Shown one piece after another: positions 1-64,000 of a DNA stretch of 64,000 nt. How positions within the stretch are numbered: position 1 is the first letter of the stretch; each line of letters begins with the position of its first letter. This DNA is from a candidate division FCPU426 bacterium. Its GTDB lineage: Bacteria > Oederibacteriota > PGYV01 > Palsa-1178. Under the pieces are notes generated by a model. It saw only the letters and a list, made by a program, of their open reading frames with translations, did not search any database and was not told the DNA's origin. The translations under genes were made by a program, and so were the position numbers. The stretch lies in the NCBI GenBank assembly GCA_003159495.1, contig PLPI01000054.1:8409-72408 (forward strand), written 5' to 3'.

Positions 1-50
1 AAAAAGTCCCGCCTGAACGGCCGGCTTTGCCTTTACTTTAATAATTATAA

Positions 51-89
51 ATTGTACTTTTTGGTTTTGCCTTTCAACTTTTACATTTT
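51..89 (+). repeat. Dispersed AT-rich intergenic repeat ('T motif', core TTTTTGGTTTTG); copy 1, preceded at 1-22 by an 'aaaaagtcccgcc' head also found at 23281
   Basis: attgtactttttggttttgcctttcaacttttacatttt. Near-identical cores at 13101, 17747, 20871, 23835 and, in reverse orientation, 55533, with a degenerate copy at 55654. Confidence 0.6.
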
Positions 90-165
90 CCGCTGTAATT
101 GTGAATTGATAATATGACCCGATATGCTATAATAATTGAAATATTTTTTTTGAAAGGCGGATAAT

Positions 166-795
166 TTGGATATATACGGTATTGCCGTTCAGATAGTTGT
201 GCTTGTATTTTCGGTCATAGTACATGAGGTGAGCCACGGGTTTGCGGCGTATAAACTCGGCGACCCGACGGCCAAAAGGGAGGGCAGGCTGACATTGAAT
301 CCGCTGCCCCATATTGACCCGTTTATGTCGATACTTATGCCCGTTTTTTTGATATTTACTCACGCGGGGTTCATAATCGGCGGGGCAAAACCCGTTCCCA
401 TTAATCCGCTTTATTTCAGCCATCACAGGCGCGATATAATGCTTACAAGCCTTGCCGGGCCGGGTTCGAACCTTCTGCTCGGGCTGGTTTGCGCGCTGCT
501 GCTTAAGGTAATCAGCGTGGTTCCGGCGGCGCAACTGCCGGCTGTTGAAATGCTTTTATCATACGGCCTTTTGATTAATGTCGGGCTGGCTGTTTTCAAT
601 CTTATACCTATACCGCCGCTTGACGGCAGCAAGGTGCTGGCTTTTTTCCTGCCCGCGCGCATGGAGGAGGCTTATTACCGTATAGAGCCGTTCGGCATAT
701 TTATAATCATGGCCCTTATGTTTACGGGGATGTTTAACTACATATTCCCGCCGATTTTTCATTTTGTTATGAACCTTTTCAGCATGCTTCAATGA
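166..795 (+). CDS. Peptidase M50 family (site-2 protease-like) integral membrane zinc metalloprotease
   Basis: HEVSHG (HExxH) inside a hydrophobic helix, polytopic 209-aa protein, LDGS motif near the C-terminus. Apparent TTG start. Confidence 0.7.
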   Translation: MDIYGIAVQIVVLVFSVIVHEVSHGFAAYKLGDPTAKREGRLTLNPLPHIDPFMSILMPVFLIFTHAGFIIGGAKPVPINPLYFSHHRRDIMLTSLAGPGSNLLLGLVCALLLKVISVVPAAQLPAVEMLLSYGLLINVGLAVFNLIPIPPLDGSKVLAFFLPARMEEAYYRIEPFGIFIIMALMFTGMFNYIFPPIFHFVMNLFSMLQ

Positions 796-814
796 AATAA
801 ACGGAGGATTTTTT

Positions 815-1792
815 ATGAAGACAGTTCTGTCGGGAATGAGGCCCACGGGAAAACTGCACCTGGGGCACCTTGAGGGAGTACTAAAAAGTTATATAGACAT
901 GCAGGATACATACAGGGCCTTTTATATGGTCGCGGACTGGCACGCCCTGACGACAAATTATGAATCACCGGAGATGACCGGCGATAACACCCTTGAAATG
1001 TTCAAGGACTGGCTCTCCGTCGGCATATCGCCTGATAAAGCCGTCATGTTCGTCCAGTCGGCGGTTTCGGAACACGCGGAACTTTTTCTTCTGCTTTCCA
1101 TGCTCACACCCGTGCCGTGGCTTGAGAGAAACCCGACATATAAGGAACAAAGGCAGGAACTTTCGGGAAAGGACCTTTCAACATTCGGATTTTTGGGTTA
1201 TCCCGTGCTGATGGCTGCGGACATACTGGTTTACAGGGCCGAAGTTGTGCCCATAGGCGAGGATCAGCGCCCGCATCTTGAGCTTGCCAGGGAAATGGTG
1301 CGCAGGTTTAACAACCTTTACGGCAATTTTTTTCCGGAACCGCAGGAGATACTCACAAAGTACCCCAAACTGCCCGGAATTGACGGCAGGAAAATGTCAA
1401 AGAGTTACAACAATGCCATATATCTCACGGATGACGAGAAAACCGTCAATGACAAGGCTTCAAAGATGTTCACCGACCCGGCAAAAATAAGAAAGAACGA
1501 CCCGGGCCATCCGGAAAACTGCGTTGTATGCGCCTTCCACAGGATATATAACGCCGCCGCATGCGAAACGGTCGAGGCGGAATGCAAAAGCGGCGCGCGC
1601 GGGTGTGTGGACTGCAAAAAACAGGTTGCGGTAAAAATAAACGAGAGGCTTGCCCCTATCAGGCTCAAACGCGCTGAAATAGACAAAGACCCGGGAATGA
1701 TAACCGGACTGATAGCCTCCGGCAATGCGAAGGCAAAAGCCGCGGCAGGCGAGACAATGAAGAACGTCAGGAAACTGATGAAACTGGCTTGA
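815..1792 (+). CDS. trpS: Tryptophan--tRNA ligase with a Cys-rich C-terminal segment
   Basis: Class I aaRS HIGH-type signature (RPTGKLHLGHL) and KMSKS. RBS GGAGG upstream. C-terminal C-x6-C-x2-C cluster. Confidence 0.9.
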   Translation: MKTVLSGMRPTGKLHLGHLEGVLKSYIDMQDTYRAFYMVADWHALTTNYESPEMTGDNTLEMFKDWLSVGISPDKAVMFVQSAVSEHAELFLLLSMLTPVPWLERNPTYKEQRQELSGKDLSTFGFLGYPVLMAADILVYRAEVVPIGEDQRPHLELAREMVRRFNNLYGNFFPEPQEILTKYPKLPGIDGRKMSKSYNNAIYLTDDEKTVNDKASKMFTDPAKIRKNDPGHPENCVVCAFHRIYNAAACETVEAECKSGARGCVDCKKQVAVKINERLAPIRLKRAEIDKDPGMITGLIASGNAKAKAAAGETMKNVRKLMKLA

Positions 1793-1819
1793 TAATAGCC
1801 GTAAAAAAACGGGAGCGAC

Positions 1820-2569
1820 ATGGCTGAAGAAGATTACCAGTTAAAGCTGGCTGTTTTTGAGGGGCCCTTTGACCTTTTACTTTACCTCATTAAAAAGAAC
1901 CAGATAGACATTTATGACATACCCATAGCCAAGATTACCGAGGAATACATCGGGTATCTTGATATGATGCAAAAAATGAACCTTGACGTGGCAAGTGAAT
2001 TTATCGTCATAGCGGCGACTCTTATTTACATAAAGGCAAAAATGCTTCTGCCGAAAGACGAGATACTCGAGGCGCAGGACGAGGACCCCAGGATGGAACT
2101 GGTCCAGCACCTTGTGGAATACTCCATGTTCAAGGAAATTTCCGAAAAGATGAGGATATACGAATCAAAGAAAAGGGACCTTTTTGAAAGGCTCTACCCG
2201 CTTAATGTGGCCAAGGAGGACCAGGAGCTTTCGCTTGATGTGTACGCCCTTGTAAAGGCGATGGACTCCGTGCTCGACAGGCTAAAGGAAAGAAAGACAA
2301 TTGTCATACCCGGCGAGCGCATGAAGGTAAAGGACAGGATGCATGAAATAATAGAAAAGCTGCGCGCTGCGAACGAGGCGGTGAGTTTCTTTGAGATGTG
2401 TGCGGCGAAAAACGACAGGATATATATAATAGCCCTCTTTCTGGCCATGCTTGAGCTTTTAAGGCTGAAGATAATAAGCGTGAACCAGAACGAGCTGTTT
2501 ACCGACATTAATATTTATTTAACACGGGATGATTTTGACGCAGCAATACTTCAGAATATGGGTGAATAA
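1820..2569 (+). CDS. scpA: Segregation and condensation protein A (kleisin)
   Basis: N-terminal FEGPFDLLLYLIKKNQIDIYDIPIA motif typical of ScpA. Immediately followed by scpB. Confidence 0.85.
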   Translation: MAEEDYQLKLAVFEGPFDLLLYLIKKNQIDIYDIPIAKITEEYIGYLDMMQKMNLDVASEFIVIAATLIYIKAKMLLPKDEILEAQDEDPRMELVQHLVEYSMFKEISEKMRIYESKKRDLFERLYPLNVAKEDQELSLDVYALVKAMDSVLDRLKERKTIVIPGERMKVKDRMHEIIEKLRAANEAVSFFEMCAAKNDRIYIIALFLAMLELLRLKIISVNQNELFTDINIYLTRDDFDAAILQNMGE

Positions 2570-2571
2570 AA

Positions 2572-3495
2572 ATGAGACAGGAAGAACTTGACAGGACTAT
2601 ACAGGCGCTGCTTTTTACCTCGGACAAGCCGTTATCCGGAGGCGTGATAGCCGGCGTTGTGGAAAAAAAGGAAAAGGAAGTGGCCGAGGCGGTGCAGCGC
2701 ATAAATTCCCACCTGCATGAGACGGGCTCGCCTGTTTCCATCAGGGAGATTGCAGGCGGCTATGAATTTTTGACGCTGCCGGAATACGCGCCGCACATCA
2801 AAAAGCTTTACAAGAACAGGTTCATGACGAGGCTCTCGAGGCCGTCGCTTGAAGTGCTTGCCATAATAGCGTACAAACAGCCCATAACAAAACAGGAAGT
2901 GGAATCCATCCGCGGGGTTAACTCCGACGGTGTTTACCACACGCTGCTCGAAAGAAAACTTGTGAAGATAGCCGGAAGAAAAGAGGCGCCTGGAAGGCCC
3001 CTTCTTTACGGCACCACAAAGGAATTTATGCAGTACCTGGGCATAAATTCAATGGACGACCTGCCGAAAATAGAAGAGATAAAATCAATACTTGAAAAAG
3101 ACGAGTTCACCGAAAGCTGGGAAGACAGGATAGAAGTGGCAAAAAACCAGGCACAGTTCCAGTTCGACCCGGAACAGGGCAAACAGACTCCGGGCGTAAA
3201 GGTTACATCGCTTGCCGAGGATTTATCGGCAATGGAAAAAGAAGATGCGGATTTAAAGGAAAAGTTTAAGGTTGAGAATGAGGAAAAAGAAAAAGAGAAT
3301 GGGGGCGATGACGTGGAAATTAAGGATGATGAAATAAAAGAGGATGATGAACTGAAAGGCGAAGGCGAAGACGGTGATGAAGACGAAGAAGACGAGGACG
3401 ATGACGATAAAGAAGATGAGGATGACGACGAAGACGAAGATGAGGACGATGACGATGAAGATGAAGATGAAGAGCAGGAGGATGAAAAGCAATGA
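2572..3495 (+). CDS. scpB: Segregation and condensation protein B with an ~120-aa poly-acidic C-terminal tail
   Basis: ScpB-like N-terminal tandem winged-helix region (IQALLFTSDKPLS...). The 3' third encodes almost pure D/E/K low complexity. Confidence 0.8.
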   Translation: MRQEELDRTIQALLFTSDKPLSGGVIAGVVEKKEKEVAEAVQRINSHLHETGSPVSIREIAGGYEFLTLPEYAPHIKKLYKNRFMTRLSRPSLEVLAIIAYKQPITKQEVESIRGVNSDGVYHTLLERKLVKIAGRKEAPGRPLLYGTTKEFMQYLGINSMDDLPKIEEIKSILEKDEFTESWEDRIEVAKNQAQFQFDPEQGKQTPGVKVTSLAEDLSAMEKEDADLKEKFKVENEEKEKENGGDDVEIKDDEIKEDDELKGEGEDGDEDEEDEDDDDKEDEDDDEDEDEDDDDEDEDEEQEDEKQ

Positions 3496-4280
3496 GCATG
3501 CGTAAGCCTGGTTCGGGCGGCGGCGAGTCAAAGCCCCGGCAGGACGAACTGCACGGCAACGGGATGAAACTCCAGCAGTTTATAGCGCATGCGGGTATAA
3601 CGTCAAGGCGCAAAGCCGAAGAATTCATCCGTGAAGGCAGGGTTACGATCAACGGCAGTGTTGTGAAAGATGTGACAGCACGGGTGAACGAATCAAAGGA
3701 CCATGTGAAAGTAGACGGCTCGCTCATACGACAGGAAGCTAAAATATATATTGTAATGAACAAACCCGAGGGATGCATAACGACGGTTTCCGACGACAAG
3801 GGCAGGCCGACTGTGGTTGACCTGTTAAAACCCACCATCAGGGAACGGATTTACCCGGTCGGCAGGCTGGATTTTAACACCACCGGGACGCTGATGCTGA
3901 CCAATGACGGAGATTTCGCCAACAGCGTCATGCACCCGAGTTTTGAAATCGAGAAAAAATATACCGCAAAACTTCAGGGCAGGATAAGCAGTTTTGCCTT
4001 GAACAGGCTGAAAAAAGGGGTTAAAATAGGCGACGAACGCAGGTTCGTAAGGCCTGCTGACGCAGGGTTGTACAAGCGAAACGATGCCAATGATGTAATT
4101 TACATAGTCATCAGGGAAGGCATGAACCACCAGGTAAAAAAAATGATAGAAGCCGTCGGAGCCTCGGTTGTCAGGCTTCGCAGGGAAAATGTGGGAAAAA
4201 TAAGCGACAGGGGGCTCTCCGCCGGGCAGTGGCGGTACCTGACGCCCGATGAGATTAAATATTTCAAAAGGGGCAAATGA
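3492..4280 (+). CDS. rluB: Pseudouridine synthase, RsuA/RluB family, with an S4 RNA-binding domain
   Basis: S4 domain (GITSRRKAEEFIREGRVTING) plus catalytic GRLD motif (YPVGRLDFNTTGTLMLTNDG). An alternative in-frame ATG lies at 3564. Confidence 0.7.
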   Translation: MSMRKPGSGGGESKPRQDELHGNGMKLQQFIAHAGITSRRKAEEFIREGRVTINGSVVKDVTARVNESKDHVKVDGSLIRQEAKIYIVMNKPEGCITTVSDDKGRPTVVDLLKPTIRERIYPVGRLDFNTTGTLMLTNDGDFANSVMHPSFEIEKKYTAKLQGRISSFALNRLKKGVKIGDERRFVRPADAGLYKRNDANDVIYIVIREGMNHQVKKMIEAVGASVVRLRRENVGKISDRGLSAGQWRYLTPDEIKYFKRGK

Positions 4281-4283
4281 CGG

Positions 4284-5351
4284 ATGAAAAATCTCGGCAG
4301 CGTAAGGAAGAAAATTGACGGCATAGACCTCAAAATAGCCGCGCTTTTGCAAAAACGCGCGGCTGTTTCAAAAAAGGTAGCCGGGATAAAACATCAGCAG
4401 GATAAAAAGATATACGACCCGGCGCGCGAGGTTGAGGTGTTAAAGAACGTCCTGGCCGTAAAGGGGGACCTTTCCCCCGAAGGGCTCAAGGCTATTTATA
4501 ACGAGATCATGTCCGAGTCGAGAAAACTCCAGAAAAAAATAAGCGTGGCATATCTGGGCCCGGTGGCGTCATATTCACACGAAGCAGCCATGAAGCATTT
4601 CGGGAAACAGACCGGATACCTGGCTGTAAATTCCATAAAAGAGGTATTTGAAGAGGTTGAAAAGGGCAACGCCGATTACGGCTGTGTGCCGATTGAAAAC
4701 TCCACCGAAGGCGCGGTGAATTATTCCTTTGATATGTTCGCCGATTCGGAACTGAAGATAATTTCAGAGACCATGCTGGACATAAATCACTGCCTTTTGT
4801 CCAATGAAAAATCCCTGAAAGATATAAAGGTTCTTTACGTACATCCGCAGACGCTCGGACAGTGCAGGGGATGGATAGATTCAAACCTTCCGGGTGTTGT
4901 CATAAAAGAGGCTTCGTCAAATTCAAAATCGGCCATGCTTTCGGCCTCTGAAAAAGGCTCCGCGGGAATTGCCGCGTCGCTTGCGTCGGCCGTTTACGGC
5001 GTAAAAATATTGGCAAACTCGATACAGGACCTCTCCGATAACGTGACCAGGTTCTTCATACTCGGCCGGCAGTCCACTGCAAAGACCGGGGACGACAAAA
5101 CTTCGATCATGGTTTCGATAAAGGACAAAGTCGGGGCGCTCTTTTTGTTGTTAAGGCCATTCACGAAATACGGCCTCAACCTGACCGGCATAGAGTCCAG
5201 GCCGTCAAAAAAGAAAGCATGGGATTATTTTTTCTTTGTTGATTTTTGCGGACATATGGCTGACGCCAGGGTAAAAAAGGCCCTTGCCGAGGTTGAAAAA
5301 CACTGCGGCGCGGTTAAAGTACTGGGTTCATACCCGAGATTTTCAAGATAA
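4284..5351 (+). CDS. pheA: Bifunctional chorismate mutase / prephenate dehydratase (P-protein)
   Basis: N-terminal AroQ chorismate mutase region, central PDT region, C-terminal ACT domain with ESRP and FFVD motifs. Confidence 0.85.
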   Translation: MKNLGSVRKKIDGIDLKIAALLQKRAAVSKKVAGIKHQQDKKIYDPAREVEVLKNVLAVKGDLSPEGLKAIYNEIMSESRKLQKKISVAYLGPVASYSHEAAMKHFGKQTGYLAVNSIKEVFEEVEKGNADYGCVPIENSTEGAVNYSFDMFADSELKIISETMLDINHCLLSNEKSLKDIKVLYVHPQTLGQCRGWIDSNLPGVVIKEASSNSKSAMLSASEKGSAGIAASLASAVYGVKILANSIQDLSDNVTRFFILGRQSTAKTGDDKTSIMVSIKDKVGALFLLLRPFTKYGLNLTGIESRPSKKKAWDYFFFVDFCGHMADARVKKALAEVEKHCGAVKVLGSYPRFSR

Positions 5352-5384
5352 AGGAATGCCGGAAGAAAAATACGTTTCCGGTTT

Positions 5385-5497
5385 GTTCCCGGTATATGAC
5401 ATTTTTATTGGATTGCCGCCCGGTATAATATAGACGGCCCCTGCGGGGCCATCATATGAGCGGCGCAAGGCCAATAAAAATGTCATATACCGGGAAC
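5385..5497. repeat. 113-bp MITE-like element with perfect 27-bp terminal inverted repeats
   Basis: 5385-5411 gttcccggtatatgacatttttattgg is the exact reverse complement of 5471-5497. The interior carries the GC hairpin ggcccctgcggggcc and a catatgagcggcgcaagg block shared with repeats at 23331 and 23747. Confidence 0.6.
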
Positions 5498-5589
5498 CAT
5501 GTAACAATGTGCCGTTTTTAGACGGTACAAAAGAATGAGCGTCTGAAGAATTTGTTGGTTTTTAATTTCAAAAATATAAAGGAGAAAAC

Positions 5590-6615
5590 ATGGCAAGGTC
5601 CGACCTTTACAAAAAAGCCGGCGTTGATATTGACGCGGCAGCCGGGGCCCTCAAAAGGGCAAAAACTTTCATCAAATCCACGTTTAATAAGAATGTCGCG
5701 GTCGATATAGGAAGCTTCGGCGGCGTTTATAAGATATCAAAGGACAAGTTCCTCGTTGCGTCGACGGACGGTGTCGGGACAAAGCTTAAAGTTGCGCAGC
5801 AGCTGGGCATCCACACAACGGTCGGACAGGATATAGTCAACCACTGCACGAACGATATACTTGTAATGGGAGCCAGACCGCTATTTTTTCTCGATTATTT
5901 TGGAACGGGAAAACTTGAGGGTAAAATACTCGTTGACGTGATTAACGGCCTTTCGAAGGCTTGCAGGGAGAACGGCTGCGTTTTGATAGGCGGCGAGACA
6001 GCCGAAATGCCCGGGCTTTATAAAAAAGGGGATTATGACCTGGTGGGGACGATTATCGGGGAAATAAACAATTCACGGATTATAACCGGTGAAAAGGTAA
6101 AACACGGCGATATTATACTGGGGCTTGCGTCGGCCGGGCTGCACACAAACGGATTTTCGCTTGCAAGGAGCGTTTTTGAGGCGGCGAAAATTCCATATAC
6201 TAAAAAAATAAGGGAACTCGGCACGACTCTCGGAGCGGCGCTTTTAAAACCGCACCGCTCATACCTGAATTCGGTGTTCCCGGCCGTGGAAAAATATTTC
6301 GGCTTCATTCACGGCATGGCACACCTGACGGGCGGCGGCTTTTACGACAATATAAACAGGGTGCTGCCGGACAACTGCGACGCGGTATGCCTGCGCGGTA
6401 CATGGCCGGTACTTCCAGTATTTAACCTTATCCAGAAAACCGGCAGCGTGGGGTGGCAGGAGATGCACAGGGTCTTTAATATGGGCATCGGCCTCACAAT
6501 GATTGTTGATAAGACCATGGCAAAAGAGATAGCGGCATTTATCGCAAAAAAAGGGGAAAAGGTTTTTGAAATAGGCCAGGTCATAAAAGGCAGCGGCAAA
6601 GTCATAGTCGAATAG
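5590..6615 (+). CDS. purM: Phosphoribosylformylglycinamidine cyclo-ligase (AIR synthetase)
   Basis: PurM N-terminal motif (DAGVDIDA), GETAEMPG motif, 341 aa. Strong RBS AAGGAG. Confidence 0.9.
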   Translation: MARSDLYKKAGVDIDAAAGALKRAKTFIKSTFNKNVAVDIGSFGGVYKISKDKFLVASTDGVGTKLKVAQQLGIHTTVGQDIVNHCTNDILVMGARPLFFLDYFGTGKLEGKILVDVINGLSKACRENGCVLIGGETAEMPGLYKKGDYDLVGTIIGEINNSRIITGEKVKHGDIILGLASAGLHTNGFSLARSVFEAAKIPYTKKIRELGTTLGAALLKPHRSYLNSVFPAVEKYFGFIHGMAHLTGGGFYDNINRVLPDNCDAVCLRGTWPVLPVFNLIQKTGSVGWQEMHRVFNMGIGLTMIVDKTMAKEIAAFIAKKGEKVFEIGQVIKGSGKVIVE

Positions 6616-6655
6616 TTTTTTTGGCGAACTATAACTATAATACAGGAGGTGTTTT

Positions 6656-7222
6656 ATGAGTCCCGTAATTAGCCCTGTTCTTACCGCTGTTCTGGTGGTT
6701 ATATTTGTGTCCATGGTAATCATAACCGGAATATTCAACAGGCTCGTGGCCTTAAAGAACAGGGCCGGCGAGGCATGGGCGCAGATAGACGTCCAGTTGA
6801 AATTAAGAAGCGACCTTGTGCCAAACCTGGTCGAGGCCGTCAAAGGCTACGCGGCCCACGAAAAATCGGTCCTTGAGAATGTGATAAAGGCGCGCGCCAT
6901 GGCAGCCGGGGCGGGCGGAGCGCAGAATGTTATAGAGGCCGATAACGCGTTAAGCGGGGCGTTAAAATCGCTTTTTGCGGTCACTGAAAATTATCCCGAA
7001 CTCAAGGCAAACGAGAATTTCATAAAACTGCAGGTGGAACTGGCGGGCATAGAGGAAAAAATAGCATACGCCAGGCAGTTTTACAACGAATGCGCCATGA
7101 AATACAACCAGTACCAGCAGGCCATGCCCGGAGTAATTTTTGCTTCCGCGTTCGGCCACAAGCAGGCCGTGTTTTTTCAGGTTGAGGATGCCGACAGACA
7201 GGCCCCGCAGGTAAAGTTCTGA
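6656..7222 (+). CDS. lemA: LemA family membrane protein
   Basis: N-terminal TM helix followed by the conserved LemA core (RLVALKNRAGEAWAQIDVQLKLRSDLVPNLVE). Confidence 0.8.
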   Translation: MSPVISPVLTAVLVVIFVSMVIITGIFNRLVALKNRAGEAWAQIDVQLKLRSDLVPNLVEAVKGYAAHEKSVLENVIKARAMAAGAGGAQNVIEADNALSGALKSLFAVTENYPELKANENFIKLQVELAGIEEKIAYARQFYNECAMKYNQYQQAMPGVIFASAFGHKQAVFFQVEDADRQAPQVKF

Positions 7223-7234
7223 CGGTAATATTCA

Positions 7235-8107
7235 ATGGTATATGAGGCAATAGAGCAAAACAAACGCAGTACATTCTTCCTGGTATTCTTTTTTATCCTG
7301 ATTATATCCGGCCTGGGTTATCTGATAGGAGAACTCTATAAAAATCCGTACACCGGGCTGATAATAGCTTTCTGCATATCGCTTTTTTCAGTGTGGACCT
7401 CATATTATTTCAGCGACTCGCTTATAATGGCTGTGAGCGGGGCGGTTGAAGCGGACAGGGCCATGTACACACAGTATATACTTTCCACAGAGGGGCTCTC
7501 CCTTGCGGCTGGGATAAAAATACCGAAAACTTATATTTTAAACAGCCCCTGCATTAACGCCTTCGCGACCGGCCGCGATTTGTCCCACGCGGCAATCTGC
7601 ATAACAACAGGGGCTTTTGAAAAACTCACAAAGACGGAGCTTGAAGGGGTTCTGGGCCACGAGATGAGCCATATAATTAATTATGACATACTCACCGGGG
7701 CCGTTTCAGCGGTGCTGGTGGGGATGACGGTGATACTCGCGGATATAATAAAAAGGAATATTTTCAGGAGCTCAATGGCAAGGGCGGGCGAAAGGCGCGG
7801 GTTGTTTTTTATAATAGGTTCGGTAATTGTGGCCGTACTGGCCCCGTTTGCCGCGCTGATAATAAGCTATGCGGTCTCTAGGCAGAGGGAATATCTTGCG
7901 GACGCTCAGTCCGTGCTGTTAACAAGGTATCCGCAGGGGCTCATTGGCGCCCTGGAAAAAATCAAAAAAGATTTCGCCCCGGCGCCCGGGCTGTATCAGG
8001 GGATGGAACACCTGTATATTTCAAATCCCTTTAAAATGGACGGCACTGCCATTTTTGCCACACACCCGCCGCTGGATGACAGGATAAACCGCCTCAAGTC
8101 AATGTGA
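7235..8107 (+). CDS. M48 family zinc metalloprotease (HtpX-like)
   Basis: HEMSH zinc-binding motif (GHEMSHIINYD), multiple TM helices, downstream glutamate ligand (REYLAD). The LemA/M48 gene pairing is a common arrangement. Confidence 0.75.
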   Translation: MVYEAIEQNKRSTFFLVFFFILIISGLGYLIGELYKNPYTGLIIAFCISLFSVWTSYYFSDSLIMAVSGAVEADRAMYTQYILSTEGLSLAAGIKIPKTYILNSPCINAFATGRDLSHAAICITTGAFEKLTKTELEGVLGHEMSHIINYDILTGAVSAVLVGMTVILADIIKRNIFRSSMARAGERRGLFFIIGSVIVAVLAPFAALIISYAVSRQREYLADAQSVLLTRYPQGLIGALEKIKKDFAPAPGLYQGMEHLYISNPFKMDGTAIFATHPPLDDRINRLKSM

Positions 8108-8146
8108 AACAGAGCAACTTTTTACTTCAGGTATTGTCTAATATAA

Positions 8147-8222
8147 CGGAGATGGAAAAGAGTAATTATATAAAGCTCCCTCACCTTTTAGATAATACTC
8201 TTTCTTCATCTCCGTTTTTTTT
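8147..8222 (+). terminator. Long-stem intrinsic terminator after the M48 protease gene
   Basis: Imperfect inverted repeat cggagatggaaaagagta (8147-8164) / tactctttcttcatctccg (8196-8214) followed by T8. Confidence 0.45.
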
Positions 8223-8234
8223 AAATATGAAAAG

Positions 8235-8960
8235 CTATTTAGAGGCCGAATCACCCGCAGGCGCGGTGGAATCCTCTTCAAACGCAAAACCATAGCTGAT
8301 ATTAACCATCCATGTACCCAGGCTTTTGTACTGCTTATCAAGCGAATATTGCCCCGTAAAAACCGGGTTTATCTTTATGCCCGCGAATGTATAGCTTGCG
8401 CCGATAGTTCCGGCGGCGGCTGTAAATGACGGGGTATAGCCGTTATCCCCGAAATTGTATCCGGCGTTAAGCCCGCCGTTGATGCCGATTCCAAAAAATT
8501 CGAGCTCCTGCGATACGCCGAGTTCGGCGTATCCGCCTTTGCCGAATATGGGGTCGAAATAATATGAAATGTAGGGTTTTGACGGTACATCAACGCTTAA
8601 CGTGCCGAAGAGTTCATTGGATGTGAAAAGCACCGAGGGGTGCGTATAAATCCAGTAACCGGACGACGCGGAGAGAAGCGGTATAAAAGGGACGGAATCG
8701 GTGAAAGAGACCCTGTAATCAGATTCCTCGAAAAGTCCGGTGTCAATTGAGTAGGATCCCCACCAGTCAAGGGTGAATTTATTGAGCCCGACGGATACTC
8801 CGGGCTGGATGACGGGCGTGTCGGATAAAAGCTGGCCCCTCCAGAGATATCTTCCGGCAAAAGCGCCGTAAACGGTTCCGGAAATTCCGGCAAAAACAGG
8901 TGTCAGGGAAGTAAAAATGAGAGAGGCAACAAGGATTAAAAATAAGGAAAGTTTTTTCAT
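8235..8960 (-). CDS. Hypothetical secreted / outer-membrane beta-barrel-like protein
   Basis: Start placed at MKKLSLFLILVASLIF, a typical signal peptide. Alternating hydrophobic/aromatic Gly-rich pattern. No recognisable catalytic motif. Confidence 0.5.
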   Translation of the reverse strand: MKKLSLFLILVASLIFTSLTPVFAGISGTVYGAFAGRYLWRGQLLSDTPVIQPGVSVGLNKFTLDWWGSYSIDTGLFEESDYRVSFTDSVPFIPLLSASSGYWIYTHPSVLFTSNELFGTLSVDVPSKPYISYYFDPIFGKGGYAELGVSQELEFFGIGINGGLNAGYNFGDNGYTPSFTAAAGTIGASYTFAGIKINPVFTGQYSLDKQYKSLGTWMVNISYGFAFEEDSTAPAGDSASK

Positions 8961-9137
8961 CAGAACCTCCGCGCAAGTAAGGTTAACAGCCTTTCCTATA
9001 ATATAGCATGTCTTAAAGCACAGGTCAATCTCCCGGCCGCCCGGATCTTCCATAATTTTTGCCTTTATTTATTTAAATGTTGATTATACCCGTTTCTGGC
9101 TGTATACTTTATTTGTTAATCAAACAGGCAGGAAAAA

Positions 9138-9419
9138 GTGAATAAAAAACTAATAAAAACAGCTGCTTTAATTTTAATATTGATTGTTACGTTTGCCGTT
9201 GCGGTTACGGCATTGCATCACCATGTCCGTGCCCATGACGGGGACAACTGCAAAATATGCTCTTTTATAATGGTTTTTACCGCGGCCGTCATACCGGCCG
9301 TAATATTGTTCCTTGCCGCCAGGGTATTTTGCGGCATGATTTTAGTCCCGGGAGAAGCAATATGTTCCGCGGAAAAGAGTTTTAACGTATCCCGTGCCCC
9401 TCCTTTTATTACAGCCTGA
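9138..9419 (+). CDS. Small two-TM membrane protein with a His/Cys-rich loop
   Basis: 93-aa ORF, GTG start with RBS. Motif HHHVRAHDGDNCKIC between two hydrophobic helices. First gene of the ABC transporter operon. Confidence 0.4.
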   Translation: MNKKLIKTAALILILIVTFAVAVTALHHHVRAHDGDNCKICSFIMVFTAAVIPAVILFLAARVFCGMILVPGEAICSAEKSFNVSRAPPFITA

Positions 9420-9545
9420 AGCCCCATATTCAATTAAATTCCAATATTAATATATAATACATTTTTTTTGTATTTATATAATTATATTTATATTATTTAT
9501 TGCTTCAAAAAAAGGTATTTATTACCATGGAGGATTTGCATAAAA

Positions 9546-10232
9546 ATGAAAATACTTGAAATGAAAAACATAAAGAAAAGCTACCGTTCGCCCGAAGGCG
9601 GGACCAACGACGTCATCGACATAGCAGAATTCAGCGTTGATGAAGGGGCGCAGGCTGCAATTGCCGGCGAGAGCGGGTCGGGAAAGACAACTTTTTTAAA
9701 CCTTATCGCGGGTATATTGCGGGCCGATGAGGGGAGTATCAGCATAGCCGGAAGGGATATGGAAACACTTACCGAAGGCGAACGCGACCTTTTAAGGGCG
9801 TCAACTATCGGTTATATTTTTCAAACTTTTAACCTTCTCCAGGGATACACGGCCATTGAAAACGTAATGCTTGGCATGATGTTCGGCCCCGGCGCGGACC
9901 GCGCGGCGGCGGAATCCCTGCTTGAAAGGGTGGGGCTTGAAAAACATTTTAATTACCTGCCAAGGCAAATGTCCGTCGGGCAGCAGCAGCGCGTTGCCGT
10001 GGCAAGGGCCCTGGCGAACCACCCGAAACTTGTGCTGGCGGATGAACCCACGGGGCACCTCGACCACAGGCGGGCCATGGAATCCCTTAAATTAATCAAG
10101 GATATCTGCATGGAAAAAGGGGCGGCGTTACTGCTCGTCAGCCATGACCGCGACGTCCTTTCAAGTTTTAAATCCGTAAAGGACCTCTCATCAATTAACA
10201 GGGCTGAAAAGGAAGGGGTGCAAAATGTTTAA
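9546..10232 (+). CDS. ABC transporter ATP-binding protein (MacB/LolD/FtsE-like)
   Basis: Walker A GESGSGKTT, signature MSVGQQQRVAVARAL, Walker B LVLADEPTGHLD. Confidence 0.85.
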   Translation: MKILEMKNIKKSYRSPEGGTNDVIDIAEFSVDEGAQAAIAGESGSGKTTFLNLIAGILRADEGSISIAGRDMETLTEGERDLLRASTIGYIFQTFNLLQGYTAIENVMLGMMFGPGADRAAAESLLERVGLEKHFNYLPRQMSVGQQQRVAVARALANHPKLVLADEPTGHLDHRRAMESLKLIKDICMEKGAALLLVSHDRDVLSSFKSVKDLSSINRAEKEGVQNV

Positions 10233-11493
10233 AAAAATAAGCACACTTTTTTTTCTAATAAGCCACAGCATGAAACAGCACGCCCTTTCTACGGCCATAA
10301 CAATACTCTCCGTCGCAATGGCAACCGGCCTTACGATGGCGGTTTTTTCCATGCAATACCAGACACGTACGGCTTTTACCGGAGGGACGGCTGGATTTGA
10401 CGCTGTGCTTGGAGCCAGGGGAAGCCAGCTTCAGCTTGTGATGAACGCCGTCTACCAGCTGGAAACATCGCCGGGAAATATCCCATGGTCGCTGTATCAG
10501 GCGGTTAAAAACGACCCGCGCGTCAAGCTTGCGATACCTTACGCGGTGGGTGACAATTATTTCGGGTACAGGATAGTCGGCACCACGGATGATATTTTCA
10601 CAAAATTTGAATACCAGGCAGGCAAACATTTTACAGTCAGGCCGGGCGGGAAATATTTTGACCCTTCAAAGAGGGAAGCCGTCATAGGAAGTTATGTGGC
10701 GGATAAGACCGGATTAAAGGAAGGCTCGCAGTTCAAACCCTATCACGGCCTGTACTTTGACCCAAAAATGCAGCATGACGAGATTTTTACAATTACAGGA
10801 GTTATGGAGCCGACAAACACGCCCTCTGACAGGGTAATCTGGATACCCATAGACGATGTTTACAGGATGAAGGGGCATGTCCTGCGCGGCAGCGGGACCG
10901 AATATACCGCCACCGAAGGAAAAGAAATACCGGATGCCGTAAAGGAAGTAAGCGCTGTAATGCTGAAATTTTACAGCCCGCAGGCCGGGTTCATGCTTGA
11001 CCAGACGATAAACAAACAGGGCCGTGTGGCCACTCTTGCCTGGCCCATCGGAAGGGTCATGGCTGATTTCTTTGACAAACTCGGGTGGGTTTCAAAGATA
11101 CTCGCGCTTGTTGCCTATCTTGTAATGCTTGTGGCCGGCGCATCGATACTCGCCAGCCTGTATAATACGATGAACGAGCGCCGCAGGGAATTCGCCATAT
11201 TGCGCGCCCTGGGCGCAAAACGCTCGAATGTATTTTCCTCGATAGTACTTGAGGCGGCGGTTATCGCCGGAGCCGGGTCAATAGCGGGATATATTGTTTA
11301 TTTTATTGTTTTCGCCTTTGCCTCGCTTATCGTCAGGCAGCAGACGGGAGTTGTCCTTGATATTTTCCGCATGCATTTTTCAATGCTCGCGGTGCCTGTC
11401 GGAATGACGCTGCTCGGCGCGGCTTCGGGGCTGATACCGGCTTTAAAGGCTTATTCCACAGATGTGTCAAAAAATCTGGACCCGATGTCGTAA
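10225..11493 (+). CDS. ABC transporter permease, FtsX/MacB-like, with a large periplasmic domain
   Basis: N-terminal TM helix, ~250-aa extracytoplasmic domain, C-terminal three-TM FtsX-type module. Overlaps the ATPase gene stop. Confidence 0.8.
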   Translation: MFKKISTLFFLISHSMKQHALSTAITILSVAMATGLTMAVFSMQYQTRTAFTGGTAGFDAVLGARGSQLQLVMNAVYQLETSPGNIPWSLYQAVKNDPRVKLAIPYAVGDNYFGYRIVGTTDDIFTKFEYQAGKHFTVRPGGKYFDPSKREAVIGSYVADKTGLKEGSQFKPYHGLYFDPKMQHDEIFTITGVMEPTNTPSDRVIWIPIDDVYRMKGHVLRGSGTEYTATEGKEIPDAVKEVSAVMLKFYSPQAGFMLDQTINKQGRVATLAWPIGRVMADFFDKLGWVSKILALVAYLVMLVAGASILASLYNTMNERRREFAILRALGAKRSNVFSSIVLEAAVIAGAGSIAGYIVYFIVFAFASLIVRQQTGVVLDIFRMHFSMLAVPVGMTLLGAASGLIPALKAYSTDVSKNLDPMS

Positions 11494-11521
11494 GCACGGA
11501 AAAAATATACGGAGGAAAAAA

Positions 11522-11992
11522 ATGAGAAACAGGATAATATTATTAATGGCCGCCGGTTTATTTTTTACCGCGGCATGCGCGCTTTACGCGCACGAGCATA
11601 AGGCGCCGCATAACGGACTTCTCGTTGAGTGCGGCGATGAATACGCGCACCTGGAACTTCTGGCGGCGCCGGGGGCCGGAAGGATAACAGGATGGGTGCT
11701 TGACGGCGAGGCTGAAAATCCCGTGAGGTTGAAACAAAAAAACATCCTGTTGAGGCTCTTTATAGGCGGGAAAAAAGTAATGCTTGCCTTAAAAGCCGTG
11801 GCTAACCCTTTGACGGGCGAGGTTGCGGGCGACACTTCTGAATTCACAGCGGTTCTGCCCGTATTAAAAGGCGTTACGCAATTTTCAGGCGCAGTAACCA
11901 TGATAAATGTCGGCGGTGTGGTATTTAAAAATCTGGCCTTTAATTACCCGGGCACAGACGAACAGGCGGCTGCACAGGAGAAAAATAAATGA
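11522..11992 (+). CDS. Hypothetical secreted protein or lipoprotein
   Basis: Signal peptide with a possible lipobox Cys (FFTAACALYA), His-rich segment HEHKAPH, RBS GGAGG. Start placed at the internal ATG of the longer ORF. Confidence 0.5.
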   Translation: MRNRIILLMAAGLFFTAACALYAHEHKAPHNGLLVECGDEYAHLELLAAPGAGRITGWVLDGEAENPVRLKQKNILLRLFIGGKKVMLALKAVANPLTGEVAGDTSEFTAVLPVLKGVTQFSGAVTMINVGGVVFKNLAFNYPGTDEQAAAQEKNK

Positions 11993-12630
11993 AAAACGGT
12001 TTATGGCGCGGAATTGCCCTGACTGCGGCATTTTTTATGGTGGCGGTTGCAGGTTCCGCAATGGAAGTCCGCGTGGATGGAAAAAGCATCACGCCGGTAA
12101 AGGAAGCGCCGGCCGCTCCACAGGTAAAGGCGGATGACTACGCAAAGATTGAGGCAATGCCCAATCCGGTCACTGCGTATCCAATGGTTGACGGATATCC
12201 GCTGGTAACATGGGAAACACTGGCGGCATATCCGTATGATTCGCCCAGCATGGAGGACCAGCGTTCCGTAAAAATAAGGATGAAAAAGAAACAATTTGCG
12301 CTGCCTGATTTTATAAAGAACCTGAATGGGAAAAAAGCCGCGGTGACCGGGTTCCTGATTCCAATGGACACCGATGATACGGGGCAGTACGCAACCTCCA
12401 TAGTTATAGTGCGCAGCCAGATGACATGCTGTTTCGGTGTTATACCGAAACTTAACGAATGGGTCATGGTGACAATGCCGAAGGGTAAAAAAGTCAAGGT
12501 GGTCATGGACGTGCCGACGACTGTTTACGGAACCCTGGATGTAGGCGAAAAATATGAGGACATGAAGGGCTGGACCCTTTACAGGATGATAGCCGACAAA
12601 ACATCCACGCAGAAAAACACCCTGTGGTAA
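11989..12630 (+). CDS. Secreted hypothetical protein (DUF3299-like) associated with the FtsX-type ABC system
   Basis: Signal peptide, conserved MTCCFG-type motif, 213 aa. Family assignment is from memory only. Confidence 0.45.
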   Translation: MKNGLWRGIALTAAFFMVAVAGSAMEVRVDGKSITPVKEAPAAPQVKADDYAKIEAMPNPVTAYPMVDGYPLVTWETLAAYPYDSPSMEDQRSVKIRMKKKQFALPDFIKNLNGKKAAVTGFLIPMDTDDTGQYATSIVIVRSQMTCCFGVIPKLNEWVMVTMPKGKKVKVVMDVPTTVYGTLDVGEKYEDMKGWTLYRMIADKTSTQKNTLW

Positions 12631-12656
12631 ACCGGGGCAATCCGGACAAATAAATA

Positions 12657-12685
12657 TTGACAAACAGGTAAATGCCGGGTATAAT
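12657..12685 (+). promoter_or_regulatory. Consensus sigma70-type promoter upstream of the nifU-like gene
   Basis: TTGACA (12657-12662), 17-nt spacer, TATAAT (12680-12685). Confidence 0.5.
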
Positions 12686-12792
12686 ATCACCAAGATAGTG
12701 ATATACAAGAAGTTTGGTGTTTACACCGCCTTAAATTTTGTTAAAGTATTTAAAGCGCGGCGGCGGCTCGCAAACTTAACAGGAGGCATAAG

Positions 12793-13020
12793 ATGCTTAA
12801 GGAAAAAGTGCAGAAAGTTATCGATGATTTAAGGCAGTATCTCCAGGCTGACGGCGGGGATATAGATCTGGTGGATGTCGATGAAACAAAGGGCGAAGTA
12901 AAAGTAAAACTCAAAGGGGCCTGCTCAGGATGCCCGATGGCACAAATAACCCTTACACAGGGGGTAGAGGCCAGGATAAAGGAAGAACTGCCTGAAATTA
13001 AGAGTGTTGTGGCGGTTTGA
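12793..13020 (+). CDS. NifU-like (Nfu-type) Fe-S cluster assembly domain protein
   Basis: 75-aa protein with GACSGCP (CxxC) motif typical of the NifU C-terminal/Nfu domain. Confidence 0.8.
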   Translation: MLKEKVQKVIDDLRQYLQADGGDIDLVDVDETKGEVKVKLKGACSGCPMAQITLTQGVEARIKEELPEIKSVVAV

Positions 13021-13067
13021 TGGAAAATTAAAAAGGTAAAATCTGAAACCAAAAAGAAATAAAAAAA

Positions 13068-13094
13068 GGCGGCGTTTTTACACCGCCTTTTTTT
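13068..13094. terminator. Intrinsic terminator between convergent genes
   Basis: ggcggcg-tttttaca-ccgcc hairpin followed by a T-run. An A-run precedes it, so it can serve both strands. Confidence 0.5.
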
Positions 13095-13100
13095 ATTTTA

Positions 13101-13134
13101 AATGTTCTTTTTGGTTTTGAGTTTTACATTTTAA
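13101..13134 (+). repeat. T-motif repeat copy 2
   Basis: aatgttctttttggttttgagttttacattttaa. Confidence 0.55.
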
Positions 13135-13141
13135 TCCCCTG

Positions 13142-14077
13142 TTATTTATCGGCGTACAGTTCGGGGTGTTCCATGAGAAAATGAACATGTGCCCTGATCT
13201 GTCTTGTCGAATCAAAAGAAAGGCCGAAATCCTTTTTAATCCTGTTTACGTTGAACATGAACGGGCTGTCGCTCCAGCCGAGGTTTTTCAGCCTTATTTT
13301 TGAACTTTTCGGAGATATCCCGTTTTTTCCGGCGTATTCCACGGCCCATATCGCGGCCTGTTCCCAGGTTGTAAAATTTTTCGCGAGGCCGTAGTAAACA
13401 TTGTTTGTCACACTGCTTTTAAGAAGCGCCGAATAAACTTTTGCAAGGTCGCCCGCCCAGATAAACTGCGTGCCGTCATTTTTAACGAGGTCTATCTGCG
13501 AGCCGGCACGGGCATTCGCACAGATATTAAAAAACCTTTTGTCGTTTTCCATCGAGCCTCCGTGCACCACCGGGTCGCCGAAAGTATACCCGGGCCTTAT
13601 GGTATTGAACTTTATCTTCTTGAAATAATTCGAATATGCCGAGATAAATAATTCAACAGAACCCTTGGTGGCGCCGTAAAAGTCGTTTGGTTTTGGCTTT
13701 TCCGTTTCGTCAATTGTGCGCGGCAGGCTGCCCTGCGCGGCTGTGGAAGAAGTGAAGATAAATTTTTTCGCCCCTTTTTTTACCGCTATCTCTATTAATG
13801 AAACAGATGACAGAGTCTCGTTTTTTATCATTTCCGGGCCGGTATCGCCCCAGCACAAGGCTATATGCACAACCGCATCGGGTTTGACAATGGCTTTTTC
13901 AACCGCTTTGAGATCCTCCATTGGTGCGCATACAATCTTTACGCCGGGAAGCATTGAAAGCGCCGGGACTTTTTCCGGTTTCCGCGCGAGAACTACAACC
14001 TCATGCCCCTCGTTGCTCAGCTGTTTTACAACATATGAACCTATAAAGCCGGTACCGCCGGTCACATATATACGCAT
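13142..14077 (-). CDS. NAD-dependent epimerase/dehydratase family protein (extended SDR)
   Basis: N-terminal Rossmann motif MRIYVTGGTGFIGS, 311 aa. Confidence 0.8.
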   Translation of the reverse strand: MRIYVTGGTGFIGSYVVKQLSNEGHEVVVLARKPEKVPALSMLPGVKIVCAPMEDLKAVEKAIVKPDAVVHIALCWGDTGPEMIKNETLSSVSLIEIAVKKGAKKFIFTSSTAAQGSLPRTIDETEKPKPNDFYGATKGSVELFISAYSNYFKKIKFNTIRPGYTFGDPVVHGGSMENDKRFFNICANARAGSQIDLVKNDGTQFIWAGDLAKVYSALLKSSVTNNVYYGLAKNFTTWEQAAIWAVEYAGKNGISPKSSKIRLKNLGWSDSPFMFNVNRIKKDFGLSFDSTRQIRAHVHFLMEHPELYADK

Positions 14078-14214
14078 TAAGAACCTCCTGATGTTTTTAA
14101 AATTATAACATAATAAACTTAAAAAAAATATTTGACATTTATTTAATAGATAATATAATTATCACATATAGGGGCGCGTTTTAAACCAGCTGAAAATTAA
14201 TGGAGGGGATAAGT

Positions 14215-15855
14215 ATGTCCGTATGCAGGCCGAAAATTTTCCTATTTTTATTATTTTTAGTTTCTGTTATTTTTTGTATCCAGGCGCGTGGAACAAGTTT
14301 TGACGTCGGAATTTACGGTGGCGGAAATAATGCCGCAATGATGGATTACAACAGCAGGATAGACAGCCTCAACAGTTTTAACTCAGCAAATGGGGCGCAG
14401 GCCACGCTTAAAAAATTCACCTATGAACCGGGAACATCGTTGATATTAAGCGGTGAGTTTGAAACAACCGCCGGCAGGTACGCAGTATATCTGAAAAACG
14501 ACTGGCTTATTATCGAAGAGAGGGGCAACAACGCAAAATGGGAGAATGGACTTACAGCGCAGTCGCTTAACGGCGACTATTCTGTTTTATATTCCGCCGC
14601 GGGCGCCAGATATTATTACAGCCCTGAGGGGATGCCGTTTATAGAGTTTTATATAAACGCCGACGCCGGGGTATGCGGTTATTTCTCCAATTATGCTTCC
14701 GAGTCCACATTCAAGTCCGACGGAACGCCTATCAATGATGAAAGAAAAGAATGGAAGACGGCCATTCCGGCGGCCAGCGCGGGCGCGGGAGGCAGATGGT
14801 GGTTGGGCAACGGCTTCGGGATTGGACTTGAAGCTGGCTACAGGCTGGCATCCGGCAAGGTCATGGTATCGGTGACAAATACCAACGGCGATGCCGCTTC
14901 CCAGGGAGAAGATGTTGTAAACTATTCCGGACCTTTTGTCAACGCGGGCGTCATATACAGGTTCGGCGGGGATACACGGGACAAAAAAAGCGGCCCCGTT
15001 ACCGACACGGTGGATCCGCAGTATCTTGAGATAACGGCCAAACTTTATTCCGACGCGCAGAAATATTATGAAGAAGGGCTGTTTAATCAGGCGGCGGAAA
15101 AAAATTCCGAGGCCATGAAACTTTCGCCGGATGACGGCCGGGTTATTGAACAGGCAAAGGCTATAAAAGCCGCCTCGGAAAAAAATGGCGGCGGTGAAAA
15201 TGTTGACAGATTAAAGGAAGAGGCGGAAAACTTAAGGAGATTGAAAAATTATCCGGGCGCCCGTTTGAAATACCTTGAGATAAGGGCGATAGAACCTGAA
15301 AATGGTTATGCGGTTTTTTATCTGAAGAATTTCGACGATAAGGCGTCGCAGTTCCTAAAAAAAGCCAGGGAATATCTCGCGGCAGATAACGCGGAAAAAG
15401 CCCTTGACGCCGCGGCAAAAGCGGTTGAATACGCGCCGGATGACGCGCAGGCGGCGGCGCTATACGCCTCTATAGCGCGGGACGGAATGATGAAAAAAAA
15501 GGCCGACAGGATATTCAACCGGGCGGTGGATTCATTCAGCAGGGGAGAATACGAAATTGCGGCGGGGTTATGGAAGGAAGTGCTTAATATAAACCCTTCT
15601 GATGAAGAGGCTAAAAAGAATATGGATAAGGCGGCTGAAAAAGCGGGCGAAAACCTCGAGGAAAAATCCATGGAGGCGCAAAAAGCGCACGAAGAGGCGG
15701 TGGCTCTGTACAAAATAGGAAACATGGACTCGGCGGCGGCCAAATGCGAGTTTGTACTGCGCCTCGACCCGGATGACCTTGACAGCAAAAAAATGCTGGA
15801 GGATATAAAGAAAATAAGAAAGGAAAACAACAAAGAGGCAATAATAAAAAGGTAA
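14215..15855 (+). CDS. Secreted protein with an N-terminal beta-rich (barrel-like) domain and C-terminal TPR-like repeats
   Basis: Signal peptide MSVCRPKIFLFLLFLVSVIF, Gly/aromatic-rich alternating N-terminal half, helical repeat C-terminal half. RBS GGAGGGG 6 nt upstream. A sigma70-like promoter (TTGACA ... TATAAT) sits at about 14133-14160. Confidence 0.55.
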   Translation: MSVCRPKIFLFLLFLVSVIFCIQARGTSFDVGIYGGGNNAAMMDYNSRIDSLNSFNSANGAQATLKKFTYEPGTSLILSGEFETTAGRYAVYLKNDWLIIEERGNNAKWENGLTAQSLNGDYSVLYSAAGARYYYSPEGMPFIEFYINADAGVCGYFSNYASESTFKSDGTPINDERKEWKTAIPAASAGAGGRWWLGNGFGIGLEAGYRLASGKVMVSVTNTNGDAASQGEDVVNYSGPFVNAGVIYRFGGDTRDKKSGPVTDTVDPQYLEITAKLYSDAQKYYEEGLFNQAAEKNSEAMKLSPDDGRVIEQAKAIKAASEKNGGGENVDRLKEEAENLRRLKNYPGARLKYLEIRAIEPENGYAVFYLKNFDDKASQFLKKAREYLAADNAEKALDAAAKAVEYAPDDAQAAALYASIARDGMMKKKADRIFNRAVDSFSRGEYEIAAGLWKEVLNINPSDEEAKKNMDKAAEKAGENLEEKSMEAQKAHEEAVALYKIGNMDSAAAKCEFVLRLDPDDLDSKKMLEDIKKIRKENNKEAIIKR

Positions 15856-15933
15856 GAGGATGCAATGTATTGTCCTTGATTTTGCCACGGGAAAATATTA
15901 CAATTATATCCACAAAAAAATCAGGGAGGCAAT

Positions 15934-16434
15934 ATGAAAAAGGCATCTTTAATTGTTGTTATGGTTCTTGCGGTTTTCAGTACGGGCTTATTTGCTTATG
16001 TCAGGGTTGCCGGACATGATTTAAGTTCGGAAGGTTATTATCTCGCGGATAGAGGGCTGGGCGTCGGTATTGTGGTAGGCTCGGGAGCGGAATTGAGCAT
16101 TAAGGACTGGGTCAGCCGTGAAAACGCACTGCAGTTTGATCTGGGATGGGATTTAACCAGCTCTAATTTTGGGATAGGGGCGGCTTATCTTATCCATAAT
16201 TTTAAGATTATTGAAGCCAGTGACATGAAAATTCCGCTTTATTTCGGAATCAAGGGTTGGGCAAATGTAGGCTCCGATTTGCTGGCCGGTATCCAGGTTC
16301 CGCTTGGAATTGACTGGATATTCAAGACCGCCCCGATAGACATTTTTCTTCAGATAGAACCGGGAATTGAAGTGATACCGCATACAATATTTGCGGGGAA
16401 CGCCGGGCTTGGGGTAAGATACTGGTTCAGATAA
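15934..16434 (+). CDS. Small outer-membrane beta-barrel-like protein
   Basis: Signal peptide, 166 aa, alternating amphipathic strands, aromatic-rich C-terminus (VRYWFR). Confidence 0.5.
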   Translation: MKKASLIVVMVLAVFSTGLFAYVRVAGHDLSSEGYYLADRGLGVGIVVGSGAELSIKDWVSRENALQFDLGWDLTSSNFGIGAAYLIHNFKIIEASDMKIPLYFGIKGWANVGSDLLAGIQVPLGIDWIFKTAPIDIFLQIEPGIEVIPHTIFAGNAGLGVRYWFR

Positions 16435-16453
16435 TAATTGAAAATAAAAAAAA

Positions 16454-16482
16454 GCCGGGGCTTAAAACCCCGGCTTTTTTTT
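16454..16482. terminator. Bidirectional intrinsic terminator
   Basis: A-run, gccgggg-cttaaaa-ccccggc hairpin, T8. Sits between convergent genes. Confidence 0.7.
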
Positions 16483-16483
16483 A

Positions 16484-17626
16484 TTACCAGAGTTTGTCGG
16501 CGCCGGTTTTTAAAAGTTTTCTGAGCATGAAGAGCGGTTTTATGTTTGCCGGCACTGCCGGGTATTTAAAGGCGAGCTTTATGAATTTAAACGGGTTTTT
16601 ATATGTATTGTCCCTTGAGTCAAAATATTCCCCCAGAAAATTAAGGACGCTTTCAGGCAGGGTAAAACAGCGCGACGCCAGGTATTTGAGCTCCTTTGAG
16701 GCAAAGGGCTGTTTTTTAATGACCTTCTCGTAAATTGCGGGAGATTCTTTTTTGCCCAGCCTGACTTCGCCGAAGATGCAGTAGGCGCATATTTTGCCTG
16801 AGAGCAGGGCTGAATGAATGCCCGCCAGAGTCACCGGGTTTACCAGCCCGGCGGCGTCGCCGACAAGAAATACGTTGTCGTTGAATATTTTATCTTTTAT
16901 TCCGCCTGATGGAATTGCACCGCGGCAGAAGCCAATATGGCCGGATTCCTCCACACCCAGGTGTTTTTTTATAAAACCCCTTAAAAGCTCCTTATCCGCG
17001 ACACAGCCGCCGGCGTTTATCTCTTTTGATTTGTCAAACAGCCACATATAATAACCTGATATGTGATCATAAAAAAAATCAATATATGCGCCTGAATCAT
17101 ATCTGTACGCCGGTTTGGGAAGCTTGTACTGGACCGCGTCCGCGAGTTTTCTGCGGTTGTTGAAAAACAGGGCGTCAATAATTGATTTCGGGCCGTCCGC
17201 TCCGACAAGGTATTTGCAGGTAAAGCTTCCGCTATTTGTAAAGACCTCGAATCCGGTTTCCGTCTTTTTTGCCGAAACAACAGTGTGCCTTAAAAAAGGC
17301 TTTGCCCCCGCGCCGACGGCGAGGTCAAAAACATGCCTGTCAAATTTCTCCCTGTTTATAAGGCATCCCGGCGATTTTACGGCGAAATATTTTCCGTTTG
17401 GAAAAAATATCCTGAATCCCTCTATTTTTTTGTCTATATACGAGCCGTGGAACAAACCGGCGGCTTTTAAGGAAGCCTCGCTCACAGCCTCGCCGCAGCA
17501 TACCGGAAAACCCGGGGCCCTGCGTCTCTCAAAAACGGCGCAGGAAATATTATTTTTAGCCAGCGTGTGGGCGGTTACGGACCCGGCCGGCCCGGCACCA
17601 ACAATAATGACGTCAAAGTGTTCCAT
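16484..17626 (-). CDS. FAD-dependent oxidoreductase, geranylgeranyl reductase family
   Basis: DVIIVGAGPAGS FAD-binding fingerprint and GDAAGLVNP motif. Start placed at MEHFDV; the longer ORF has no RBS support. Confidence 0.75.
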   Translation of the reverse strand: MEHFDVIIVGAGPAGSVTAHTLAKNNISCAVFERRRAPGFPVCCGEAVSEASLKAAGLFHGSYIDKKIEGFRIFFPNGKYFAVKSPGCLINREKFDRHVFDLAVGAGAKPFLRHTVVSAKKTETGFEVFTNSGSFTCKYLVGADGPKSIIDALFFNNRRKLADAVQYKLPKPAYRYDSGAYIDFFYDHISGYYMWLFDKSKEINAGGCVADKELLRGFIKKHLGVEESGHIGFCRGAIPSGGIKDKIFNDNVFLVGDAAGLVNPVTLAGIHSALLSGKICAYCIFGEVRLGKKESPAIYEKVIKKQPFASKELKYLASRCFTLPESVLNFLGEYFDSRDNTYKNPFKFIKLAFKYPAVPANIKPLFMLRKLLKTGADKLW

Positions 17627-17746
17627 TAAAAACTCCTTAAATTCAAAAGTTAAAATGCAAAACCAATAATTACAACTGTAAAAGTTGACAAGTGAAACAG
17701 GGCAAAGCCGCCCTGCTCCAATATTTTTATTACTTTGAAATTTAAT

Positions 17747-17787
17747 AGTTGCACTTTTTGGTTTTGACTTTTGACTTTTAACTTTTC
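17747..17787 (+). repeat. T-motif repeat copy 3, in a divergent promoter region
   Basis: agttgcactttttggttttgacttttgacttttaacttttcc. Confidence 0.55.
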
Positions 17788-17886
17788 CAACTAATTCCCT
17801 TGAAAAAACAAACAACTGTCATATAATATCATACATCACGGCAAAAAACCACGCCGCTGTTTGCGGGGAACGAGGATAAAACAGCC

Positions 17887-20103
17887 ATGGAAAAAACAAC
17901 AGTTTTTATTTTTTTTACGCTAATTTTATTCTTTCTTAACTTTAATCTGCTTGCCGCGCCTGAAAAAACCGACATGACGGTCAGCGCGCGCAGCACGGGA
18001 TTATACGGCGTTATTGAGGCGGCCATACCGTCAGATTTCGGGGCCATTAATCCTTATAATTACGATGATATACTTTGCAGGGCATATGTGACATTACCGG
18101 ACAACAGCAGCCGTATTATTGAGGGGTTTTACGGCAAAGATTATGATTATTCACCTGACACATCAGTTTATACCGAAAAAGGCGGGGCTTTCAGGGTCAG
18201 GATTAGCCCGTGGAAATACGGAAGATGGAAATTTTATGTCACAGTGGTGAAGGACGGCAGGGAAGTTTACAGGTCGCCCTTGAAATATTTTGAGGTAAGG
18301 GGAAAAAGGGAATCGGATGGTTTTTTGCGCGTTTCGGACAGCGACCCGCTGTTCCTTTCATTTTCATCCGGCAGGCCGTTTTTCGGCATAGGTATGAACA
18401 CAGCCTGGCCCTCTGATAAAGGGTTGAATGATTTTAAGGACTGGTTTGGAAAGATGCACGCGGCGGGAGCCAATACCGCAAGGGTATGGATGGCGCCGTG
18501 GTCGCTCGGCATTGAATGGGACGGCCAGCCCGGCAATTATGGAAACAGGCAGAAACAGGCTTTCATGCTCGATAAAACCCTGGAACTTGGCCGGGAAAAC
18601 GGAATATACATACTGCTCACGCTTGTTGCGCACGGGGAATTTTCTACAAAAACAAATCCCGAATGGGACAAAAATCCGTATAATATAAAAAACGACGGAA
18701 TTCTTGACAAACCCGAGGACTTTTTTACCAGTACGGCCGCAAAAAAAGCCTTTAAGAACCGCCTGCGCTACATAATTGCACGGTGGGGATATTCCGCGAA
18801 CATACTTGCATGGGAGCTCTTTAACGAAGTCGACCTTACCGATAATTATGATACTGCCGCGGTTTCGGCATGGCATTCGGAAATGGCCGATTTTATAAGG
18901 TCGCGGGATGTTTACAGGCACCTGCTCACAACATCATTTTCAAATCCTGACATGGATCCGGCCATCTGGAATTTGAGCCGGATGGATATAGTCCAGACCC
19001 ATTTATACAACATGAAGGACGAGGCCTCGCAGGTTTATGAGGCATGCAGGGCAAAGACGGAGAATTACGCAAAACCCCATATAATGGGTGAATTTGGCAT
19101 GGATACTGACGGGGATTTTGCGAAGAATAATTCCGACCCGTCCGGTATCGGGCTTCACAACGGACTCTGGGCCGGCGCAATGTCCCTCTCCTGTGCCGCG
19201 CCGCTGTCATGGTACTGGAAGGAATATATCGACCGCGACAACCTTTACGGTGAATTTTCTTCGCTGGAAAAATTCACGGCCGGGATAAACTGGCCGGCCG
19301 AGGGTTTTATAGACCTTCAGAACCGCCGGCTTTTCCTGAAAAAAGTCCCTGACGGCCAAAAAGGCGGGGATGTCACCATCTTTCCCGTTGATTCATGGGC
19401 AAAGGCGCAGAAGGACGAATTTATGGTAAAGGCGGACGGGACCATCACGAATAAAAATAATTTTATAGGCTATCTTTACGGCAGGGAGCATCCGGACATG
19501 AAAACCGTTCCGATAATAAGCTTCAATAACGAACAGCCGGTAAAACTTGTCATAAAGGTCGACAAGGTTTCGCAAGACAATACATTAAGCGTGAGCGTAA
19601 ATAATATAGCGGCTTTTTCCGCCACCATAAGCGCGTCGGCTTATCCATCGAAAAAATATATTGAACAGTATAAGGTCTGGCAGTCGGATATTTCCGGAGA
19701 ATATTCCGTGGATATTCCGGCGGGGGACAATGATGTGGCCGTTGAAAACAAGGGTGATGACTGGATACGGATAACGTCGATAAAACTTGAGGGTTTTTTA
19801 AATCCGGCGGTGGCCCCTGTTTTTGCGGCGGGGATGCAGTCAAAAGACATGGTCATGCTCTGGATAAAAAACAACAATTTCGGCTATTACAACCGCACGC
19901 CGCAGCAGCCGGTTCCGCCGTCCTATCTTGACATAACAGGGCTGAACCCCGGAAGGTACGTCATTGAATATTACGACACTTATTCCGCAAAGGCAATTTC
20001 CAGGGCCGATTATATCGTCGACGACGACTCAATGAGGCTCGAAGTGCCGGAAATCGAAAAGGATATAGCCGTGCGGATTGATAAATATAAAAAGGAGAAA
20101 TAA
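17887..20103 (+). CDS. Secreted glycoside hydrolase, clan GH-A / GH5-like
   Basis: Signal peptide. WELFNE(V) catalytic acid/base motif and HIMGEFG nucleophile motif typical of GH5-like (beta/alpha)8 hydrolases. 738 aa with extra N- and C-terminal beta-rich domains. Confidence 0.65.
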   Translation: MEKTTVFIFFTLILFFLNFNLLAAPEKTDMTVSARSTGLYGVIEAAIPSDFGAINPYNYDDILCRAYVTLPDNSSRIIEGFYGKDYDYSPDTSVYTEKGGAFRVRISPWKYGRWKFYVTVVKDGREVYRSPLKYFEVRGKRESDGFLRVSDSDPLFLSFSSGRPFFGIGMNTAWPSDKGLNDFKDWFGKMHAAGANTARVWMAPWSLGIEWDGQPGNYGNRQKQAFMLDKTLELGRENGIYILLTLVAHGEFSTKTNPEWDKNPYNIKNDGILDKPEDFFTSTAAKKAFKNRLRYIIARWGYSANILAWELFNEVDLTDNYDTAAVSAWHSEMADFIRSRDVYRHLLTTSFSNPDMDPAIWNLSRMDIVQTHLYNMKDEASQVYEACRAKTENYAKPHIMGEFGMDTDGDFAKNNSDPSGIGLHNGLWAGAMSLSCAAPLSWYWKEYIDRDNLYGEFSSLEKFTAGINWPAEGFIDLQNRRLFLKKVPDGQKGGDVTIFPVDSWAKAQKDEFMVKADGTITNKNNFIGYLYGREHPDMKTVPIISFNNEQPVKLVIKVDKVSQDNTLSVSVNNIAAFSATISASAYPSKKYIEQYKVWQSDISGEYSVDIPAGDNDVAVENKGDDWIRITSIKLEGFLNPAVAPVFAAGMQSKDMVMLWIKNNNFGYYNRTPQQPVPPSYLDITGLNPGRYVIEYYDTYSAKAISRADYIVDDDSMRLEVPEIEKDIAVRIDKYKKEK

Positions 20104-20105
20104 AT

Positions 20106-20843
20106 TTGAGGCATGAAATACTGGAACTTTTAAAGGACAAAAAAGCGCTGAAGGAAAAAGGGTTGTTCATAGTTGACACTGAAAAGATACTGGGCGAGGC
20201 CGTCGGGGCCGGGTTTGAAATCGCGCATCTTTTATATACCGAACACGCCCTGCCGGTCGTTGACAAATATATGGACAGGTTAAATGACGGGATTTATGAG
20301 ACGACAAAGGCAAGTTTTGTGGACAGGTTCGCAAATGTGAAAACCCACCAGGGGTTTATAGCCGTTGTGCGCAGCGTTAACAGGGAAATAAAGGGTTTTT
20401 CAGGCATAAACGCCATGGTCCTGCTTGATACGCTGCAGGACCCGGCAAATGTCGGGGCCATTATAAGAAGCGGCGCGGCATTCGGTTTTAATAATTTTCT
20501 GCTCAAAGACAGCGCGAATATTTACGGCGACAAGGCGATACGCGCTTCCGCCGGAGCGGCATTCAGGGTGAATTACAAAAACGTGGAATTGAACGAACTT
20601 GAGGGTTTAAGGACTGATTTTACATTCGTGGCAGCCGACGTTAAAAACGGGATAGACCTGAGGCGCGCAAAGGGTGCCATTAAGGGCAAATATATAATCA
20701 CACTCGGGAGCGAAGGGCAGGGGATATCCGAAGAAGTGAAAAAACTTTGCGATCTGAAGATAAATATTAATTATTCAGGGACCGTGGAATCGCTTAACGT
20801 GGCCGCCGCCGCAGCGATAATTTTTTACGAGATGGCAGTTTAA
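20106..20843 (+). CDS. TrmH/SpoU family RNA 2'-O-methyltransferase
   Basis: SpoU methylase motifs (DPANVGAIIRSGAAFG; C-terminal LNV(A)AAA knot motif). Apparent TTG start. Confidence 0.8.
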   Translation: MRHEILELLKDKKALKEKGLFIVDTEKILGEAVGAGFEIAHLLYTEHALPVVDKYMDRLNDGIYETTKASFVDRFANVKTHQGFIAVVRSVNREIKGFSGINAMVLLDTLQDPANVGAIIRSGAAFGFNNFLLKDSANIYGDKAIRASAGAAFRVNYKNVELNELEGLRTDFTFVAADVKNGIDLRRAKGAIKGKYIITLGSEGQGISEEVKKLCDLKININYSGTVESLNVAAAAAIIFYEMAV

Positions 20844-20870
20844 AATTAAATTTAAAGGGCAAAATCAAAA

Positions 20871-20909
20871 AGTTATAATTTTTGGTTTTGAATTTTAACT
20901 TTATAATTT
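20871..20909 (+). repeat. T-motif repeat copy 4, with an adjacent partial inverted copy (caaaatcaaaaag) on its 5' side
   Basis: agttataatttttggttttgaattttaactttataattt. Confidence 0.55.
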
Positions 20910-20920
20910 AAATAAAAAAA

Positions 20921-20944
20921 GCCCCCGAAAGGGGGCTTTTTTTA
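20921..20944. terminator. Bidirectional intrinsic terminator
   Basis: A-run, gccccc-gaaa-gggggc hairpin, T-run. Between convergent genes. Confidence 0.7.
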
Positions 20945-20951
20945 TTGTATG

Positions 20952-21590
20952 TTATTCAAATGCTATATCGGAAACCGCGATATTGACAGTGTCGCCGTCC
21001 GGGCTTGAAAAATGGAAGTTGATGTTATGCGCATTTTTCAGGACTTCTTCGATCGGAAATGTCTTTTTTGCCCATTTAGGCTGTTTTAAATCTTCCCTGA
21101 GATCGATTTTTACGGTCTCGCCGTCTTTGGAAAGGTATTTATTCAAGGCAACCTCGTAATCCGCATAGTCAGTCAGGCTTTTTGCGGTTTTTGCATCCTG
21201 CTGGCATTCGTTCGCGGAATAAGGGATTGCAAGCGTAAGGCGTCCGCCGGAAATAGAACCCTTGATTTTAAATGAAAGGGTCTTGTAGCCGGTTAAATCA
21301 ACGGGAACTGCCCCTTTTCCCTCGTAGCATCCGCATTTTTCTCCAAGCGTCAGCCCCATGCCGATATAGTCCCAGCCGAGTTTGTTGCCTGTTTTGCCCG
21401 ACATTTTTCCCGGCGTGAAAGTAACCTCTGAATTGCCGCCGCTGGACGAGTCGTTGTAGGAATACCACCATCCTCCGCATGCCGCCGGGTTCTTATCCGG
21501 GGTGTTGTCAACTATAAACTTATTCCCCGCCAGCACTGCCGCGTACATTGCAAGAACAATTACCGTAGCCATTACAAATGCTTTTTTCAT
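20952..21590 (-). CDS. Secreted beta-sandwich (carbohydrate-binding-module-like) protein, paralog of the anti-sigma sensor domain
   Basis: Signal peptide. Shares WxYNDSxxGGNS, DYIG, SLTxYADY and IDxRxDLxQP motifs with the C-terminal domain of the CDS at 21620-22456. Confidence 0.5.
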   Translation of the reverse strand: MKKAFVMATVIVLAMYAAVLAGNKFIVDNTPDKNPAACGGWWYSYNDSSSGGNSEVTFTPGKMSGKTGNKLGWDYIGMGLTLGEKCGCYEGKGAVPVDLTGYKTLSFKIKGSISGGRLTLAIPYSANECQQDAKTAKSLTDYADYEVALNKYLSKDGETVKIDLREDLKQPKWAKKTFPIEEVLKNAHNINFHFSSPDGDTVNIAVSDIAFE

Positions 21591-21619
21591 CTGAAACGCC
21601 TCCTTTGAAGTTTTTGTTT

Positions 21620-22456
21620 TTAATAAAATTCAAGCCTGTCTATCCAGATATCAACCCTGCGGCCGTTGCCGTTCATATACTGCCATTTAATAATATTGGC
21701 GTCGGACAACACATCCTCGATGGAAACCAGATATTCCGGTTTTGTCCCGGCCGGCTGTCTTAAATCTTTCCTGAAGTCGATCTTTACCTTTTTCCAGCGC
21801 GGGGTAATGTATTTTGTGATATCCGCCCCGTAATCGGCATAGCTGGTCAGCGACCTGCAGATGCCGCGTGAGGCGTCTATCCGGCGCGATTCGTGCGGCA
21901 GCATGAAAATAACATTTCCGGCAGTGACCGAACCTTTTATCATGAACTCAATACCGCTGAATTTTGAAAGGTCTATGCCGACGCATTCGGGGCAGGTTGA
22001 GTGGGGGCTTAAAAAAGTAGTTACCCCTATATAATCATCGCCGAGTTTTGTGCCGGCTGTTCCCGTTATCCTTACGGCGTAGCCTTTTCCCGTGCAGCCC
22101 GGGGAACTTTTTACAAAGCTGTTTTCGCCGTTCTTTGAGGCCGGCGGCCAGACGACGGAATTGCCGCCCTGCCAGCTGTCGTTATATGTGCACCACACCC
22201 CGCCGAGTTCGTTGACACTGCTGTTGGTGTAATTATAATCTATCCTCATATAATAAGCCGCGGCCGCGACGACGAATATAATGGCATATACAGGCATAAG
22301 GCGCATGAATATGTGTGGCATCCCGGAGGCCGAAGAGGCTTTTTTTATGAGGGCGGCCCTTAACTTTGACATATTTTTTTCCAGGCCAATATTCCCGAAT
22401 TCGATCTTATCACTTTTCATTTTATAAGCCCTCGCTTTCATTTTTCCCTGCGTCAT
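21620..22456 (-). CDS. Putative anti-sigma factor: short cytoplasmic N-terminus, one TM helix, extracytoplasmic CBM-like sensor domain
   Basis: Lies immediately downstream of, and overlapping, the ECF sigma gene. TM segment LMPVYAIIFVVAAAAYY. C-terminal domain paralogous to 20952-21590. Start codon uncertain. Confidence 0.5.
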   Translation of the reverse strand: MTQGKMKARAYKMKSDKIEFGNIGLEKNMSKLRAALIKKASSASGMPHIFMRLMPVYAIIFVVAAAAYYMRIDYNYTNSSVNELGGVWCTYNDSWQGGNSVVWPPASKNGENSFVKSSPGCTGKGYAVRITGTAGTKLGDDYIGVTTFLSPHSTCPECVGIDLSKFSGIEFMIKGSVTAGNVIFMLPHESRRIDASRGICRSLTSYADYGADITKYITPRWKKVKIDFRKDLRQPAGTKPEYLVSIEDVLSDANIIKWQYMNGNGRRVDIWIDRLEFY

Positions 22457-23060
22457 ATATAATGCCCGCGGCCGGATTTGGTTGCATTGAACCTCTTATC
22501 ATTGAAAGGCCGCGTGAAAGGATGGATTTTACAGTCCCCGCCTTTTTATTGAGCGCGGCGCTTATTTCGGATATCTTCATTGAATCAAAAAATCTCATGG
22601 AAAGGACTTCCTGGTAAAGCGGGGGAAGCTTTACCAGTTCCGCATGCACAAGAGCGAAAAGGCTGTTATTGTCTATTGCCTTCTGGGCGTTTTCAAGTTC
22701 CTCGTTCAGGCTGTTTGAGGAGCGCGGCTCGTAAGACGGTGAGTTTTCTATCAGCTCGTCAAGCGAAGCGGGCGCATATTTTTTTGACCTGAAATACATG
22801 TTAACTTCATTTGAGGCTATCCTGTAAAGCCATGCCGAAAACGACGCGCCCCGCCACCTGAACTGCCAGAGTTTGTTAAGGGCCTTGAAAAAAGTTTCTC
22901 CCGTTATGTCTTTGGCCGCTTCGGCATTGCCGGTGCGGTATGCCGCGTATTTTAATATTTTTAAGTGATAAAGGTCGAATAAAGCGCCAAAAGCGGCCGG
23001 ATCGCGCCGCGCCGCCTCGACCATTTCTTTTTCACTGATTTTATCCAAAGCCGCCTCCAT
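22422..23060 (-). CDS. RNA polymerase sigma-70 factor, ECF subfamily
   Basis: Region 2 (FGALFDLYHLKILKYAAYRTGN...AEDITGETFFKA) and region 4 HTH (LPPLYQEVLSMRFFDSMKISEISAALNKKAGTVKS). Start placed at MEAALDK. Confidence 0.8.
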   Translation of the reverse strand: MEAALDKISEKEMVEAARRDPAAFGALFDLYHLKILKYAAYRTGNAEAAKDITGETFFKALNKLWQFRWRGASFSAWLYRIASNEVNMYFRSKKYAPASLDELIENSPSYEPRSSNSLNEELENAQKAIDNNSLFALVHAELVKLPPLYQEVLSMRFFDSMKISEISAALNKKAGTVKSILSRGLSMIRGSMQPNPAAGIIYDAGKNESEGL

Positions 23061-23330
23061 AATTATGCTTTCATTATTATACAATGCACGGAGTAAAAAA
23101 AGGTTGCAAAATTCGGTGCCGCCCGGTATGTCGGCCCGGCTTGTGCTCGGTTGTTGCCGTGCGGGCGGAACTTTTTTAAGGCCGTCGTCCAAGTTTGCTT
23201 TAATGCCCGGTAAGAACATTGTTATTAAAGTTTTACCTCTGCTTAATTGACACGGTTCTTATTGTTGGACGCCAGCCATAAAAAAGTCCCGCCCGCACGG
23301 CACCAGGGTTACCGCATTTTCGCCCCTCTT

Positions 23331-23404
23331 AGGGGCCGGCTCATATGCCGGCCAGAACCAGCTCACAACCTCAATTTGTGAGCCGGCGCAAGGTTCATTA
23401 TTAA
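23331..23404 (+). repeat. GC-rich palindromic REP-like element R1, a 74-bp direct repeat of R2
   Basis: aggggccggctcatatgccggcc...gctcacaacctcaatttgtgagccggcgcaaggttcattattaa. 65 of 74 positions identical to 23747-23820. Internal palindromes ggccggc/gccggcc and gctcaca/tgtgagc. Confidence 0.6.
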
Positions 23405-23526
23405 TATTTATCCGGAACATTAGGCCGCGTAAAATGCGTCTAATATATCAAAGAGGAGTGAAGGTGCAGACTTTTATTTAAGCGGTATAACGGGTAAAAT
23501 GAAAGGAAAGGAAGGTGTGAAAATTA

Positions 23527-23708
23527 TGGAAGGAAAAAGGGATTACAGCGAGAAAGAGTCGAAAATAGAGGGAATAATGAGGACTTACAGTTTTGGCCGA
23601 AAAGCCGCTGAAAGAATATACGCCATGATAAAGGATACTGACATATTAAATTCTAATTTTCTGGATATTACGGATAGTGACCGCGATAAGGGACAAAAAA
23701 CAATGTAG
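23527..23708 (+). CDS. Small hydrophilic hypothetical protein flanked by the R1/R2 direct repeats
   Basis: 60-aa ORF with RBS AGGAAGGTG 8 nt upstream; an upstream in-frame ATG at 23499 would give 69 aa. No recognisable motif. Confidence 0.3.
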
Positions 23709-23746
23709 CGGGACACGCCGTTGGCTTGCCGTGTTTTTGTTTTCGT

Positions 23747-23820
23747 AGGGGCCGGCTCATATGCCGGCCCGAACCAGCTCCCAACCACATTTTATGCACA
23801 GGCGCAAGGTTCTTTATTAA
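23747..23820 (+). repeat. REP-like element R2, direct repeat of R1, fused to T-motif copy 5
   Basis: 88% identical to R1. Immediately followed by aattgtacttattggttttgcc (23835-23878). Confidence 0.6.
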
Positions 23821-23834
23821 CTTAAATAATTTTA

Positions 23835-23878
23835 AATTGTACTTATTGGTTTTGCCTTTTAGCCTTTACCTTATATTT
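23835..23878 (+). repeat. T-motif repeat copy 5
   Basis: aattgtacttattggttttgccttttagcctttaccttatattt. Same head-plus-tail arrangement as the element at the window start. Confidence 0.55.
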
Positions 23879-24054
23879 AAACAAAACAAACACTCCCTTA
23901 ACCAACCGTTATTTTATCTGTTTTTTAATTCTGCCTGTAAAATATTTACAAAAATCACAATGTTAGTTTTCACACACATTAATAAACACCTTAAAATAAA
24001 GGGTTTTATTGTATTGAACCATGTGGAAAATGGCTGATTTAACCCAAATTAGCC

Positions 24055-24083
24055 TTGACAGTGGCAGACAGGGGGGGTAAAAT
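24055..24083 (+). promoter_or_regulatory. Sigma70-type promoter of the mraZ/dcw operon
   Basis: TTGACA (24055-24060), 17-nt spacer, TAAAAT (24078-24083). Confidence 0.5.
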
Positions 24084-24091
24084 AGAGAAAA

Positions 24092-24126
24092 GTGGGATAA
24101 AGTGGCATGAAATGGATTGAAATGTC
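24092..24126 (+). promoter_or_regulatory. Putative MraZ operator: four direct repeats at 10-bp periodicity
   Basis: GTGGG-ataaa-GTGGC-atgaa-ATGGA-ttgaa-ATGTC immediately downstream of the promoter. Resembles the GTGGG-N5 direct repeats bound by MraZ in E. coli. Confidence 0.5.
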
Positions 24127-24224
24127 GTGCCGCCGGCCTATTTTATATAGCGCCTGTTTTAGGGGCAAGCTCTAATTATTTTGGATGAATTGGAGCCAAT
24201 TATAAATTTTGAGGTGAAAACGAA

Positions 24225-24656
24225 GTGGTAATAAAAACAGGTTTTGTGGGAAATTTCCGCCATAACCTTGATGTGAAAAACAGGGTTTCTCTGCCCGCCA
24301 AGATAAAAAAGTATATCGAAGAAGTGGCGGAGTCTCCCGAATATTCTTCAAGGATAATGCTTGCAAAGGGCGGCGATTGCATAGAGGGATTTATGGTGGC
24401 CGACTGGCAGCGCATGGTAGAACAGGTGCAGCAGAACATGAGCTTTAAACGAAATGCCGGGGACGAGGAACTTGAAGAAATCGCAATGACGGCGGACCAG
24501 GTACAGATCGACAAAAGCGGCAGGATAATGATAAATGCGGAACTTAAAAAATGCGCTGAAATAGGGAAAAACGTGGTGTTCGTGGGGGCCATTGACAGGT
24601 TCAGGATATGGAGTGCGGAGAAGTTCGATGAAAAATACAACGGAGGCGGCAGATGA
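24225..24656 (+). CDS. mraZ: Transcriptional regulator MraZ
   Basis: Duplicated MraZ fold with DxKxR(V/I)SLP motifs. First gene of the dcw cluster. GTG start with RBS GAGGTG. Confidence 0.85.
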   Translation: MVIKTGFVGNFRHNLDVKNRVSLPAKIKKYIEEVAESPEYSSRIMLAKGGDCIEGFMVADWQRMVEQVQQNMSFKRNAGDEELEEIAMTADQVQIDKSGRIMINAELKKCAEIGKNVVFVGAIDRFRIWSAEKFDEKYNGGGR

Positions 24657-24994
24657 GCTTAAAGACGGAATCGAAAAAGGTTGTTGTCCTTATTTTGAGG
24701 GGAAATATCGACATTGAAGACATGCTGGCGCTGAAAGGCATAGTCACATCATTCATAGAAAAGGAAAATTTCTTTTTTATACTGGATTTCTCCGGTGTTG
24801 ACCATATAAATGTATCCGGCATCGAGTATCTGAATGAACGCAAAGAACGCTCGCGCACCATGGCCGGGGATGTGAAAATAATAGGCGCTTCCGATTATGT
24901 AAAAAATCTTTTCCTGTACGCGGGTTACTGGGGGGAATTCGACTTTTTCCCGACAGAGGAAGACGCGATAAAATCATTTGAAAATATAATATGA
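24653..24994 (+). CDS. STAS-domain protein (anti-sigma-factor antagonist-like) inserted between mraZ and rsmH
   Basis: 113 aa. LDFSGVDHINVSGIEYL matches the SpoIIAA/RsbV-type STAS core with a candidate phosphorylatable Ser. Translationally coupled to both neighbours by overlapping stop/start codons. Confidence 0.6.
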   Translation: MSLKTESKKVVVLILRGNIDIEDMLALKGIVTSFIEKENFFFILDFSGVDHINVSGIEYLNERKERSRTMAGDVKIIGASDYVKNLFLYAGYWGEFDFFPTEEDAIKSFENII

Positions 24995-25911
24995 GTTTCA
25001 GCCACAAAAGCGTCCTGCTGGCCGAGGCTGTGGATTTTTTAAAGGCGGCCGGCAGCAGCGGGGTTTTTGTGGATGCGACTCTCGGGCTTGGCGGCCACAG
25101 CGGCGAAATATTAAGGCGGCTCGCTCCACAAGGCCGGCTGATAGGCCTTGACTGTGATGACAGGAACCTGCGGGAAGCCGCTGAAAAGCTCAAAGGCTAC
25201 GGGAACTTCAGGGCAATCAAGGCGAATTTCAGGGATCTTGACGCTGTTCTTCAAAATGAAGGCATAGAAAAGATAGACGGAATACTGTACGACCTTGGAG
25301 TATCCAGCGCCCACTTTGACGACGCCGCCAGGGGGTTCAGTTTTTCCAAAGAGGCTCCGCTTGACATGCGGCTCGACCCGGGCGCGGCACTGACCGCATA
25401 TGACGTGGTCAATTCGTATAAAAGGCCGGATTTGGAGCGCGTTATCAGGGATTATGGCGAGGAATATAAATACAAAAAAATAGCCGATTTTATAATTAAC
25501 AGGCGGCCGATAGAAACGACATCAAAACTCGCGGAGATAACGGCCCTGGCGAAACGTGGAATGAAGGAAAAAATAGACCCGGCAACGAGGGTGTTCCAGG
25601 CAATAAGGATAGAGGTTAATGACGAACTGGGCGCGCTTAAGGAATCGCTTGAAAAGGCCGTGGGAATGCTTCAAAGCGGCGGGGTTATTGCGGTAATATC
25701 GTTCCATTCGCTTGAGGACAGGATAGTAAAAAAGTACTTCGCGCTGGAAGCGTCGGACTGCGTCTGCGAAAACAAAAGGATGCCGTGCACATGCGGCCAT
25801 GTGAAAAGGATAAATTTGCTGACAAAAAAGGCTCTCATACCGGGAGACGCCGAAACGGCGGAAAACCCGAGGGCCAGGAGCGCGAAGCTCCGGGCTGCTG
25901 TTAAAATTTGA
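24991..25911 (+). CDS. rsmH: 16S rRNA (cytosine1402-N4)-methyltransferase
   Basis: MraW family motifs (DATLGLGGHS, SAM-binding, C-terminal RARSAKLR). Confidence 0.9.
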   Translation: MSFSHKSVLLAEAVDFLKAAGSSGVFVDATLGLGGHSGEILRRLAPQGRLIGLDCDDRNLREAAEKLKGYGNFRAIKANFRDLDAVLQNEGIEKIDGILYDLGVSSAHFDDAARGFSFSKEAPLDMRLDPGAALTAYDVVNSYKRPDLERVIRDYGEEYKYKKIADFIINRRPIETTSKLAEITALAKRGMKEKIDPATRVFQAIRIEVNDELGALKESLEKAVGMLQSGGVIAVISFHSLEDRIVKKYFALEASDCVCENKRMPCTCGHVKRINLLTKKALIPGDAETAENPRARSAKLRAAVKI

Positions 25912-25921
25912 GGAGAAGAAA

Positions 25922-26314
25922 TTGAGCGCAAGCAGGAAATTTTTAAGGATGATGAACCCGGCCCACAGTTCTTCGGGCAGGCAGATGCCAAAGGGTATAA
26001 TCCCGAAACTGGCGATAAGTTTTATCCTGCTGTTCGTCTGCCTGTGGTTCGGTATTCAGGCAAACTCAAAACTCAACAGTGAAGTGGTGTTGCTCAAGGA
26101 CCAGTGCGACAAACTGCGCATACGCTCAAAAATACTGGATTACCAGCTTTCGTCCATGATGACAGCCGATAAGCTTGAGACAGTGGCCGTTGCCAGGTAC
26201 GGTTTTAAAAAAATAAGGGACGACCAGATAATCGTCGTCAGCAGGCAGGAACCATTAATGGATAAAATAATTGACGGTGTAAGGTCGATCTTTTCAAGGC
26301 AAAAGGACATTTAA
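25922..26314 (+). CDS. ftsL: Cell division protein FtsL-like
   Basis: Small bitopic protein (single TM plus coiled-coil/leucine-rich periplasmic segment) in the canonical position between rsmH and ftsI. Confidence 0.55.
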   Translation: MSASRKFLRMMNPAHSSSGRQMPKGIIPKLAISFILLFVCLWFGIQANSKLNSEVVLLKDQCDKLRIRSKILDYQLSSMMTADKLETVAVARYGFKKIRDDQIIVVSRQEPLMDKIIDGVRSIFSRQKDI

Positions 26315-26330
26315 AGCCGGGGAGTGAATT

Positions 26331-28445
26331 TTGGCGAACGACAAACATGACATTAACAGCAGGATAGAGATTATATATTTTGCGTTTACCGCGGTTTTTG
26401 TCGTTTTTGCGTTCCAGCTGGTAATACTGCAGGTGTTCCAGTACGGAAAATTCAGGGACCTGGCGCAGAAACAGCACCTTGAGACCGTGAAGCAGCAGAT
26501 TGGACGCGGTTCGATATTTACGGCCGACGGGAAAAAGCTGGCCATGTCAATCAAGGCATATTCCGTCTGCGCAAACCCGGGCGAGATAAAAAACAGGGCG
26601 GCCGTCGCGGATTATCTTTCAAAAAAGCTCGGCATAAGCAGGGCCGAAATATTTTCAAAGCTTAACACAAAAAAAGCATTTGTTTATATAGACAGAAAGG
26701 TGGATATAGACAAAGCGACATCGATATTTGACAGGGATATACCCGGCGTCTTTCCGCTTGTGGAGGAAAAACGCTACTATCCGCTCCAGGAAAACGGGGC
26801 AAATTTGGTGGGGTTTACCGGAATAGACGGCAACGGCCTTGAGGGGCTTGAAGGGTCCTTCGAAAAGTATTTACGCGGGAAGGTCGGGTTCATGCTGGTC
26901 AAACGCGATGTCAAGGGGCGCCCCATAATGACGGACACCGTGCAGGTAAAAAAAGCGGAAGCCGGCGGAGATCTTTATCTTACGATAGATTCAAACATAC
27001 AGTATTACGCACAGCAGGAACTCAAGACCGCGGTTGAGAAATACAAAGGCAAAACAGGCATGCTGGTGTCGCTGAATCCCAATACGGGCGCAATTTACGC
27101 GATGGCAAACTATCCGACTTTTAACCCGAATGATTTTAACAGGTACCCGGCGGAACTCAGAAAGAACAGGACCGTGACCGACGTTTTTGAACCGGGCTCG
27201 ACTTTCAAAATATTCACAATGGCGGCGATATTAAAGGACAGGCCGGCCGCATACAATGACAGGGTTTTTTGCGGAAACGGAAAAATGGCATTCGGCGACA
27301 GATGGGTGCATGACAATGAAAAACACGGATGGCTAACAGTACCCGATGTTATAAAATTTTCATCCAATATCGGCATGGTGGAGCTTGCCATGAAGCTCAG
27401 CAGGGACAGGCTTTATGATGAATATTCGGCTTTTGGATTCGGCAGGGAAACCGGTTCGGACCTTCCGGGAGAAGTAGGCGGAATTCTCCGCCCGGTTTCC
27501 CAGTGGGACGACTCGACAATGTCATCGATCCCTTACGGCCAGGAAGTGGCGGTAACGGCGGTACAGCTCGCGCGCGCTTATGCGGCTGTCGCAAACGGCG
27601 GATATTTGATAACCCCGTATATAGTTGACAGGGTGGTAAAGAACGGCTCGGTGGTGTACACGCACCCGCAGCCGCAGAAAGTAAAAATACTGGATGACGC
27701 GACCAGGGAGAAACTTATAAAAATGCTTGAAATGGTTGTTGAAAAGGACGGGACCGGAAAGAAAGCCGCTATGGCCGGCTACCAGGTTGCCGGAAAAACA
27801 GGGACGGCGCAAAAGCACAATCCAAACGGAAAGGGCTATGCTACGAATAAATACGTGTGTTCATTTATAGGATTTGTCCCCGCGGAAGATCCGCAAATAC
27901 TGACACTTGTCGTTGTAAACGAACCGGCTGCCATCTGGGCATTCGGAGGCGATGTGGCGGCGCCGGCCTTTAAAAATCTTTCGGGCGACATGATATCATA
28001 CCTTCACGTGGCCCCCGTCACCGGGGCGAAAACTTCGCCGCAGAACGCGGCCGCGGAAACAACGGTGAAAATGACTGATTTTTATATGAAACAGTTTACC
28101 GAGGCAAAGAGGGCGCTTTCGGCTGCATCGATAAAACTTGAAAAAATCGGCTACGGAAAAACAATCATAATGCAGAAACCCGCCGCAAATACTGAAATGA
28201 AAACGGGCGATACGGCGGTTGTATACCTGGCCGATACGGACGCAAAAGAAGGGCTGCGCATTTATATGCCGGACCTTAAAGGGTTGACCATAAGGAACGC
28301 CATAGAAATATTAAAGGTTTACGGGCTGAATGTAAAATGCGTAGGCAGCGGCACTGCCGTATCCCAGCAGCCAAACCCCGGTGTTGCGGTAAAAAAGGGA
28401 TCCGAATGCACGGTCAGCTTTGAACTTCAGGGGCGCCCGTTATGA
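26331..28445 (+). CDS. ftsI: Peptidoglycan D,D-transpeptidase FtsI (class B PBP) with two C-terminal PASTA domains
   Basis: STFK active-site serine motif (GSTFKIFT), SSN, KTGT. The last ~130 aa form two PASTA-like repeats. Confidence 0.85.
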   Translation: MANDKHDINSRIEIIYFAFTAVFVVFAFQLVILQVFQYGKFRDLAQKQHLETVKQQIGRGSIFTADGKKLAMSIKAYSVCANPGEIKNRAAVADYLSKKLGISRAEIFSKLNTKKAFVYIDRKVDIDKATSIFDRDIPGVFPLVEEKRYYPLQENGANLVGFTGIDGNGLEGLEGSFEKYLRGKVGFMLVKRDVKGRPIMTDTVQVKKAEAGGDLYLTIDSNIQYYAQQELKTAVEKYKGKTGMLVSLNPNTGAIYAMANYPTFNPNDFNRYPAELRKNRTVTDVFEPGSTFKIFTMAAILKDRPAAYNDRVFCGNGKMAFGDRWVHDNEKHGWLTVPDVIKFSSNIGMVELAMKLSRDRLYDEYSAFGFGRETGSDLPGEVGGILRPVSQWDDSTMSSIPYGQEVAVTAVQLARAYAAVANGGYLITPYIVDRVVKNGSVVYTHPQPQKVKILDDATREKLIKMLEMVVEKDGTGKKAAMAGYQVAGKTGTAQKHNPNGKGYATNKYVCSFIGFVPAEDPQILTLVVVNEPAAIWAFGGDVAAPAFKNLSGDMISYLHVAPVTGAKTSPQNAAAETTVKMTDFYMKQFTEAKRALSAASIKLEKIGYGKTIIMQKPAANTEMKTGDTAVVYLADTDAKEGLRIYMPDLKGLTIRNAIEILKVYGLNVKCVGSGTAVSQQPNPGVAVKKGSECTVSFELQGRPL

Positions 28446-31384
28446 AAAAAATGAACTTGAAAACCCTGCTTGGAAACTCCGGCTCATATACCGTTTTGCA
28501 GGGGGCCGCGGATATGGATATAACGGATATCGCCGAATCGGCTTCCACGGCGAAAAATGGATCCGTGTTTTTCTGCGTCCGGGGGATAAAAAAAGACGGA
28601 CATGATTTCATTCCGGAAGCGGTAAAAAACGGGGTATCCGCCATAATAGTTGAAAATGACGTAAGGGTAAAAGAAGGCACGGCGGTCATCAGGGTAAAAA
28701 ACGCCAGGGAAGCCATGTTTTACGCGGCTGACAAATTTTACGCCGGTGAAAAGAAAAAAGTCAGTGTGATTGCGATAACAGGGACAAAGGGAAAGACCAC
28801 GGTATCGTATCTTATAGATGCGCTATTAAAGCAACAGACGGGCCGGGAAAACGCCGTGGTAGGAACCATAGGATACAGGATAGGAAAAAAACATTATCCC
28901 GCCGGCAATACCACGCCTTCAAATATAAAGGTTCATAAGCTTATAGCCATGGCCGCGCGCGCCGGGATAAAATATTTTATCATTGAGGCGTCCTCGGAGG
29001 CGCTTGACCAGGGCAGGCTGAGGAATATTGATGTGGATTCCGTTGTGGTTACGAACGTCACCAGGGATCATTTTGATTACCATAAAAATTTCGCCAATTA
29101 TCTGAAGGCAAAAATGATCGTGATATCGAACATGAAAAAGGGCGGAAGGTTTGTCGTCAATATCGACTCGAAAGGCAGCAGGGAAATGGTTGCCGGGGCG
29201 CGGGCGAAAACCGCGGACATTATTACATGCTCGACTAAAAAAAAGGCCGGCATAAGGCTCCTGAAATATTCGCTGGATATCAAAGGCACGGATTTTACGC
29301 TGGATGTAAAGGGAAAGAAGATGGAAATATCGACGGAACTTGTGGGCATGCATAATATTTACAACATTATGTCGGCTATAGGCGCGGTTAAGGGGATAGT
29401 ATCCGGGAATAATATGATAAAAGCACTGGCTGATTTCAAAACTGTCGACGGCAGGCTTGACAGGGCATACAGCGGGGAATTTGACGTTATTGTGGATTAT
29501 GCGCATACGCCTGATTCGATGGAAAAAACACTGACTGCGCTCAACGCCCTGAAAAAGGGGCGGGTTATAACGGTCTTCGGAGCCGGCGGCAACAAGGACC
29601 GTGGAAAAAGGCCGTTGATGGGGGCCATCGCGGAAAAGCTCAGTGACGAGGTCATCGTGACATCCGATAACCCGCGCTACGAGGAACCCGGAAAAATAAT
29701 AGCTGACATTATGAATGGCGTCAGGCGGAAAAAAGATATCATGATAGTTCCCGACAGGAGGCTGGCCATTGCCGCCGCCGTAAAGAAAGCAGTTAAGGAC
29801 GATATTGTGCTCATAGCCGGAAAGGGCCATGAAACCTACCAGGAAATAAAGGGAAAAAGGCACCCGTTCGAGGACAAGAAGGTTGCACTTGAAATGATAA
29901 AAAAACACAGGGGCGTAAAAAAAATATATTTATCCGGGTTATTAAAAAACATGAATTACAGCTTGCTTTCGGGGGGCACGGAAATTGAAATAAAAGGCGT
30001 CGAAGATAATTCATGGAGGGTTAAAAAGGGATTTCTTTTTATAGCTGTAAAGGGATTTTCCCATGACGGCCATGATTATATCGCCGAAGCCGTAAAACGC
30101 GGAGCGGCCGCCGTGCTGGTTGAAAAAAAAGTCAGGGTGCGCGGCGCGGCTGTGATAAAGGTTAAAAATACCAGGGAAGCGCTGTTTGAGATTACGGACA
30201 GGTTTTTCAGCGGCACGAAGGGAAAAATAAAAATAATAGGCGTTACCGGGACAAACGGGAAAACCACGGCGGTTTACATGACGGACGGCATACTAAGGGC
30301 TGAATACGGCGGGAAGAACGCCGTTGCCGGAACCATAGAATACAAGGTCGGAAAAAACTATTATCCGTCCATTAACACAACGCCGTCGAACGTGATCCTT
30401 CACAGGCTCATAGAAGAGGCCGTGGGGAAAAAGTTGAAATATTTTATAATGGAAGTTTCCTCGCACGCGCTGGACCAGGACAGGATAAAGAATATCGAAC
30501 TTGATACCGCCGTTGTTACCAATGTAACGCGGGATCATTTTGATTACCATAAAAATTTCAGGAATTACCTCGCGGCAAAACTGAAAATAGTTGATGCGAT
30601 GCGGGAGGGCGGAAGGCTTGTCATAAATCTTGACGATGCCAGCTCCGGGAAATTCATCGCCGCCGCAAAAAAACGCCGGCTGAAAATACTGACATATTCC
30701 CTGAATAAAAAAAGGGCTGATATAAAGCCGGTCTCTTACAGCCTCGATATTAACGGCGTTACCGCGGAACTAGACATAAAGGGCAGCAGGGAAACGATAA
30801 GATGCAACCTTCCGGGCATTCATAATCTTTACAATATGATGTCAGCCGTTGGAGCGTGCCTCAACGAAGCCAGGATAAAATCGATAAAAAGAGGCATTGA
30901 AAACCTGAAAAGCGTGAACGGCAGGACCGAGATGGTTTATGACGGAAATTTTAAGGTGATGGTGGATTACGCGCACACGCCTGACGCGCTTGAACAGGTC
31001 CTTTCAACGCTTGCAAAGGTGAAAAAGGGAAGGCTCATAACCGTATTCGGGGCGCCGGGCAACAGGGACAGGGGCAAGAGGCCCCTTATGGGAAAAGTGG
31101 CCGAAAAACTCAGCGATACAGTGATAATAACTTCGGATAACACTGAAAATGAAAAACCAATGGACATAATAAACGAGGTTCTCGGAGGAGTCAGAAATCC
31201 CGGAAAGGCCGTAGTGGAGCCGGACAGAAGAAAAGCGATAAGGCTCGCAATAGGCGGGGCAAAACCCGGGGATGTGGTGCTCATCGCGGGCAAGGGCCAT
31301 GAAAAGTACCAGGACATTATGGGCAAAAAGTCAGCGTTCGAGGATAAAAACGAGGCGTTAAAAGCGCTGAAAGCGGCAAAATGA
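28442..31384 (+). CDS. murE: Tandem-fused double Mur ligase: two complete MurE-like modules in one 980-aa ORF
   Basis: Module 1 (aa 1-~500): P-loop GTKGKTT, DYAHTPD, GNKDRGKR, DNPR (meso-DAP-type). Module 2 (aa ~504-980, begins at an internal Met at nt 29951): P-loop GTNGKTT, DYAHTPD, GNRDRGKR, but DNTE in place of DNPR. No stop codon between the modules. Confidence 0.85.
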   Translation: MKKMNLKTLLGNSGSYTVLQGAADMDITDIAESASTAKNGSVFFCVRGIKKDGHDFIPEAVKNGVSAIIVENDVRVKEGTAVIRVKNAREAMFYAADKFYAGEKKKVSVIAITGTKGKTTVSYLIDALLKQQTGRENAVVGTIGYRIGKKHYPAGNTTPSNIKVHKLIAMAARAGIKYFIIEASSEALDQGRLRNIDVDSVVVTNVTRDHFDYHKNFANYLKAKMIVISNMKKGGRFVVNIDSKGSREMVAGARAKTADIITCSTKKKAGIRLLKYSLDIKGTDFTLDVKGKKMEISTELVGMHNIYNIMSAIGAVKGIVSGNNMIKALADFKTVDGRLDRAYSGEFDVIVDYAHTPDSMEKTLTALNALKKGRVITVFGAGGNKDRGKRPLMGAIAEKLSDEVIVTSDNPRYEEPGKIIADIMNGVRRKKDIMIVPDRRLAIAAAVKKAVKDDIVLIAGKGHETYQEIKGKRHPFEDKKVALEMIKKHRGVKKIYLSGLLKNMNYSLLSGGTEIEIKGVEDNSWRVKKGFLFIAVKGFSHDGHDYIAEAVKRGAAAVLVEKKVRVRGAAVIKVKNTREALFEITDRFFSGTKGKIKIIGVTGTNGKTTAVYMTDGILRAEYGGKNAVAGTIEYKVGKNYYPSINTTPSNVILHRLIEEAVGKKLKYFIMEVSSHALDQDRIKNIELDTAVVTNVTRDHFDYHKNFRNYLAAKLKIVDAMREGGRLVINLDDASSGKFIAAAKKRRLKILTYSLNKKRADIKPVSYSLDINGVTAELDIKGSRETIRCNLPGIHNLYNMMSAVGACLNEARIKSIKRGIENLKSVNGRTEMVYDGNFKVMVDYAHTPDALEQVLSTLAKVKKGRLITVFGAPGNRDRGKRPLMGKVAEKLSDTVIITSDNTENEKPMDIINEVLGGVRNPGKAVVEPDRRKAIRLAIGGAKPGDVVLIAGKGHEKYQDIMGKKSAFEDKNEALKALKAAK

Positions 31385-32730
31385 AAATTAATTTAAGCGA
31401 AATTTACAGGGTGTTTAACACAGGTTTTGAGGGCAGGGACGTGAGCGTTCCCGACATATGCACGGATACACGCACCCTTAAAAAAGGGGATGTATTTTTC
31501 GCCCTTATCGGAGACACCGACGGCCACAGGTATGCCGCCCAGGCTTTTTACAACGGAGCTTCGGCGATCATTGTTGAAAAATATGCCGAAGGCGTTGAAA
31601 CGGCAAAACAGATAAAGGTAAAGGACACGACGCGGGCGCTGCTGACGCTGGCCGCATATTATTACAAAAAATTCGGGAAATTAAAATGCGCGGCCGTCAC
31701 GGGAAGCAACGGCAAGACGACAACCAAGGAACTGCTTGCGGCGATGCTGTCCGAAAAGTACGAAACGCTTAAAAGCGAAAAAAGCTTTAATAACGCGATA
31801 GGGCTCCCGCGCACTGTTTTTAAGCTCAAGGATAAGTTCGACGCGGCTGTTTTTGAAATCGGGATGAACCATGCGGGCGAGATTAAAAATCTGGTTTCAG
31901 CCATCAGCCCGCGGGTGTCAATAATTACCAATGTTGGAAGGGCCCATATCGCTTTTTTCAGGGACGGCCTGAAGGGCATAGCAAAGGCCAAGGCCGAAAT
32001 TATGACGGGGATGGAGCCGGGCGGGGTTGTCGTGATAAACGCCGACGATGACTTTGCGGGTTTTATGGAACGGGAAGCCGCAAAAAGGAAGTTAAATACC
32101 GTGACTTTCGGGATAAAAAACAAGGCCGATGTAAGGGCCGTGGATATTGTAACCGCGGCTGACGGGACGTACTTTAAGGTTAACTGCCTTAAAGAAAGGT
32201 TTTTTACCGGGCTAAAAGGCGGGTATAACATTTACAACGCTGCAGCGGCGGTCGCTGCGGCCATGGCCTTCAAAGTGCCGGGAAAGTCCATAAAAAATGC
32301 GCTGGCCGGATTTAAGATGGAAGGGTTCATGAGGTTTGAAAAGGTCAGGCTGAAAAATTCGGTGCTGCTGATAAATGACTGTTATAACGCAAACCCGGAT
32401 TCTTTTTCCGCCTCCATAGAGGCGTTGAAAAAAGAGGGGTATAAATCTGTGGTGGCGGTCATGGGCGACATGCTTGAACTGGGTAAAAGCTCGGCCGCAA
32501 TGCACATTGAGATAGGAAAAAAGTTCAGGGAAATTCCGCTGAAAAACTTTTTTGTTTACGGCAAATACTCCGGACAGGTAAAAAAAGGATACGGGGAAAA
32601 AGCGCGCGTTTACACCGACAGGGAAAAACTGTCACGCGTCCTTAAGCAGGCGGTGGAGAAGGGCGATACTGTTTTTGTAAAAGGCTCCAGGGGAAACAAA
32701 CTTGAGGAAATTGTGGAAGTATTAAAATAA
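31381..32730 (+). CDS. murF: UDP-N-acetylmuramoyl-tripeptide--D-alanyl-D-alanine ligase
   Basis: MurF-type N-terminus, P-loop GSNGKTT, position in the dcw cluster. Confidence 0.85.
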   Translation: MKINLSEIYRVFNTGFEGRDVSVPDICTDTRTLKKGDVFFALIGDTDGHRYAAQAFYNGASAIIVEKYAEGVETAKQIKVKDTTRALLTLAAYYYKKFGKLKCAAVTGSNGKTTTKELLAAMLSEKYETLKSEKSFNNAIGLPRTVFKLKDKFDAAVFEIGMNHAGEIKNLVSAISPRVSIITNVGRAHIAFFRDGLKGIAKAKAEIMTGMEPGGVVVINADDDFAGFMEREAAKRKLNTVTFGIKNKADVRAVDIVTAADGTYFKVNCLKERFFTGLKGGYNIYNAAAAVAAAMAFKVPGKSIKNALAGFKMEGFMRFEKVRLKNSVLLINDCYNANPDSFSASIEALKKEGYKSVVAVMGDMLELGKSSAAMHIEIGKKFREIPLKNFFVYGKYSGQVKKGYGEKARVYTDREKLSRVLKQAVEKGDTVFVKGSRGNKLEEIVEVLK

Positions 32731-32827
32731 AAGAGGCACTGTCGGATCAGGTATTGTGGCAGGGATTTTCCTACAGTACCAAAAGAAGCGGCAAGAGCAA
32801 TAAATTTTATAAATGAGGTGCCATGGA

Positions 32828-33913
32828 ATGTTTTATCATTTGGTTTATCCGCTTCACGTATACCTGTCGTTTTTAAATGTATTCAGGTATATAACGGTAC
32901 GCGCGGCGTTCGCCGCAATAACCGCTTTTACAATAAGCATTTTTATAGGCAAGCCTGTAATAGCGTGGCTTAAAAAATTGTCGGTAACCCAGGTAATAAG
33001 GGAAGAAGGGCCCAAAGAGCACCTTAAAAAGAAAGGCACCCCGACAATGGGCGGCCTCATAATGCTTGCGTCGTTTTTTATCTCAATGGGGCTCTGGGGA
33101 AGATATGACAACAGTTATACATACATACTGCTTTTTGCGGCATTTTGGTTCGCGCTCATAGGCTTTCTCGATGATTTTTTGAAGCTGAAGATAGGGACGA
33201 AGGGGCTCGCGGGGGAATGGAAGCTTTTGATGCAGTTTGCCGGTGCGTTCGTGATAGTGGCCATGTACCTGACTTACGAGGATCCGTCGTTTTTATACAA
33301 GACTTATCTCAATCTGCCGTTCTTTAAAAATCCGGTTAACCTTCCGGTATGGCTCTATGTTGTGTTTGCCATGCTCATAATCGCGGGATGGTCAAACGCC
33401 GTGAATTTTACCGACGGAATGGACGGGCTGGCGTCCGGGCTTTCCCTTTTTGTATTCGGGACCTTTGTAGTTATGTCGTATATAATAGGCAACGTTAAAA
33501 TAAGCGATTACCTGTTTTTGATGTACGTGGCGAAGGCGTCGGAAGTAACCGTTGTGTGCGCCGCTTTTACCGGATCGCTTCTCGGATTTTTGTGGTTTAA
33601 CGCGTACCCTGCCGAGGTTTTCATGGGAGATATAGGCGCGCTCATGCTTGGCGGAGTTATTGGGACAATTGCCGTGCTGATAAAGCAGGAACTGCTGCTG
33701 CTTATAGTGGGGGCGATATTTGTGGCCGAGGTGGCTTCCGTAATACTGCAGGTGGGTTCATTCAAGCTTACCGGGAAAAGGATATTCAAGATGGCGCCGC
33801 TGCATCATCATTTTCAGTTAAAAGGTGTGGCGGAGCCCAAGCTTATAATAAGGTTCTGGATAATTGCTGTTATCGTCCTGTTGTTTACATTGAGCACGCT
33901 GAAGCTGAGGTGA
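32828..33913 (+). CDS. mraY: Phospho-N-acetylmuramoyl-pentapeptide transferase
   Basis: Polytopic membrane protein with MraY motifs (NAVNFTDGMDGLA). RBS GAGGTG 7 nt upstream of ATG 32828; the longer ORF from 32813 is less likely. Confidence 0.9.
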   Translation: MFYHLVYPLHVYLSFLNVFRYITVRAAFAAITAFTISIFIGKPVIAWLKKLSVTQVIREEGPKEHLKKKGTPTMGGLIMLASFFISMGLWGRYDNSYTYILLFAAFWFALIGFLDDFLKLKIGTKGLAGEWKLLMQFAGAFVIVAMYLTYEDPSFLYKTYLNLPFFKNPVNLPVWLYVVFAMLIIAGWSNAVNFTDGMDGLASGLSLFVFGTFVVMSYIIGNVKISDYLFLMYVAKASEVTVVCAAFTGSLLGFLWFNAYPAEVFMGDIGALMLGGVIGTIAVLIKQELLLLIVGAIFVAEVASVILQVGSFKLTGKRIFKMAPLHHHFQLKGVAEPKLIIRFWIIAVIVLLFTLSTLKLR

Positions 33914-33916
33914 CGA

Positions 33917-35275
33917 ATGATTGAACTTGATGGAAAAACCGTACTTGTAATTGGCGCCGGGAAAAGCGGCGTCTCCGCCGCCAGGTTCCTGCTGGCAAGG
34001 GGCGTAAAGAGGATAATTTTAAGCGACACCAAACCCAGGGCAAAATTTGACGCGGAAGCGCTGGAGCTTGAGAAAAAAGGTGTTGAAATAGAGGCGGAGG
34101 CGCACCGGGATTCGTCATTTCTCGAGGCCGACATAATCATCCTGAGCCCGGGCGTGCCCATACAGGAAAAATGGCGCGAAGTGTCAAATAAGTACAACAA
34201 ACTGCTTGTGGGAGACGTTGAATTTGCGTCGCAGTTTACAAAGGCGAAAATAGTGGCGATAACAGGCACAAACGGCAAGACCACGGTTACGACCCTCATG
34301 TATGAAATAATGAAAGCGCAGCTGGGCGAAAAGGTCGCTCTGGCCGGAAATATCGGGATACCGTTCTGCGACATATTAAGGGAGGAGAAAGACCCTGAAT
34401 ATATAGTCATAGAGGTCTCAAGCTTCCAGCTTGAGGCAATAAGGGATTTTAAGCCCGAAGTCGCGGTGATACTCAACGTTACGGATGACCACCTTGACAG
34501 GTACAGGACCATCCAGGAATACGCCGAGGCCAAGGCGAATATTTTCAGGAACCAGGGGCCGGACGAACACCTGATACTTAACATGGAGGACAAATTTACA
34601 AGCATAATGACCTCCATGGCAAAATCGCAGAAACATTATTTCAGCGCGTACAGGCCTTTTGATACGGGCTATTATTTTGACGGAAAAAGTTTCATCAAAA
34701 GCGACGGCGATACAAAAGAAGTATTGTTTCCGGCGGATTCTATAAAACTTATCGGGCGGCATAATTATGAAAATGTGCTGGCGTGCATCATGGCCTCGGA
34801 TATTTTAAAACTTGACAGGGCCGCCGCAATAAAAACAATACAGGATTTTTCCGGGCTCCGCCACAGGATAGAATTTGTCGGAGAGGTAAACGGCGTCAGA
34901 TGTTATGACGATTCAAAGGGGACAAATGTTGACGCGGTATTAAAGGCTCTGGACACTTTTTCGGAGGACATGGCGCTTATACTGGGCGGCAGGGAAAAAG
35001 GAACCGATTTTACCCCCATACTCAACGCGCTTAAACCGGGAGTAAGGGCGGTAATTGCCCTGGGAGAGAACAGGGAAAAGATAAAATCAATATTTTCGCC
35101 AAAGGTCACGGTTCTGGAGGCTGCCTCAATGGAAGAGGCGGTCAACCTGGGGCTCAATGTGGGCGGCATAAAGGTGCTTTTGCTTTCTCCGGCATGCGCC
35201 TCATTTGATCTTTTCAAAAATTACGCCCACAGGGGCGATGAATTTAAAAAATTTGTGCAAAAGGCGGCTGCGTAA
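33917..35275 (+). CDS. murD: UDP-N-acetylmuramoylalanine--D-glutamate ligase
   Basis: N-terminal Rossmann motif GAGKSGVSAARFL, P-loop GTNGKTT. Confidence 0.9.
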   Translation: MIELDGKTVLVIGAGKSGVSAARFLLARGVKRIILSDTKPRAKFDAEALELEKKGVEIEAEAHRDSSFLEADIIILSPGVPIQEKWREVSNKYNKLLVGDVEFASQFTKAKIVAITGTNGKTTVTTLMYEIMKAQLGEKVALAGNIGIPFCDILREEKDPEYIVIEVSSFQLEAIRDFKPEVAVILNVTDDHLDRYRTIQEYAEAKANIFRNQGPDEHLILNMEDKFTSIMTSMAKSQKHYFSAYRPFDTGYYFDGKSFIKSDGDTKEVLFPADSIKLIGRHNYENVLACIMASDILKLDRAAAIKTIQDFSGLRHRIEFVGEVNGVRCYDDSKGTNVDAVLKALDTFSEDMALILGGREKGTDFTPILNALKPGVRAVIALGENREKIKSIFSPKVTVLEAASMEEAVNLGLNVGGIKVLLLSPACASFDLFKNYAHRGDEFKKFVQKAAA

Positions 35276-35277
35276 AG

Positions 35278-36381
35278 ATGGCGTCAAAATCCAGGCCGGG
35301 AGTCGACTACATGCTGTTTATAACATGCGTAATGCTTATGCTTTTTGGCATACTCATGGTTTATGACGCAAGCTCTGCTTTCGCCAGTGAAACCACGGGA
35401 GACTCGGCCTATTTTTTTAAAAGGCAGGTGGTATGGGCGGTGCTGGGCATAATAACGGGATTTTATTTTTACACCAGGGATGACCGCCAGCTGGATAAAA
35501 TGATAGTGCCTGGAATAATAGTTGCGATAGTCCTTTTGTTCGCCGTGCATGTGCCCGGGCTGGGGCGCAGGGTGGGCGGGGCAAAAAGATGGCTCCGTCT
35601 AGGGCCGTTTTCATTCCAGCCGTTCGAGCTGGCCAAGATATTTTATGTTCTTTATATGTCCAAGCTTTTTACAGACGATAACAGCCCTCTTATGAAGAAG
35701 ATAACGCGTTCCGCCATGGTGACGGCAATAGTGGCGCTCGGGCTTATTTTTCAGAAGGACCTCGGAGGCACTGCCATCATAATGTTGCTATATTTTGCGA
35801 TGCTTCTGATGGCGGGCGTGCCTGTGTGGTTCTTTGGAGGAGCCCTGGCTGCAGCCGTGGGCCTGGTGGTACTGCTCATAAAAGTCGAACCTTACAGGAT
35901 GCAGAGGATGCTGGCTTTTACGGACCCGTGGAAGGATTTTTACGGTTCCGGATGGCAGGTTGCGCAGTCGCTCATATCGGTCGGTTCGGGAGGGATACTC
36001 GGCGTCGGATTTTCCAACAGCCAGCAGAAATTCCTTTATCTGCCCACGCCCCATACGGATTATATATTTTCGATAATCGGGGAGGAACTCGGGTTATGGG
36101 GGGCGATTCTGGTGATATTCGGGTTTTTTATGATATTATCCCGCGGTATTTTTATCGCCATTAACTCAAAGGACAAATTTTACAAATTCATGGCCGTGGG
36201 ATTGACGCTTGCGATAACATCCCAGGCGGTGATAAATATAGGGGTCGCGATCGGCATTATGCCGTCAAAAGGGACCACACTGCCGTTTATAAGCGCGGGA
36301 GGCTCGTCGCTGCTTATTACATGCATTGCCGCGGCATTGCTCCTTTCCGCATCGCGCAAGGCTTACGGCGGAAATAATTGA
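35278..36381 (+). CDS. ftsW: SEDS-family peptidoglycan glycosyltransferase FtsW
   Basis: Ten-TM SEDS protein (FtsW/RodA family) between murD and murG. Confidence 0.85.
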   Translation: MASKSRPGVDYMLFITCVMLMLFGILMVYDASSAFASETTGDSAYFFKRQVVWAVLGIITGFYFYTRDDRQLDKMIVPGIIVAIVLLFAVHVPGLGRRVGGAKRWLRLGPFSFQPFELAKIFYVLYMSKLFTDDNSPLMKKITRSAMVTAIVALGLIFQKDLGGTAIIMLLYFAMLLMAGVPVWFFGGALAAAVGLVVLLIKVEPYRMQRMLAFTDPWKDFYGSGWQVAQSLISVGSGGILGVGFSNSQQKFLYLPTPHTDYIFSIIGEELGLWGAILVIFGFFMILSRGIFIAINSKDKFYKFMAVGLTLAITSQAVINIGVAIGIMPSKGTTLPFISAGGSSLLITCIAAALLLSASRKAYGGNN

Positions 36382-37463
36382 GGGCCATATTTGCGTGCGG
36401 CGGGACCGGCGGCCATATTTATCCGGCAATAGCCGTGGCGGAAGAGCTGTTAAGGTCCGACAAAAACGCCCGGGTGCTTTTTGTGGGGACCATGGACGGC
36501 ATGGAAAACAGGATAGTAAAGGGGCGTGGATTTGATTTTAAGGCTCTTGGGGCCAGGCCCTTAATACGGAAATTTACGGCGGCAAATATAGTAAACGCGT
36601 TTTTTGTGGTGAAGTCGTTCTTTACAGCATTAAAGATTGTCGGCGATTTTAAGCCTGACGCGGTGTTCGGCACCGGGGGATTCGCGTCTTTTCCGGTGGT
36701 GCTTGCCGCCGCGCTCCTTGGAAAAAGGGCCGTGATACACGAACCGAACATGGCGCCCGGGCTGGCCAACATATGGCTTTCCGGTTTTGCGTCGGCTGTA
36801 ACGCTGGGATTCGCCGAAACGAAGAATATTTTCCGGGGCAAAAACGTTTTTGTGACGGGAAATCCGCACAGGGCGAACCTGCTTTTAAAAAGGAAACCCG
36901 GGGCATATAAAAAATTCGGTCTTTCTCCCGGGTTAAAGACGGTGCTCATAATGCCGGGTTCGCGCGCCGCCAGGTCGATAAATGAGGCCTTTGCCGGGGT
37001 TATTACGGGCTTCAAAAAGGAGCTGAAAAAGACCCAGTTCATATGGATGACCGGAAAAGAGGGCTTTGACGCGGCTAAAAAAACGGTAAAAGCTTCAAAG
37101 ACAAGGGCGGCTGTAATGGAATTTGTGGATGACGCGCCGGCGGCGTATTCAATAGCGGACGCCGGTATAATGAGGACCGGCGCCGGCACGCTCACGGAAA
37201 TAGCGGCGGTCAAACTTCCCTGCGTGCTTGTGCCTTACCCGTTCGCAACGGCGAACCACCAGGAAAAGAACGCGGCGGTATTTGAAAAGCTCGGCGCCGC
37301 AGTTGTTATAAAGGACGCGGCGCTTACGCCGCAGGCGCTGTACGCGGGCATTGAAAAGACGCTTGATGCGGGAAAGTCCGCGGCAATGAAAAAGGAACTG
37401 AAAAAGATATACAGCGGCAACAGCGCCGGGAATATTGTAAAAATATTAAAAGGAGATATTTGA
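36378..37463 (+). CDS. murG: UDP-N-acetylglucosamine--N-acetylmuramyl-(pentapeptide) pyrophosphoryl-undecaprenol GlcNAc transferase
   Basis: GGTGGHIYPA motif, GT28 two-domain organisation. Confidence 0.9.
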   Translation: MRAIFACGGTGGHIYPAIAVAEELLRSDKNARVLFVGTMDGMENRIVKGRGFDFKALGARPLIRKFTAANIVNAFFVVKSFFTALKIVGDFKPDAVFGTGGFASFPVVLAAALLGKRAVIHEPNMAPGLANIWLSGFASAVTLGFAETKNIFRGKNVFVTGNPHRANLLLKRKPGAYKKFGLSPGLKTVLIMPGSRAARSINEAFAGVITGFKKELKKTQFIWMTGKEGFDAAKKTVKASKTRAAVMEFVDDAPAAYSIADAGIMRTGAGTLTEIAAVKLPCVLVPYPFATANHQEKNAAVFEKLGAAVVIKDAALTPQALYAGIEKTLDAGKSAAMKKELKKIYSGNSAGNIVKILKGDI

Positions 37464-38827
37464 TGAAAAATGAGGTTAAAAACATACATTTTATAGGCAT
37501 AGGCGGCTCCGGCATGAACGGGCTCGCCGAGATATTTATAAATCTGGGTTATAAAGTGACGGGTTCGGATTTGAAAGAATCCGAAAACACAGGCAGGATA
37601 GCGAAAATTGGCGGAAAAATATTTATCGGGCATAATGAGAAAAATGTAAAAGGGGCGGATATAGCCGTATATTCCAACGCGGTGCCCGAAACAAACCCCG
37701 AGATAACGCGGGCTAGAAAAATGAAAATACCGGTTTTGCCGCGCGCCGTCATGCTTGACGAGGTCATGAGGCTCAAGTACGGTATAGCCATAGCGGGCTC
37801 GCACGGGAAAACAACAACCACTTCCATGCTTGCCACTATATTCATGGAGGCAAAGCTTGACCCCACATACATAGTGGGAGGGGTTGTAAAATCCGGAGGG
37901 GTGCACGCCAGGGCCGGAAAGGGCAGGTATGTGATAGCGGAGGCATGCGAGGCTTTCGGCTCGTTTTTACACCTGAACCCGGTCATAGCCGGAGTCACCA
38001 ACATAGACAATGACCACCTGGATTATTACAAAAAAATGGACGCGCTAAAGGAGGCCTTTGTTAATTTTATCAATAAGGTGCCTTTTTACGGTGCCGCTTA
38101 TCTGAACGGCGATGACGTGAATATCAAATCCGTCAGGGATGAAATATTTGTAAAGGCGGTTTATTTCGGGTTCGACAGGTCAAACGACATTTATGCCGCA
38201 AATGTCCACTTTAAGGGATTCATGCAGAGGTTCACCGTGATATATCACGGGAAAAACCTGGGGGTATTTGAGCTTAATATTCCGGGCAGGCACAACGTCC
38301 AGAACTCCCTTATGGCAATAGCCATAGCAATCGATACCGGGATAAAAACAGCCGTGATAAAACGCGGGCTGAAAAAATTCAAGAATGTAAAGAGGCGCTT
38401 TAACCTTTATAAAATGAAGAATTTTACATTGATAGACGATTACGCGCACCACCCCATGGAAATACTTAAGGTGCTGGAAACCGGAAAGGAAATGACAAAA
38501 GGCGGTGTTATAGCGGTTTTTCAGCCCCATTTGTTTTCGAGGACACAGCAGCTGTACAGGGAATTCGCAAAAGCCCTGTCCACTGCCGATATGGTAATAC
38601 TGGACAAGATATACCCGGCAAGGGAAGCGCCGATTATCGGAGTGACTTCGGCCCTTATTTCCGACGCGATGAAACAATCGGGCTATAAGAATGTTTTTCT
38701 GGAGAACGACTGGGGCTCCATTTCGGAAAGGCTGCGCAGGACGGTAAAAAAAGGCGATATGGTATTTTTAATGGGCGCAGGCAATATTAATGAACTCAGG
38801 GGTGAAATTGAGAAATGGGCAAAGTAA
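37460..38827 (+). CDS. murC: UDP-N-acetylmuramate--L-alanine ligase
   Basis: IHFIGIGGSGMNGLA N-terminal motif, P-loop GSHGKTT. Confidence 0.9.
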   Translation: MMKNEVKNIHFIGIGGSGMNGLAEIFINLGYKVTGSDLKESENTGRIAKIGGKIFIGHNEKNVKGADIAVYSNAVPETNPEITRARKMKIPVLPRAVMLDEVMRLKYGIAIAGSHGKTTTTSMLATIFMEAKLDPTYIVGGVVKSGGVHARAGKGRYVIAEACEAFGSFLHLNPVIAGVTNIDNDHLDYYKKMDALKEAFVNFINKVPFYGAAYLNGDDVNIKSVRDEIFVKAVYFGFDRSNDIYAANVHFKGFMQRFTVIYHGKNLGVFELNIPGRHNVQNSLMAIAIAIDTGIKTAVIKRGLKKFKNVKRRFNLYKMKNFTLIDDYAHHPMEILKVLETGKEMTKGGVIAVFQPHLFSRTQQLYREFAKALSTADMVILDKIYPAREAPIIGVTSALISDAMKQSGYKNVFLENDWGSISERLRRTVKKGDMVFLMGAGNINELRGEIEKWAK

Positions 38828-39726
38828 AAGGCGGATTTTTTGCGGAGCTTAAAAAGAACGGGGTTGAGTTTTACCCCGGATGCGGGATAAAAGAGAGGAC
38901 CACCTTTAAAATCGGCGGTACTGTATACTGCCGTATTTTTGCGAAGCGCCTTGACGAGCTCTCTGCCGCGGTAAAAACCGCAAAAAAATGGGGCAAAAAG
39001 ATATTTGTCATGGGAAGCCTCTCGAACGTGCTCATTACCGATAAAAAGATAAATAAAGTCTTTATAGAACTGGGCGGTGAATTTTATGATATCAGAAAGA
39101 CGGGCCCGTCTTCGGTTTACGCGGGAGCAGGAGCGAAGATTGGCTCCCTTACGGCTTTTGTCATAAAGAACGGACTTGCCGGAATTGAATTTATGGCCGG
39201 TATTCCCGGGACGATGGGCGGCGCCGTGTATATGAATGCCGGGGCATATGGAAAGGGAATAGGCGCGTATATTAAAAAGATTCATTTCATGGACAGGGCG
39301 GGGCAATGCGGAATAATAGAAAATCCGGAAAAGGCGTTTTCTTACAGGCATTCAATATTCCAGGAAAACGGATATATTGTGACCGGAGCCGAACTCGGGC
39401 TAAAAAAAGGTGTTGCCGCCGAAATCAGGAAGGAAATTATGCTTTTGATAAAAACAAGGCACGCAAAGCACCCGTGGAAAGCCTTTTGTGCGGGGAGCTT
39501 TTTTAAAAACTCGCCGGAGTGTCCGGCCGGGAGCCTTATTGAACGGGCCGGTTTAAAGGGCAAAAAGGTGGGAGACGCCATGGTTTCGTTAAAACACGCC
39601 AACTTCCTTATTAATACGGGGAACGCAGGATACGGAGATGTGGTGAAACTCGCTAAAAATGTGAAGCAGACTGTTTATAAGAAGTTCGGCGTAAAACTTG
39701 AAGAGGAAGTAAGGTATATAAAATAA
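38815..39726 (+). CDS. murB: UDP-N-acetylenolpyruvoylglucosamine reductase
   Basis: FAD-binding PCMH-type N-terminal domain and MurB C-terminal domain, 303 aa. Confidence 0.85.
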   Translation: MGKVKGGFFAELKKNGVEFYPGCGIKERTTFKIGGTVYCRIFAKRLDELSAAVKTAKKWGKKIFVMGSLSNVLITDKKINKVFIELGGEFYDIRKTGPSSVYAGAGAKIGSLTAFVIKNGLAGIEFMAGIPGTMGGAVYMNAGAYGKGIGAYIKKIHFMDRAGQCGIIENPEKAFSYRHSIFQENGYIVTGAELGLKKGVAAEIRKEIMLLIKTRHAKHPWKAFCAGSFFKNSPECPAGSLIERAGLKGKKVGDAMVSLKHANFLINTGNAGYGDVVKLAKNVKQTVYKKFGVKLEEEVRYIK

Positions 39727-39778
39727 GCGGGCGTGATGTGTAAAGGCCGCTAAAGAACGTAAAGGAGAACATTTGACT

Positions 39779-40696
39779 ATGGGTAAAAGAAAAGGGAAAA
39801 AACTGCGCATAGGCGTCATAATGGGCGGAATTTCCAGCGAACGCGAAGTTTCGTTAAATAGCGGCGCCGCGATAATCAAAGAATTAAGGGCAAACGGCGA
39901 GAACGTTATTGCCATTGACCTCAAGGAACGTTCCATGGCGAAAATAGAAAAGGCGGACATTGATGTGGCCGTAATAGCGCTTCACGGGACCTGCGGGGAG
40001 GATGGGGCGGTTCAGGGGATGCTTGACTTTCTCGGAATACCCTACACGGGAAGTGATTTGCTTTCGTCCGCTATCGGCATGAACAAGGAAAAGTCAAAGG
40101 TAATCATGGCTTTTCACGGGATACCCACTGCTCCGTGGAAGGTGATGGACAAAAAAAGCGAAATAAATTCGTTAAAATTGGGATATCCGGTTGTTTTTAA
40201 GCCTGTATCCGAGGGGTCTTCGGTAGGCGTGAGCATTGTGAAGGACAAAAAAGAGGCTTTGAAGCTTTTTGACAAAACAAGGAAATTCGGGCCGGTTTTA
40301 GCCGAGAAATTTATAAAGGGAGTTGAAATTACCGCGCCGGTTTTTGACGGAAAGGTGCTGCCGTTGATAGAGATAGTCGCGGCGAACGAGTTTTATGATT
40401 ATGAATCAAAATATACAGAGGGCATGTCGCGCCATATTATTCCGGCACGTATTACCCCGGCCGAGGCAAAACTGGCGCGCAGGACCGCGCTGCTTGTGCA
40501 CGAATACATTGGCTGCAGTGATTATTCGCGCGTCGACATGATAGTGGCCGGCGGCAGAGTATGCGTAATAGAGATTAACACCCTTCCGGGAATGACATCG
40601 CTTTCGCTCTTTCCGGATGCGGCCCGCAGGGCGGGAATCAGTTTTTATGAGTTGATAATGACACTGGTAAATAAAGCAGTGTCAAGGAGCAGATAA
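39779..40696 (+). CDS. ddl: D-alanine--D-alanine ligase
   Basis: ATP-grasp fold, IALHGTCGEDG and GSSVGV motifs. RBS AAGGAG precedes ATG 39779. Confidence 0.9.
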   Translation: MGKRKGKKLRIGVIMGGISSEREVSLNSGAAIIKELRANGENVIAIDLKERSMAKIEKADIDVAVIALHGTCGEDGAVQGMLDFLGIPYTGSDLLSSAIGMNKEKSKVIMAFHGIPTAPWKVMDKKSEINSLKLGYPVVFKPVSEGSSVGVSIVKDKKEALKLFDKTRKFGPVLAEKFIKGVEITAPVFDGKVLPLIEIVAANEFYDYESKYTEGMSRHIIPARITPAEAKLARRTALLVHEYIGCSDYSRVDMIVAGGRVCVIEINTLPGMTSLSLFPDAARRAGISFYELIMTLVNKAVSRSR

Positions 40697-41310
40697 TGAA
40701 AAGTTTTGGAAAAAGATATTCGACGCTCAACACGAGAATGTCGGCCAGAAGCGAGCCGTTATTCAGGCAGTTTCCGGCTGTCGCGCGCAGGCTTTTTCTC
40801 GGGGCCGTGCTTGTAACTATTTTTGCGGCAAGCGTGAACCTGCTGGTCAAATCCGTGATAGGCAAATTTTCATTTTCGATGCCGGAGATAAGCCTGCCCC
40901 GCATCAGCATAATGAATTCGGCGAGGTTCCAGATGATAGGGGCTGAAAAGTGCATAGTCATGAGCGACGGATCGACAAAACCCAGGGACGGGGGCCCGGC
41001 GGCGGATATGTCCACGCTGCCCGTATTGTCAGGGCTGGAGCCCGACGAGCAGAGGCCGGAATATAAGGAAGCGTTAAAAGAGGCGCTCTCTATCGCCCCG
41101 AATTATCTTGAAAAAATATCGGAAGTGAACATAAGCGACCCGAAGAACATGATGATGATATCCATGGACGGGTCGAAAATATTATTCGGCGATTCCGTGA
41201 CGCGGGATAAGCTGGATAATTACATAATCGCCCTGGGAAAAATGAAAGAGCTGGGCAGGGATTTTAAGGTCATGGACCTGCGTTTTTCAGACAGGGTAGT
41301 ATTAAAATAA
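40696..41310 (+). CDS. ftsQ: Cell division protein FtsQ-like
   Basis: Bitopic protein (one TM, periplasmic POTRA-like region) in the canonical slot between ddl and ftsA. Sequence divergent. Confidence 0.5.
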   Translation: MKSFGKRYSTLNTRMSARSEPLFRQFPAVARRLFLGAVLVTIFAASVNLLVKSVIGKFSFSMPEISLPRISIMNSARFQMIGAEKCIVMSDGSTKPRDGGPAADMSTLPVLSGLEPDEQRPEYKEALKEALSIAPNYLEKISEVNISDPKNMMMISMDGSKILFGDSVTRDKLDNYIIALGKMKELGRDFKVMDLRFSDRVVLK

Positions 41311-41325
41311 AAAGGAGAGTCAAAC

Positions 41326-42597
41326 ATGCAGCAGGGGGACGGAAGTATTATAGCGGCTGTTGACATAGGCACGACAAAGGTATGCACCGTTATAGCGGAG
41401 GTGCGTGACGATGAAATAAACGTCGTCGGAGTCGGCTGGACCGAGAACAGCGGCGTTTCCAAGGGAACTATAATCAACATTGCGGAAACCACGGAAGCCA
41501 TTAAAAAGTCAGTTGAAAAAGCCGAGGAGATGGCGAAGGTAAGGATAGACACCGTCCTGGCGTCGATTTCAGGAAAACACATAAACGGAATGAAGGGCCA
41601 CGGCGAGACGGCGCTTTCCAACCAGAGGCAGAAGGAAATAACGGAGGAAGACAAGCACCGGGCCATGGAAGGGGCCACAAGCGTGAGGCTTTCCCATGAC
41701 AGGGAAACACTGCATGTGGTGCCCATACAGTATATAGTTGATACACAGGACGAGATTGAGGATCCTCTTGGAATGACCGGAATGAAACTTGAAGTTGACG
41801 CATACATGATAACGGGCTCGATTACATCCATTGACAATGTAAAAAAAGTCGTTGAACGCGCGGGCTACCACTGCGAGGATATGATACTGCAGGGGCTGGC
41901 TTCATCGCAGGCGGTGCTTTATCCCGATGAAAAGGATGTGGGAGTGCTTTTGCTGGATATAGGCGGAGGCACCACCGATATAGCGCTGTTTTACAGAAAA
42001 TCCCTGAGGTTCGTCAGGGTTATTCCGGTCGGAGGGCAGTTCATAACGAACGACATAGTTCAGGGGCTTCAGACGCCGAAATATGTCGCCGAGGAACTCA
42101 AAAAAAAGTACGGCATGTCTGAAGCCGCGCAGGCGGCGGATCCGGCAGGCGAGTCTGCGGCCCCCGGGGAAATGATCGAGGTTCCGGACATGGGCTCTTC
42201 AAAGGTGGAAAAAGTCGAACGCAGCACCCTGACAAAATTTATAAAGCCGAGGGTACAGGAACTTATCAAGTTCGTCGAGGAAGAACTGAAAAAAGAGGGG
42301 ATAGACCGCTCAATGTATGCCGGGGGCATAGTGTTAACCGGAGGCACGGCGCAGTTGAAGGGAATCGACCGGCTTTTCAAGGAGGAAATGAATTTAAGGG
42401 TGCGTATCGGCGCGCCGCTGAAAGAAAAGATAGTTGGCCTGTATGATATTGTAAGCACCCCGGAATACGCGACTGTAATAGGGCTTATTGAACATTATAT
42501 ACGGGAACACGGCCATGAAAGTTTTACGGGCGGCGGCGGCGGAAGCATGGGCGGCGTATGGAGCTGGCTGAAAAAAAATATTTTCGATAAAATATAA
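41326..42597 (+). CDS. ftsA: Cell division protein FtsA
   Basis: Actin-fold motifs (AVDIGTTKVCTVIAE; LLDIGGGTTDIA), C-terminal amphipathic tail. Confidence 0.9.
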   Translation: MQQGDGSIIAAVDIGTTKVCTVIAEVRDDEINVVGVGWTENSGVSKGTIINIAETTEAIKKSVEKAEEMAKVRIDTVLASISGKHINGMKGHGETALSNQRQKEITEEDKHRAMEGATSVRLSHDRETLHVVPIQYIVDTQDEIEDPLGMTGMKLEVDAYMITGSITSIDNVKKVVERAGYHCEDMILQGLASSQAVLYPDEKDVGVLLLDIGGGTTDIALFYRKSLRFVRVIPVGGQFITNDIVQGLQTPKYVAEELKKKYGMSEAAQAADPAGESAAPGEMIEVPDMGSSKVEKVERSTLTKFIKPRVQELIKFVEEELKKEGIDRSMYAGGIVLTGGTAQLKGIDRLFKEEMNLRVRIGAPLKEKIVGLYDIVSTPEYATVIGLIEHYIREHGHESFTGGGGGSMGGVWSWLKKNIFDKI

Positions 42598-42610
42598 GGG
42601 AGGCGCAAAA

Positions 42611-43735
42611 ATGAGTGAACTCGACGGAAAGTTAAAGTTTGAACTGGCGGAAGCCGGGGATTTTACAGGTACGGGGATAAAGATAAAGGTGATAGGCGTC
42701 GGCGGGTGCGGTTGTAACATCATAAACGACATGACGGAATTCGGCCTTAAAGACGCGGAAATCCTCGCCGTCAACACCGATTTACAGTCGTTAAACAGGG
42801 TCACCGCGGCTGAAAAAATACAGATAGGCTCCAGGCTTACAAAAGGCGGCGGAGCGGGTTCCAATCCGGAAAACGGCGAACGCGCGGCCGAGGAAGACAG
42901 GGACCTGCTGGAAAATAAATTGCGCGGCACCGATATGCTGTTTATCACCTGCGGCGTGGGCGGAGGCACGGGTTCGGGGGCCGCGCCGGTGATCGCGGAT
43001 ATCGCAAGGGGGCTGGATATCCTCACGATTGGGGTCGTCGTTACGCCGACTACAATGGAGCTTCAGACAGAGAAGAAAAGAAAGATTGTCGAACATGCCA
43101 TGTCCAGGCTGAAGGAAAAACTAAATTCGATAATAACAATATCAAACCAGAAGATACTTGATATTTTTGAGGGGGACATGACGCTGCCCCAGGCTTATAA
43201 GGAGGCGAACCGCGCGCTGATAAACATAGTGGACGGCATAGTCTCGATGATAGCCAAACCCGGCATGCAGAATATTGATTTTGAGGATGTCAAGGCGACC
43301 TTAAAACAGAAAGGCGATACTTTTTTGGGCATAGGCCGCGCCAGCGGGACGGACAGGGCAAAAAAGGCCTTTGACAGGGCGCTGAAGAATCCTTTTATAG
43401 GCGATGTTGATGTGCTTGGCGCCAAAGAAATGCTCATCAATTTTGTGGGCAACATAACCGTAGGAGAACTGAAGGAAATAGAAAATTTTAAGAAGTTGAC
43501 CGGGCCGGATGTATCGCTGAAATACGGGTTTGTCTGCGACGAAAGTTTTGAGGATGAAGTGGAGGTTGTAATACTGATGTCCGGCATAAACGCAATGTCC
43601 GCGGAAAAATGCGGCGATGCCGCGCCGGAAAAAGTGGAGAAAACCGCCGAGTTGATTAATTTGAACGTAAAGCAGATGATGGAAAATAATTATGAGAATG
43701 TGGAAATACCGACTTTTCAGCGGTATATAAATTAA
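42611..43735 (+). CDS. ftsZ: Cell division protein FtsZ, with Cys substitutions in the T1 glycine loop
   Basis: GVGGCGCNIIN (T1 loop) and GGGTGSGAAPVIA tubulin signature. Confidence 0.9.
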   Translation: MSELDGKLKFELAEAGDFTGTGIKIKVIGVGGCGCNIINDMTEFGLKDAEILAVNTDLQSLNRVTAAEKIQIGSRLTKGGGAGSNPENGERAAEEDRDLLENKLRGTDMLFITCGVGGGTGSGAAPVIADIARGLDILTIGVVVTPTTMELQTEKKRKIVEHAMSRLKEKLNSIITISNQKILDIFEGDMTLPQAYKEANRALINIVDGIVSMIAKPGMQNIDFEDVKATLKQKGDTFLGIGRASGTDRAKKAFDRALKNPFIGDVDVLGAKEMLINFVGNITVGELKEIENFKKLTGPDVSLKYGFVCDESFEDEVEVVILMSGINAMSAEKCGDAAPEKVEKTAELINLNVKQMMENNYENVEIPTFQRYIN

Positions 43736-43744
43736 GGTGGAAAA

Positions 43745-44941
43745 ATGAAAAAAGTTATTGCGGCGGTTGTGCTGGCAATTTTTGCGGCATTCCCGGCCCT
43801 TGCGGACGTTCCGGCGGCGCTTGACGGGCTCGCCGTCTCCGGAATAACAGCGGAATATGACTGGACCCTTAACAGGGTGGTTTTGAGCAACGGGGAGGAG
43901 AGGGTGGTTGTCATAATTAACTATCCTTATCTGATAAGCGGGGATAAGATGATAAGGCTTGATGCGCCTCCGGTTATAGAAGGCTCCGGGGTTATGATTT
44001 CCGCTTATACCGCCGCCAGGATAAAAGAGGAACTGCCGGAGCGGCCGCAGGCCGTCACCCCGGAAACAATAACAATAAAAGCGGACGCTGCCCCGGAAAA
44101 AACAGCTGTAACGGCCAGGGGAACAACCGGAGAAGTAAAAGCGCAATATTACGCCGCAACGCCCGTGGCGTTAAAAAGGGCGTATACGGCGAAATATAAA
44201 GCAAGGGTAAAAAAATCCAATCCCGCCTCAGTCACGCAGCCCGTAATACCGGCGGCAGCAACGCCCGTAATTGAGGCCAAAGGCGGTAAACCGTTAAGGC
44301 GCAGGCTGGTGGTTATTGATCCGGGACACGGGGGAAAGGATTCCGGCGCGCTGGGACACCACGGGCTCAAGGAAAAAGATGTCGTGCTTGCCGTCGCCCT
44401 TGACGTGAAAAAAGACATGAACGATTATCCGGCCGATGTGCTTATAACAAGGGATACAGATGATTTTATAACGTTAAAAGGCAGGACCGTGTTCGCGAAC
44501 GCGAGAAAGGCCGATATTTTTGTATCCATTCACTGCAATTCATCTCCTGATTCGCAGGTATGCGGGACAAGGACTTATATATATAACAGGGTGGCTTCGT
44601 CAAAAGAAGCCGCAGAGGCGGCCAGATATGAAAACGGGCAGGAGGGAAGTTTTGAGTTCCTGATGAATGACCTGAGAAAAAGCGCGTATGAATACCTTTC
44701 AATCGAACTGGCCGGGAATATCCAGCACGCCATGAGCGATGAACTGAAATTTAAATGGATGCCGGCGGCAAGGGCCCCTTTTTATGTTCTTGCAAATACG
44801 GACATGCCGGCCGTGCTTGTGGAAACAGCCTTTATTTCAAACAATATGGAAGAACAGGAAATGGAAACACCCGGTTTCAGGGACAAAATTGCAGACGGCA
44901 TCGCAAAAGGAATAGAGGAATACTTTGCAAAGATACAGTGA
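43745..44941 (+). CDS. N-acetylmuramoyl-L-alanine amidase (AmiC-like) with an N-terminal targeting domain
   Basis: Signal peptide, Amidase_3 motifs (VIDPGHGGKDSGA ... IHCNSS). Confidence 0.8.
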   Translation: MKKVIAAVVLAIFAAFPALADVPAALDGLAVSGITAEYDWTLNRVVLSNGEERVVVIINYPYLISGDKMIRLDAPPVIEGSGVMISAYTAARIKEELPERPQAVTPETITIKADAAPEKTAVTARGTTGEVKAQYYAATPVALKRAYTAKYKARVKKSNPASVTQPVIPAAATPVIEAKGGKPLRRRLVVIDPGHGGKDSGALGHHGLKEKDVVLAVALDVKKDMNDYPADVLITRDTDDFITLKGRTVFANARKADIFVSIHCNSSPDSQVCGTRTYIYNRVASSKEAAEAARYENGQEGSFEFLMNDLRKSAYEYLSIELAGNIQHAMSDELKFKWMPAARAPFYVLANTDMPAVLVETAFISNNMEEQEMETPGFRDKIADGIAKGIEEYFAKIQ

Positions 44942-44947
44942 TACACA

Positions 44948-45808
44948 TTGAAGAACACGCTGCCCGCCGGATTTAAAATTATTAAAAAAATGGGGCTCCC
45001 GCTTATATGTTGCGAAGCCATTTCAAAAATCCCGGGGTTTACACAGGTCTTTACCACCCGCGCGGGAGGCGTAAGTAAAAAGCCCTTTGATTCGCTTAAT
45101 GTCGGCGTTCATACCGGGGATAATTTTAAAAAAGCCGTTATAAACATATCAAGGCTTGAAAAAAGCCTGGCAATAAAATACGCGGGAGCCGCAAGACAGG
45201 TGCATGGCAGTGATGTTATAATATTGAAGAACCGCGCGTTAAAATTCACAGGCGCTGAAATCAGGAAAATGACGGATGTTGAAGCCGATGCCCTTATTAC
45301 AGACATACCCGGGCTTGCTGTCGGAGTAAGGCTTGCCGACTGCGCCGGGACGGTCATAATAGATCCGGTAAAAAAAACCGTGGCAGCGGTGCATTCCGGA
45401 TGGCGCGGCATTGCGAATAAGATACCGGCAAAAACCGTAAAAATGATGAAAAAACATTTTGGCTCCAAACCCGCTGATTTAACAGCCTCTGTTTCGCCGG
45501 CGATAGGGCCGTGTTGTTACGAAATCGGCGCCGATGTCCTGAAATTGAAAAAACAGAAAGTGTTTCGAGGGATTTTTACGAAAAAAAACGGCCGTAATTA
45601 TATGAACCTGTGGAAAGGCGTAAAAAATCTCCTTGTAAATGAGGGGATAAAACCCAATAATATTCATATTTGTTCCATGTGCACATATGACAACCCGGAA
45701 CTCTTTTATTCGCACAGGCGCGATAAGGGAAAAACCGGACGCATGATGGCTCTTGGATTTTTCAAAAAAAAAGCAGGCATAAAAAAGGCGGAGGAACACC
45801 ATGGCTGA
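44948..45808 (+). CDS. pgeF: Peptidoglycan editing factor PgeF (YfiH/DUF152 laccase-domain protein)
   Basis: FTTRAGGVS, ADCAG and HSGWRG motifs. Start may be the internal Met at 44990. Confidence 0.75.
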   Translation: MKNTLPAGFKIIKKMGLPLICCEAISKIPGFTQVFTTRAGGVSKKPFDSLNVGVHTGDNFKKAVINISRLEKSLAIKYAGAARQVHGSDVIILKNRALKFTGAEIRKMTDVEADALITDIPGLAVGVRLADCAGTVIIDPVKKTVAAVHSGWRGIANKIPAKTVKMMKKHFGSKPADLTASVSPAIGPCCYEIGADVLKLKKQKVFRGIFTKKNGRNYMNLWKGVKNLLVNEGIKPNNIHICSMCTYDNPELFYSHRRDKGKTGRMMALGFFKKKAGIKKAEEHHG

Positions 45809-46601
45809 TGATATGCAAAGCGGCTCTGACAGGGATGCAATTGACAGAAAACTGGGCGACGAGTGGAGCGAATGGGCGGGAGACCTTTCAAAATATGAAA
45901 AACAGATAAATGAAGGAAAGGCGCTTTTCCTGACATATTATTTTGCGGCGCTTTTTGCCGTAACGGCCGTTTCGATGGCCGTTTATTATATGATATCGCC
46001 AAGGCTCTACGGTTTCAGCCCGGCTCTTGACGCTGTAGTGATGTGGGCCGTGGCGGGTGTGTTTACAGCCGTATTTGTATGGTCGCTGATGCTTTTTATA
46101 ACCGTGGTTACCGGCAGAAATATCATGCTCGCGTTTAAAAGCGAAGGGCTGCATGTTGAATGGCTCTATCCGGCGGTATTTAAAATAGCGGCTGTGTTCG
46201 GAATATCAAGGGACAGGGTCGGGAACTCGCTTGTAAAGGTAAATAACGCGCTGATATTCGCCACAAAAAAAAGGTTTTCCGCGTCAAACCTGCTCGTACT
46301 GCTCCCCAGGTGCCTTGATCCTGAAATGAGGCTGAAAGTCGCGGAAGTAACAAAAAAATATTCGTGCCGTGTATTTACCGCGACGGGCGGGTCGTCGGCA
46401 AGGCAGATGGTGAAAAAAATCAGGCCGGACGCGATAATAGGCGTGGCGTGCGAACGGGACCTGGTGGCTGGAATGTCAGATTCCCCCAAAGTAATACCCA
46501 TAATAGCGATAACAAACATAAGGCCGCACGGGCCGTGCAAGGATACGGTGATAGATGTTGATGAACTTGAAAATGCGATCAGGTTCCTTGTAAAAAATTG
46601 A
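45801..46601 (+). CDS. Hypothetical membrane protein (possibly DUF116-like) at the end of the dcw cluster
   Basis: Three TM helices, C-terminal soluble domain with a Cys pair. Overlaps the pgeF stop. Confidence 0.4.
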   Translation: MADDMQSGSDRDAIDRKLGDEWSEWAGDLSKYEKQINEGKALFLTYYFAALFAVTAVSMAVYYMISPRLYGFSPALDAVVMWAVAGVFTAVFVWSLMLFITVVTGRNIMLAFKSEGLHVEWLYPAVFKIAAVFGISRDRVGNSLVKVNNALIFATKKRFSASNLLVLLPRCLDPEMRLKVAEVTKKYSCRVFTATGGSSARQMVKKIRPDAIIGVACERDLVAGMSDSPKVIPIIAITNIRPHGPCKDTVIDVDELENAIRFLVKN

Positions 46602-46672
46602 GCAAAGTTGGTACTGCCGGATCAGGTAATGTTAGCGGGGTTTTCCGCCAGTGCCAAAGTTAATCCGGGTGG

Positions 46673-47287
46673 TTAGAAAAAGCGGCGGACGCCGAGCTTG
46701 TATATAAGGTACGGGTTGCCGGCGTTGAAATCATTTTCAGCAGAGGGGTTCGAGTTATAACTGAAAAAGACAGCGGTGCTTTCTATGAACAAAAGCGTGT
46801 CTTCGGTTATTTTGGAACGCATTCCAAAAATGGGGTTGAAAAATCCAACAAGTATGGTCCTGTTGCCGTTTAAGGCGGCGTTAACCCCGAGGCCGGCGTA
46901 AAAGTATTCATGAAAATCATAATAAAAGTTCAGTTCCGTAAGGCCGGCTATATCGCCGCCAGGAAGATAAACAGCGCCGACAAATATTGAAGCCCGGGTG
47001 TTGCGTGTTATAACCCTGTTGTATGTAATGCCGGGTATTGCCAGGGTATCAAGGCCGATGTCAATTCCTATCGCCTGGGTATAGTGAAGCGCCGGCTGGG
47101 GAGTCGGCACGGGGGTGTTTATCACGGATTGATCCGGTGTTTCCGCCGGAGTTGCTGTCTGTGATGCTGTTTCCACCGCGTTGTTTTCCCGTGAAGCGTC
47201 ATAAGCATAAGCGGGGATGGAAGAAATAAACAAGGCGGTTGTAATTAATAATGCGGTTAAAGCCGTTGTCTTTGACATTTTACACAC
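46673..47287 (-). CDS. Outer-membrane beta-barrel-like hypothetical protein
   Basis: Signal peptide, alternating beta-strand pattern, C-terminal RRFF. Confidence 0.45.
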   Translation of the reverse strand: MCKMSKTTALTALLITTALFISSIPAYAYDASRENNAVETASQTATPAETPDQSVINTPVPTPQPALHYTQAIGIDIGLDTLAIPGITYNRVITRNTRASIFVGAVYLPGGDIAGLTELNFYYDFHEYFYAGLGVNAALNGNRTILVGFFNPIFGMRSKITEDTLLFIESTAVFFSYNSNPSAENDFNAGNPYLIYKLGVRRFF

Positions 47288-47359
47288 ACTCCGAAAACAG
47301 GTTTTTAGGATCCCGAGCTTTTAATTTTCCACCCATGCTATTTATGATATAATTATATC

Positions 47360-48292
47360 ATGAAAAAAATACTAATTGCCCTGTTTTTTTTATCTTTTTC
47401 CGCCGCCCTGTTTTCCTGGGTTTGTGACGGCTGCCCCGCGGCATATAAATATAATTATGACGGAAGCGACGCGTTTGGCTCTCGAAGTTACCTGCCGGAC
47501 ATGGCATCGGACCTCGAGGACAACCACGGCATAAGGGTCTTTATAAAAATAGACCATGATGCTGAAAAGTATGACACGGAAAGTACGGCGAAAGACTATT
47601 TCAACTCCCTGGATTTCACACCGCAGGACAGGGCCGTTGTTATATTTACCTCGGAAAAGAACCACGAATCATCCATAATGCTTTCGGACAGCTTGAAGAC
47701 TGTTTTCAACGGCAATTACGTGAAAAACCTTCAGGACGACGTTCTGGATTCCCTGCAGGGAAAATGGTACATTGATTACAGGCATGTGCTTGCAAAAGTT
47801 CTGGGTTCTTTTGTTTATATGCTTGAAAAACAAAACATGACTGCTGCGCAGATAGACGACGCCAGGCCGCATATGATTATCGCGGACGACGCGCTTTACA
47901 ATATATCGCTCCTGCCTGTAATAAGGGACATAATCGCCCTTTTTTACATGGAGCCGCTGTCGTTTATATTCTATTTTCCTTTTGTAATGTATTTTCTCAT
48001 GGTCCGATGGGCAGGGTGCGGCGGCGGCAGGATGAGGTTTGTTTTTTCCAACATTATATGGGGCGCATTAATGATATTTTTCGCGGCCCTTATAATCAAC
48101 CGCGTGAATATATATCTTAATGAATATGTTTCGGCGCTGATGATAATATGCGGATTTAACGTACCGGTTTACGCGCTGTTGTACTGGTTTTACAGGGATT
48201 CCATCGGATCCGCGGCGTATAGTTATTTAAATGACGTTACCGGCGGGTTTGACAAACTTAACATATTTGAGGGGAACAGATGGGAAAAATAG
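47360..48292 (+). CDS. Hypothetical membrane-anchored protein (possible TPM-like domain)
   Basis: Signal peptide, ~150-aa soluble domain, then a C-terminal block of TM helices. Confidence 0.35.
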   Translation: MKKILIALFFLSFSAALFSWVCDGCPAAYKYNYDGSDAFGSRSYLPDMASDLEDNHGIRVFIKIDHDAEKYDTESTAKDYFNSLDFTPQDRAVVIFTSEKNHESSIMLSDSLKTVFNGNYVKNLQDDVLDSLQGKWYIDYRHVLAKVLGSFVYMLEKQNMTAAQIDDARPHMIIADDALYNISLLPVIRDIIALFYMEPLSFIFYFPFVMYFLMVRWAGCGGGRMRFVFSNIIWGALMIFFAALIINRVNIYLNEYVSALMIICGFNVPVYALLYWFYRDSIGSAAYSYLNDVTGGFDKLNIFEGNRWEK

Positions 48293-48365
48293 CGGTTCCG
48301 GATTCCGGTTTTTCCGGAGCTGAAACGGAAAGGCTTCCATGGAATATAAATAAGAGGGTGAAAAA

Positions 48366-50561
48366 ATGAAATATTTGAAGCTGGCCGTGTTCGCAAATGT
48401 GGAGGGATTTTTAACGTATTCATATTCCGGGGAAGAGAAGGGGATAACAGGCTGCAGGGTCAGCGTCCCGCTCGGAAAAAAAACAGCGACCGGCGTTGTA
48501 ATATCATGCATGGACAGGCCCGATATCCCGGCTGAAAAAGTAAAAGAAATTAACAGGGTGCTGGATATTTATCCCGTCCTGACCGCGGAAATGATAAAGC
48601 TCGGGTTGTGGGTATCGTCTTATTACCTCTGCGCCCCGGGAATCGTGTTTTCAACCATGCTGGCGCCGCTTTACAGGGTGGCATCGGACGGCATATTAAA
48701 ACTGACCGGAGCCGTCGGAAAATTTGATGGCGCGGCCGGGGAGATAATCAATTACCTTAAGGCAAAACCGGGAGGGTGGGCGAAACTTAAGGATGTTAAC
48801 CGCCACCTGAAAGTCAGGGGGCTCAAAAGCGCCATCGCGGCCCTTGCAAAAGCCGGAGTAATAGCCATATCCGAAAAGGAAAAGACAAAAGGGATAAAAA
48901 ACAAAAGGGAAAAACCCGCATCCATGCCGGAAGAGGCCGCGGCAGATATCGTGTTGAATGCGGAGCAGGCCGGCGCGGTAATGCAGATTTCCGGGGCCAT
49001 ATCGGAGGGAAAGCACAAAACATTCCTGCTCTTCGGCGCAACCGGATCCGGCAAGACAGAGGTTTATATCAGAACGGTAAAAAAGGCGCTCTCCGCGGGG
49101 CTTGACTGCATAGTGCTGGTACCGGAAATATTTTTGACGCCGCAGACAGTTTCAAGGTTCAGCTCGGTTTTCAGGGAAAATGTGGCAATTTATCACAGCG
49201 GCCTGAAGCCTTCGGAGCGGATGCACGAGTGGGAAAGGATAAAAAACGGCGGGGCGCATGTTGTCGTGGGGACAAGGTCGGCGGTATTCGCGCCGCTTAA
49301 AAAATTGGGGCTTATAATAGTGGACGAGGAATTTGACACTTCGTATAAACAGGAGAACGATCCGAGATATTCGGCGAGGGATACGGCCGTTTACAGGGCT
49401 TCCATTAATTCCGCGGTCGCGGTGGTGGGAAGCGCAACCCCGTCGGTTGAGTCGTTTTATAACGCGCAGAGCGGAAAATATACAATGCTCAGGCTGCACG
49501 ACAGGGTAATGGGAAGGCCGATGCCGAATATACATGTCGTGGACCTTAAGACGGACCTCAACAAAAGCAGGGATTTATTTTTCTCGGACGAATTCATAAG
49601 GCAGATGAGGGAGGCTGTAGAGGCGGGCGAACAGGCCATTTTATTTATCAACCGCAGGGGTTATTCCGGTTATAATTACTGCCCGGAATGCGGCCATATA
49701 GAGAAATGCGTGAATTGCGACATACCTCTTGTTTACCACAGCCACACGGGGAGCCTGAAGTGCCATTACTGCGGTTTTGAGAAAAAAACAGTATTGATAT
49801 GCCCGGCGTGCGGAAAGCCTGTTTTTTACAAGGGCGCCGGAACGCAGAGGGTTGAGGATGTTGTATCAAAATTTTTTCCCGATAAGAAAATAGAACGGGT
49901 GGATATTGACACCATGGACGACAGGGAAAGGTACCTGGATGTTTATACCAGGTTAAAGAACAGGGAAATAGACATTCTTGTGGGCACCCAGATGGTGGCG
50001 AAAGGCTTTGATTTTCCCGGGGTGACATTTGTCGGGGTTGTTGCGATAGATGCCGTGTTGAACCTGCCGGACTTCAGGTCCGAGGAGAGGGTTTTTCAGC
50101 TGCTGATGCAGGTTGCCGGAAGGGCGGGAAGGGGGGACAAACCGGGCAGGGTTGTCATCCAGACATTTAACCCGGAAAATCCGGCTATAGCGGACGTTAA
50201 GGCATACAGGACCGAGGAGTTCCTGACGGCCCAGTTAAAACTGCGCAAAGAGGCGGGGTATCCGCCCTTTAAAAAAATGGTCCAGGTTATAATACAGGAT
50301 GTCTCTTTTGAAACCGCCGTTGATAATGCCATGCGCGCCCTTGAAACAGTAAAGCAGGCGGTAAAAATATCAAAGATAAGGTCAATTGACATACTGGGGC
50401 CTTCAGAGGCTCCTCTTTCGAGGCTGAGGAACAAATACAGGCAGTCGATAATCTTAAGGTCGACTGAAAGGCAGGCGCTTAATATCATCGCGGCGGAACT
50501 TAAAAAACTCGGAAGGTTCATGGATATTTCGGTCACTGTGGACCCCGTAAACACGCTTTAG
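48366..50561 (+). CDS. priA: Primosomal protein N' (replication restart helicase PriA)
   Basis: Walker A GATGSGKTEVY, DEEFD box, Cys4-type zinc-binding region (CPECG...CVNCD...CHYCG...CPACG). Confidence 0.9.
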   Translation: MKYLKLAVFANVEGFLTYSYSGEEKGITGCRVSVPLGKKTATGVVISCMDRPDIPAEKVKEINRVLDIYPVLTAEMIKLGLWVSSYYLCAPGIVFSTMLAPLYRVASDGILKLTGAVGKFDGAAGEIINYLKAKPGGWAKLKDVNRHLKVRGLKSAIAALAKAGVIAISEKEKTKGIKNKREKPASMPEEAAADIVLNAEQAGAVMQISGAISEGKHKTFLLFGATGSGKTEVYIRTVKKALSAGLDCIVLVPEIFLTPQTVSRFSSVFRENVAIYHSGLKPSERMHEWERIKNGGAHVVVGTRSAVFAPLKKLGLIIVDEEFDTSYKQENDPRYSARDTAVYRASINSAVAVVGSATPSVESFYNAQSGKYTMLRLHDRVMGRPMPNIHVVDLKTDLNKSRDLFFSDEFIRQMREAVEAGEQAILFINRRGYSGYNYCPECGHIEKCVNCDIPLVYHSHTGSLKCHYCGFEKKTVLICPACGKPVFYKGAGTQRVEDVVSKFFPDKKIERVDIDTMDDRERYLDVYTRLKNREIDILVGTQMVAKGFDFPGVTFVGVVAIDAVLNLPDFRSEERVFQLLMQVAGRAGRGDKPGRVVIQTFNPENPAIADVKAYRTEEFLTAQLKLRKEAGYPPFKKMVQVIIQDVSFETAVDNAMRALETVKQAVKISKIRSIDILGPSEAPLSRLRNKYRQSIILRSTERQALNIIAAELKKLGRFMDISVTVDPVNTL

Positions 50562-50568
50562 GCCCGGT

Positions 50569-52323
50569 ATGTTTAAATTCCCGGAAAACCCGGCCGCCCG
50601 GGCGGCGGTTGTTGCGCTGTTAACCATTCCGTTTTTTTATCTTTATTTATCCGCGTCTCCGCCCGCTTTTAATAACAACGATTCTCCCGAGACAATAACC
50701 GCGTGCTATACCCTTGATATAATGCATCCGCCGGGATACCCCCTTTATGCCATGGCCGGCAGGCTTTTTACATTTATTCCGGCGGGTTCGGCCGCGTTCA
50801 GGGTGCACATCATGTCGGCGTTTTTTGCCATGCTGGCGCTGGCCGTTATTTTTGAAATATCCGCGGGGGAGCCTTTTGCCCTGATCCTTCTGGGGCTTGC
50901 GCCGGTCTTTATGGCGCAGGCGGCCGACGCCAAAGGCGGGATTTACACGCTGAATATGCTGTTCCTTGCGCTTGTAATACTGCTCTGCCAAAAAATGAGC
51001 CGGGAATTCAGGAACAAAGAGATGTATCTTGCCGCATTCATCCTCGGGCTTTCTCTCGCAAACCACTGGCCGAGCACCGTTGTTATCGCGCCGGCGGTTG
51101 TGCTGCAGCTTTTTTTTAACAGGAAACAAATTACCATTCGCGCGTTGTCGGCCGCTTTTTTTCTGTTTTTAACAGGGCTCACCCCGTATATTTATCTGCC
51201 AATAAGGGCGGCGGCCAATCCGGAAATGAATTTCGGGAACCCGGGGACAATGGAAGGATTTTTATGGGTGGTTTTAAGGCGGGGTTACATTCAGCCCGGA
51301 ACAACAACAAAAATTATTTTTATGCAGCTTGTGAGATTTCTGAATGTCATGGCCGGGAGCTTTTCATTTTTTCTGTTATTCGCGGCGGCGGGCATATATC
51401 ATTTAAGGAAACAACCGCGCATGCTGGCGGTGCCGGCGCTGATATTTTTGTGCAATTTTTTTGCCGTTGTTTTTTTTAACACCAGCATGCCTGAAAATAT
51501 TGGGCTGGCCGATATTTTCTTGATGCCGTCGCTGCTGGTGACGGCGCTTTTTGTATCTTACGGGATTTCAGCTTCGATAAAAAAATTAAAGGGCAATACC
51601 GCCCGGACCCTTGCAGCCTCTGCATGCGCCGTCATGATATTTTCCGGCGCGGTCAGTTATGAAAAGATAAGCTGCAACCGTAATTATACCGCATATGATT
51701 ACGGCATAAACATCCTTGAGACAATGGAAGAAGGGGCGCTTTACATCCCGGAGGGGGATTCGAACCTTTACCCGCTTTATTACTTAAGGGGCGTTGAGAA
51801 GAAGAGGCGGGACATTATAATAATGCCGGTTACGGATATAGCCTATAAATGGTTCAGGGGAAATATGGCGGAAAAATACGGCAGGCTTTATCCTGACATT
51901 TTCGGTGAGCCGGATAAAAATCCCGCCGATTACATACACGCAATTGTCTTATCGCCGGAAATAAGGGACAAATACAGGAGTTACTACAATCAGAAATACG
52001 CATCCCTTTTTACTTTTTCGGGAAGCCGGGAACAAAAGGGCGTATTGATAAAATTTACGGGGCGGCCCGCAGTCCAGCCGTACTGTGATTTCAGCATTTA
52101 TTCATACCGGGGGATATTTGACGGACCCGGTTTTAAGCCGGATGGTTACAATTATTATTACGATAAAATGGTTTCGGCGTGGTACGCAGCCTCCATTTTT
52201 AATCAGGCAATGGAGCTCAAAAGAGACGGAAACGGCAGCGCGGCGGGAATGCTGCTTGCCGAGTCAATGCGTTTCCCGCAAATTGATGCGGCCCTGAAAA
52301 GCGGCCTCGCGGGGCGGTACTGA
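50569..52323 (+). CDS. DUF2723-like polytopic membrane protein (putative GT-C-fold glycosyltransferase) with a C-terminal TPR-like region
   Basis: N-terminal DSPE...MHPPGYPLY motif characteristic of DUF2723/TMEM260-type proteins. At least 10 TM helices. Confidence 0.55.
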   Translation: MFKFPENPAARAAVVALLTIPFFYLYLSASPPAFNNNDSPETITACYTLDIMHPPGYPLYAMAGRLFTFIPAGSAAFRVHIMSAFFAMLALAVIFEISAGEPFALILLGLAPVFMAQAADAKGGIYTLNMLFLALVILLCQKMSREFRNKEMYLAAFILGLSLANHWPSTVVIAPAVVLQLFFNRKQITIRALSAAFFLFLTGLTPYIYLPIRAAANPEMNFGNPGTMEGFLWVVLRRGYIQPGTTTKIIFMQLVRFLNVMAGSFSFFLLFAAAGIYHLRKQPRMLAVPALIFLCNFFAVVFFNTSMPENIGLADIFLMPSLLVTALFVSYGISASIKKLKGNTARTLAASACAVMIFSGAVSYEKISCNRNYTAYDYGINILETMEEGALYIPEGDSNLYPLYYLRGVEKKRRDIIIMPVTDIAYKWFRGNMAEKYGRLYPDIFGEPDKNPADYIHAIVLSPEIRDKYRSYYNQKYASLFTFSGSREQKGVLIKFTGRPAVQPYCDFSIYSYRGIFDGPGFKPDGYNYYYDKMVSAWYAASIFNQAMELKRDGNGSAAGMLLAESMRFPQIDAALKSGLAGRY

Positions 52324-53060
52324 TGAAAAAAACGCTTGCCGGAAAAAAGGACGCGTTCGGGCTCGGACTGCTTGAATATATGGAAAAAGGAACCAGCAGC
52401 GAGATAATAGAGCGCGAAGACGGGGTTATGTTCTATGCATATAACGGGGAATATTTCACGCCGTATAAAAAATGGCCTTATTATGAAAAACAGGCAATTA
52501 AATACGCCGCCGGCAGGGTCCTCGACATAGGGTGCGGAGCCGGGCGCCACGCAGTTTACCTTCAGCAAAAAGGGATGGATGTGTTGGGGATAGACAATTC
52601 ACCGCTGGCGGCCGAGATTAGCAGAAAAAGGGGGGTCAGGAAGGTAAAAAAAATGGATATTGAAAAAATCACGCCGAAGCTCGGCAGATTCGGTACAATT
52701 CTCATGCTGGGAAACAATTTCGGGCTTTTCCAGAATAAAAAAAGAATGAAAAAAATACTCGGCGTGCTTTATAAAATGACCGCGGACGACGCGGTTATTA
52801 TAGCCGAAACAATGGACCCCCACAGGCTGCCGGGCTCCGGGCAGGGTGAATATGTAAAACGCAACGTTGAGTCGGGCCGGCCGGCCGGTTTTGTCAGGAT
52901 GCGCATATTAATAAGGGAAGTTATCGGGCCGTGGTTTGATTATCTTTATGTATCAAAAAAAGAAATGGTGGAAATGCTTGAGGGTACGCCGTGGCGCGTA
53001 AAAAGATTCTTTGGCTGTATTATGCCTTCATATACCGCGGTCATTGAAAAACGCAGGTAA
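52323..53060 (+). CDS. Class I SAM-dependent methyltransferase
   Basis: VLDIGCGAGRHAVYL motif I. Start overlaps the upstream gene's stop. Confidence 0.75.
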   Translation: MKKTLAGKKDAFGLGLLEYMEKGTSSEIIEREDGVMFYAYNGEYFTPYKKWPYYEKQAIKYAAGRVLDIGCGAGRHAVYLQQKGMDVLGIDNSPLAAEISRKRGVRKVKKMDIEKITPKLGRFGTILMLGNNFGLFQNKKRMKKILGVLYKMTADDAVIIAETMDPHRLPGSGQGEYVKRNVESGRPAGFVRMRILIREVIGPWFDYLYVSKKEMVEMLEGTPWRVKRFFGCIMPSYTAVIEKRR

Positions 53061-53164
53061 ATTTTGGGGCCGTAAAGCGGGTTTTTTATCCACTGAGGGG
53101 TATTTCAGGCAACACAGGGGCCGTTAAATGTGATATAATAAAATTTAAGATAAAAAATCAGGAG

Positions 53165-53422
53165 ATGTATATGGCAAAATGTCCAGGATATCCGAAAAAG
53201 GCGGCTTCGCTGTGGGGAAGCAGCCCGTCAAAGTCTTTGTTCTTTTGCTGCTGTGGTTCGTCCAAGATAAAAATCATGTCGCCAGGGCCGACTTATGAGC
53301 AGAAGAAATCAGGCATACCGGTGACCGAAGCTGCCGCGGGCCTCGTTATTTCATGCCCGAAATGCCACGTGAAGCACAAACTGAAAAGCGCGGCCCCGGG
53401 GTTTGATATTATACATCTGTAG
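53165..53422 (+). CDS. Small Cys-rich (zinc-ribbon-like) hypothetical protein
   Basis: CPG...CCCG...CPKC arrangement in 85 aa. Weak call. Confidence 0.3.
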   Translation: MYMAKCPGYPKKAASLWGSSPSKSLFFCCCGSSKIKIMSPGPTYEQKKSGIPVTEAAAGLVISCPKCHVKHKLKSAAPGFDIIHL

Positions 53423-53493
53423 AAGCAGCGGAATCGATTTTAAGGCGGTTTAAAATTTTGAAATAATATTCATTTTTATTTACGGAGGGAATT

Positions 53494-53883
53494 GTGGCAA
53501 AAGCTGAGGGGAAGAGTTATAAGTTCGACGGCGAGTCAAAAATAGATACGACAGTACTTGAAACCATAGGTTATGACGGCGAAGAACAGTCCATTGAATA
53601 TACAACAAATGAATTTTCCTCGGTGTGCCCCTTTTCCGGACTTCCCGATTTTGCTAAAGTAACAATAAAGTATATTCCTGCCGGAAAAATAGTCGAACTA
53701 AAATCCCTGAAATATTATTTTATTTCATTCCGCAATGTCGGCATCTACCAGGAAAAAGCGACCGACCGGATATTCAAGGATATTTACTCCCTTCTGAAAC
53801 CAAAATATATGATGGCGGAAACAATTTACAATACCCGCGGCGGGATTGACTCGAAATGTTTTATTGAAAAGGGAAAGAAATAA
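53494..53883 (+). CDS. queF: NADPH-dependent 7-cyano-7-deazaguanine (preQ0) reductase
   Basis: Type I QueF motif E(F/Y)xSxCP (TNEFSSVCPFSGLPDF), T-fold, 129 aa. GTG start with RBS GGAGGG. Confidence 0.85.
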   Translation: MAKAEGKSYKFDGESKIDTTVLETIGYDGEEQSIEYTTNEFSSVCPFSGLPDFAKVTIKYIPAGKIVELKSLKYYFISFRNVGIYQEKATDRIFKDIYSLLKPKYMMAETIYNTRGGIDSKCFIEKGKK

Positions 53884-53947
53884 GGCAAACTGCAGTTAAA
53901 AGCGGAAAGATTATCCTGCCGGAATTAAATAAATAAGAGGGACTCAT

Positions 53948-55528
53948 ATGAAAAAAACATTAATAGCCTTATTATTGCCCCTATTATTCCTCTCCTGTGT
54001 GAAAAATGAACCTTCCACGGAACAAAAGCTTTCGTCGGAAAACAGGCAGGCGGTTCTATCCGGGCTCACCGATATGTGGCGCAAAAACGACGCGGTAAAC
54101 ATGGCCTCCGCGGCGGTTCTGCTTGATAAAAAAGATACAGGTGAGCAGGCGGCGTTCGCGCTTTCAAACATTTCCGCTCCGGCCGTAAATAATATTGTGC
54201 TTTCCGGCATGAATGACGGGAAAGACAACGACGCCAGGCTGCTTTATTATTGCCTGTCATTTAAAACACATCCCGTGGACGATTTTATTGTTTCACGCTC
54301 GGCCGCGCATTACGGGAAATATAAAGGGGAAGCGCTAACTGCGATTAATCTCATCGCCGGCGGGCAGGATACGGCGCTGAAGGCGGCGGCCTCGTTTGAA
54401 AAGAAAAAGATATTTTTAAATCCGGCGCTTTCACGGGAATTTATACTCAGGATAGGCGAACAAAGATATCCGCGCCTTTATGATTTTCTCTCTTCCGTTT
54501 ATCTCACCCACAGGGAACTGCGCCCTTTTGCCGCATGGGCAATGCACAGGATAAAAAAATCCGGCCGGATAAAATACGACTTTAAAGACAGGGTGATTGT
54601 AAAAAACGGTTATTTCAGCAAAGATTCCAATAATCCGGTTATTCCTACGTCGGCCGGGACGTACAAAGCGTGGCATACCGCGAACCCCGACATACTTGTT
54701 AAAGACGACGAACTGTACTTTTACTACAGGACCGGTAACGGGACGGACAGGATATCGCTGATGACGGTGCCTTTACAAATATTTAACGGGACAAATATGC
54801 TGGATTATCCGAATAATCCGATAATAGGGACGTCGCAGAAGGGTTTTGACAGCAGGGGGGTGCTCGACCCGTCGGCAGTCGTTTTTAACGGTAAAATATT
54901 TCTTTATTACAGCGGGCTCGGCGACGGCGAGGACTCGGTAGGGCTGGCGGTTTCAAAGGACGGGAATAATTTCACAAAATATGAAAAAAACCCGGTTTTA
55001 ACCGGAAGGGCCCCGGATGTCATCATTAAAGACGGGATACTTTACATGTATTATGTGGTGGTTAACGAGGCAGAAGGTTATTCAATATACCTTGCTACAT
55101 CAAGCGATGGTTATAATTTTATTCCTTTCGGGACATCGCCGGTATTCGCGCCGGACGATACGCCGGGGGCGTGGGACGGTAAAAGCGTGACAACTCCCAG
55201 GATAACTGAAAAGGACGGCGTCTATTACATGCTATATTGCGGGGATGACAAATACAGGGATTATCCGCCGTTTTTCGGGCTGGCATTCTCATATGACATG
55301 ATACACTGGTACAGGTCGACGCAGAACCCGGTATTTTCCAGGGGAAAGAAAAACGATTTTGACGACGGCGCCATATGGTTCGGCGACCTTTTCCCGTATA
55401 ACAACAAATGGTACCTGTATTATGAAGGCTGGGGCGGCGGCGCGAGCCACGGTTCCGAATACGGAGCCGGAGGCCACTCGCAGATAGGGATGGCTACCGG
55501 GGAATTTGATATAGCGCAGATGCTTTAA
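53948..55528 (+). CDS. Lipoprotein with N-terminal helical repeats and a C-terminal five-bladed beta-propeller glycosidase-like domain (GH43/GH130-like)
   Basis: Lipobox LLFLSC. C-terminal half has repeated D-P/G-x-hydrophobic-x-x-x-G-x-hydrophobic-Y-hydrophobic-Y-Y blocks typical of furanosidase-superfamily propellers. Confidence 0.45.
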   Translation: MKKTLIALLLPLLFLSCVKNEPSTEQKLSSENRQAVLSGLTDMWRKNDAVNMASAAVLLDKKDTGEQAAFALSNISAPAVNNIVLSGMNDGKDNDARLLYYCLSFKTHPVDDFIVSRSAAHYGKYKGEALTAINLIAGGQDTALKAAASFEKKKIFLNPALSREFILRIGEQRYPRLYDFLSSVYLTHRELRPFAAWAMHRIKKSGRIKYDFKDRVIVKNGYFSKDSNNPVIPTSAGTYKAWHTANPDILVKDDELYFYYRTGNGTDRISLMTVPLQIFNGTNMLDYPNNPIIGTSQKGFDSRGVLDPSAVVFNGKIFLYYSGLGDGEDSVGLAVSKDGNNFTKYEKNPVLTGRAPDVIIKDGILYMYYVVVNEAEGYSIYLATSSDGYNFIPFGTSPVFAPDDTPGAWDGKSVTTPRITEKDGVYYMLYCGDDKYRDYPPFFGLAFSYDMIHWYRSTQNPVFSRGKKNDFDDGAIWFGDLFPYNNKWYLYYEGWGGGASHGSEYGAGGHSQIGMATGEFDIAQML

Positions 55529-55532
55529 TAAT

Positions 55533-55686
55533 TTAAAATTTAAAAGGCAAAACCAAGAATTGCAATTTAACCCCATATAATTAATAAATTTATGTTGTTA
55601 TTTTTGTTGATTTTTAAGCGTCTCACCCGGTTTTGAACGGCAGAAAACAGCCGCTCTACTTTTTGGTTTATAATTTTAATTTTTGC
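55533..55686. repeat. Inverted pair of T-motif copies (55533-55570 reverse; 55654-55686 forward) bracketing about 85 bp, a MITE-like arrangement
   Basis: The reverse complement of 55533-55570 is aattgcaattcttggttttgccttttaaattttaaat; 55654-55686 is ctctactttttggtttataattttaatttttg. Confidence 0.45.
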
Positions 55687-55690
55687 GTTT

Positions 55691-55714
55691 CAGAATCCGG
55701 TTTTCCGGATTCTG
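55691..55714. terminator. Perfect 10-bp stem hairpin between convergent genes
   Basis: cagaatccgg-tttt-ccggattctg. Flanking T/A runs are weak. Confidence 0.4.
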
Positions 55715-55717
55715 AAT

Positions 55718-56434
55718 TTACCAGGGCAGTATCTTGCGTTCCTTATAAAACAACCCCGACTTCAGTTTTGACGCGTCTTCCGTGGCCAGCCAGACTGGGG
55801 TGTCAATGCCTTCGGGAATCTCAAGCATTGCGTTGGGGCCGCCGAGGTCGGTTTTTACCCAGCCCGGATCAACCGCGTATATTTTAACTTTTGTGTCCTT
55901 TAAATGGTCGGCAAATGCCCAGGTCAGCTGGTTTACGGCGGTTTTTGAAATTGAATATGAAATGTGCGGCCCCATCCTTGGTACGGAAAGCTGGGCCAGG
56001 CCCGAGGAGAAATTAATTATCCTGGCGTCCGCTGATTTCTTCAGAAGGGGCAAAAATTTTGATATCATCCAGAGCGTGCCGCGCAGATTGATGTTCATTA
56101 TTTTTTCAAAAAGTTTCAGGTTTATGGTTTCTATCTTTGTTTCCAGCGGTTCGGAATTTATGCCGGCGTTATTTACAAGGACGTCGATAACAGGATGTTT
56201 TTTTGATATGTCCGTAAAGGCCCTGTTTATGCTTCCGATTTTTTCCACATCGCATTCAACAAACTCAACATTGAGCCCCTTTGCCTTTAAGGCTGCGACG
56301 GACCTTGAACCGCTCTTTCTCTCCCTGCAGGCCATTATAACCAGGGCCCCTAACGACGCAAATTTTTCCGACATAGCAAACCCCATGCCGCGCGTGGCGC
56401 CTGTCACTATTACTGTTTTGCCTTTTAAGTCCAT
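55718..56434 (-). CDS. Short-chain dehydrogenase/reductase (SDR) family oxidoreductase
   Basis: TGATRGMG cofactor-binding motif, catalytic YxxxK (YSISK). Confidence 0.85.
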   Translation of the reverse strand: MDLKGKTVIVTGATRGMGFAMSEKFASLGALVIMACRERKSGSRSVAALKAKGLNVEFVECDVEKIGSINRAFTDISKKHPVIDVLVNNAGINSEPLETKIETINLKLFEKIMNINLRGTLWMISKFLPLLKKSADARIINFSSGLAQLSVPRMGPHISYSISKTAVNQLTWAFADHLKDTKVKIYAVDPGWVKTDLGGPNAMLEIPEGIDTPVWLATEDASKLKSGLFYKERKILPW

Positions 56435-56638
56435 ATAAAAACCTCCTGTAATGTTTTTAATATTATACCCCGCGCTTTTGAAATGTCAAAACCTCACGCG
56501 AATAACAGGAGAAATAAAATTGCACGTGCAAACGCAATTGCGGATTATGACTTCTGTTTTGACGCGCCTGTGTTATAATTAAAAAACAGGATTCAGGGCC
56601 GGCCCCTGAAAAAAACAAAGCATTATGAGGAGTTGATT

Positions 56639-57196
56639 ATGGGCGTGATGAACGACAAGTGGATAGTGAAAAGCGCAAAAAAGGGGATGATAGAACCATT
56701 TGAGTCCAGCCAGGTTGGAAAGGGCGTTATATCATTCGGGGTGTCGTCATACGGATATGACATGCGCATCGCGGATGAGTTCAAAATATTTAACCCGAAA
56801 AGCCTTGAGTTCGCGGACCCGAAAAATTTTAATGACAGCCACTTTACCCCTTTCAAGGGGGAAATATGCGTCATACCGCCAAATTCTTATGTGCTTGCCA
56901 GGAGCGTGGAATATTTCCGTATCCCGCGCAATATAATGACGATTACATTCGGCAAATCAACCTACGCAAGAAGCGGCGTCATTGTCAACGTGACCCCTTT
57001 TGAGCCGGAGTGGGAGGGGTTTGTCACAATATCAATAGCCAATTTAACCGGAGTGCCGGCGAAAATTTACGCTTTCGAGGGAATTGCACAGGTGATTTTT
57101 CTAAAGGCGGAACAGGTCTGCGGGACATCCTACGCGGATAAAAAAGGCAAATATCAGGCGCAGAAAAATATCACAACCGCCAGAATAGAAAAATAA
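56639..57196 (+). CDS. dcd: dCTP deaminase
   Basis: dUTPase-fold Dcd N-terminus (ILSDKWI-like MNDKWIVK ... [11 protein letters not shown]). RBS GAGGAG 7 nt upstream of ATG 56639. Confidence 0.85.
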
Positions 57197-57205
57197 GGGG
57201 CAAAA

Positions 57206-58042
57206 ATGGGATTATTAGGAATACACGGATCGATTAGCGGGTCGCTTTCGAACGCGATTGTTGAGGCGGATAAGCTGGGCTGTGAAGCGCTTCAGATATT
57301 CACGGCAAACCAGCGCATGTGGGCGGTTAAGGACCCTTCCGGGGAGGATATCACGGAGTTTGCGTCAGCGTGGAAAAAATCATCCATAAAGAAAATAGTC
57401 TCGCATAATTCATACCTGGTAAATCTGGCCAGTTTTAAGCCGGAACTTCTGGAAAAATCGCGCGCGGCTTTTATGGCGGAAATGCGCAGGGTGGCCGTTT
57501 TGAAGCTTGACGCTCTGATCCTTCATCCGGGAAGTTTTACGGGAGGGGATTACGAAGGCGGGGTAAGGAATATCACGGATTCGATAAACGGGGCTTTTGC
57601 GCAGGTGAAGGATTTTCCCTCGATGCTGCTGCTCGAGACAACCGCTGGTTCCGGAAGTTCCATCGGCGGAAAATTCGAGGATATGGCGCTCATGATAAAA
57701 AAGATAAAACACAGAGAAAAAGTCGGGGTCTGTTTTGACACTGCGCATGTCTTTGAGGCCGGGTATGACACGAAAAACGATTACAAAAAGGTCTTTGAGG
57801 AATTTGACAGGGTCGTGGGGCTGGAAAGAATAGGATGTTTTCATATTAATGATTCGAAAACAGAATTTGCCAGCAAGGCGGACAGGCACTGGCACATCGG
57901 CCAGGGGCATATAGGCGGGGAGTTTTTTAAAAAGCTCGTCAACGACAGAAGGTTTAAAAACATCCCCATGATTCTTGAAACACCCAAAGAGGGCGGCATG
58001 GACATGGAAAATCTTAAGCTTCTTCATAAAATGGCCCGTTAA
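57206..58042 (+). CDS. nfo: Deoxyribonuclease IV (endonuclease IV)
   Basis: TIM-barrel AP endonuclease family 2 motifs (IGIHGSISG; LLETTAGSG; CFDTAH; HINDSK). Confidence 0.9.
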   Translation: MGLLGIHGSISGSLSNAIVEADKLGCEALQIFTANQRMWAVKDPSGEDITEFASAWKKSSIKKIVSHNSYLVNLASFKPELLEKSRAAFMAEMRRVAVLKLDALILHPGSFTGGDYEGGVRNITDSINGAFAQVKDFPSMLLLETTAGSGSSIGGKFEDMALMIKKIKHREKVGVCFDTAHVFEAGYDTKNDYKKVFEEFDRVVGLERIGCFHINDSKTEFASKADRHWHIGQGHIGGEFFKKLVNDRRFKNIPMILETPKEGGMDMENLKLLHKMAR

Positions 58043-58060
58043 AAATGGCGGCATGAAAAA

Positions 58061-59359
58061 TTGAAGGAATTTCACAAGGGAAACCTGACAAATCATATAA
58101 TAGACCTCTCGTGGCCCATGCTTCTGGGAAATTTATTGCTCAACGGAGCGGCCGCTTTTGAGCTTTTTATGCTTGGCAAAATCGGGGTGGAAACCCTGGC
58201 CGCCTATTCCATCGCCATGTCCTCGGTGTGGGCGCTTTTCAATTCTGTTCATGGAGGCCTTATAAACGCGGCAATGGCGGTTGTTTCAAGAAAATATGGC
58301 GCAAAACAGCACGAGGAAATAAATGCGGCGCTTCCAGGCATGCTTTTTACCGGCGTTATTTTCTTTTCTGCATTTGCGCTTATATGCTACGCCGTAATGG
58401 TTCCGGCGTTCATATTCTTCGGGGCAAAAGGGGCGGTTTTACGGCAGGTCACAGGATATATGTCAATGTCACTTGTGCTCAGTTTCATAATGCCGTTTTA
58501 CTCGCAACTGCTGGGTGTGGCGCGCGGGATCGGGGATTCAATTACCCCGCTCAGGATAATCTGCGTTATTGTGCCGCTTAACATTCTGCTGAATGCGGTT
58601 TTTATAGGGCTGATGGGGCTGGGCATAATGGGCGCGGCTTATTCTGCGGTTGCAACCTATGTGGCCGGGGCGGCGTTATATACCATGGTATTTATCCGAG
58701 GCATTGGCGGAATAAAATTAAGGCCGGGTCCTTTAAGAAACCGGCTTTTTTTTTCGTATTTCAGGCTTTCAGTAAAGTCGATACTGCAGAACTTCACCAA
58801 CGACGCCGGGTCAATGATTATGCTCAGGATAATATCTCCGTTCGGAAACGCATTCATTGCGGCTTACGGCATTGTTTCAAGGCTTATAAATTTTCTTATG
58901 ATGGCCGGCTGGCCCATATGCAATTCGGGAGGCGTGATAGTCGGGCATAACCTGGGGGCCGGGATCAGGAAAAGGGCCATAGAGACGATAATGGCGAGCA
59001 CCAAGGTGTTTTTATGGATTACAGTGCCGACGGCGGTGTTGTTTTTCTTTTGGGCGGTTCCCATTATGGGGGCATTTTCCGCGGATGCCGCGGTAATAGG
59101 ATTTGGCAGGTTGTTCCTTATGATAATAGCCCCGGCGCTTTTGTTCATGGCCCTTGGTCAGGCATGCCAGAGCGGTTTTTCCGGGGCGGGATTTATCGGA
59201 ACGCCGACTTCGGTTAACATTCTGGCCTTCATTATAAATAATCAGGCCATTTCTCTCAGTGGCGCTGGACAGGCTGCCCTCAACCGGGCCTTCGGGGGTT
59301 TTCTGGGCGACGAGCGTTTCTTTCGTATTTTACGGAATAGTTTACTGGTTCATATATAA
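58061..59359 (+). CDS. MATE family efflux transporter
   Basis: 12-TM MATE topology with characteristic N-terminal region (NLTNHIIDLSWPMLLGNLL). C-terminus appears divergent. Confidence 0.8.
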   Translation: MKEFHKGNLTNHIIDLSWPMLLGNLLLNGAAAFELFMLGKIGVETLAAYSIAMSSVWALFNSVHGGLINAAMAVVSRKYGAKQHEEINAALPGMLFTGVIFFSAFALICYAVMVPAFIFFGAKGAVLRQVTGYMSMSLVLSFIMPFYSQLLGVARGIGDSITPLRIICVIVPLNILLNAVFIGLMGLGIMGAAYSAVATYVAGAALYTMVFIRGIGGIKLRPGPLRNRLFFSYFRLSVKSILQNFTNDAGSMIMLRIISPFGNAFIAAYGIVSRLINFLMMAGWPICNSGGVIVGHNLGAGIRKRAIETIMASTKVFLWITVPTAVLFFFWAVPIMGAFSADAAVIGFGRLFLMIIAPALLFMALGQACQSGFSGAGFIGTPTSVNILAFIINNQAISLSGAGQAALNRAFGGFLGDERFFRILRNSLLVHI

Positions 59360-59393
59360 GAACGAAAGATGGGCAAACAAGGAGATTTGAAGA

Positions 59394-60755
59394 ATGGCTG
59401 AATTTCCAAGGGAACTTGAAAAAGGGGATATAGTCCGCCACCTTTTATACCTGAGCGTGCCTTTATTGATAGTGAACCTCATGCAGAACTTTTTTTCCGT
59501 TTTTGACATGTTCCTGCTCGGAAAACTTGGGGTCCACGCGCAGTCGGCCATTTCCATAATAGGGTTCATACTCTCGACTTTCTGGTCGATGCAGGGCGGA
59601 CTGGGCGCGGGCGCAATGGCCATAGCTTCGCGCTGCTGCGGAAAAAAGGATTACGGCGAGCTGAAAAAGACAATGGTAAACACACTCTTCGCGGCATACG
59701 CGCTGACCCTGATTTACGTCATAACGGCTTTTATTTTCCGAGACCGCCTGCTTATTTACTTCGGGGCCAGGGGCGAGACGCTGGAACTTTCAAAATATAT
59801 ATTTACGACATGCCTGATATCCGTTTTAAACGACAGCGGCCTGTGGATTTTTTTTGCGGTATTAAGGGCCTCCGGGCAGATAAAACGCCATTTTTACCTG
59901 CTGGTTGTTTCCATACTGCTGAATACAATACTGGAGCCGACGCTGATATTCGGTTGGGCCGGGTTCCCAAAACTGGGGCTAATGGGCGCGCCAATGGCAA
60001 GGTTCATTTCATATTTTACAACCACATTCGTCATGATTTCCATCCTTACAAATACCAGCAGTGTCCTGCGCATCGACTGGAAAAAGGCGCGGCTTGACTG
60101 GAAATTCCTCGTGCAATATATTAAAATATCGGTTCCGGCCATGATACAGGGTTTGCTTTCAAATTTCGCGTCGCTTGTGATGTTAAAGATAGCGGCCCCG
60201 TCGGGCGACGCCCTGCTGGCCACGCTCGGCATAGGAAGCAGGCTCGATGTTTTTGTGATGATGATAGGCTGGGCGATTGGAGGCTCCACATCCGTGCTGG
60301 TGGGCCATAACCTGGGGGCCGGCGATGTTAAAAGGGCGAAGGATTCGGTGGTTACGAGCCTGAAAATATACACTGGCTTTACCCTTGCCTGCTTTATGAT
60401 ATATTTCAATTTTTCCGGATGGGTGATAAGGATATTTAACAATGACCCGGCAGTGGTAAATTACGGCATTTCATATCTGAAAATAGTTCCGTTCTTTTAC
60501 CTTTTTATGGGAGTCGGATTAATCACCGCCAGCGCCTTTAACGGTTCGGGAGAGACAAAAACACCCATGATAATTAATATGATAGCGTTTTTTGCCATTC
60601 AGATACCGGTGGCAATATTTCTGTCAAGGATACCCGGCATCGCGGAAAAGGGGATATTCATTGCGATAGCTTCGGTATTTTTATTCCAGGGAATAGCGGG
60701 ATGGATTACGTATAAACAGGGCGGATGGATAGGAAAAAAGGCGGCCGCGGTTTAA
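59394..60755 (+). CDS. MATE family efflux transporter (tandem paralog)
   Basis: MATE N-terminal motif (IVRHLLYLSVPLLIVNLMQN), 453 aa, 12 TM. Confidence 0.85.
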   Translation: MAEFPRELEKGDIVRHLLYLSVPLLIVNLMQNFFSVFDMFLLGKLGVHAQSAISIIGFILSTFWSMQGGLGAGAMAIASRCCGKKDYGELKKTMVNTLFAAYALTLIYVITAFIFRDRLLIYFGARGETLELSKYIFTTCLISVLNDSGLWIFFAVLRASGQIKRHFYLLVVSILLNTILEPTLIFGWAGFPKLGLMGAPMARFISYFTTTFVMISILTNTSSVLRIDWKKARLDWKFLVQYIKISVPAMIQGLLSNFASLVMLKIAAPSGDALLATLGIGSRLDVFVMMIGWAIGGSTSVLVGHNLGAGDVKRAKDSVVTSLKIYTGFTLACFMIYFNFSGWVIRIFNNDPAVVNYGISYLKIVPFFYLFMGVGLITASAFNGSGETKTPMIINMIAFFAIQIPVAIFLSRIPGIAEKGIFIAIASVFLFQGIAGWITYKQGGWIGKKAAAV

Positions 60756-60765
60756 AGGGGGCTTT

Positions 60766-61368
60766 GTGGAATTTGACTGGGTTAAATCAATTCTTACAAA
60801 CAGCTTGTTTTATATTGTTTTTATGGCGGCTTTTTACATTGTATTTGCCAGGTTCAGGTCAAAAACAGAAGCCACCGCGAACACATATGTTTTTATTTAT
60901 TCATTGCTTGTCAATGTCATCACGCTCGGAATAGTTATGACACTTTCCAACCCCAACCTTGATGAAAACTTGTGGTCCTTCTCCCTTTTTTTCGCGCCTG
61001 CGGTGCTTGGAATTCCCATGACATTATTCGGAATATCGCTGGTGCCTCTGGTGCTGATGTGCCTTATTCCGCTGGTGCTTGTATTTCACGCGGTGAGGAT
61101 GGATGTCTATATCGGGGCCATAGGGGTTTCCTTCGCGGCCACACTGCTTGCCGCCGGATGGCTGCAATACTACGTTGTGGGATGGGGCGTGGCGCACGGG
61201 TTTAAGACGCTCGGAGAAAAAATAAAAAAGAAGGGCGCTGTCATTGTGATATATTTAATGATATTAATTGTCGTGACATTGATGGGTGTTTTTGCCTGGT
61301 CAAGGATGCACGACATGCTTGATGCTGTTTACCTTCAAAAGAGGCAGGAGATAAAGTACTGGCAGTAA
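60766..61368 (+). CDS. Hypothetical polytopic membrane protein
   Basis: Six predicted TM helices. Start codon uncertain (GTG/ATG). Confidence 0.4.
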   Translation: MEFDWVKSILTNSLFYIVFMAAFYIVFARFRSKTEATANTYVFIYSLLVNVITLGIVMTLSNPNLDENLWSFSLFFAPAVLGIPMTLFGISLVPLVLMCLIPLVLVFHAVRMDVYIGAIGVSFAATLLAAGWLQYYVVGWGVAHGFKTLGEKIKKKGAVIVIYLMILIVVTLMGVFAWSRMHDMLDAVYLQKRQEIKYWQ

Positions 61369-61480
61369 TATGCAGTATAACATTTTCTTCCATTTTGACC
61401 CCGCCTTTGGTATTATTCTATAAGCGGCAATTGAAAGTGTTTGCCGCCCTGACCGGATTATTTATCCAGAGGAGAAAAAC

Positions 61481-62785
61481 ATGAGAAACAATATTATCCA
61501 TCCCGGAGCGGATGAACTTGTTTATGAGATACGCGAGATAGTCAATGTGGCAAATAAGATAGAAAAGACGGGCGTTCCCATAATATGGGAAAATATCGGC
61601 GATCCCGTGGCAAAAGGGGAAAAGGTGCCGGACTGGATAAGGGATATTGTAGCGGACACTGTAAAAAATGATAATTTGAGTTTCGCGTATTCGCCGACAA
61701 AGGGGCTTCTGGCAACACGCGAATACATCGCATACGAGCGCAACCTCGAGGGCGGCGCGCAGATAACGGCGGAGGATATCCTTTTTTTTAACGGGCTCGG
61801 GGACGCAATAGCGACTGTTTACAATTACCTGAACAAGAACGCCCGTGTCATGGGTCCGAACCCTGCTTACTCCACACATTCATCGGCGGAGGCGGCGCAC
61901 GCCGGTTCGGCGCACATAACATACCGGCTCGACCCTAAAAACAGCTGGTATCCGGATTTGAAGGATATGCGGGAAAAGATAATAAGCCATCCGGAGATAA
62001 GCGCAATACTTATCGTCAATCCGGACAATCCTACGGGAATGGTTTATTCAAAGGAAATGATAAAACAGGTTGTGGACCTGGCGCGCGAGTTTGACCTTTT
62101 TTTAATTTCCGACGAGATATATTCAAACCTTTTTTACGGCGGAGTTGAGCATAAAAAACTTGCGTCGGTGATCGGGGATGTGCCGGGAATTGCCATGCGC
62201 GGAATATCAAAGGAATTTCCGTGGCCGGGCTCAAGGTGCGGCTGGGTGGAATTTTATAACACTTCAAAGGACCCAAAATTCGCGAGGTACGCAAAAACCA
62301 TAATAGACGCCAAGATGCTCGAGGTATGCGCCACCACTCTCCCGCAGAAAGTACTGCCGAAAGTCATGGGAGACCCGAGATATTATCCGTACCTTGCGCA
62401 GAGGAACGCGAAGTACCAGGAAAAATCGCAGATAGCCTATGATATTTTCTCGAAAATTCCCGGAATAACGGTTAACAAGGCATATGGAGCGTTTTACATG
62501 ACTGTATTATTCAATGAAGGAGTCTTAAAACAGGGGCAGTCCCTGAAACCAATGAATAAGCAAGCCGGTGATATTATAGCCCCGCTTCTGGATACCGATA
62601 TGCAGGATAAAAAATTTGTCTACCACATGCTGGCGTCAAGGGGCATCTGCGTAGTCCCGCTTTCAACGGGGTTTAATTCCGATTTGAACGGATTCAGGAT
62701 GACGCTGCTTGAACCGGATATGAAAAAATTTAAGGTAATAATGAACGATATAGCTGCCGCGGTAAAAGAATATATAAAATCGTAG
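61481..62785 (+). CDS. Pyridoxal-phosphate-dependent aminotransferase, class I/II (AlaT-like)
   Basis: Fold-type I aminotransferase. PLP-lysine motif SKEFPWPGSRCGW. 434 aa. Confidence 0.8.
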   Translation: MRNNIIHPGADELVYEIREIVNVANKIEKTGVPIIWENIGDPVAKGEKVPDWIRDIVADTVKNDNLSFAYSPTKGLLATREYIAYERNLEGGAQITAEDILFFNGLGDAIATVYNYLNKNARVMGPNPAYSTHSSAEAAHAGSAHITYRLDPKNSWYPDLKDMREKIISHPEISAILIVNPDNPTGMVYSKEMIKQVVDLAREFDLFLISDEIYSNLFYGGVEHKKLASVIGDVPGIAMRGISKEFPWPGSRCGWVEFYNTSKDPKFARYAKTIIDAKMLEVCATTLPQKVLPKVMGDPRYYPYLAQRNAKYQEKSQIAYDIFSKIPGITVNKAYGAFYMTVLFNEGVLKQGQSLKPMNKQAGDIIAPLLDTDMQDKKFVYHMLASRGICVVPLSTGFNSDLNGFRMTLLEPDMKKFKVIMNDIAAAVKEYIKS

Positions 62786-62846
62786 TCATGATTTATTACT
62801 TAATAATAGTTATGTGTTTTCTAATTTAAATTCATACGGAGGTCTT

Positions 62847-63665
62847 ATGGATTACTTTCATTCGTTGATAATGGGCATAATACAGGGAATCACGGAGTTT
62901 TTACCGGTCAGTTCCAGCGCGCACCTGGCGCTCTACCCTAAAATATTCAATGTCCATTCCGCCCTGCTGGACTCGGTGAGTTATGACGTCGCGCTTCACG
63001 CCGGGACGCTGGTGGCGCTTGTTGTATTTTTCTGGAAAAGGATAATGGTTCTGCTCGGAGCGTTTTTTAAGGGGCTGGGTTCGGCCGAAGCGCGTAAAAC
63101 CCGGGATTTCAGGATGGGGCTTTTTATCATTATAGCGACCATTCCCGGGGCGATTGTGGGATTTAAGTGGAACAAATATATTGAGGAAACATTCCGTGAT
63201 CCGGTAAAGATCGGCATCCTTCTCGCGGTTTTCGGCCTTGTTTTGTGGCTCGCTGACGCAATCGGAAAAAAAACCAGGGTAACCGGGGAAATGAATTTTT
63301 TTGATTCCGCAATCATTGGAATCGCACAGGCGCTGGCTTTGATACCCGGAGTATCGCGTTCCGGCATCACGATAACAGCGGGAATGTTCCTTGGATTTAA
63401 AAGGGAAGACGCCGCGGAGTTCTCGTTTATAATGAGTATTCCCATTGTGGCGGGTGCTTTTTTACTTGAATTTAAGCATCTTATAAAAACGGCGTCCGCG
63501 GACGGGCTCGGACTTTCGTTTATCGGATTTGCCGCGGCCGCCATAACCGGCATTATCACGATAAAATTCATGCTTGATTTTGTGAGGAAAAATTCATATG
63601 TGCCGTTTGTGATTTACCGCGTTGTCTTCGGCATAGTGCTGGTCGCCTCTTTTGTAAAGTGGTAG
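62847..63665 (+). CDS. uppP: Undecaprenyl-diphosphatase
   Basis: BacA/UppP motifs (GITEFLPVSSSAHL ... PGVSRSGITI). Confidence 0.9.
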   Translation: MDYFHSLIMGIIQGITEFLPVSSSAHLALYPKIFNVHSALLDSVSYDVALHAGTLVALVVFFWKRIMVLLGAFFKGLGSAEARKTRDFRMGLFIIIATIPGAIVGFKWNKYIEETFRDPVKIGILLAVFGLVLWLADAIGKKTRVTGEMNFFDSAIIGIAQALALIPGVSRSGITITAGMFLGFKREDAAEFSFIMSIPIVAGAFLLEFKHLIKTASADGLGLSFIGFAAAAITGIITIKFMLDFVRKNSYVPFVIYRVVFGIVLVASFVKW

Positions 63666-63666
63666 C

Positions 63667-64000
63667 ATGAAGATAAAATTTCTGGGAACAGGCACGTCGC
63701 ACGGCGTCCCTGTTGTCGGATGCTTGTGCCCTACATGCTCGTCTACGGACCCGAGGAATAAAAGATACCGTTCGTCAATCTGGGTTTCAAAGCCCGGGTC
63801 AAGCATTGTTGTGGATACTTCAGCCGAGTTCCGGCTCAGATGCCTGGAATATTCGATAAAGCGCATTGACGCCATTCTTTTAACCCACGCGCACGCGGAC
63901 CACATTGCCGGACTGGATGATATAAGGATATACAACGACACCCAGTCCATGGACATTCCGCTCTTCTGCGACGCCTCAACCGCACGGGATATAAAACAGA
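63667..64000 (+). CDS. MBL-fold metallo-hydrolase (partial; 3' end beyond the window)
   Basis: HxHxDH zinc motif (LLTHAHADHIAGLD). ORF runs off the window end. Confidence 0.6.
   Translation, partial: MKIKFLGTGTSHGVPVVGCLCPTCSSTDPRNKRYRSSIWVSKPGSSIVVDTSAEFRLRCLEYSIKRIDAILLTHAHADHIAGLDDIRIYNDTQSMDIPLFCDASTARDIKQ

Follow-up and report, generated by a model that had tools for sequence, protein, structure and literature searches.

We propose that the small STAS-domain protein encoded between mraZ and rsmH in the 64-kb stretch of DNA analysed here (the window) is a conserved, phosphorylation-independent binding module of the mra operon, with MraZ or RsmH as its likely partner, a reading that we favour with moderate confidence. 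Its modelled fold is that of the SpoIIAA-type STAS proteins, and sequence comparisons indicate both that the canonical phospho-acceptor has been lost and that the gene order is kept across phyla.

The STAS gene and its operon

The gene shares its start and stop codons with both of its neighbours, as an earlier, sequence-only reading of this DNA had stated: an ATGA at 24653–24656 joins the stop of mraZ to the STAS ATG, and an ATGA at 24991–24994 joins the STAS TGA to the ATG of rsmH. The operon and its surroundings comprise the following features:

24055..24083, plus strand: promoter-like site of the mra operon (consensus match), TTGACA, 17 nt, TAAAAT, with 11 of 12 consensus positions matched
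24092..24115, plus strand: candidate MraZ-binding repeats, GTGG-N6-GTGG-N6-ATGG with a 10-nt period, just 3' of the -10 element, read from the sequence
24225..24656, plus strand: mraZ, 143 aa, GTG start; PF02381 E=8e-19 with two repeats, and TIGR00242 E=1.4e-21, under the trusted cutoff
24642..24646, plus strand: putative ribosome-binding site of the STAS gene, GGAGG, within the 3' end of mraZ and 6 nt before the ATG, read from the sequence
24653..24994, plus strand: single-domain STAS gene, ATG start, 113 aa, pI 4.75, of a dcw-linked clade without the phospho-acceptor
24991..25911, plus strand: rsmH (mraW), 16S rRNA m4C1402 methyltransferase, 306 aa; TIGR00006 326 bits (cutoff 154), PF01795 E=1e-103
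25922..26314, plus strand: ftsL/divIC-like gene, assigned from PF04977 DivIC (E=4.7e-5, under the gathering cutoff) and from its position
26331..28445, plus strand: division transpeptidase, an FtsI-class PBP with PASTA domains (PF03717, PF00905, PF03793)
42611–43735: ftsZ, up to which the remaining dcw cluster runs from the PBP gene

The 143-aa gene call for mraZ is present in identical form on public contigs. Within 23200–26400 the promoter-like site scored highest, and the candidate repeats, which are kept upstream of mraZ in the two closest relatives (L007 and L008), match the GTGGNNNNNNGTGG probe for MraZ binding repeats (bioRxiv 10.1101/2022.02.09.479790). An Rfam search of the region upstream of mraZ returned nothing above chance. 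Between mraZ, the STAS gene and rsmH we detected neither an intrinsic terminator nor a promoter scoring above chance, in agreement with the earlier proposal that they are transcribed together, and the three genes form one operon.

The ORF at 24653–24994 is a real gene under purifying selection. It cannot be a chance ORF because it has 49 orthologues (66–100% identity), nearly all of exactly 113 aa, a pN of 0.17 against a pS of 0.83 (with synonymous sites saturated), and a confidently predicted fold. Of four genes examined side by side within Goldbacteria, it shows the strongest constraint (pN 0.17; MraZ 0.34, RsmH 0.30 and the PBP 0.31), and its protein is 65–96% identical among loci, against 33–92% for MraZ.

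Fold and family of the protein

The Pfam STAS family PF01740 matches the protein with 44.6 bits (E=1.3e-11; gathering cutoff 22.6), aligning residues 5–105 with model positions 5–106 of 106, which places it in the STAS superfamily. Together with the matches of its neighbours to PF02381 (MraZ) and to PF01795 and TIGR00006 (RsmH), this confirmed the earlier assignment of a STAS-domain ORF lying between mraZ and rsmH. AlphaFold2 gave a confident model (pLDDT 88.5) with strands and helices at E10-19, H21-36, E41-52, H54-69, E73-77, H81-89 and H102-109, the alternating strand-helix arrangement of the STAS fold, and a Foldseek search with this model returned SpoIIAA as the top PDB match (TM 0.81; 1thn_B, 1tid_B). 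SpoIIAA-type proteins were also the best sequence match (E=1.8e-8, profile). The closest solved relatives are therefore SpoIIAA/RsbV-type antagonists, as had been suggested for the core of the protein.

Membership in a named subfamily is less clear-cut. Against TIGR00377 (ant_ant_sig), a superfamily-level model that is insensitive to the phosphosite, the protein scores 37.3 bits, with a cutoff of 53.45; all 22 members of the clade alignment A4 match this model at E<=0.001 and one reaches the cutoff; the Binatia-type member L049 scores 60.9. We found no curated family model for the dcw-linked, acceptor-less STAS clade.

The phospho-acceptor position

The sequence-only reading had marked a candidate phospho-serine in the motif LDFSGVDHINVSGIEYL (residues 44–60). 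The relevant codons are these:

24803..24820, plus strand: codons of His51-Ile52-Asn53-Val54-Ser55-Gly56, at the end of strand 3 and the start of helix 2, placed by profile alignment to 1auz/1th8/1tid

When SpoIIAA is aligned by profile, without gaps, its acceptor Ser58 (mutated to Ala in 1TID) falls on Val54, the residue with which helix 2 begins in the AlphaFold2 model, and the Ser of "NVSG", Ser55, falls on the non-acceptor Ser59; Asn53 takes the place of Asp57. The proposed phospho-serine is thus not supported, and the N-terminus of helix 2, where SpoIIAA (Ser58) and RsbV (Ser56) carry a Ser/Thr acceptor, is occupied here by Val54.

The same position is Val, Ile or Leu in 37 Goldbacteria sequences. 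Among 105 dcw-linked metagenome loci it is Tyr in 67, Phe in 21, Leu in 13, Val in 2, Ile in 1 and Thr in 1, and in none is it Ser, whereas 13 of 15 unlinked loci recovered with the same DNA pattern have Ser at the acceptor position. Position 55 varies across the clade (L/T/R/A/K/S/N). Within Goldbacteria Ser55 is nearly invariant, and its non-canonical phosphorylation there is conceivable. Because the acceptor is replaced by Val54, and by residues other than Ser across the dcw-linked relatives, a partner switch driven by phosphorylation seems unlikely.

Three residues upstream, canonical antagonists carry an aromatic residue (Tyr 94 times and Phe 23 times, counted over the domains in the top-150 representative proteins) at the position of His51. 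The His is invariant in alignments A1, A2, A4 and A5 and is present at 105/105 dcw-linked loci, an invariance that follows from the method at those loci, since the search pattern required His51, and that was selected for in A2 itself. We describe the clade by a signature of His51, a non-Ser hydrophobic or aromatic residue at position 54, G-[DE]-hydrophobic-[KR] in strand 4, [YF]82 and G91; the search pattern fixed H51, G72, [DE]73 and G91 beforehand and left position 54, K75 and Y82 free. The window protein carries every element of it (H51, V54, G72-D73-V74-K75, Y82 and G91). Judged by their sequences, the dcw-linked STAS proteins form a distinct and widely distributed clade.

Distribution, coupling and co-inheritance

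The order mraZ-STAS-rsmH was found at 26 of 26 Goldbacteria loci, which represent all 20 species genomes retrieved. A genome-contig scan with family-specific peptide patterns (A1) returned only Goldbacteria and is uninformative on absence elsewhere or on Goldbacteria without the gene. A metagenome scan with a hand-built degenerate DNA pattern, which was checked on representative proteins and left context and position 54 unconstrained, yielded 120 loci ranging from 27 to 75% in GC content. Fifteen of these were unlinked and 105 were linked to mraZ and/or rsmH (85 complete trios, 18 that fit this order but are truncated where the contig stops, and 2 partial). Named relatives include Myxococcus, Nitrospirota, Thermodesulfobacteriota (the type of locus L030), Binatia, WOR-3, TA06 and one Acidobacteriota-labelled genome (Acidoferrales); in Myxococcus stipitatus, from a cultured genus, the order is MraZ-STAS-RsmH-FtsL. 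The ORF was intact in every relative retrieved, an apparent disruption at one locus (L025) being a run of 10 N with no frameshift. Neither of the outcomes that the earlier reading had named as refuting it, a missing STAS hit or loss of the ORF in close relatives, was therefore observed. One dcw lineage has two tandem STAS genes, and hmmsearch with profiles of MraZ and RsmH revealed no MraZ-STAS or RsmH-STAS fusion in any of the 457 proteins retrieved. By these comparisons the trio heads the dcw cluster in at least 8 phylum-level groups, Goldbacteria and at least 7 others, so that what had been read as an unusual local insertion is kept through the phylum and recurs well outside it.

How tightly the genes are joined differs among lineages. 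The ATGA overlap with rsmH is retained at almost every one of the 26 loci from Goldbacteria, and essentially all orthologous loci have a GGAGG-like site a few nucleotides 5' of the STAS ATG. Among the other trios, STAS and rsmH overlap at stop and start or abut in 32 of 85, and the median gap between HMM envelopes is 38 nt from STAS to RsmH against 118 nt from MraZ to STAS. Tight translational coupling is not universal, since in Myxococcus the three genes lie about 85 nt apart. Distances among STAS proteins correlate with those among RsmH (r=0.81) and MraZ (0.86) proteins (Mantel p=0.001), as common descent by itself would produce. Mean between-phyla distance is largest for STAS (0.70), followed by MraZ (0.61) and RsmH (0.54), and this faster divergence is no demonstration of a shared interface.

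Members outside the dcw cluster were also found. In a Mu-like phage (L043), the MuB-like and Gam genes flank a dcw-type STAS gene whose product has Tyr in place of the acceptor and is 67–71% identical to the products of Binatia-type host genes; such a copy would be consistent with a host-manipulating, partner-binding role. The DNA pattern used on the metagenomes had no match among viral contigs, though a protein search did match the L043 contig in IMG/VR, and a Foldseek search of BFVD (viral structures) gave no informative phage STAS. Besides the phage, non-dcw members with a hydrophobic acceptor position follow a ParB-like gene (L129) or lie beside a SIMPL-domain gene (P0054).

Proposed role and alternatives

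The clade has kept a SpoIIAA-like fold and the conserved strand 3/helix 2/strand 4/helix 3 region, with a hydrophobic or aromatic residue in place of the phosphorylatable Ser and an invariant His three residues before it. In the reading that we favour, the MraZ-controlled mra promoter would drive synthesis of the protein alongside that of MraZ and RsmH, with translational coupling to RsmH in Goldbacteria, and how active the protein is would depend on its amount or on a ligand and not on a kinase/phosphatase pair. By binding MraZ or RsmH, it might tune the repression of division genes by MraZ and/or the activity of RsmH. Binding to a protein, the identity of the partner and an effect on division are what we infer here, and the position of the gene points to MraZ or RsmH as possible partners.

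We put forward more tentatively, as a possibility that we would not yet back, that MraZ, STAS and RsmH form an old three-part module in which STAS bridges or antagonises MraZ and/or RsmH, and whose control of host division the phage copy plausibly disturbs. If true, this would provide a molecular basis for the unexplained functional link between MraZ and RsmH, one invisible in E. coli and B. subtilis, which would have lost the STAS gene or never had it.

It is rather doubtful that the protein is instead a phosphorylation-independent antagonist or adaptor with a target encoded elsewhere (an anti-sigma factor or other regulator), its placement in the mra operon only tying its dose to growth and division. 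The fold and the conserved face of helix 2 are those of STAS antagonists, the acceptor is lost, and hydrophobic-acceptor members occur in the three non-dcw contexts described above; M. tuberculosis RsfA, an anti-anti-sigma factor under redox and not phosphorylation control, is a parallel. Such a target would make it hard to explain why the gene holds its exact place between mraZ and rsmH, in many cases with overlapping stop and start codons, in at least 8 phylum-level groups and over the whole GC range.

A classical partner-switching anti-anti-sigma factor, for which an unlinked RsbW/SpoIIAB-type kinase and a PP2C phosphatase would tie a sigma factor to expression of the division operon, is improbable in our view. 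The SpoIIAA and RsbV complexes are the best matches in sequence and structure, the whole of A4 matches TIGR00377, the nearly invariant Ser55 of Goldbacteria adjoins the canonical site, and a sigma factor gene lies close by:

22422–23219, minus strand: ECF sigma factor gene, 1 kb upstream, with two uncharacterised genes downstream of it

Against these points stand the Val at the acceptor position, its hydrophobic or aromatic counterparts in 104 of the 105 linked relatives (the remaining one has Thr), the Ser kept by unlinked relatives, the variability of position 55 across the clade and the sub-cutoff TIGR00377 score. Moreover, the called genes, which cover about 62 kb of the window, include no RsbW/SpoIIAB-type kinase (HATPase_c) and no PP2C/SpoIIE-type (PF07228) phosphatase gene, and the flanks of related loci in Goldbacteria and Myxococcus contain no RsbW-type kinase or anti-sigma gene. 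The ECF operon occurs only in this species and its near relatives and does not accompany the STAS gene; we rejected it as the source of a STAS partner since it is missing from most Goldbacteria loci, and to our knowledge ECF sigma factors are not normally under STAS partner-switching control. The earlier observation that no partner kinase or anti-sigma factor is encoded nearby holds over about 62 kb for HATPase_c genes, with the caveat of the ECF gene and its two uncharacterised neighbours. What survives of the partner-switching interpretation is the antagonist-like fold and the operon placement; the phospho-acceptor and the one-off insertion do not.

We give a similarly low probability to a small-molecule sensor that binds a nucleotide, anion or other ligand near His51 and the aromatic residue at 54 and relays metabolic state to the output of the operon. 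The invariant His in place of the canonical Tyr/Phe and the Tyr or Phe at the acceptor position in most members would suit it, and ligand or nucleotide binding has been reported for the STAS domains of SulP/SLC26 transporters and for SpoIIAA, but the protein has no recognisable nucleotide-binding motif. A ligand sensor is compatible with the binding module that we favour and does not exclude it.

An MlaB-like subunit that stabilises an ABC-type ATPase, such as FtsE of FtsEX, is very improbable: NCBIfam mlaB_1 (NF033618) does match the protein weakly (E=9e-4), and likewise 5 of the 22 members of the clade (E as low as 4e-6), but all scores are far under the cutoff (19.6 against 90 bits for the window protein), no locus examined has an adjoining ABC ATPase gene, no mla genes adjoin the STAS gene in the window, and the sole ABC pair there (9468–11493, MacB/FtsX-type) is 13 kb away. 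A spurious or decaying ORF without function, for which only the small size speaks, is already refuted by the stronger conservation of STAS than of its three companions in Goldbacteria, the low pN at saturated pS, the constant length, the retained ribosome-binding site and the confident fold.

Significance and comparison with known systems

Few bacterial gene arrays are as well studied or as highly conserved as the dcw cluster. Because it sits exactly between mraZ and rsmH across phyla, and is constrained and often coupled to rsmH in Goldbacteria, the STAS gene is a specific candidate, open to testing, for the missing link that would explain why MraZ and RsmH head this cluster, and Myxococcus provides a tractable host. 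A preprint on B. subtilis MraZ notes that the role of MraW 'remains unclear' (bioRxiv 10.1101/2022.02.09.479790). In the literature searched, no publication connected mraZ, rsmH or the dcw cluster to STAS proteins or anti-anti-sigma factors; an earlier mention in dcw surveys is possible. The clade defines a STAS subfamily whose loss of the phospho-acceptor goes closely together with a new genomic context, the dcw cluster, and the automatic labels given to its genes in public databases, 'anti-anti-sigma factor' and 'anti-sigma B factor antagonist', call for caution.

With SpoIIAA and RsbV (PDB 1AUZ, 1TH8, 1TID, 6M36) the protein shares a single STAS domain of about 110 aa, the topology, an acidic character and a conserved strand 3/helix 2 junction. 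Unlike them, it has Val at the acceptor position (S58/S56), where the clade has Tyr, Phe or Leu, and Asn for the Asp just before it; an invariant His of the clade replaces their aromatic residue three positions before the acceptor, and the gene lies between mraZ and rsmH with no adjoining kinase, anti-sigma or sigma gene. The stressosome proteins RsbS and RsbR (PDB 6JHK, 7B0U) have the STAS fold in common with it (TM 0.82 to RsbS), and the tandem STAS genes of one dcw lineage recall the STAS-STAS assemblies of the stressosome. RsbS and RsbR are phosphorylated on Ser/Thr by RsbT and encoded with rsbT, whereas the locus here has no RsbT-type kinase gene and the protein no acceptor.

MlaB, of the lipid transporter MlaFEDB, is a small STAS protein that binds its partner stoichiometrically without phosphorylation; its profile similarity to the window protein is weak, its mla/ABC neighbours have no equivalent here, and the conserved motifs are different. 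The C-terminal STAS domains of SulP/SLC26 have the same fold (Foldseek probability 1.0, TM 0.7–0.8) and likewise no phosphorylation switch, but they are fused to a membrane transporter, whereas the protein described here is free-standing, cytoplasmic and encoded in a division operon.

Finally, the operon itself resembles the canonical mra operon of E. coli and B. subtilis (mraZ-rsmH-ftsL-ftsI) in its flanks, gene order and GTGG-repeat promoter before mraZ. In those two species mraW/rsmH directly follows mraZ (bioRxiv 10.1101/2022.02.09.479790), whereas here, and in the lineages named above, a third conserved gene lies between them.

The STAS gene lies within the mra operon

The ORF listing of the window contains a 113-aa ORF with an ATG start, preceded 6 nt upstream by GGAGG. 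That this ORF sits between mraZ and rsmH and overlaps both, as the sequence-only reading had proposed, was confirmed: its start codon shares ATGA with the stop of the 143-aa ORF that comes before it, its stop shares ATGA with the start of the 306-aa ORF that comes next, and the neighbours match MraZ and RsmH profiles. Its identity as a STAS protein also held up in a profile HMM search, with a Pfam STAS match that spans the whole ORF (44.6 bits against a gathering cutoff of 22.6, E=1.3e-11).

Features of the head of the dcw (cell-division gene) cluster
24055-24083: promoter-like site TTGACA-17-TAAAAT, the best in the scanned region 23200-26400
24092-24115: candidate MraZ-binding repeats GTGG-N6-GTGG-N6-ATGG, 3' of the promoter-like site, read from the sequence
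24225..24656, plus strand: mraZ (PF02381, two repeats, E=8e-19)
24653..24994, plus strand: STAS gene
24991..25911, plus strand: rsmH (PF01795, E=1e-103; TIGR00006, 326 bits against a cutoff of 154)
Downstream of rsmH: FtsL/DivIC-like gene, then a PBP with dimerisation, transpeptidase and PASTA domains (Pfam/NCBIfam profiles)

The same pattern has been used in other bacteria to locate the repeats that MraZ binds (bioRxiv 10.1101/2022.02.09.479790). In scans of the mraZ/STAS/rsmH interval, neither a terminator-like site nor a promoter scoring above chance separated the three genes. The STAS protein is free-standing and is expressed from within the mra operon; profile searches found no fusions of STAS with MraZ or RsmH among the retrieved proteins. 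On public contigs with identical proteins the cluster continues with Mur ligases, mraY, murD, ftsW, murG, murC, murB, ddl, ftsQ, ftsA, ftsZ and an amidase. Positions 28442-31384 of the window encode a fusion of two entire Mur-ligase units (980 aa), with a third Mur ligase at 31381-32730; more distant Goldbacteria have a single 491-aa Mur ligase directly after the PBP.

Upstream of mraZ, the window contains the following:
20952-23219, minus strand: ECF block, inserted in this species in the stretch from a SpoU methylase gene to mraZ, consisting of the ECF gene followed by 278-aa and 212-aa genes
22422-23219, minus strand: the ECF sigma gene
23327-23404 and 23743-23820: 78-nt direct repeat, 87% identity
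23499-23708: 69-aa ORF flanked by these repeats, within the 1 kb that separates mraZ from the ECF sigma gene

The 278-aa and 212-aa products have no Pfam match and are possibly anti-sigma partners of the ECF sigma factor. The block is missing from most Goldbacteria loci and therefore does not travel with the STAS gene, and one other retrieved locus (L026) has an ECF gene upstream as well, 47% identical to this one. Each repeat copy opens with the hairpin GGGGCCGGC-TCATAT-GCCGGCC; the window holds just two copies, an Rfam search gave no match, and the 69-aa ORF had no match in Pfam.

The gene is conserved and constrained in Goldbacteria

A search of 5.8 billion proteins returned 49 full-length relatives (66-100% identity, nearly all exactly 113 aa), whose named sources are Candidatus Goldbacteria/Goldiibacteriota (FCPU426) genomes; the Goldbacteria STAS alignment has 28 invariant columns. 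In the synteny survey proposed in the sequence-only reading, mraZ-STAS-rsmH, followed by ftsL and the PBP gene, was kept in 26/26 related loci fetched, representing 20 GTDB species representatives. The sole apparently disrupted STAS copy (locus L025) is accounted for by a run of 10 N.

Divergence of STAS and neighbouring genes (identity to the window across species; pN)
STAS: 65-96%; 0.17
MraZ: 33-92%; 0.34
RsmH: 49-83%; 0.30
PBP: 46-81%; 0.31

Synonymous sites are saturated in all four genes (pS ~0.8). A GGAGG-like site precedes the STAS ATG in essentially all orthologous loci, and the STAS/rsmH ATGA overlap is kept in nearly all 26 Goldbacteria loci, while the mraZ/STAS junction is variable. 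The STAS gene is thus real and under strong purifying selection. On an 805-kb Goldbacteria contig (ERZ25039512 contig_13; L003, 5657-7770), the division PBP is present as two overlapping ORFs of 304 and 404 aa, reflecting either a frameshift or a sequencing error.

The fold is that of SpoIIAA, with the phospho-acceptor replaced

AlphaFold2 run on the STAS alignment gave a model with the STAS strand-helix pattern (pLDDT 88.5, pTM 0.80). The closest PDB structures are SpoIIAA in SpoIIAB complexes (TM 0.81), followed by RsbS, RsbV and SulP/SLC26 STAS domains. The family profile also matches SpoIIAA by sequence (E=1.8e-8), ungapped from residue ~40 to 107, so that F55-M-D57-S58-S59-G60 of SpoIIAA aligns with H51-I-N53-V54-S55-G56. 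The 1TID chain has Ala in place of the first Ser of the otherwise matching 1TH8 chain at the position aligned with Val54, and that Ser is the SpoIIAA acceptor, Ser58. Helix 2 starts at residue 54 in our model, and at Ser58 in SpoIIAA. Every Goldbacteria sequence aligned has V, I or L at position 54. The candidate phospho-Ser of the sequence-only reading therefore proved to be Ser55, the neighbour of the acceptor position, as Ser58 itself aligns with Val54. No HATPase_c kinase and no SpoIIE/PP2C phosphatase genes were found among the genes called over ~62 kb of the window, in agreement with the earlier statement that no partner-switch kinase is encoded nearby. Both score and fold place the protein in the STAS superfamily. 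It does not qualify for the phosphorylatable anti-anti-sigma class: it lacks the acceptor residue that defines the SpoIIAA/RsbV switch, and neither a kinase nor a phosphatase gene is linked to it in those ~62 kb.

A widespread clade is linked to mraZ and rsmH

When 1.84 billion cluster representatives were searched exhaustively with HMMER, the Goldbacteria family came out as a single full-length representative (208 bits), and all other full-length representatives scored <=107 bits. We compared the best 150 representatives minus Goldbacteria (148 proteins, 196 aligned domains). Selection for His51 and a residue other than Ser/Thr at 54 (mostly Tyr, Leu or Phe) picked out 49/196 domains; with one exception, the proteins that contain them are no longer than 150 aa. 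These His-type domains share the stretch GGD-L-K-L-x-G-x-S-x-Y-L-x-x-I-F-x-x-x-G, which lies outside the selection criteria; the other domains mostly have the canonical Tyr/Phe at 51 and Ser at 54. One His-type member (P0055, 35% identical), whose cluster includes a protein named from Thermodesulfobacteriota, is flanked on its contig by MraZ and a truncated RsmH, and another His-type member (P0054) does not lie between the two. The next-best matches to the Goldbacteria profile (P0051, P0052, P0053, P0056) are proteins of 700-1600 aa with three canonical Ser-bearing STAS repeats each, with Pro/Ser/Ala-rich linkers between them in P0051 and P0053; the C-terminal end of P0051 is hydrophobic.

We then scanned metagenome contigs with a degenerate DNA pattern for positions 42-91, which demands His51, Gly72, Asp/Glu73, Gly91 and hydrophobic positions and leaves position 54 and the neighbouring genes free. 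The pattern matches 27/49 His-type representatives and 1/147 other domains. It found at least 120 loci, with GC contents of 27-75% across those listed, and every ORF of the 120 listed was searched with STAS, MraZ and RsmH profiles.

Gene context of the 120 loci listed
MraZ-STAS-RsmH on one strand: 85
MraZ-STAS, then contig end: 12
Contig end, then STAS-RsmH: 6
Partial arrangement: 2
Neither neighbour: 15

Among these matches, the residue at position 54 separates dcw-linked from unlinked loci: it is Y67, F21, L13, V2, I1 and T1 in the 105 linked loci, and Ser in 13 of the 15 unlinked ones. The linked sequences form at least 21 clusters at 55% identity. Within the 85 trios listed, 32 have a possible rsmH start that overlaps the STAS stop or directly adjoins it, and STAS-RsmH spacing is shorter than MraZ-STAS spacing (median 38 vs 118 nt, measured from one HMM envelope to the next). 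In one lineage the place between mraZ and rsmH is taken by a tandem pair of STAS genes, of which the upstream one has Ala at the acceptor position and lacks His51 (L124 3997-4687; L132 7515-8197; L147 217-947; L127 108-865; L080 2-630).

Of the profile searches with dcw-linked sequences, one returned 723 clusters (90% identity) at E<=1e-10 and the other 488 at E<=1e-8. Named members come from Myxococcus stipitatus DSM 14675, 'MULTISPECIES Myxococcus', Candidatus Binatia, 'Deltaproteobacteria RIFCSPLOWO2', Candidatus Acidoferrales, Nitrospirota, Thermodesulfobacteriota, candidate divisions WOR-3 and TA06, and FCPU426/Goldbacteria. Each is 74-100% identical to some dcw-linked metagenome cluster, except the Thermodesulfobacteriota protein (49%), whose cluster mate P0055 has a dcw context of its own (L030); the M. 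stipitatus protein is found on contigs in the order MraZ-STAS-RsmH-FtsL. Across many phyla the STAS gene has a fixed place between mraZ and rsmH. STAS pairwise distances correlate with those of RsmH (r=0.81) and MraZ (r=0.86; Mantel p=0.001), consistent with joint inheritance of the trio, although shared phylogeny alone would give the same. STAS diverges most between phyla (0.70 vs 0.61 for MraZ and 0.54 for RsmH) and is the least divergent of the three within Goldbacteria.

Two of the 15 unlinked loci do not have Ser at position 54. One is on a Mu-like transposable phage (L043, span 1619-9716; same contig as L153, IMGVR_UViG_3300027872_000020) listed in IMG/VR as a viral genome:
1619-3256: Mu-type transposase
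3253-4464: MuB-like transposition ATPase
5289-5672: dcw-type STAS gene, between the MuB-like and Gam genes
6399-6938: Mu Gam
9237-9716: endolysin

This STAS protein is Binatia-type, has Tyr at 54 and is 67-71% identical to dcw-linked Binatia-type genes, with no MraZ or RsmH nearby. The degenerate pattern gave no match in a scan of viral contigs, although the phage contig is among them and was picked up there by a protein search, which looks like an index inconsistency. The MuB-Gam region of phage Mu carries non-essential host-interference genes such as kil. This single case fits a protein acting through binding of a division-related host component. The other copy (L129, span 5593-7700) has Met at 54 and an N-terminal extension, and starts at the stop of a ParB-like gene for a 550-aa protein (ParB_N and HTH_ParB); mraZ and rsmH are absent nearby.

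Proposed role and relation to known STAS proteins

We propose that the STAS protein is a phosphorylation-independent binding module, whose dose would follow the MraZ-controlled promoter and whose partner would be a product of the same mra module. Through repression of its own operon, overexpressed mraZ leads to a division block; in E. coli, co-expressed mraW/rsmH relieves this block, and what MraW contributes is still unclear (bioRxiv 10.1101/2022.02.09.479790). Its place between mraZ and rsmH makes the STAS protein a natural candidate for a mediator or modulator of the MraZ-RsmH relationship. The acidic pI of 4.75 argues against direct nucleic-acid binding by the STAS protein.

Alternatively, the partner could be a target encoded elsewhere, unlinked to the mra operon, or the invariant His could serve in ligand sensing. 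Further alternatives would be an MlaB-like role with an ABC ATPase, or non-canonical phosphorylation of Ser55, beside the acceptor position. With the acceptor missing, the labels that clade members carry in public databases ('anti-anti-sigma factor' or 'anti-sigma B factor antagonist') are doubtful. NCBIfam models run on 22 clade members gave nothing narrower than the superfamily-level TIGR00377 above a cutoff. A full-text literature search found nothing linking STAS proteins to mraZ, rsmH or dcw, and a paper on dcw synteny does not mention them; an earlier mention may nevertheless exist. The fold and superfamily are known; new are a clade that has lost the switch residue and its widely conserved site in a classic operon. 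Compared with SpoIIAA/RsbV, the STAS fold is the same, but the acceptor Ser of SpoIIAA is Val54 here.

Follow-up and report, generated by a model that had tools for sequence, protein, structure and literature searches.

A double MurE with a rebuilt second pocket in the Goldbacteria lineage suggests an unusual or mixed cell-wall peptide

MurE fixes the cross-linking residue of peptidoglycan, and with it the chemotype of the wall and the target of innate immune receptors. Viability hinges on that residue, as E. coli is lysed when L-Lys replaces DAP (PMC6736417). Within the window (the whole 64,000-nucleotide stretch of DNA analysed), a full dcw cluster carries, at the place of MurE and flanked by ftsI and murF, a single 980-aa ORF containing two complete MurE modules (Table 1). 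The gene is joined to its neighbours by ATGA overlaps at both ends, its start with the stop of ftsI and its stop with the start of murF. The Pfam domains Mur_ligase, Mur_ligase_M and Mur_ligase_C (PF01225, PF08245 and PF02875) were each found twice in the fused protein, and the two halves, run separately, both exceeded the cut-offs of the NCBIfam MurE equivalog NF001126 (373 bits; scores in Table 1) and of TIGR01085 (475.5 bits for module 1 and 472.5 bits for module 2, cut-off 257.3 bits). Aligned with each other, the modules are 50% identical over 488 positions (E = 4e-175). Pfam, NF001126 and this self-alignment agree with the preliminary description of the locus as two complete, collinear modules in one real ORF, the second of them a Mur ligase like the first; the motifs that it quoted are all present, GTKGKTT or GTNGKTT, DYAHTPD, DNPR or DNTE, and GKGHE having been located in the two modules (Table 1), and its count of a fifth Mur-ligase module holds, given that murC, murD and murF are encoded in the same cluster. 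Every annotation source examined names the fused protein plain MurE.

Table 1. Features of the fused gene and its neighbours, in window coordinates.
Feature	Position	Strand	Evidence or remark
ftsI, class B PBP with PASTA domain, directly upstream	26331..28445	+	
Fused murE-murE gene	28442..31384	+	980 codons plus stop
murF, directly downstream	31381..32730	+	
Module 1, residues 1-489, complete MurE, DAP-type pocket (DNPR and GKGHE)	28442..29908	+	NF001126, 492.5 bits (module alone); motifs
Module 1 P-loop GTKGKTT	28781..28801	+	N117K relative to GTNGKTT consensus
Module 1 EASSEAL	28985..29005	+	Catalytic Glu182 equivalent kept; His186 equivalent is Glu
Module 1 RDHFDYH...YLKAK	29063..29116	+	Equivalents of Mg-binding His210 and carbamylated Lys224; invariant in orthologues
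Module 1 DYAHTPD	29495..29515	+	Motif match
Module 1 GAGGNKDRGKRP loop	29579..29614	+	Arg389 equivalent is Lys (Arg in 99% of other MurEs)
Module 1 DNPR tetrad (meso-DAP carboxylate-binding motif, role from PMC3829189)	29666..29677	+	Motif match
Module 1 GKGHE	29819..29833	+	Glu468 equivalent present
Junction, about six coil residues, 490-495, RGVKKI	29909..29926	+	Follows the final helix of module 1 (478-489); the first elements of module 2 come next
Module 2, residues 490-980, complete MurE, remodelled amino-acid pocket	29909..31381	+	NF001126, 509.3 bits (module alone)
Module 2 P-loop GTNGKTT (consensus)	30248..30268	+	Motif match
Module 2 EVSSHAL, RDHFDYH, YLAAK	30452..30583	+	Catalytic Glu/His/Lys equivalents, invariant in orthologues
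Module 2 DYAHTPD	30965..30985	+	Motif match
Module 2 GAPGNRDRGKRP loop	31049..31084	+	Gly386 equivalent is Pro; Arg389 equivalent kept
Module 2 DNTE tetrad in place of DNPR (P415T, R416E)	31136..31147	+	Motif match
Module 2 GKGHE	31289..31303	+	Glu468 equivalent present

One explanation for such an ORF would be an assembly or frameshift error that has merged two neighbouring murE genes, and there are two A8 homopolymers beside the junction (29897-29904 and 29919-29926), as well as short database entries (496 and 477 aa) resembling a stand-alone module 2. However, ENA, JGI and NCBI assemblies together yield at least 24 independent contigs that encode exactly this 980-aa protein, five of which were compared at the DNA level and have 0 nt differences, and orthologues at 45-71% identity whose junction sequences are entirely different are likewise uninterrupted. 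The 496- and 477-aa entries, which belong to the 90% cluster, were rejected as separate genes: their contigs are about 2 kb long, and the proteins start at the first ATG past the contig edge and are truncations. Since the identical ORF recurs on so many contigs and orthologues with unrelated junction DNA are fused too, the artefact is effectively refuted, as regards both the assembly and the frame, and its probability is judged to be negligible. The modules run into each other without a stop, an additional domain or a start codon at the junction, and no promoter-like or terminator-like site was found there. Homology of module 2 begins at about residue 490/491 (nt 29909-29912), where VKKIYLSGLL aligns with MKKMNLKTLL, and so the module does not start at the in-frame Met504 (nt 29951) to which it had first been assigned and which is not conserved in the orthologues. 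An internal translation start was also considered and rejected, residue 491 being a Val encoded by GTA and Met485 and Met504 both being unconserved; a module that begins without a start codon or a conserved Met is a further argument against two separate genes.

Across the Goldbacteria/Goldiibacteriota lineage, fused orthologues of about 980 aa were recovered at 45-71% identity and with the same synteny, and eight full-length fused clusters are 45-99% identical to the window protein. The dcw synteny around the fused gene is identical in JGI, Logan and NCBI assemblies, and some relatives carry a single murE instead (P0121, P0122). All modules of the fused proteins form one clade with these two single-gene relatives (bootstrap 100), which supports the tandem duplication proposed from the window sequence and makes it specific to the lineage. 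The DN(T/A)E motif in turn defines a clade (bootstrap 98), the pocket change of module 2 being derived and restricted to one subclade. Deep branches receive a bootstrap of about 30 both in the module trees and in a five-protein species proxy, and the trees would allow one origin of the fusion with subsequent loss, one origin without loss, or two origins. In the proposed sequence of events, a local copy of murE would have arisen in the dcw operon of an ancestor of the Goldbacteria lineage and the intervening stop would then have been lost, leaving two modules joined by about six residues and probably folding as independent three-domain Mur ligases. The AF2 model contains two well-folded modules (pLDDT 85.6) with the same order of secondary-structure elements and a 6-residue linker; its pTM of 0.55 indicates no fixed packing between the modules, whose relative arrangement is modelled without confidence.

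The DNPR tetrad, through whose Asn and Arg the free carboxylate of mDAP is bound (PMC3829189), is a feature of meso-DAP MurE that is present in module 1 and absent from module 2. The preliminary description had noted both tetrads correctly and had placed the divergence of module 2 at the tetrad; the DNTE sequence stands, but the divergence is not confined to it. In a comparison with 252 other MurEs (111 columns at least 80% conserved), the only uniform departures of close-clade module 2 at positions at least 98% conserved are G386P, P415T/A and R416E, all three of which fall in amino-acid-binding loops. Gly386 is Gly in 99% of MurEs and Pro in 7/7 of the close-clade module 2 orthologues, and Arg416, also 99% conserved among the 252, has undergone a charge reversal. 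The close-clade tetrad reads DNTE in six modules and DNAE in one, and DN(T/A)E occurs in none of 276 other modules and nowhere across 80 diverse genomes, this genome sample and the outgroups being distant MurE or MurE+MurF loci at no more than 41% identity, among the matches listed. Two more distant orthologues that are also fused, P0008 and P0009, retain DNPR in each module and have Q or S in place of Glu468 in module 2, so that the substrate of module 2 may differ across the lineage. In the window protein the Glu468 equivalent is found in both modules, and the Arg389 equivalent is Arg in module 2 and Lys in module 1. Module 1 of the window subclade has its own changes at nearly invariant positions, namely N117K, shared with P0121 and P0122, the single-gene relatives, H186E/Q (His in 92% of other MurEs, Glu in the window) and R389K; because of the latter two, the label 'canonical' is not fully safe for this module.

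Both modules are under equally strong purifying selection, with a dN/dS of about 0.08 each. For modules 1 and 2, respectively, values were 0.076 and 0.079 against WIN-L094, 0.068 and 0.077 against WIN-L095, and 0.082 and 0.101 against WIN-L096; these are approximate, with dS near saturation in most pairs, and lie far below 1 for both modules in every pair with estimable dS, apart from the near-identical WIN-L088 pair, whose 7 nt differences are uninformative. Identity among orthologues is equal for the two modules, and in both of them the P-loop, Glu182, His210, Lys224, DYAHTPD, NTTPSN and GKGH equivalents do not vary among the eight orthologues. These observations bear on the possibility that module 2 is a pseudo-enzyme that would still bind nucleotide or UDP-MurNAc-peptide without ligation and would serve module 1 through scaffolding, a chaperone function or allosteric/regulatory control. 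Such a role would fit the finding that every fused orthologue has a lesion in the module 2 pocket and that the lesions differ (R416E/P415T/G386P in the close clade, E468Q/S in P0008 and P0009), which could mean lost amino-acid binding rather than new specificity; one relative (WIN-L094) has an in-frame TAG inside module 2, at codon 654, and MurE-derived non-enzymatic proteins exist, such as plant PAP11, chains of which were among the PDB matches. However, the ATP, Mg and acceptor-site residues of module 2 are invariant down to 45% identity, the two modules have equal dN/dS, the new tetrad is fixed and conserved rather than drifting, and module 2 is nearer the MurE consensus than module 1 (14.3 vs 17.0 deviations per module). 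As the TAG-bearing copy has no relaxed constraint (dN/dS 0.079), the TAG is probably very recent or a sequencing error; if real, it would mean that module 2 can be lost. A pseudo-enzyme is accordingly rated as unlikely, and the invariant catalytic residues and matching dN/dS uphold the earlier view of a dead module 2 as improbable.

On balance, and with modest confidence, the data are best explained by a conserved bifunctional tandem MurE, in which module 1 would be a meso-DAP ligase and module 2 would be active with an amino acid other than DAP. Both modules would work by the normal acyl-phosphate mechanism, with module 1 as a canonical meso-DAP ligase whose pocket has been kept (DNPR, Glu468). 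In module 2, the Arg that would hold the distal carboxylate of meso-DAP is replaced by Glu, and G386P and P415T/A alter the pocket further; because these changes make the predicted pocket more acidic, module 2 is expected to reject meso-DAP. The two modules might instead be redundant, both being ordinary meso-DAP ligases whose fusion doubles MurE dosage or stabilises the enzyme, with R416E tolerated because Asn414, Asp413, Arg389 and Glu468 would still hold meso-DAP. In favour of this, each half scores above the cut-off of the DAP-ligase equivalog, DNPR is present in module 1 and module 2 alike in the oldest of the fused orthologues, and the S. aureus MurE substitution A409R created no DAP activity (PMC3829189), so that the tetrad is not the sole determinant of specificity. 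Yet R416E is a charge reversal at the carboxylate-binding site (PMC3829189), at a position conserved in 99% of 252 MurEs, and equal purifying selection together with a fixed, clade-specific change of three pocket residues would be unexpected for redundant copies; redundancy is therefore considered quite unlikely.

Under the favoured bifunctional reading, module 2 would prefer a cationic side chain without a distal carboxylate, for which L-Lys or L-Orn are the most plausible candidates. The Lys-type MurE of S. aureus has a DNPA tetrad and an acidic pocket (PMC3829189), and Arg416 is replaced by Ala or Asn in Lys-specific enzymes (PMC6736417). As the fourth tetrad residue of module 2 is Glu rather than the Lys-type Ala/Asn (the criterion of PMC6736417), and as the Lys-ligase model NF010628 (PRK14022) gives 283.3 bits for module 1 and 283.6 bits for module 2, far below its cut-off of 536, the suggestion of Lys or Orn is purely an electrostatic one. 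Two kinds of UDP-MurNAc-tripeptide would then be made at a fixed enzyme stoichiometry, and the single MurF would receive, and would have to accept, the products of both modules; E. coli MurF takes DAP- and Lys-tripeptides alike (PMC6736417). Since production of Lys-type precursors is lytic in E. coli (PMC6736417), a mixed wall would also need tolerant transpeptidases. The sequences themselves show the two-module architecture and its conservation, purifying selection on each module, intact catalytic residues and a divergence restricted to the pocket, whereas the activity of both modules, their acceptor substrate and, above all, the amino acid used by module 2 are what we infer. The expected rejection of meso-DAP by module 2, like any side-chain or non-canonical peptide role that it may have, is deduced from the roles published for Arg416 (PMC3829189, PMC6736417).

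A more far-reaching proposal, regarded as rather doubtful, is that the DN(T/A)E clade makes an undescribed peptidoglycan, either a constitutively mixed wall or a branched stem decorated by module 2. In the mixed version, meso-DAP would be accompanied by a second position-3 residue, chosen by a Glu-containing pocket of a kind never reported for MurE, and in the branched version module 2 would decorate the product of module 1, the fusion being a two-step or two-product assembly line. The related possibility of a different acceptor, with module 2 extending the module 1 tripeptide at the D-Glu alpha-carboxyl or the DAP distal carboxyl to give a branched or non-canonical stem, takes up the side-chain idea of the preliminary description and would be favoured by a physical fusion that eases hand-over of the module 1 product and by the recruitment of Mur-ligase folds for such chemistry, as in MurT, which acts on the D-Glu alpha-carboxyl (PMC6736417). 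With the MurT model NF045635 (cut-off 800), however, module 2 scores no more than 32 bits, and extension of this kind is rated as quite unlikely.

In the literature searched, there was no description of a stably kept, selected double MurE with one charge-reversed pocket. The Goldbacteria double MurE with its rebuilt pocket suggests an unusual or mixed cell-wall peptide, and if module 2 does add another amino acid, an uncultivated phylum would have a dual-chemotype or non-canonical peptidoglycan and would offer a natural experiment on the evolution of MurE specificity. A true mixed or branched wall would further make R416E and G386P a new specificity code with which MurE could be re-engineered, and an inactive or redundant module 2 would still leave a clean case of a duplicated essential enzyme retained as a fusion.

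Compared with known systems, the fused protein shares with single-module MurE the three domains, the P-loop, the Glu/His/carbamyl-Lys site, DYAHTPD, GKGHE, the ftsI-murF slot and, in module 1, DNPR, but has two modules per polypeptide, with DNTE and G386P in module 2 and N117K, H186E and R389K in module 1. MurE-MurF fusions (NF008896, PRK11929; PDB 8F5D) likewise have two Mur modules head to tail, lie in the dcw cluster, are of similar length and were the commonest long matches (141/151), whereas here the second module is a MurE and a separate murF follows. The second half of a protein 99% identical to that of the window (P0001) scores 985 bits to module 2 vs 96 bits to the window MurF, and the whole fused protein scores 929.3 bits against NF008896, below the cut-off of 1023. 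L-Lys MurEs (S. aureus 4C12 with DNPA; T. maritima 4BUB with DDPR, which adds L-/D-Lys) resemble module 2 in the loss or change of the DAP-carboxylate Arg and in an acidic pocket (PMC3829189), but module 2 derives from a DAP-type ancestor rather than the Firmicute Lys-ligase family, and its fourth residue is Glu. The archaeal Mur-alpha/Mur-beta ligases of pseudomurein are also duplicated in tandem and fused in some genomes (PMC11915815), although they belong to a MurD-related family that serves another polymer in archaeal hosts. No published MurE-MurE fusion was found in the literature searched, which mentioned only MurE-MurF and archaeal Mur-alpha/beta fusions. Plant plastid PAP11 also descends from MurE and has a changed DNPR region (for example DNPK or DNQG in PDB chains), but serves the plastid RNA polymerase as a structural subunit, whereas the fused MurE keeps its catalytic residues and dcw context. 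The 'second murE' of Streptomycetaceae was considered as a parallel among MurE paralogues and rejected, being of the DUF1727/MurT type. Two MurE-type modules in one ORF were also found in a 976-aa protein from an unrelated Gram-negative lineage (P0173 / MCL2439184.1), whose modules score 452 and 439 bits against NF001124; it differs in its independent origin and its position outside the dcw cluster, beside alr, lpxK and kdtA, and has lost DYAHTPD and the GxGGDRDxxKRP loop in both modules and GKGHE in module 1.

The fused murE-murE gene is joined to both its neighbours by ATGA overlaps (its ATG with the ftsI stop, its stop with the murF ATG), and Pfam places all three Mur-ligase domains twice in its product. 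Scanned separately against NF001126, the NCBIfam equivalog for meso-diaminopimelate (meso-DAP) MurE with a cut-off of 373, residues 1-489 (module 1) and 490-980 (module 2) scored 492.5 and 509.3 bits respectively, each spanning the model end to end, and in a collinear alignment of 488 positions the two halves share 50% identity (E = 4e-175). This bears out the two collinear MurE modules of the preliminary description, whose quoted motifs were all found where it had placed them in both modules. Its start for module 2, a Met at nt 29951, was revised: the homology starts 13 residues earlier, at residue 490/491 (nt 29909-29912), where VKKIYLSGLL of module 2 pairs with MKKMNLKTLL of module 1; residue 491 is encoded by GTA, not a start codon, and the Met is not kept in orthologues. 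Each module is a MurE in its architecture, its HMM score, its catalytic residues and the position of the gene.

Coordinates of the fused gene, its neighbours and compared loci
Feature	Locus	Position	Strand	Remarks
Fused murE-murE ORF	window	28442..31384	+	single 980-codon ORF, ftsI on one side, murF on the other
ftsI	window	26331..28445	+	5' neighbour of fused ORF
murF	window	31381..32730	+	3' neighbour of fused ORF
Module 1 His186-equivalent site	window	28985-29005		Glu (Gln in some relatives); 92% conserved in other MurEs
Module 1 Arg389-equivalent site	window	29579-29614		Lys; 99% conserved in other MurEs
STAS-domain gene	window	24653..24994	+	113 aa; Pfam STAS, E = 1.3e-11
STAS gene in relatives	L081	6261-6602		
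STAS gene in relatives	L082	6197-6544		
STAS gene in relatives	L084	850-1191		
STAS gene in relatives	L095	5861-6202		
Sigma-70-like site	window	24055..24083	+	TTGACA, 17 nt spacer, TAAAAT; 11/12 matches
Large gene	window	17887..20103		
SpoU-type gene	window	20106..20843		
Large gene and SpoU-type gene	L081	2501-5392		
Large gene and SpoU-type gene	L082	1414-4302		
ftsZ	window	42611..43735		
Genes directly 3' of ftsZ	window	43745..46601	+	Amidase_3 (AmiC-type), Cu-oxidase_4 (YfiH/PgeF-type), DUF116
P0006 gene	L094	3001-5946		81% identical orthologue
P0122/P0267 gene	L085	542-2002		single MurE of related lineage
P0173 gene	L086 / L087	10001-12931		outside any dcw cluster; divergent from alr, near lpxK and kdtA

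The junction has an A8 run on either side, which makes a frameshift a fair concern, namely that an assembly or frameshift artefact has merged what are really two murE genes. This is excluded: the exact 980-aa protein is present on at least 24 contigs from ENA, JGI and NCBI assemblies, with no nucleotide difference from the window in any of the five compared (including GCA_003142155.1 PLOP01000054.1), and the fused orthologues are in frame every time across junctions unrelated in sequence to that of the window. No promoter-like or terminator-like signal was found at the junction. Among 5.8 billion protein clusters searched, there were eight full-length fused clusters (979-991 aa, 45-99% identity, 98-100% coverage) and two fragments. 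Database entries of 496 and 477 aa resembling a free-standing module 2 (P0274, P0281 and P0282, in the 90% cluster of the window protein) lie on contigs of ~2 kb and begin at the first ATG past the contig edge, and were rejected as artefacts that arise where a contig stops within the fused gene; such truncated gene calls could trick automated surveys into counting separate genes. That the double MurE exists and is conserved is well established.

The 151 long two-module matches comprised 141 MurE-MurF proteins, the eight of the window family, P0033, whose second half matches weakly and which appears from its motifs to be of MurE-FolC type, and P0173 (NCBI MCL2439184.1), an independent MurE-MurE fusion of 976 aa from an unrelated Gram-negative lineage. 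Both halves of P0173 are MurE-type (NF001124, 452 and 439 bits), as in the window protein, but the DYAHTPD motif and GxGGDRDxxKRP loop are gone from both and its module 1 has GTMYE for GKGHE. Identity of the window protein as a MurE-MurF fusion was rejected: in the 99%-identical P0001 the second half reaches 985 bits to MurE versus 96 to the window MurF, the full-length window protein stays under the NF008896 cut-off, and murF is a gene of its own downstream. All annotation sources label it plain MurE. The literature searched describes MurE-MurF fusions, fusions of archaeal Mur-alpha and Mur-beta, and MurT under the name 'second murE'; no MurE-MurE fusion was found in it.

Both modules are under selection. 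In eight orthologues, down to 44% identity, the P-loop Gly/Lys/Thr, the equivalents of Glu182, His210 and Lys224 (with RDH.DYH kept around the His), NTTPSN, GKGH and the Asp/Ala/His/Thr of DYAHTPD are invariant in both modules. Orthologue identity is equal in the two (e.g. 72% and 71% between the window protein and P0002), and Nei-Gojobori dN/dS for modules 1 and 2 is 0.076 and 0.079 between the window and L094, 0.068 and 0.077 for L095, and 0.082 and 0.101 for L096, with dS near saturation in these pairs and dN nearly identical between modules. An AlphaFold2 model (pLDDT 85.6) has two modules with the same secondary-structure order, linked by six coil residues (490-495) that follow the helix ending module 1 (478-489); its pTM of 0.55 leaves inter-module packing without confident prediction. 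Both modules look CATALYTICALLY competent.

Compared with 252 other aligned MurE modules (111 columns at least 80% conserved), module 2 of the close clade of seven fused proteins shows uniform departures (7/7) from columns of 98% or higher conservation at three residues alone, Gly386, Pro415 and Arg416, which become Pro (GAPGNRD), Thr/Ala and Glu (DNTE or DNAE). All three are in the two C-terminal-domain loops forming the amino-acid site, and the residue equivalences were confirmed by alignment with the E. coli 1E8C and T. maritima 4BUB chains. The tetrad is DNPR in 265 of the 283 MurE modules nearest module 2 and in 79 of 80 diverse genomes (DNSR in one), and among the 283 DN(T/A)E is confined to the second modules of this clade. 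The DNPR of module 1 and DNTE of module 2 reported earlier were both upheld. In the distant fused orthologues P0008 and P0009, module 2 keeps DNPR and has Gln or Ser for Glu468, a residue found without exception (100%) in the outgroup; every fused protein thus has a changed amino-acid pocket in module 2, though the change takes two forms. In module 1, DNPR and GKGHE are always present. Its N117K change, present in 7/7 close-clade proteins, is common to single-gene relatives and so compatible with function. H186E/Q and R389K (each in five of the seven, the window included) affect residues kept by the single-gene relatives P0121 and P0122, so a functional shift after fusion may have occurred in module 1 as well. 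Arg389 is said to have a role in DAP binding in the E. coli structure.

A possible explanation for these lesions, differing between two sub-lineages, is that module 2 is a pseudo-enzyme or regulatory module, for which the lone in-frame TAG at codon 654 of the L094 gene, inside module 2, also speaks. Against this stand catalytic residues that never vary, a new tetrad that is itself conserved, and dN/dS equal to that of module 1, even in the TAG-bearing copy. In that copy NVILHRL becomes NIV*HQL and the 981-codon frame is intact elsewhere. Its module 2 dN/dS is still low, which leaves three explanations for the TAG: recoding, an error in sequencing, or a nonsense mutation that arose very recently.

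In the S. aureus MurE structure paper, the DNPR Asn and Arg hydrogen-bond the free carboxylate of meso-DAP, the Asp and Glu468 bind its distal amino group, DNPA together with an acidic pocket that favours a cationic side chain marks the Lys enzyme, and A409R gained no DAP activity (PMC3829189), indicating that the tetrad is not the sole determinant. According to a review, every mDAP enzyme binds the mDAP free end through Arg416, where Lys enzymes have Ala or Asn; S. aureus MurE causes lysis in E. coli, and E. coli MurF takes DAP- and Lys-tripeptides without preference (PMC6736417). Glu is not among the states described for this position. Module 2 differs from the meso-DAP class (DNPR) and from the Lys class (Ala or Asn as fourth tetrad residue), and it lies outside the Firmicute Lys-ligase family (283.6 bits, cut-off 536). 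The fixed and conserved charge reversal at 416, with all other MurE-conserved residues kept, suggests that module 2 would most likely take an amino acid without a distal carboxylate, the simplest candidates being L-Lys or L-Orn. That reversal, at a contact conserved to 99%, and the long retention with a fixed pocket change speak against a redundant DAP ligase, and action on a different acceptor, or a branching activity, is improbable as nothing is changed outside the amino-acid loops.

Related genomes contain both single and fused murE. When 1.84 billion representatives were scanned exhaustively with module 2 alone (HMMER), the best matches after the fused proteins were the single MurEs P0121 (494 aa), whose cluster is of the same distinctive type and has the STAS gene too, and P0122 (486 aa); murF follows both, directly in the case of P0121. 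All fused-protein modules and these two form one neighbour-joining clade apart from other MurEs (bootstrap 100), which indicates that the duplication is lineage-specific. Within it, close-clade module 1 (bootstrap 77) and module 2 (bootstrap 100) are distinct, with bootstrap of ~30 for the deeper order. A species proxy (five proteins, 1,637 columns) grouped the DN(T/A)E genomes (bootstrap 98) and placed L084 (lineage with a single gene) and L081 (fused lineage with DNPR/GKGHS) at the base in an order without support; these trees are compatible with one origin with later loss, one without, or two origins. P0122/P0267, presumably the only MurE of its cluster, has GKGAE for GKGHE, the His being replaced. 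The nearest named relatives of the window FtsZ (51-57% identity) are Candidatus Goldiibacteriota/Goldbacteria MAGs, with a sharp drop to at most 42% in other phyla, and P0009 derives from an NCBI MAG named Candidatus Goldiibacteriota. The closest named FtsZ, P0299 (68% identical), is labelled 'Spirochaetia bacterium'; all other named relatives are Goldbacteria/Goldiibacteriota, and its source is probably a mislabelled or misbinned MAG.

The fused gene is in the same slot at the loci of P0002, P0003, P0007 and P0009, in the order mraZ-STAS-rsmH-ftsL-ftsI-murE/murE-murF-mraY-murD-ftsW-murG-murC-murB-ddl-ftsQ-ftsA (the P0003 contig stops at murF). The STAS gene, not known as a usual dcw member, is wedged between mraZ and rsmH, overlapping both, is kept in every Goldbacteria-lineage dcw cluster examined, and might regulate genes for division or the cell wall specifically in this lineage. 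No sigma-70-like site in the region scores better than the one ~140 nt upstream of mraZ (24225), consistent with one promoter for the dcw operon. Also upstream of mraZ, a large gene (~710-740 aa) is followed by a SpoU-family methylase gene (~245 aa; a candidate in the window), an arrangement that the window shares with orthologous loci (45-55% identity). Both L081 and L082 have DUF5060 in the large gene, with a Cellulase domain also in L081, and the 738-aa ORF of the window has no Pfam match. The three genes directly 3' of ftsZ extend the cell-wall theme of the cluster.
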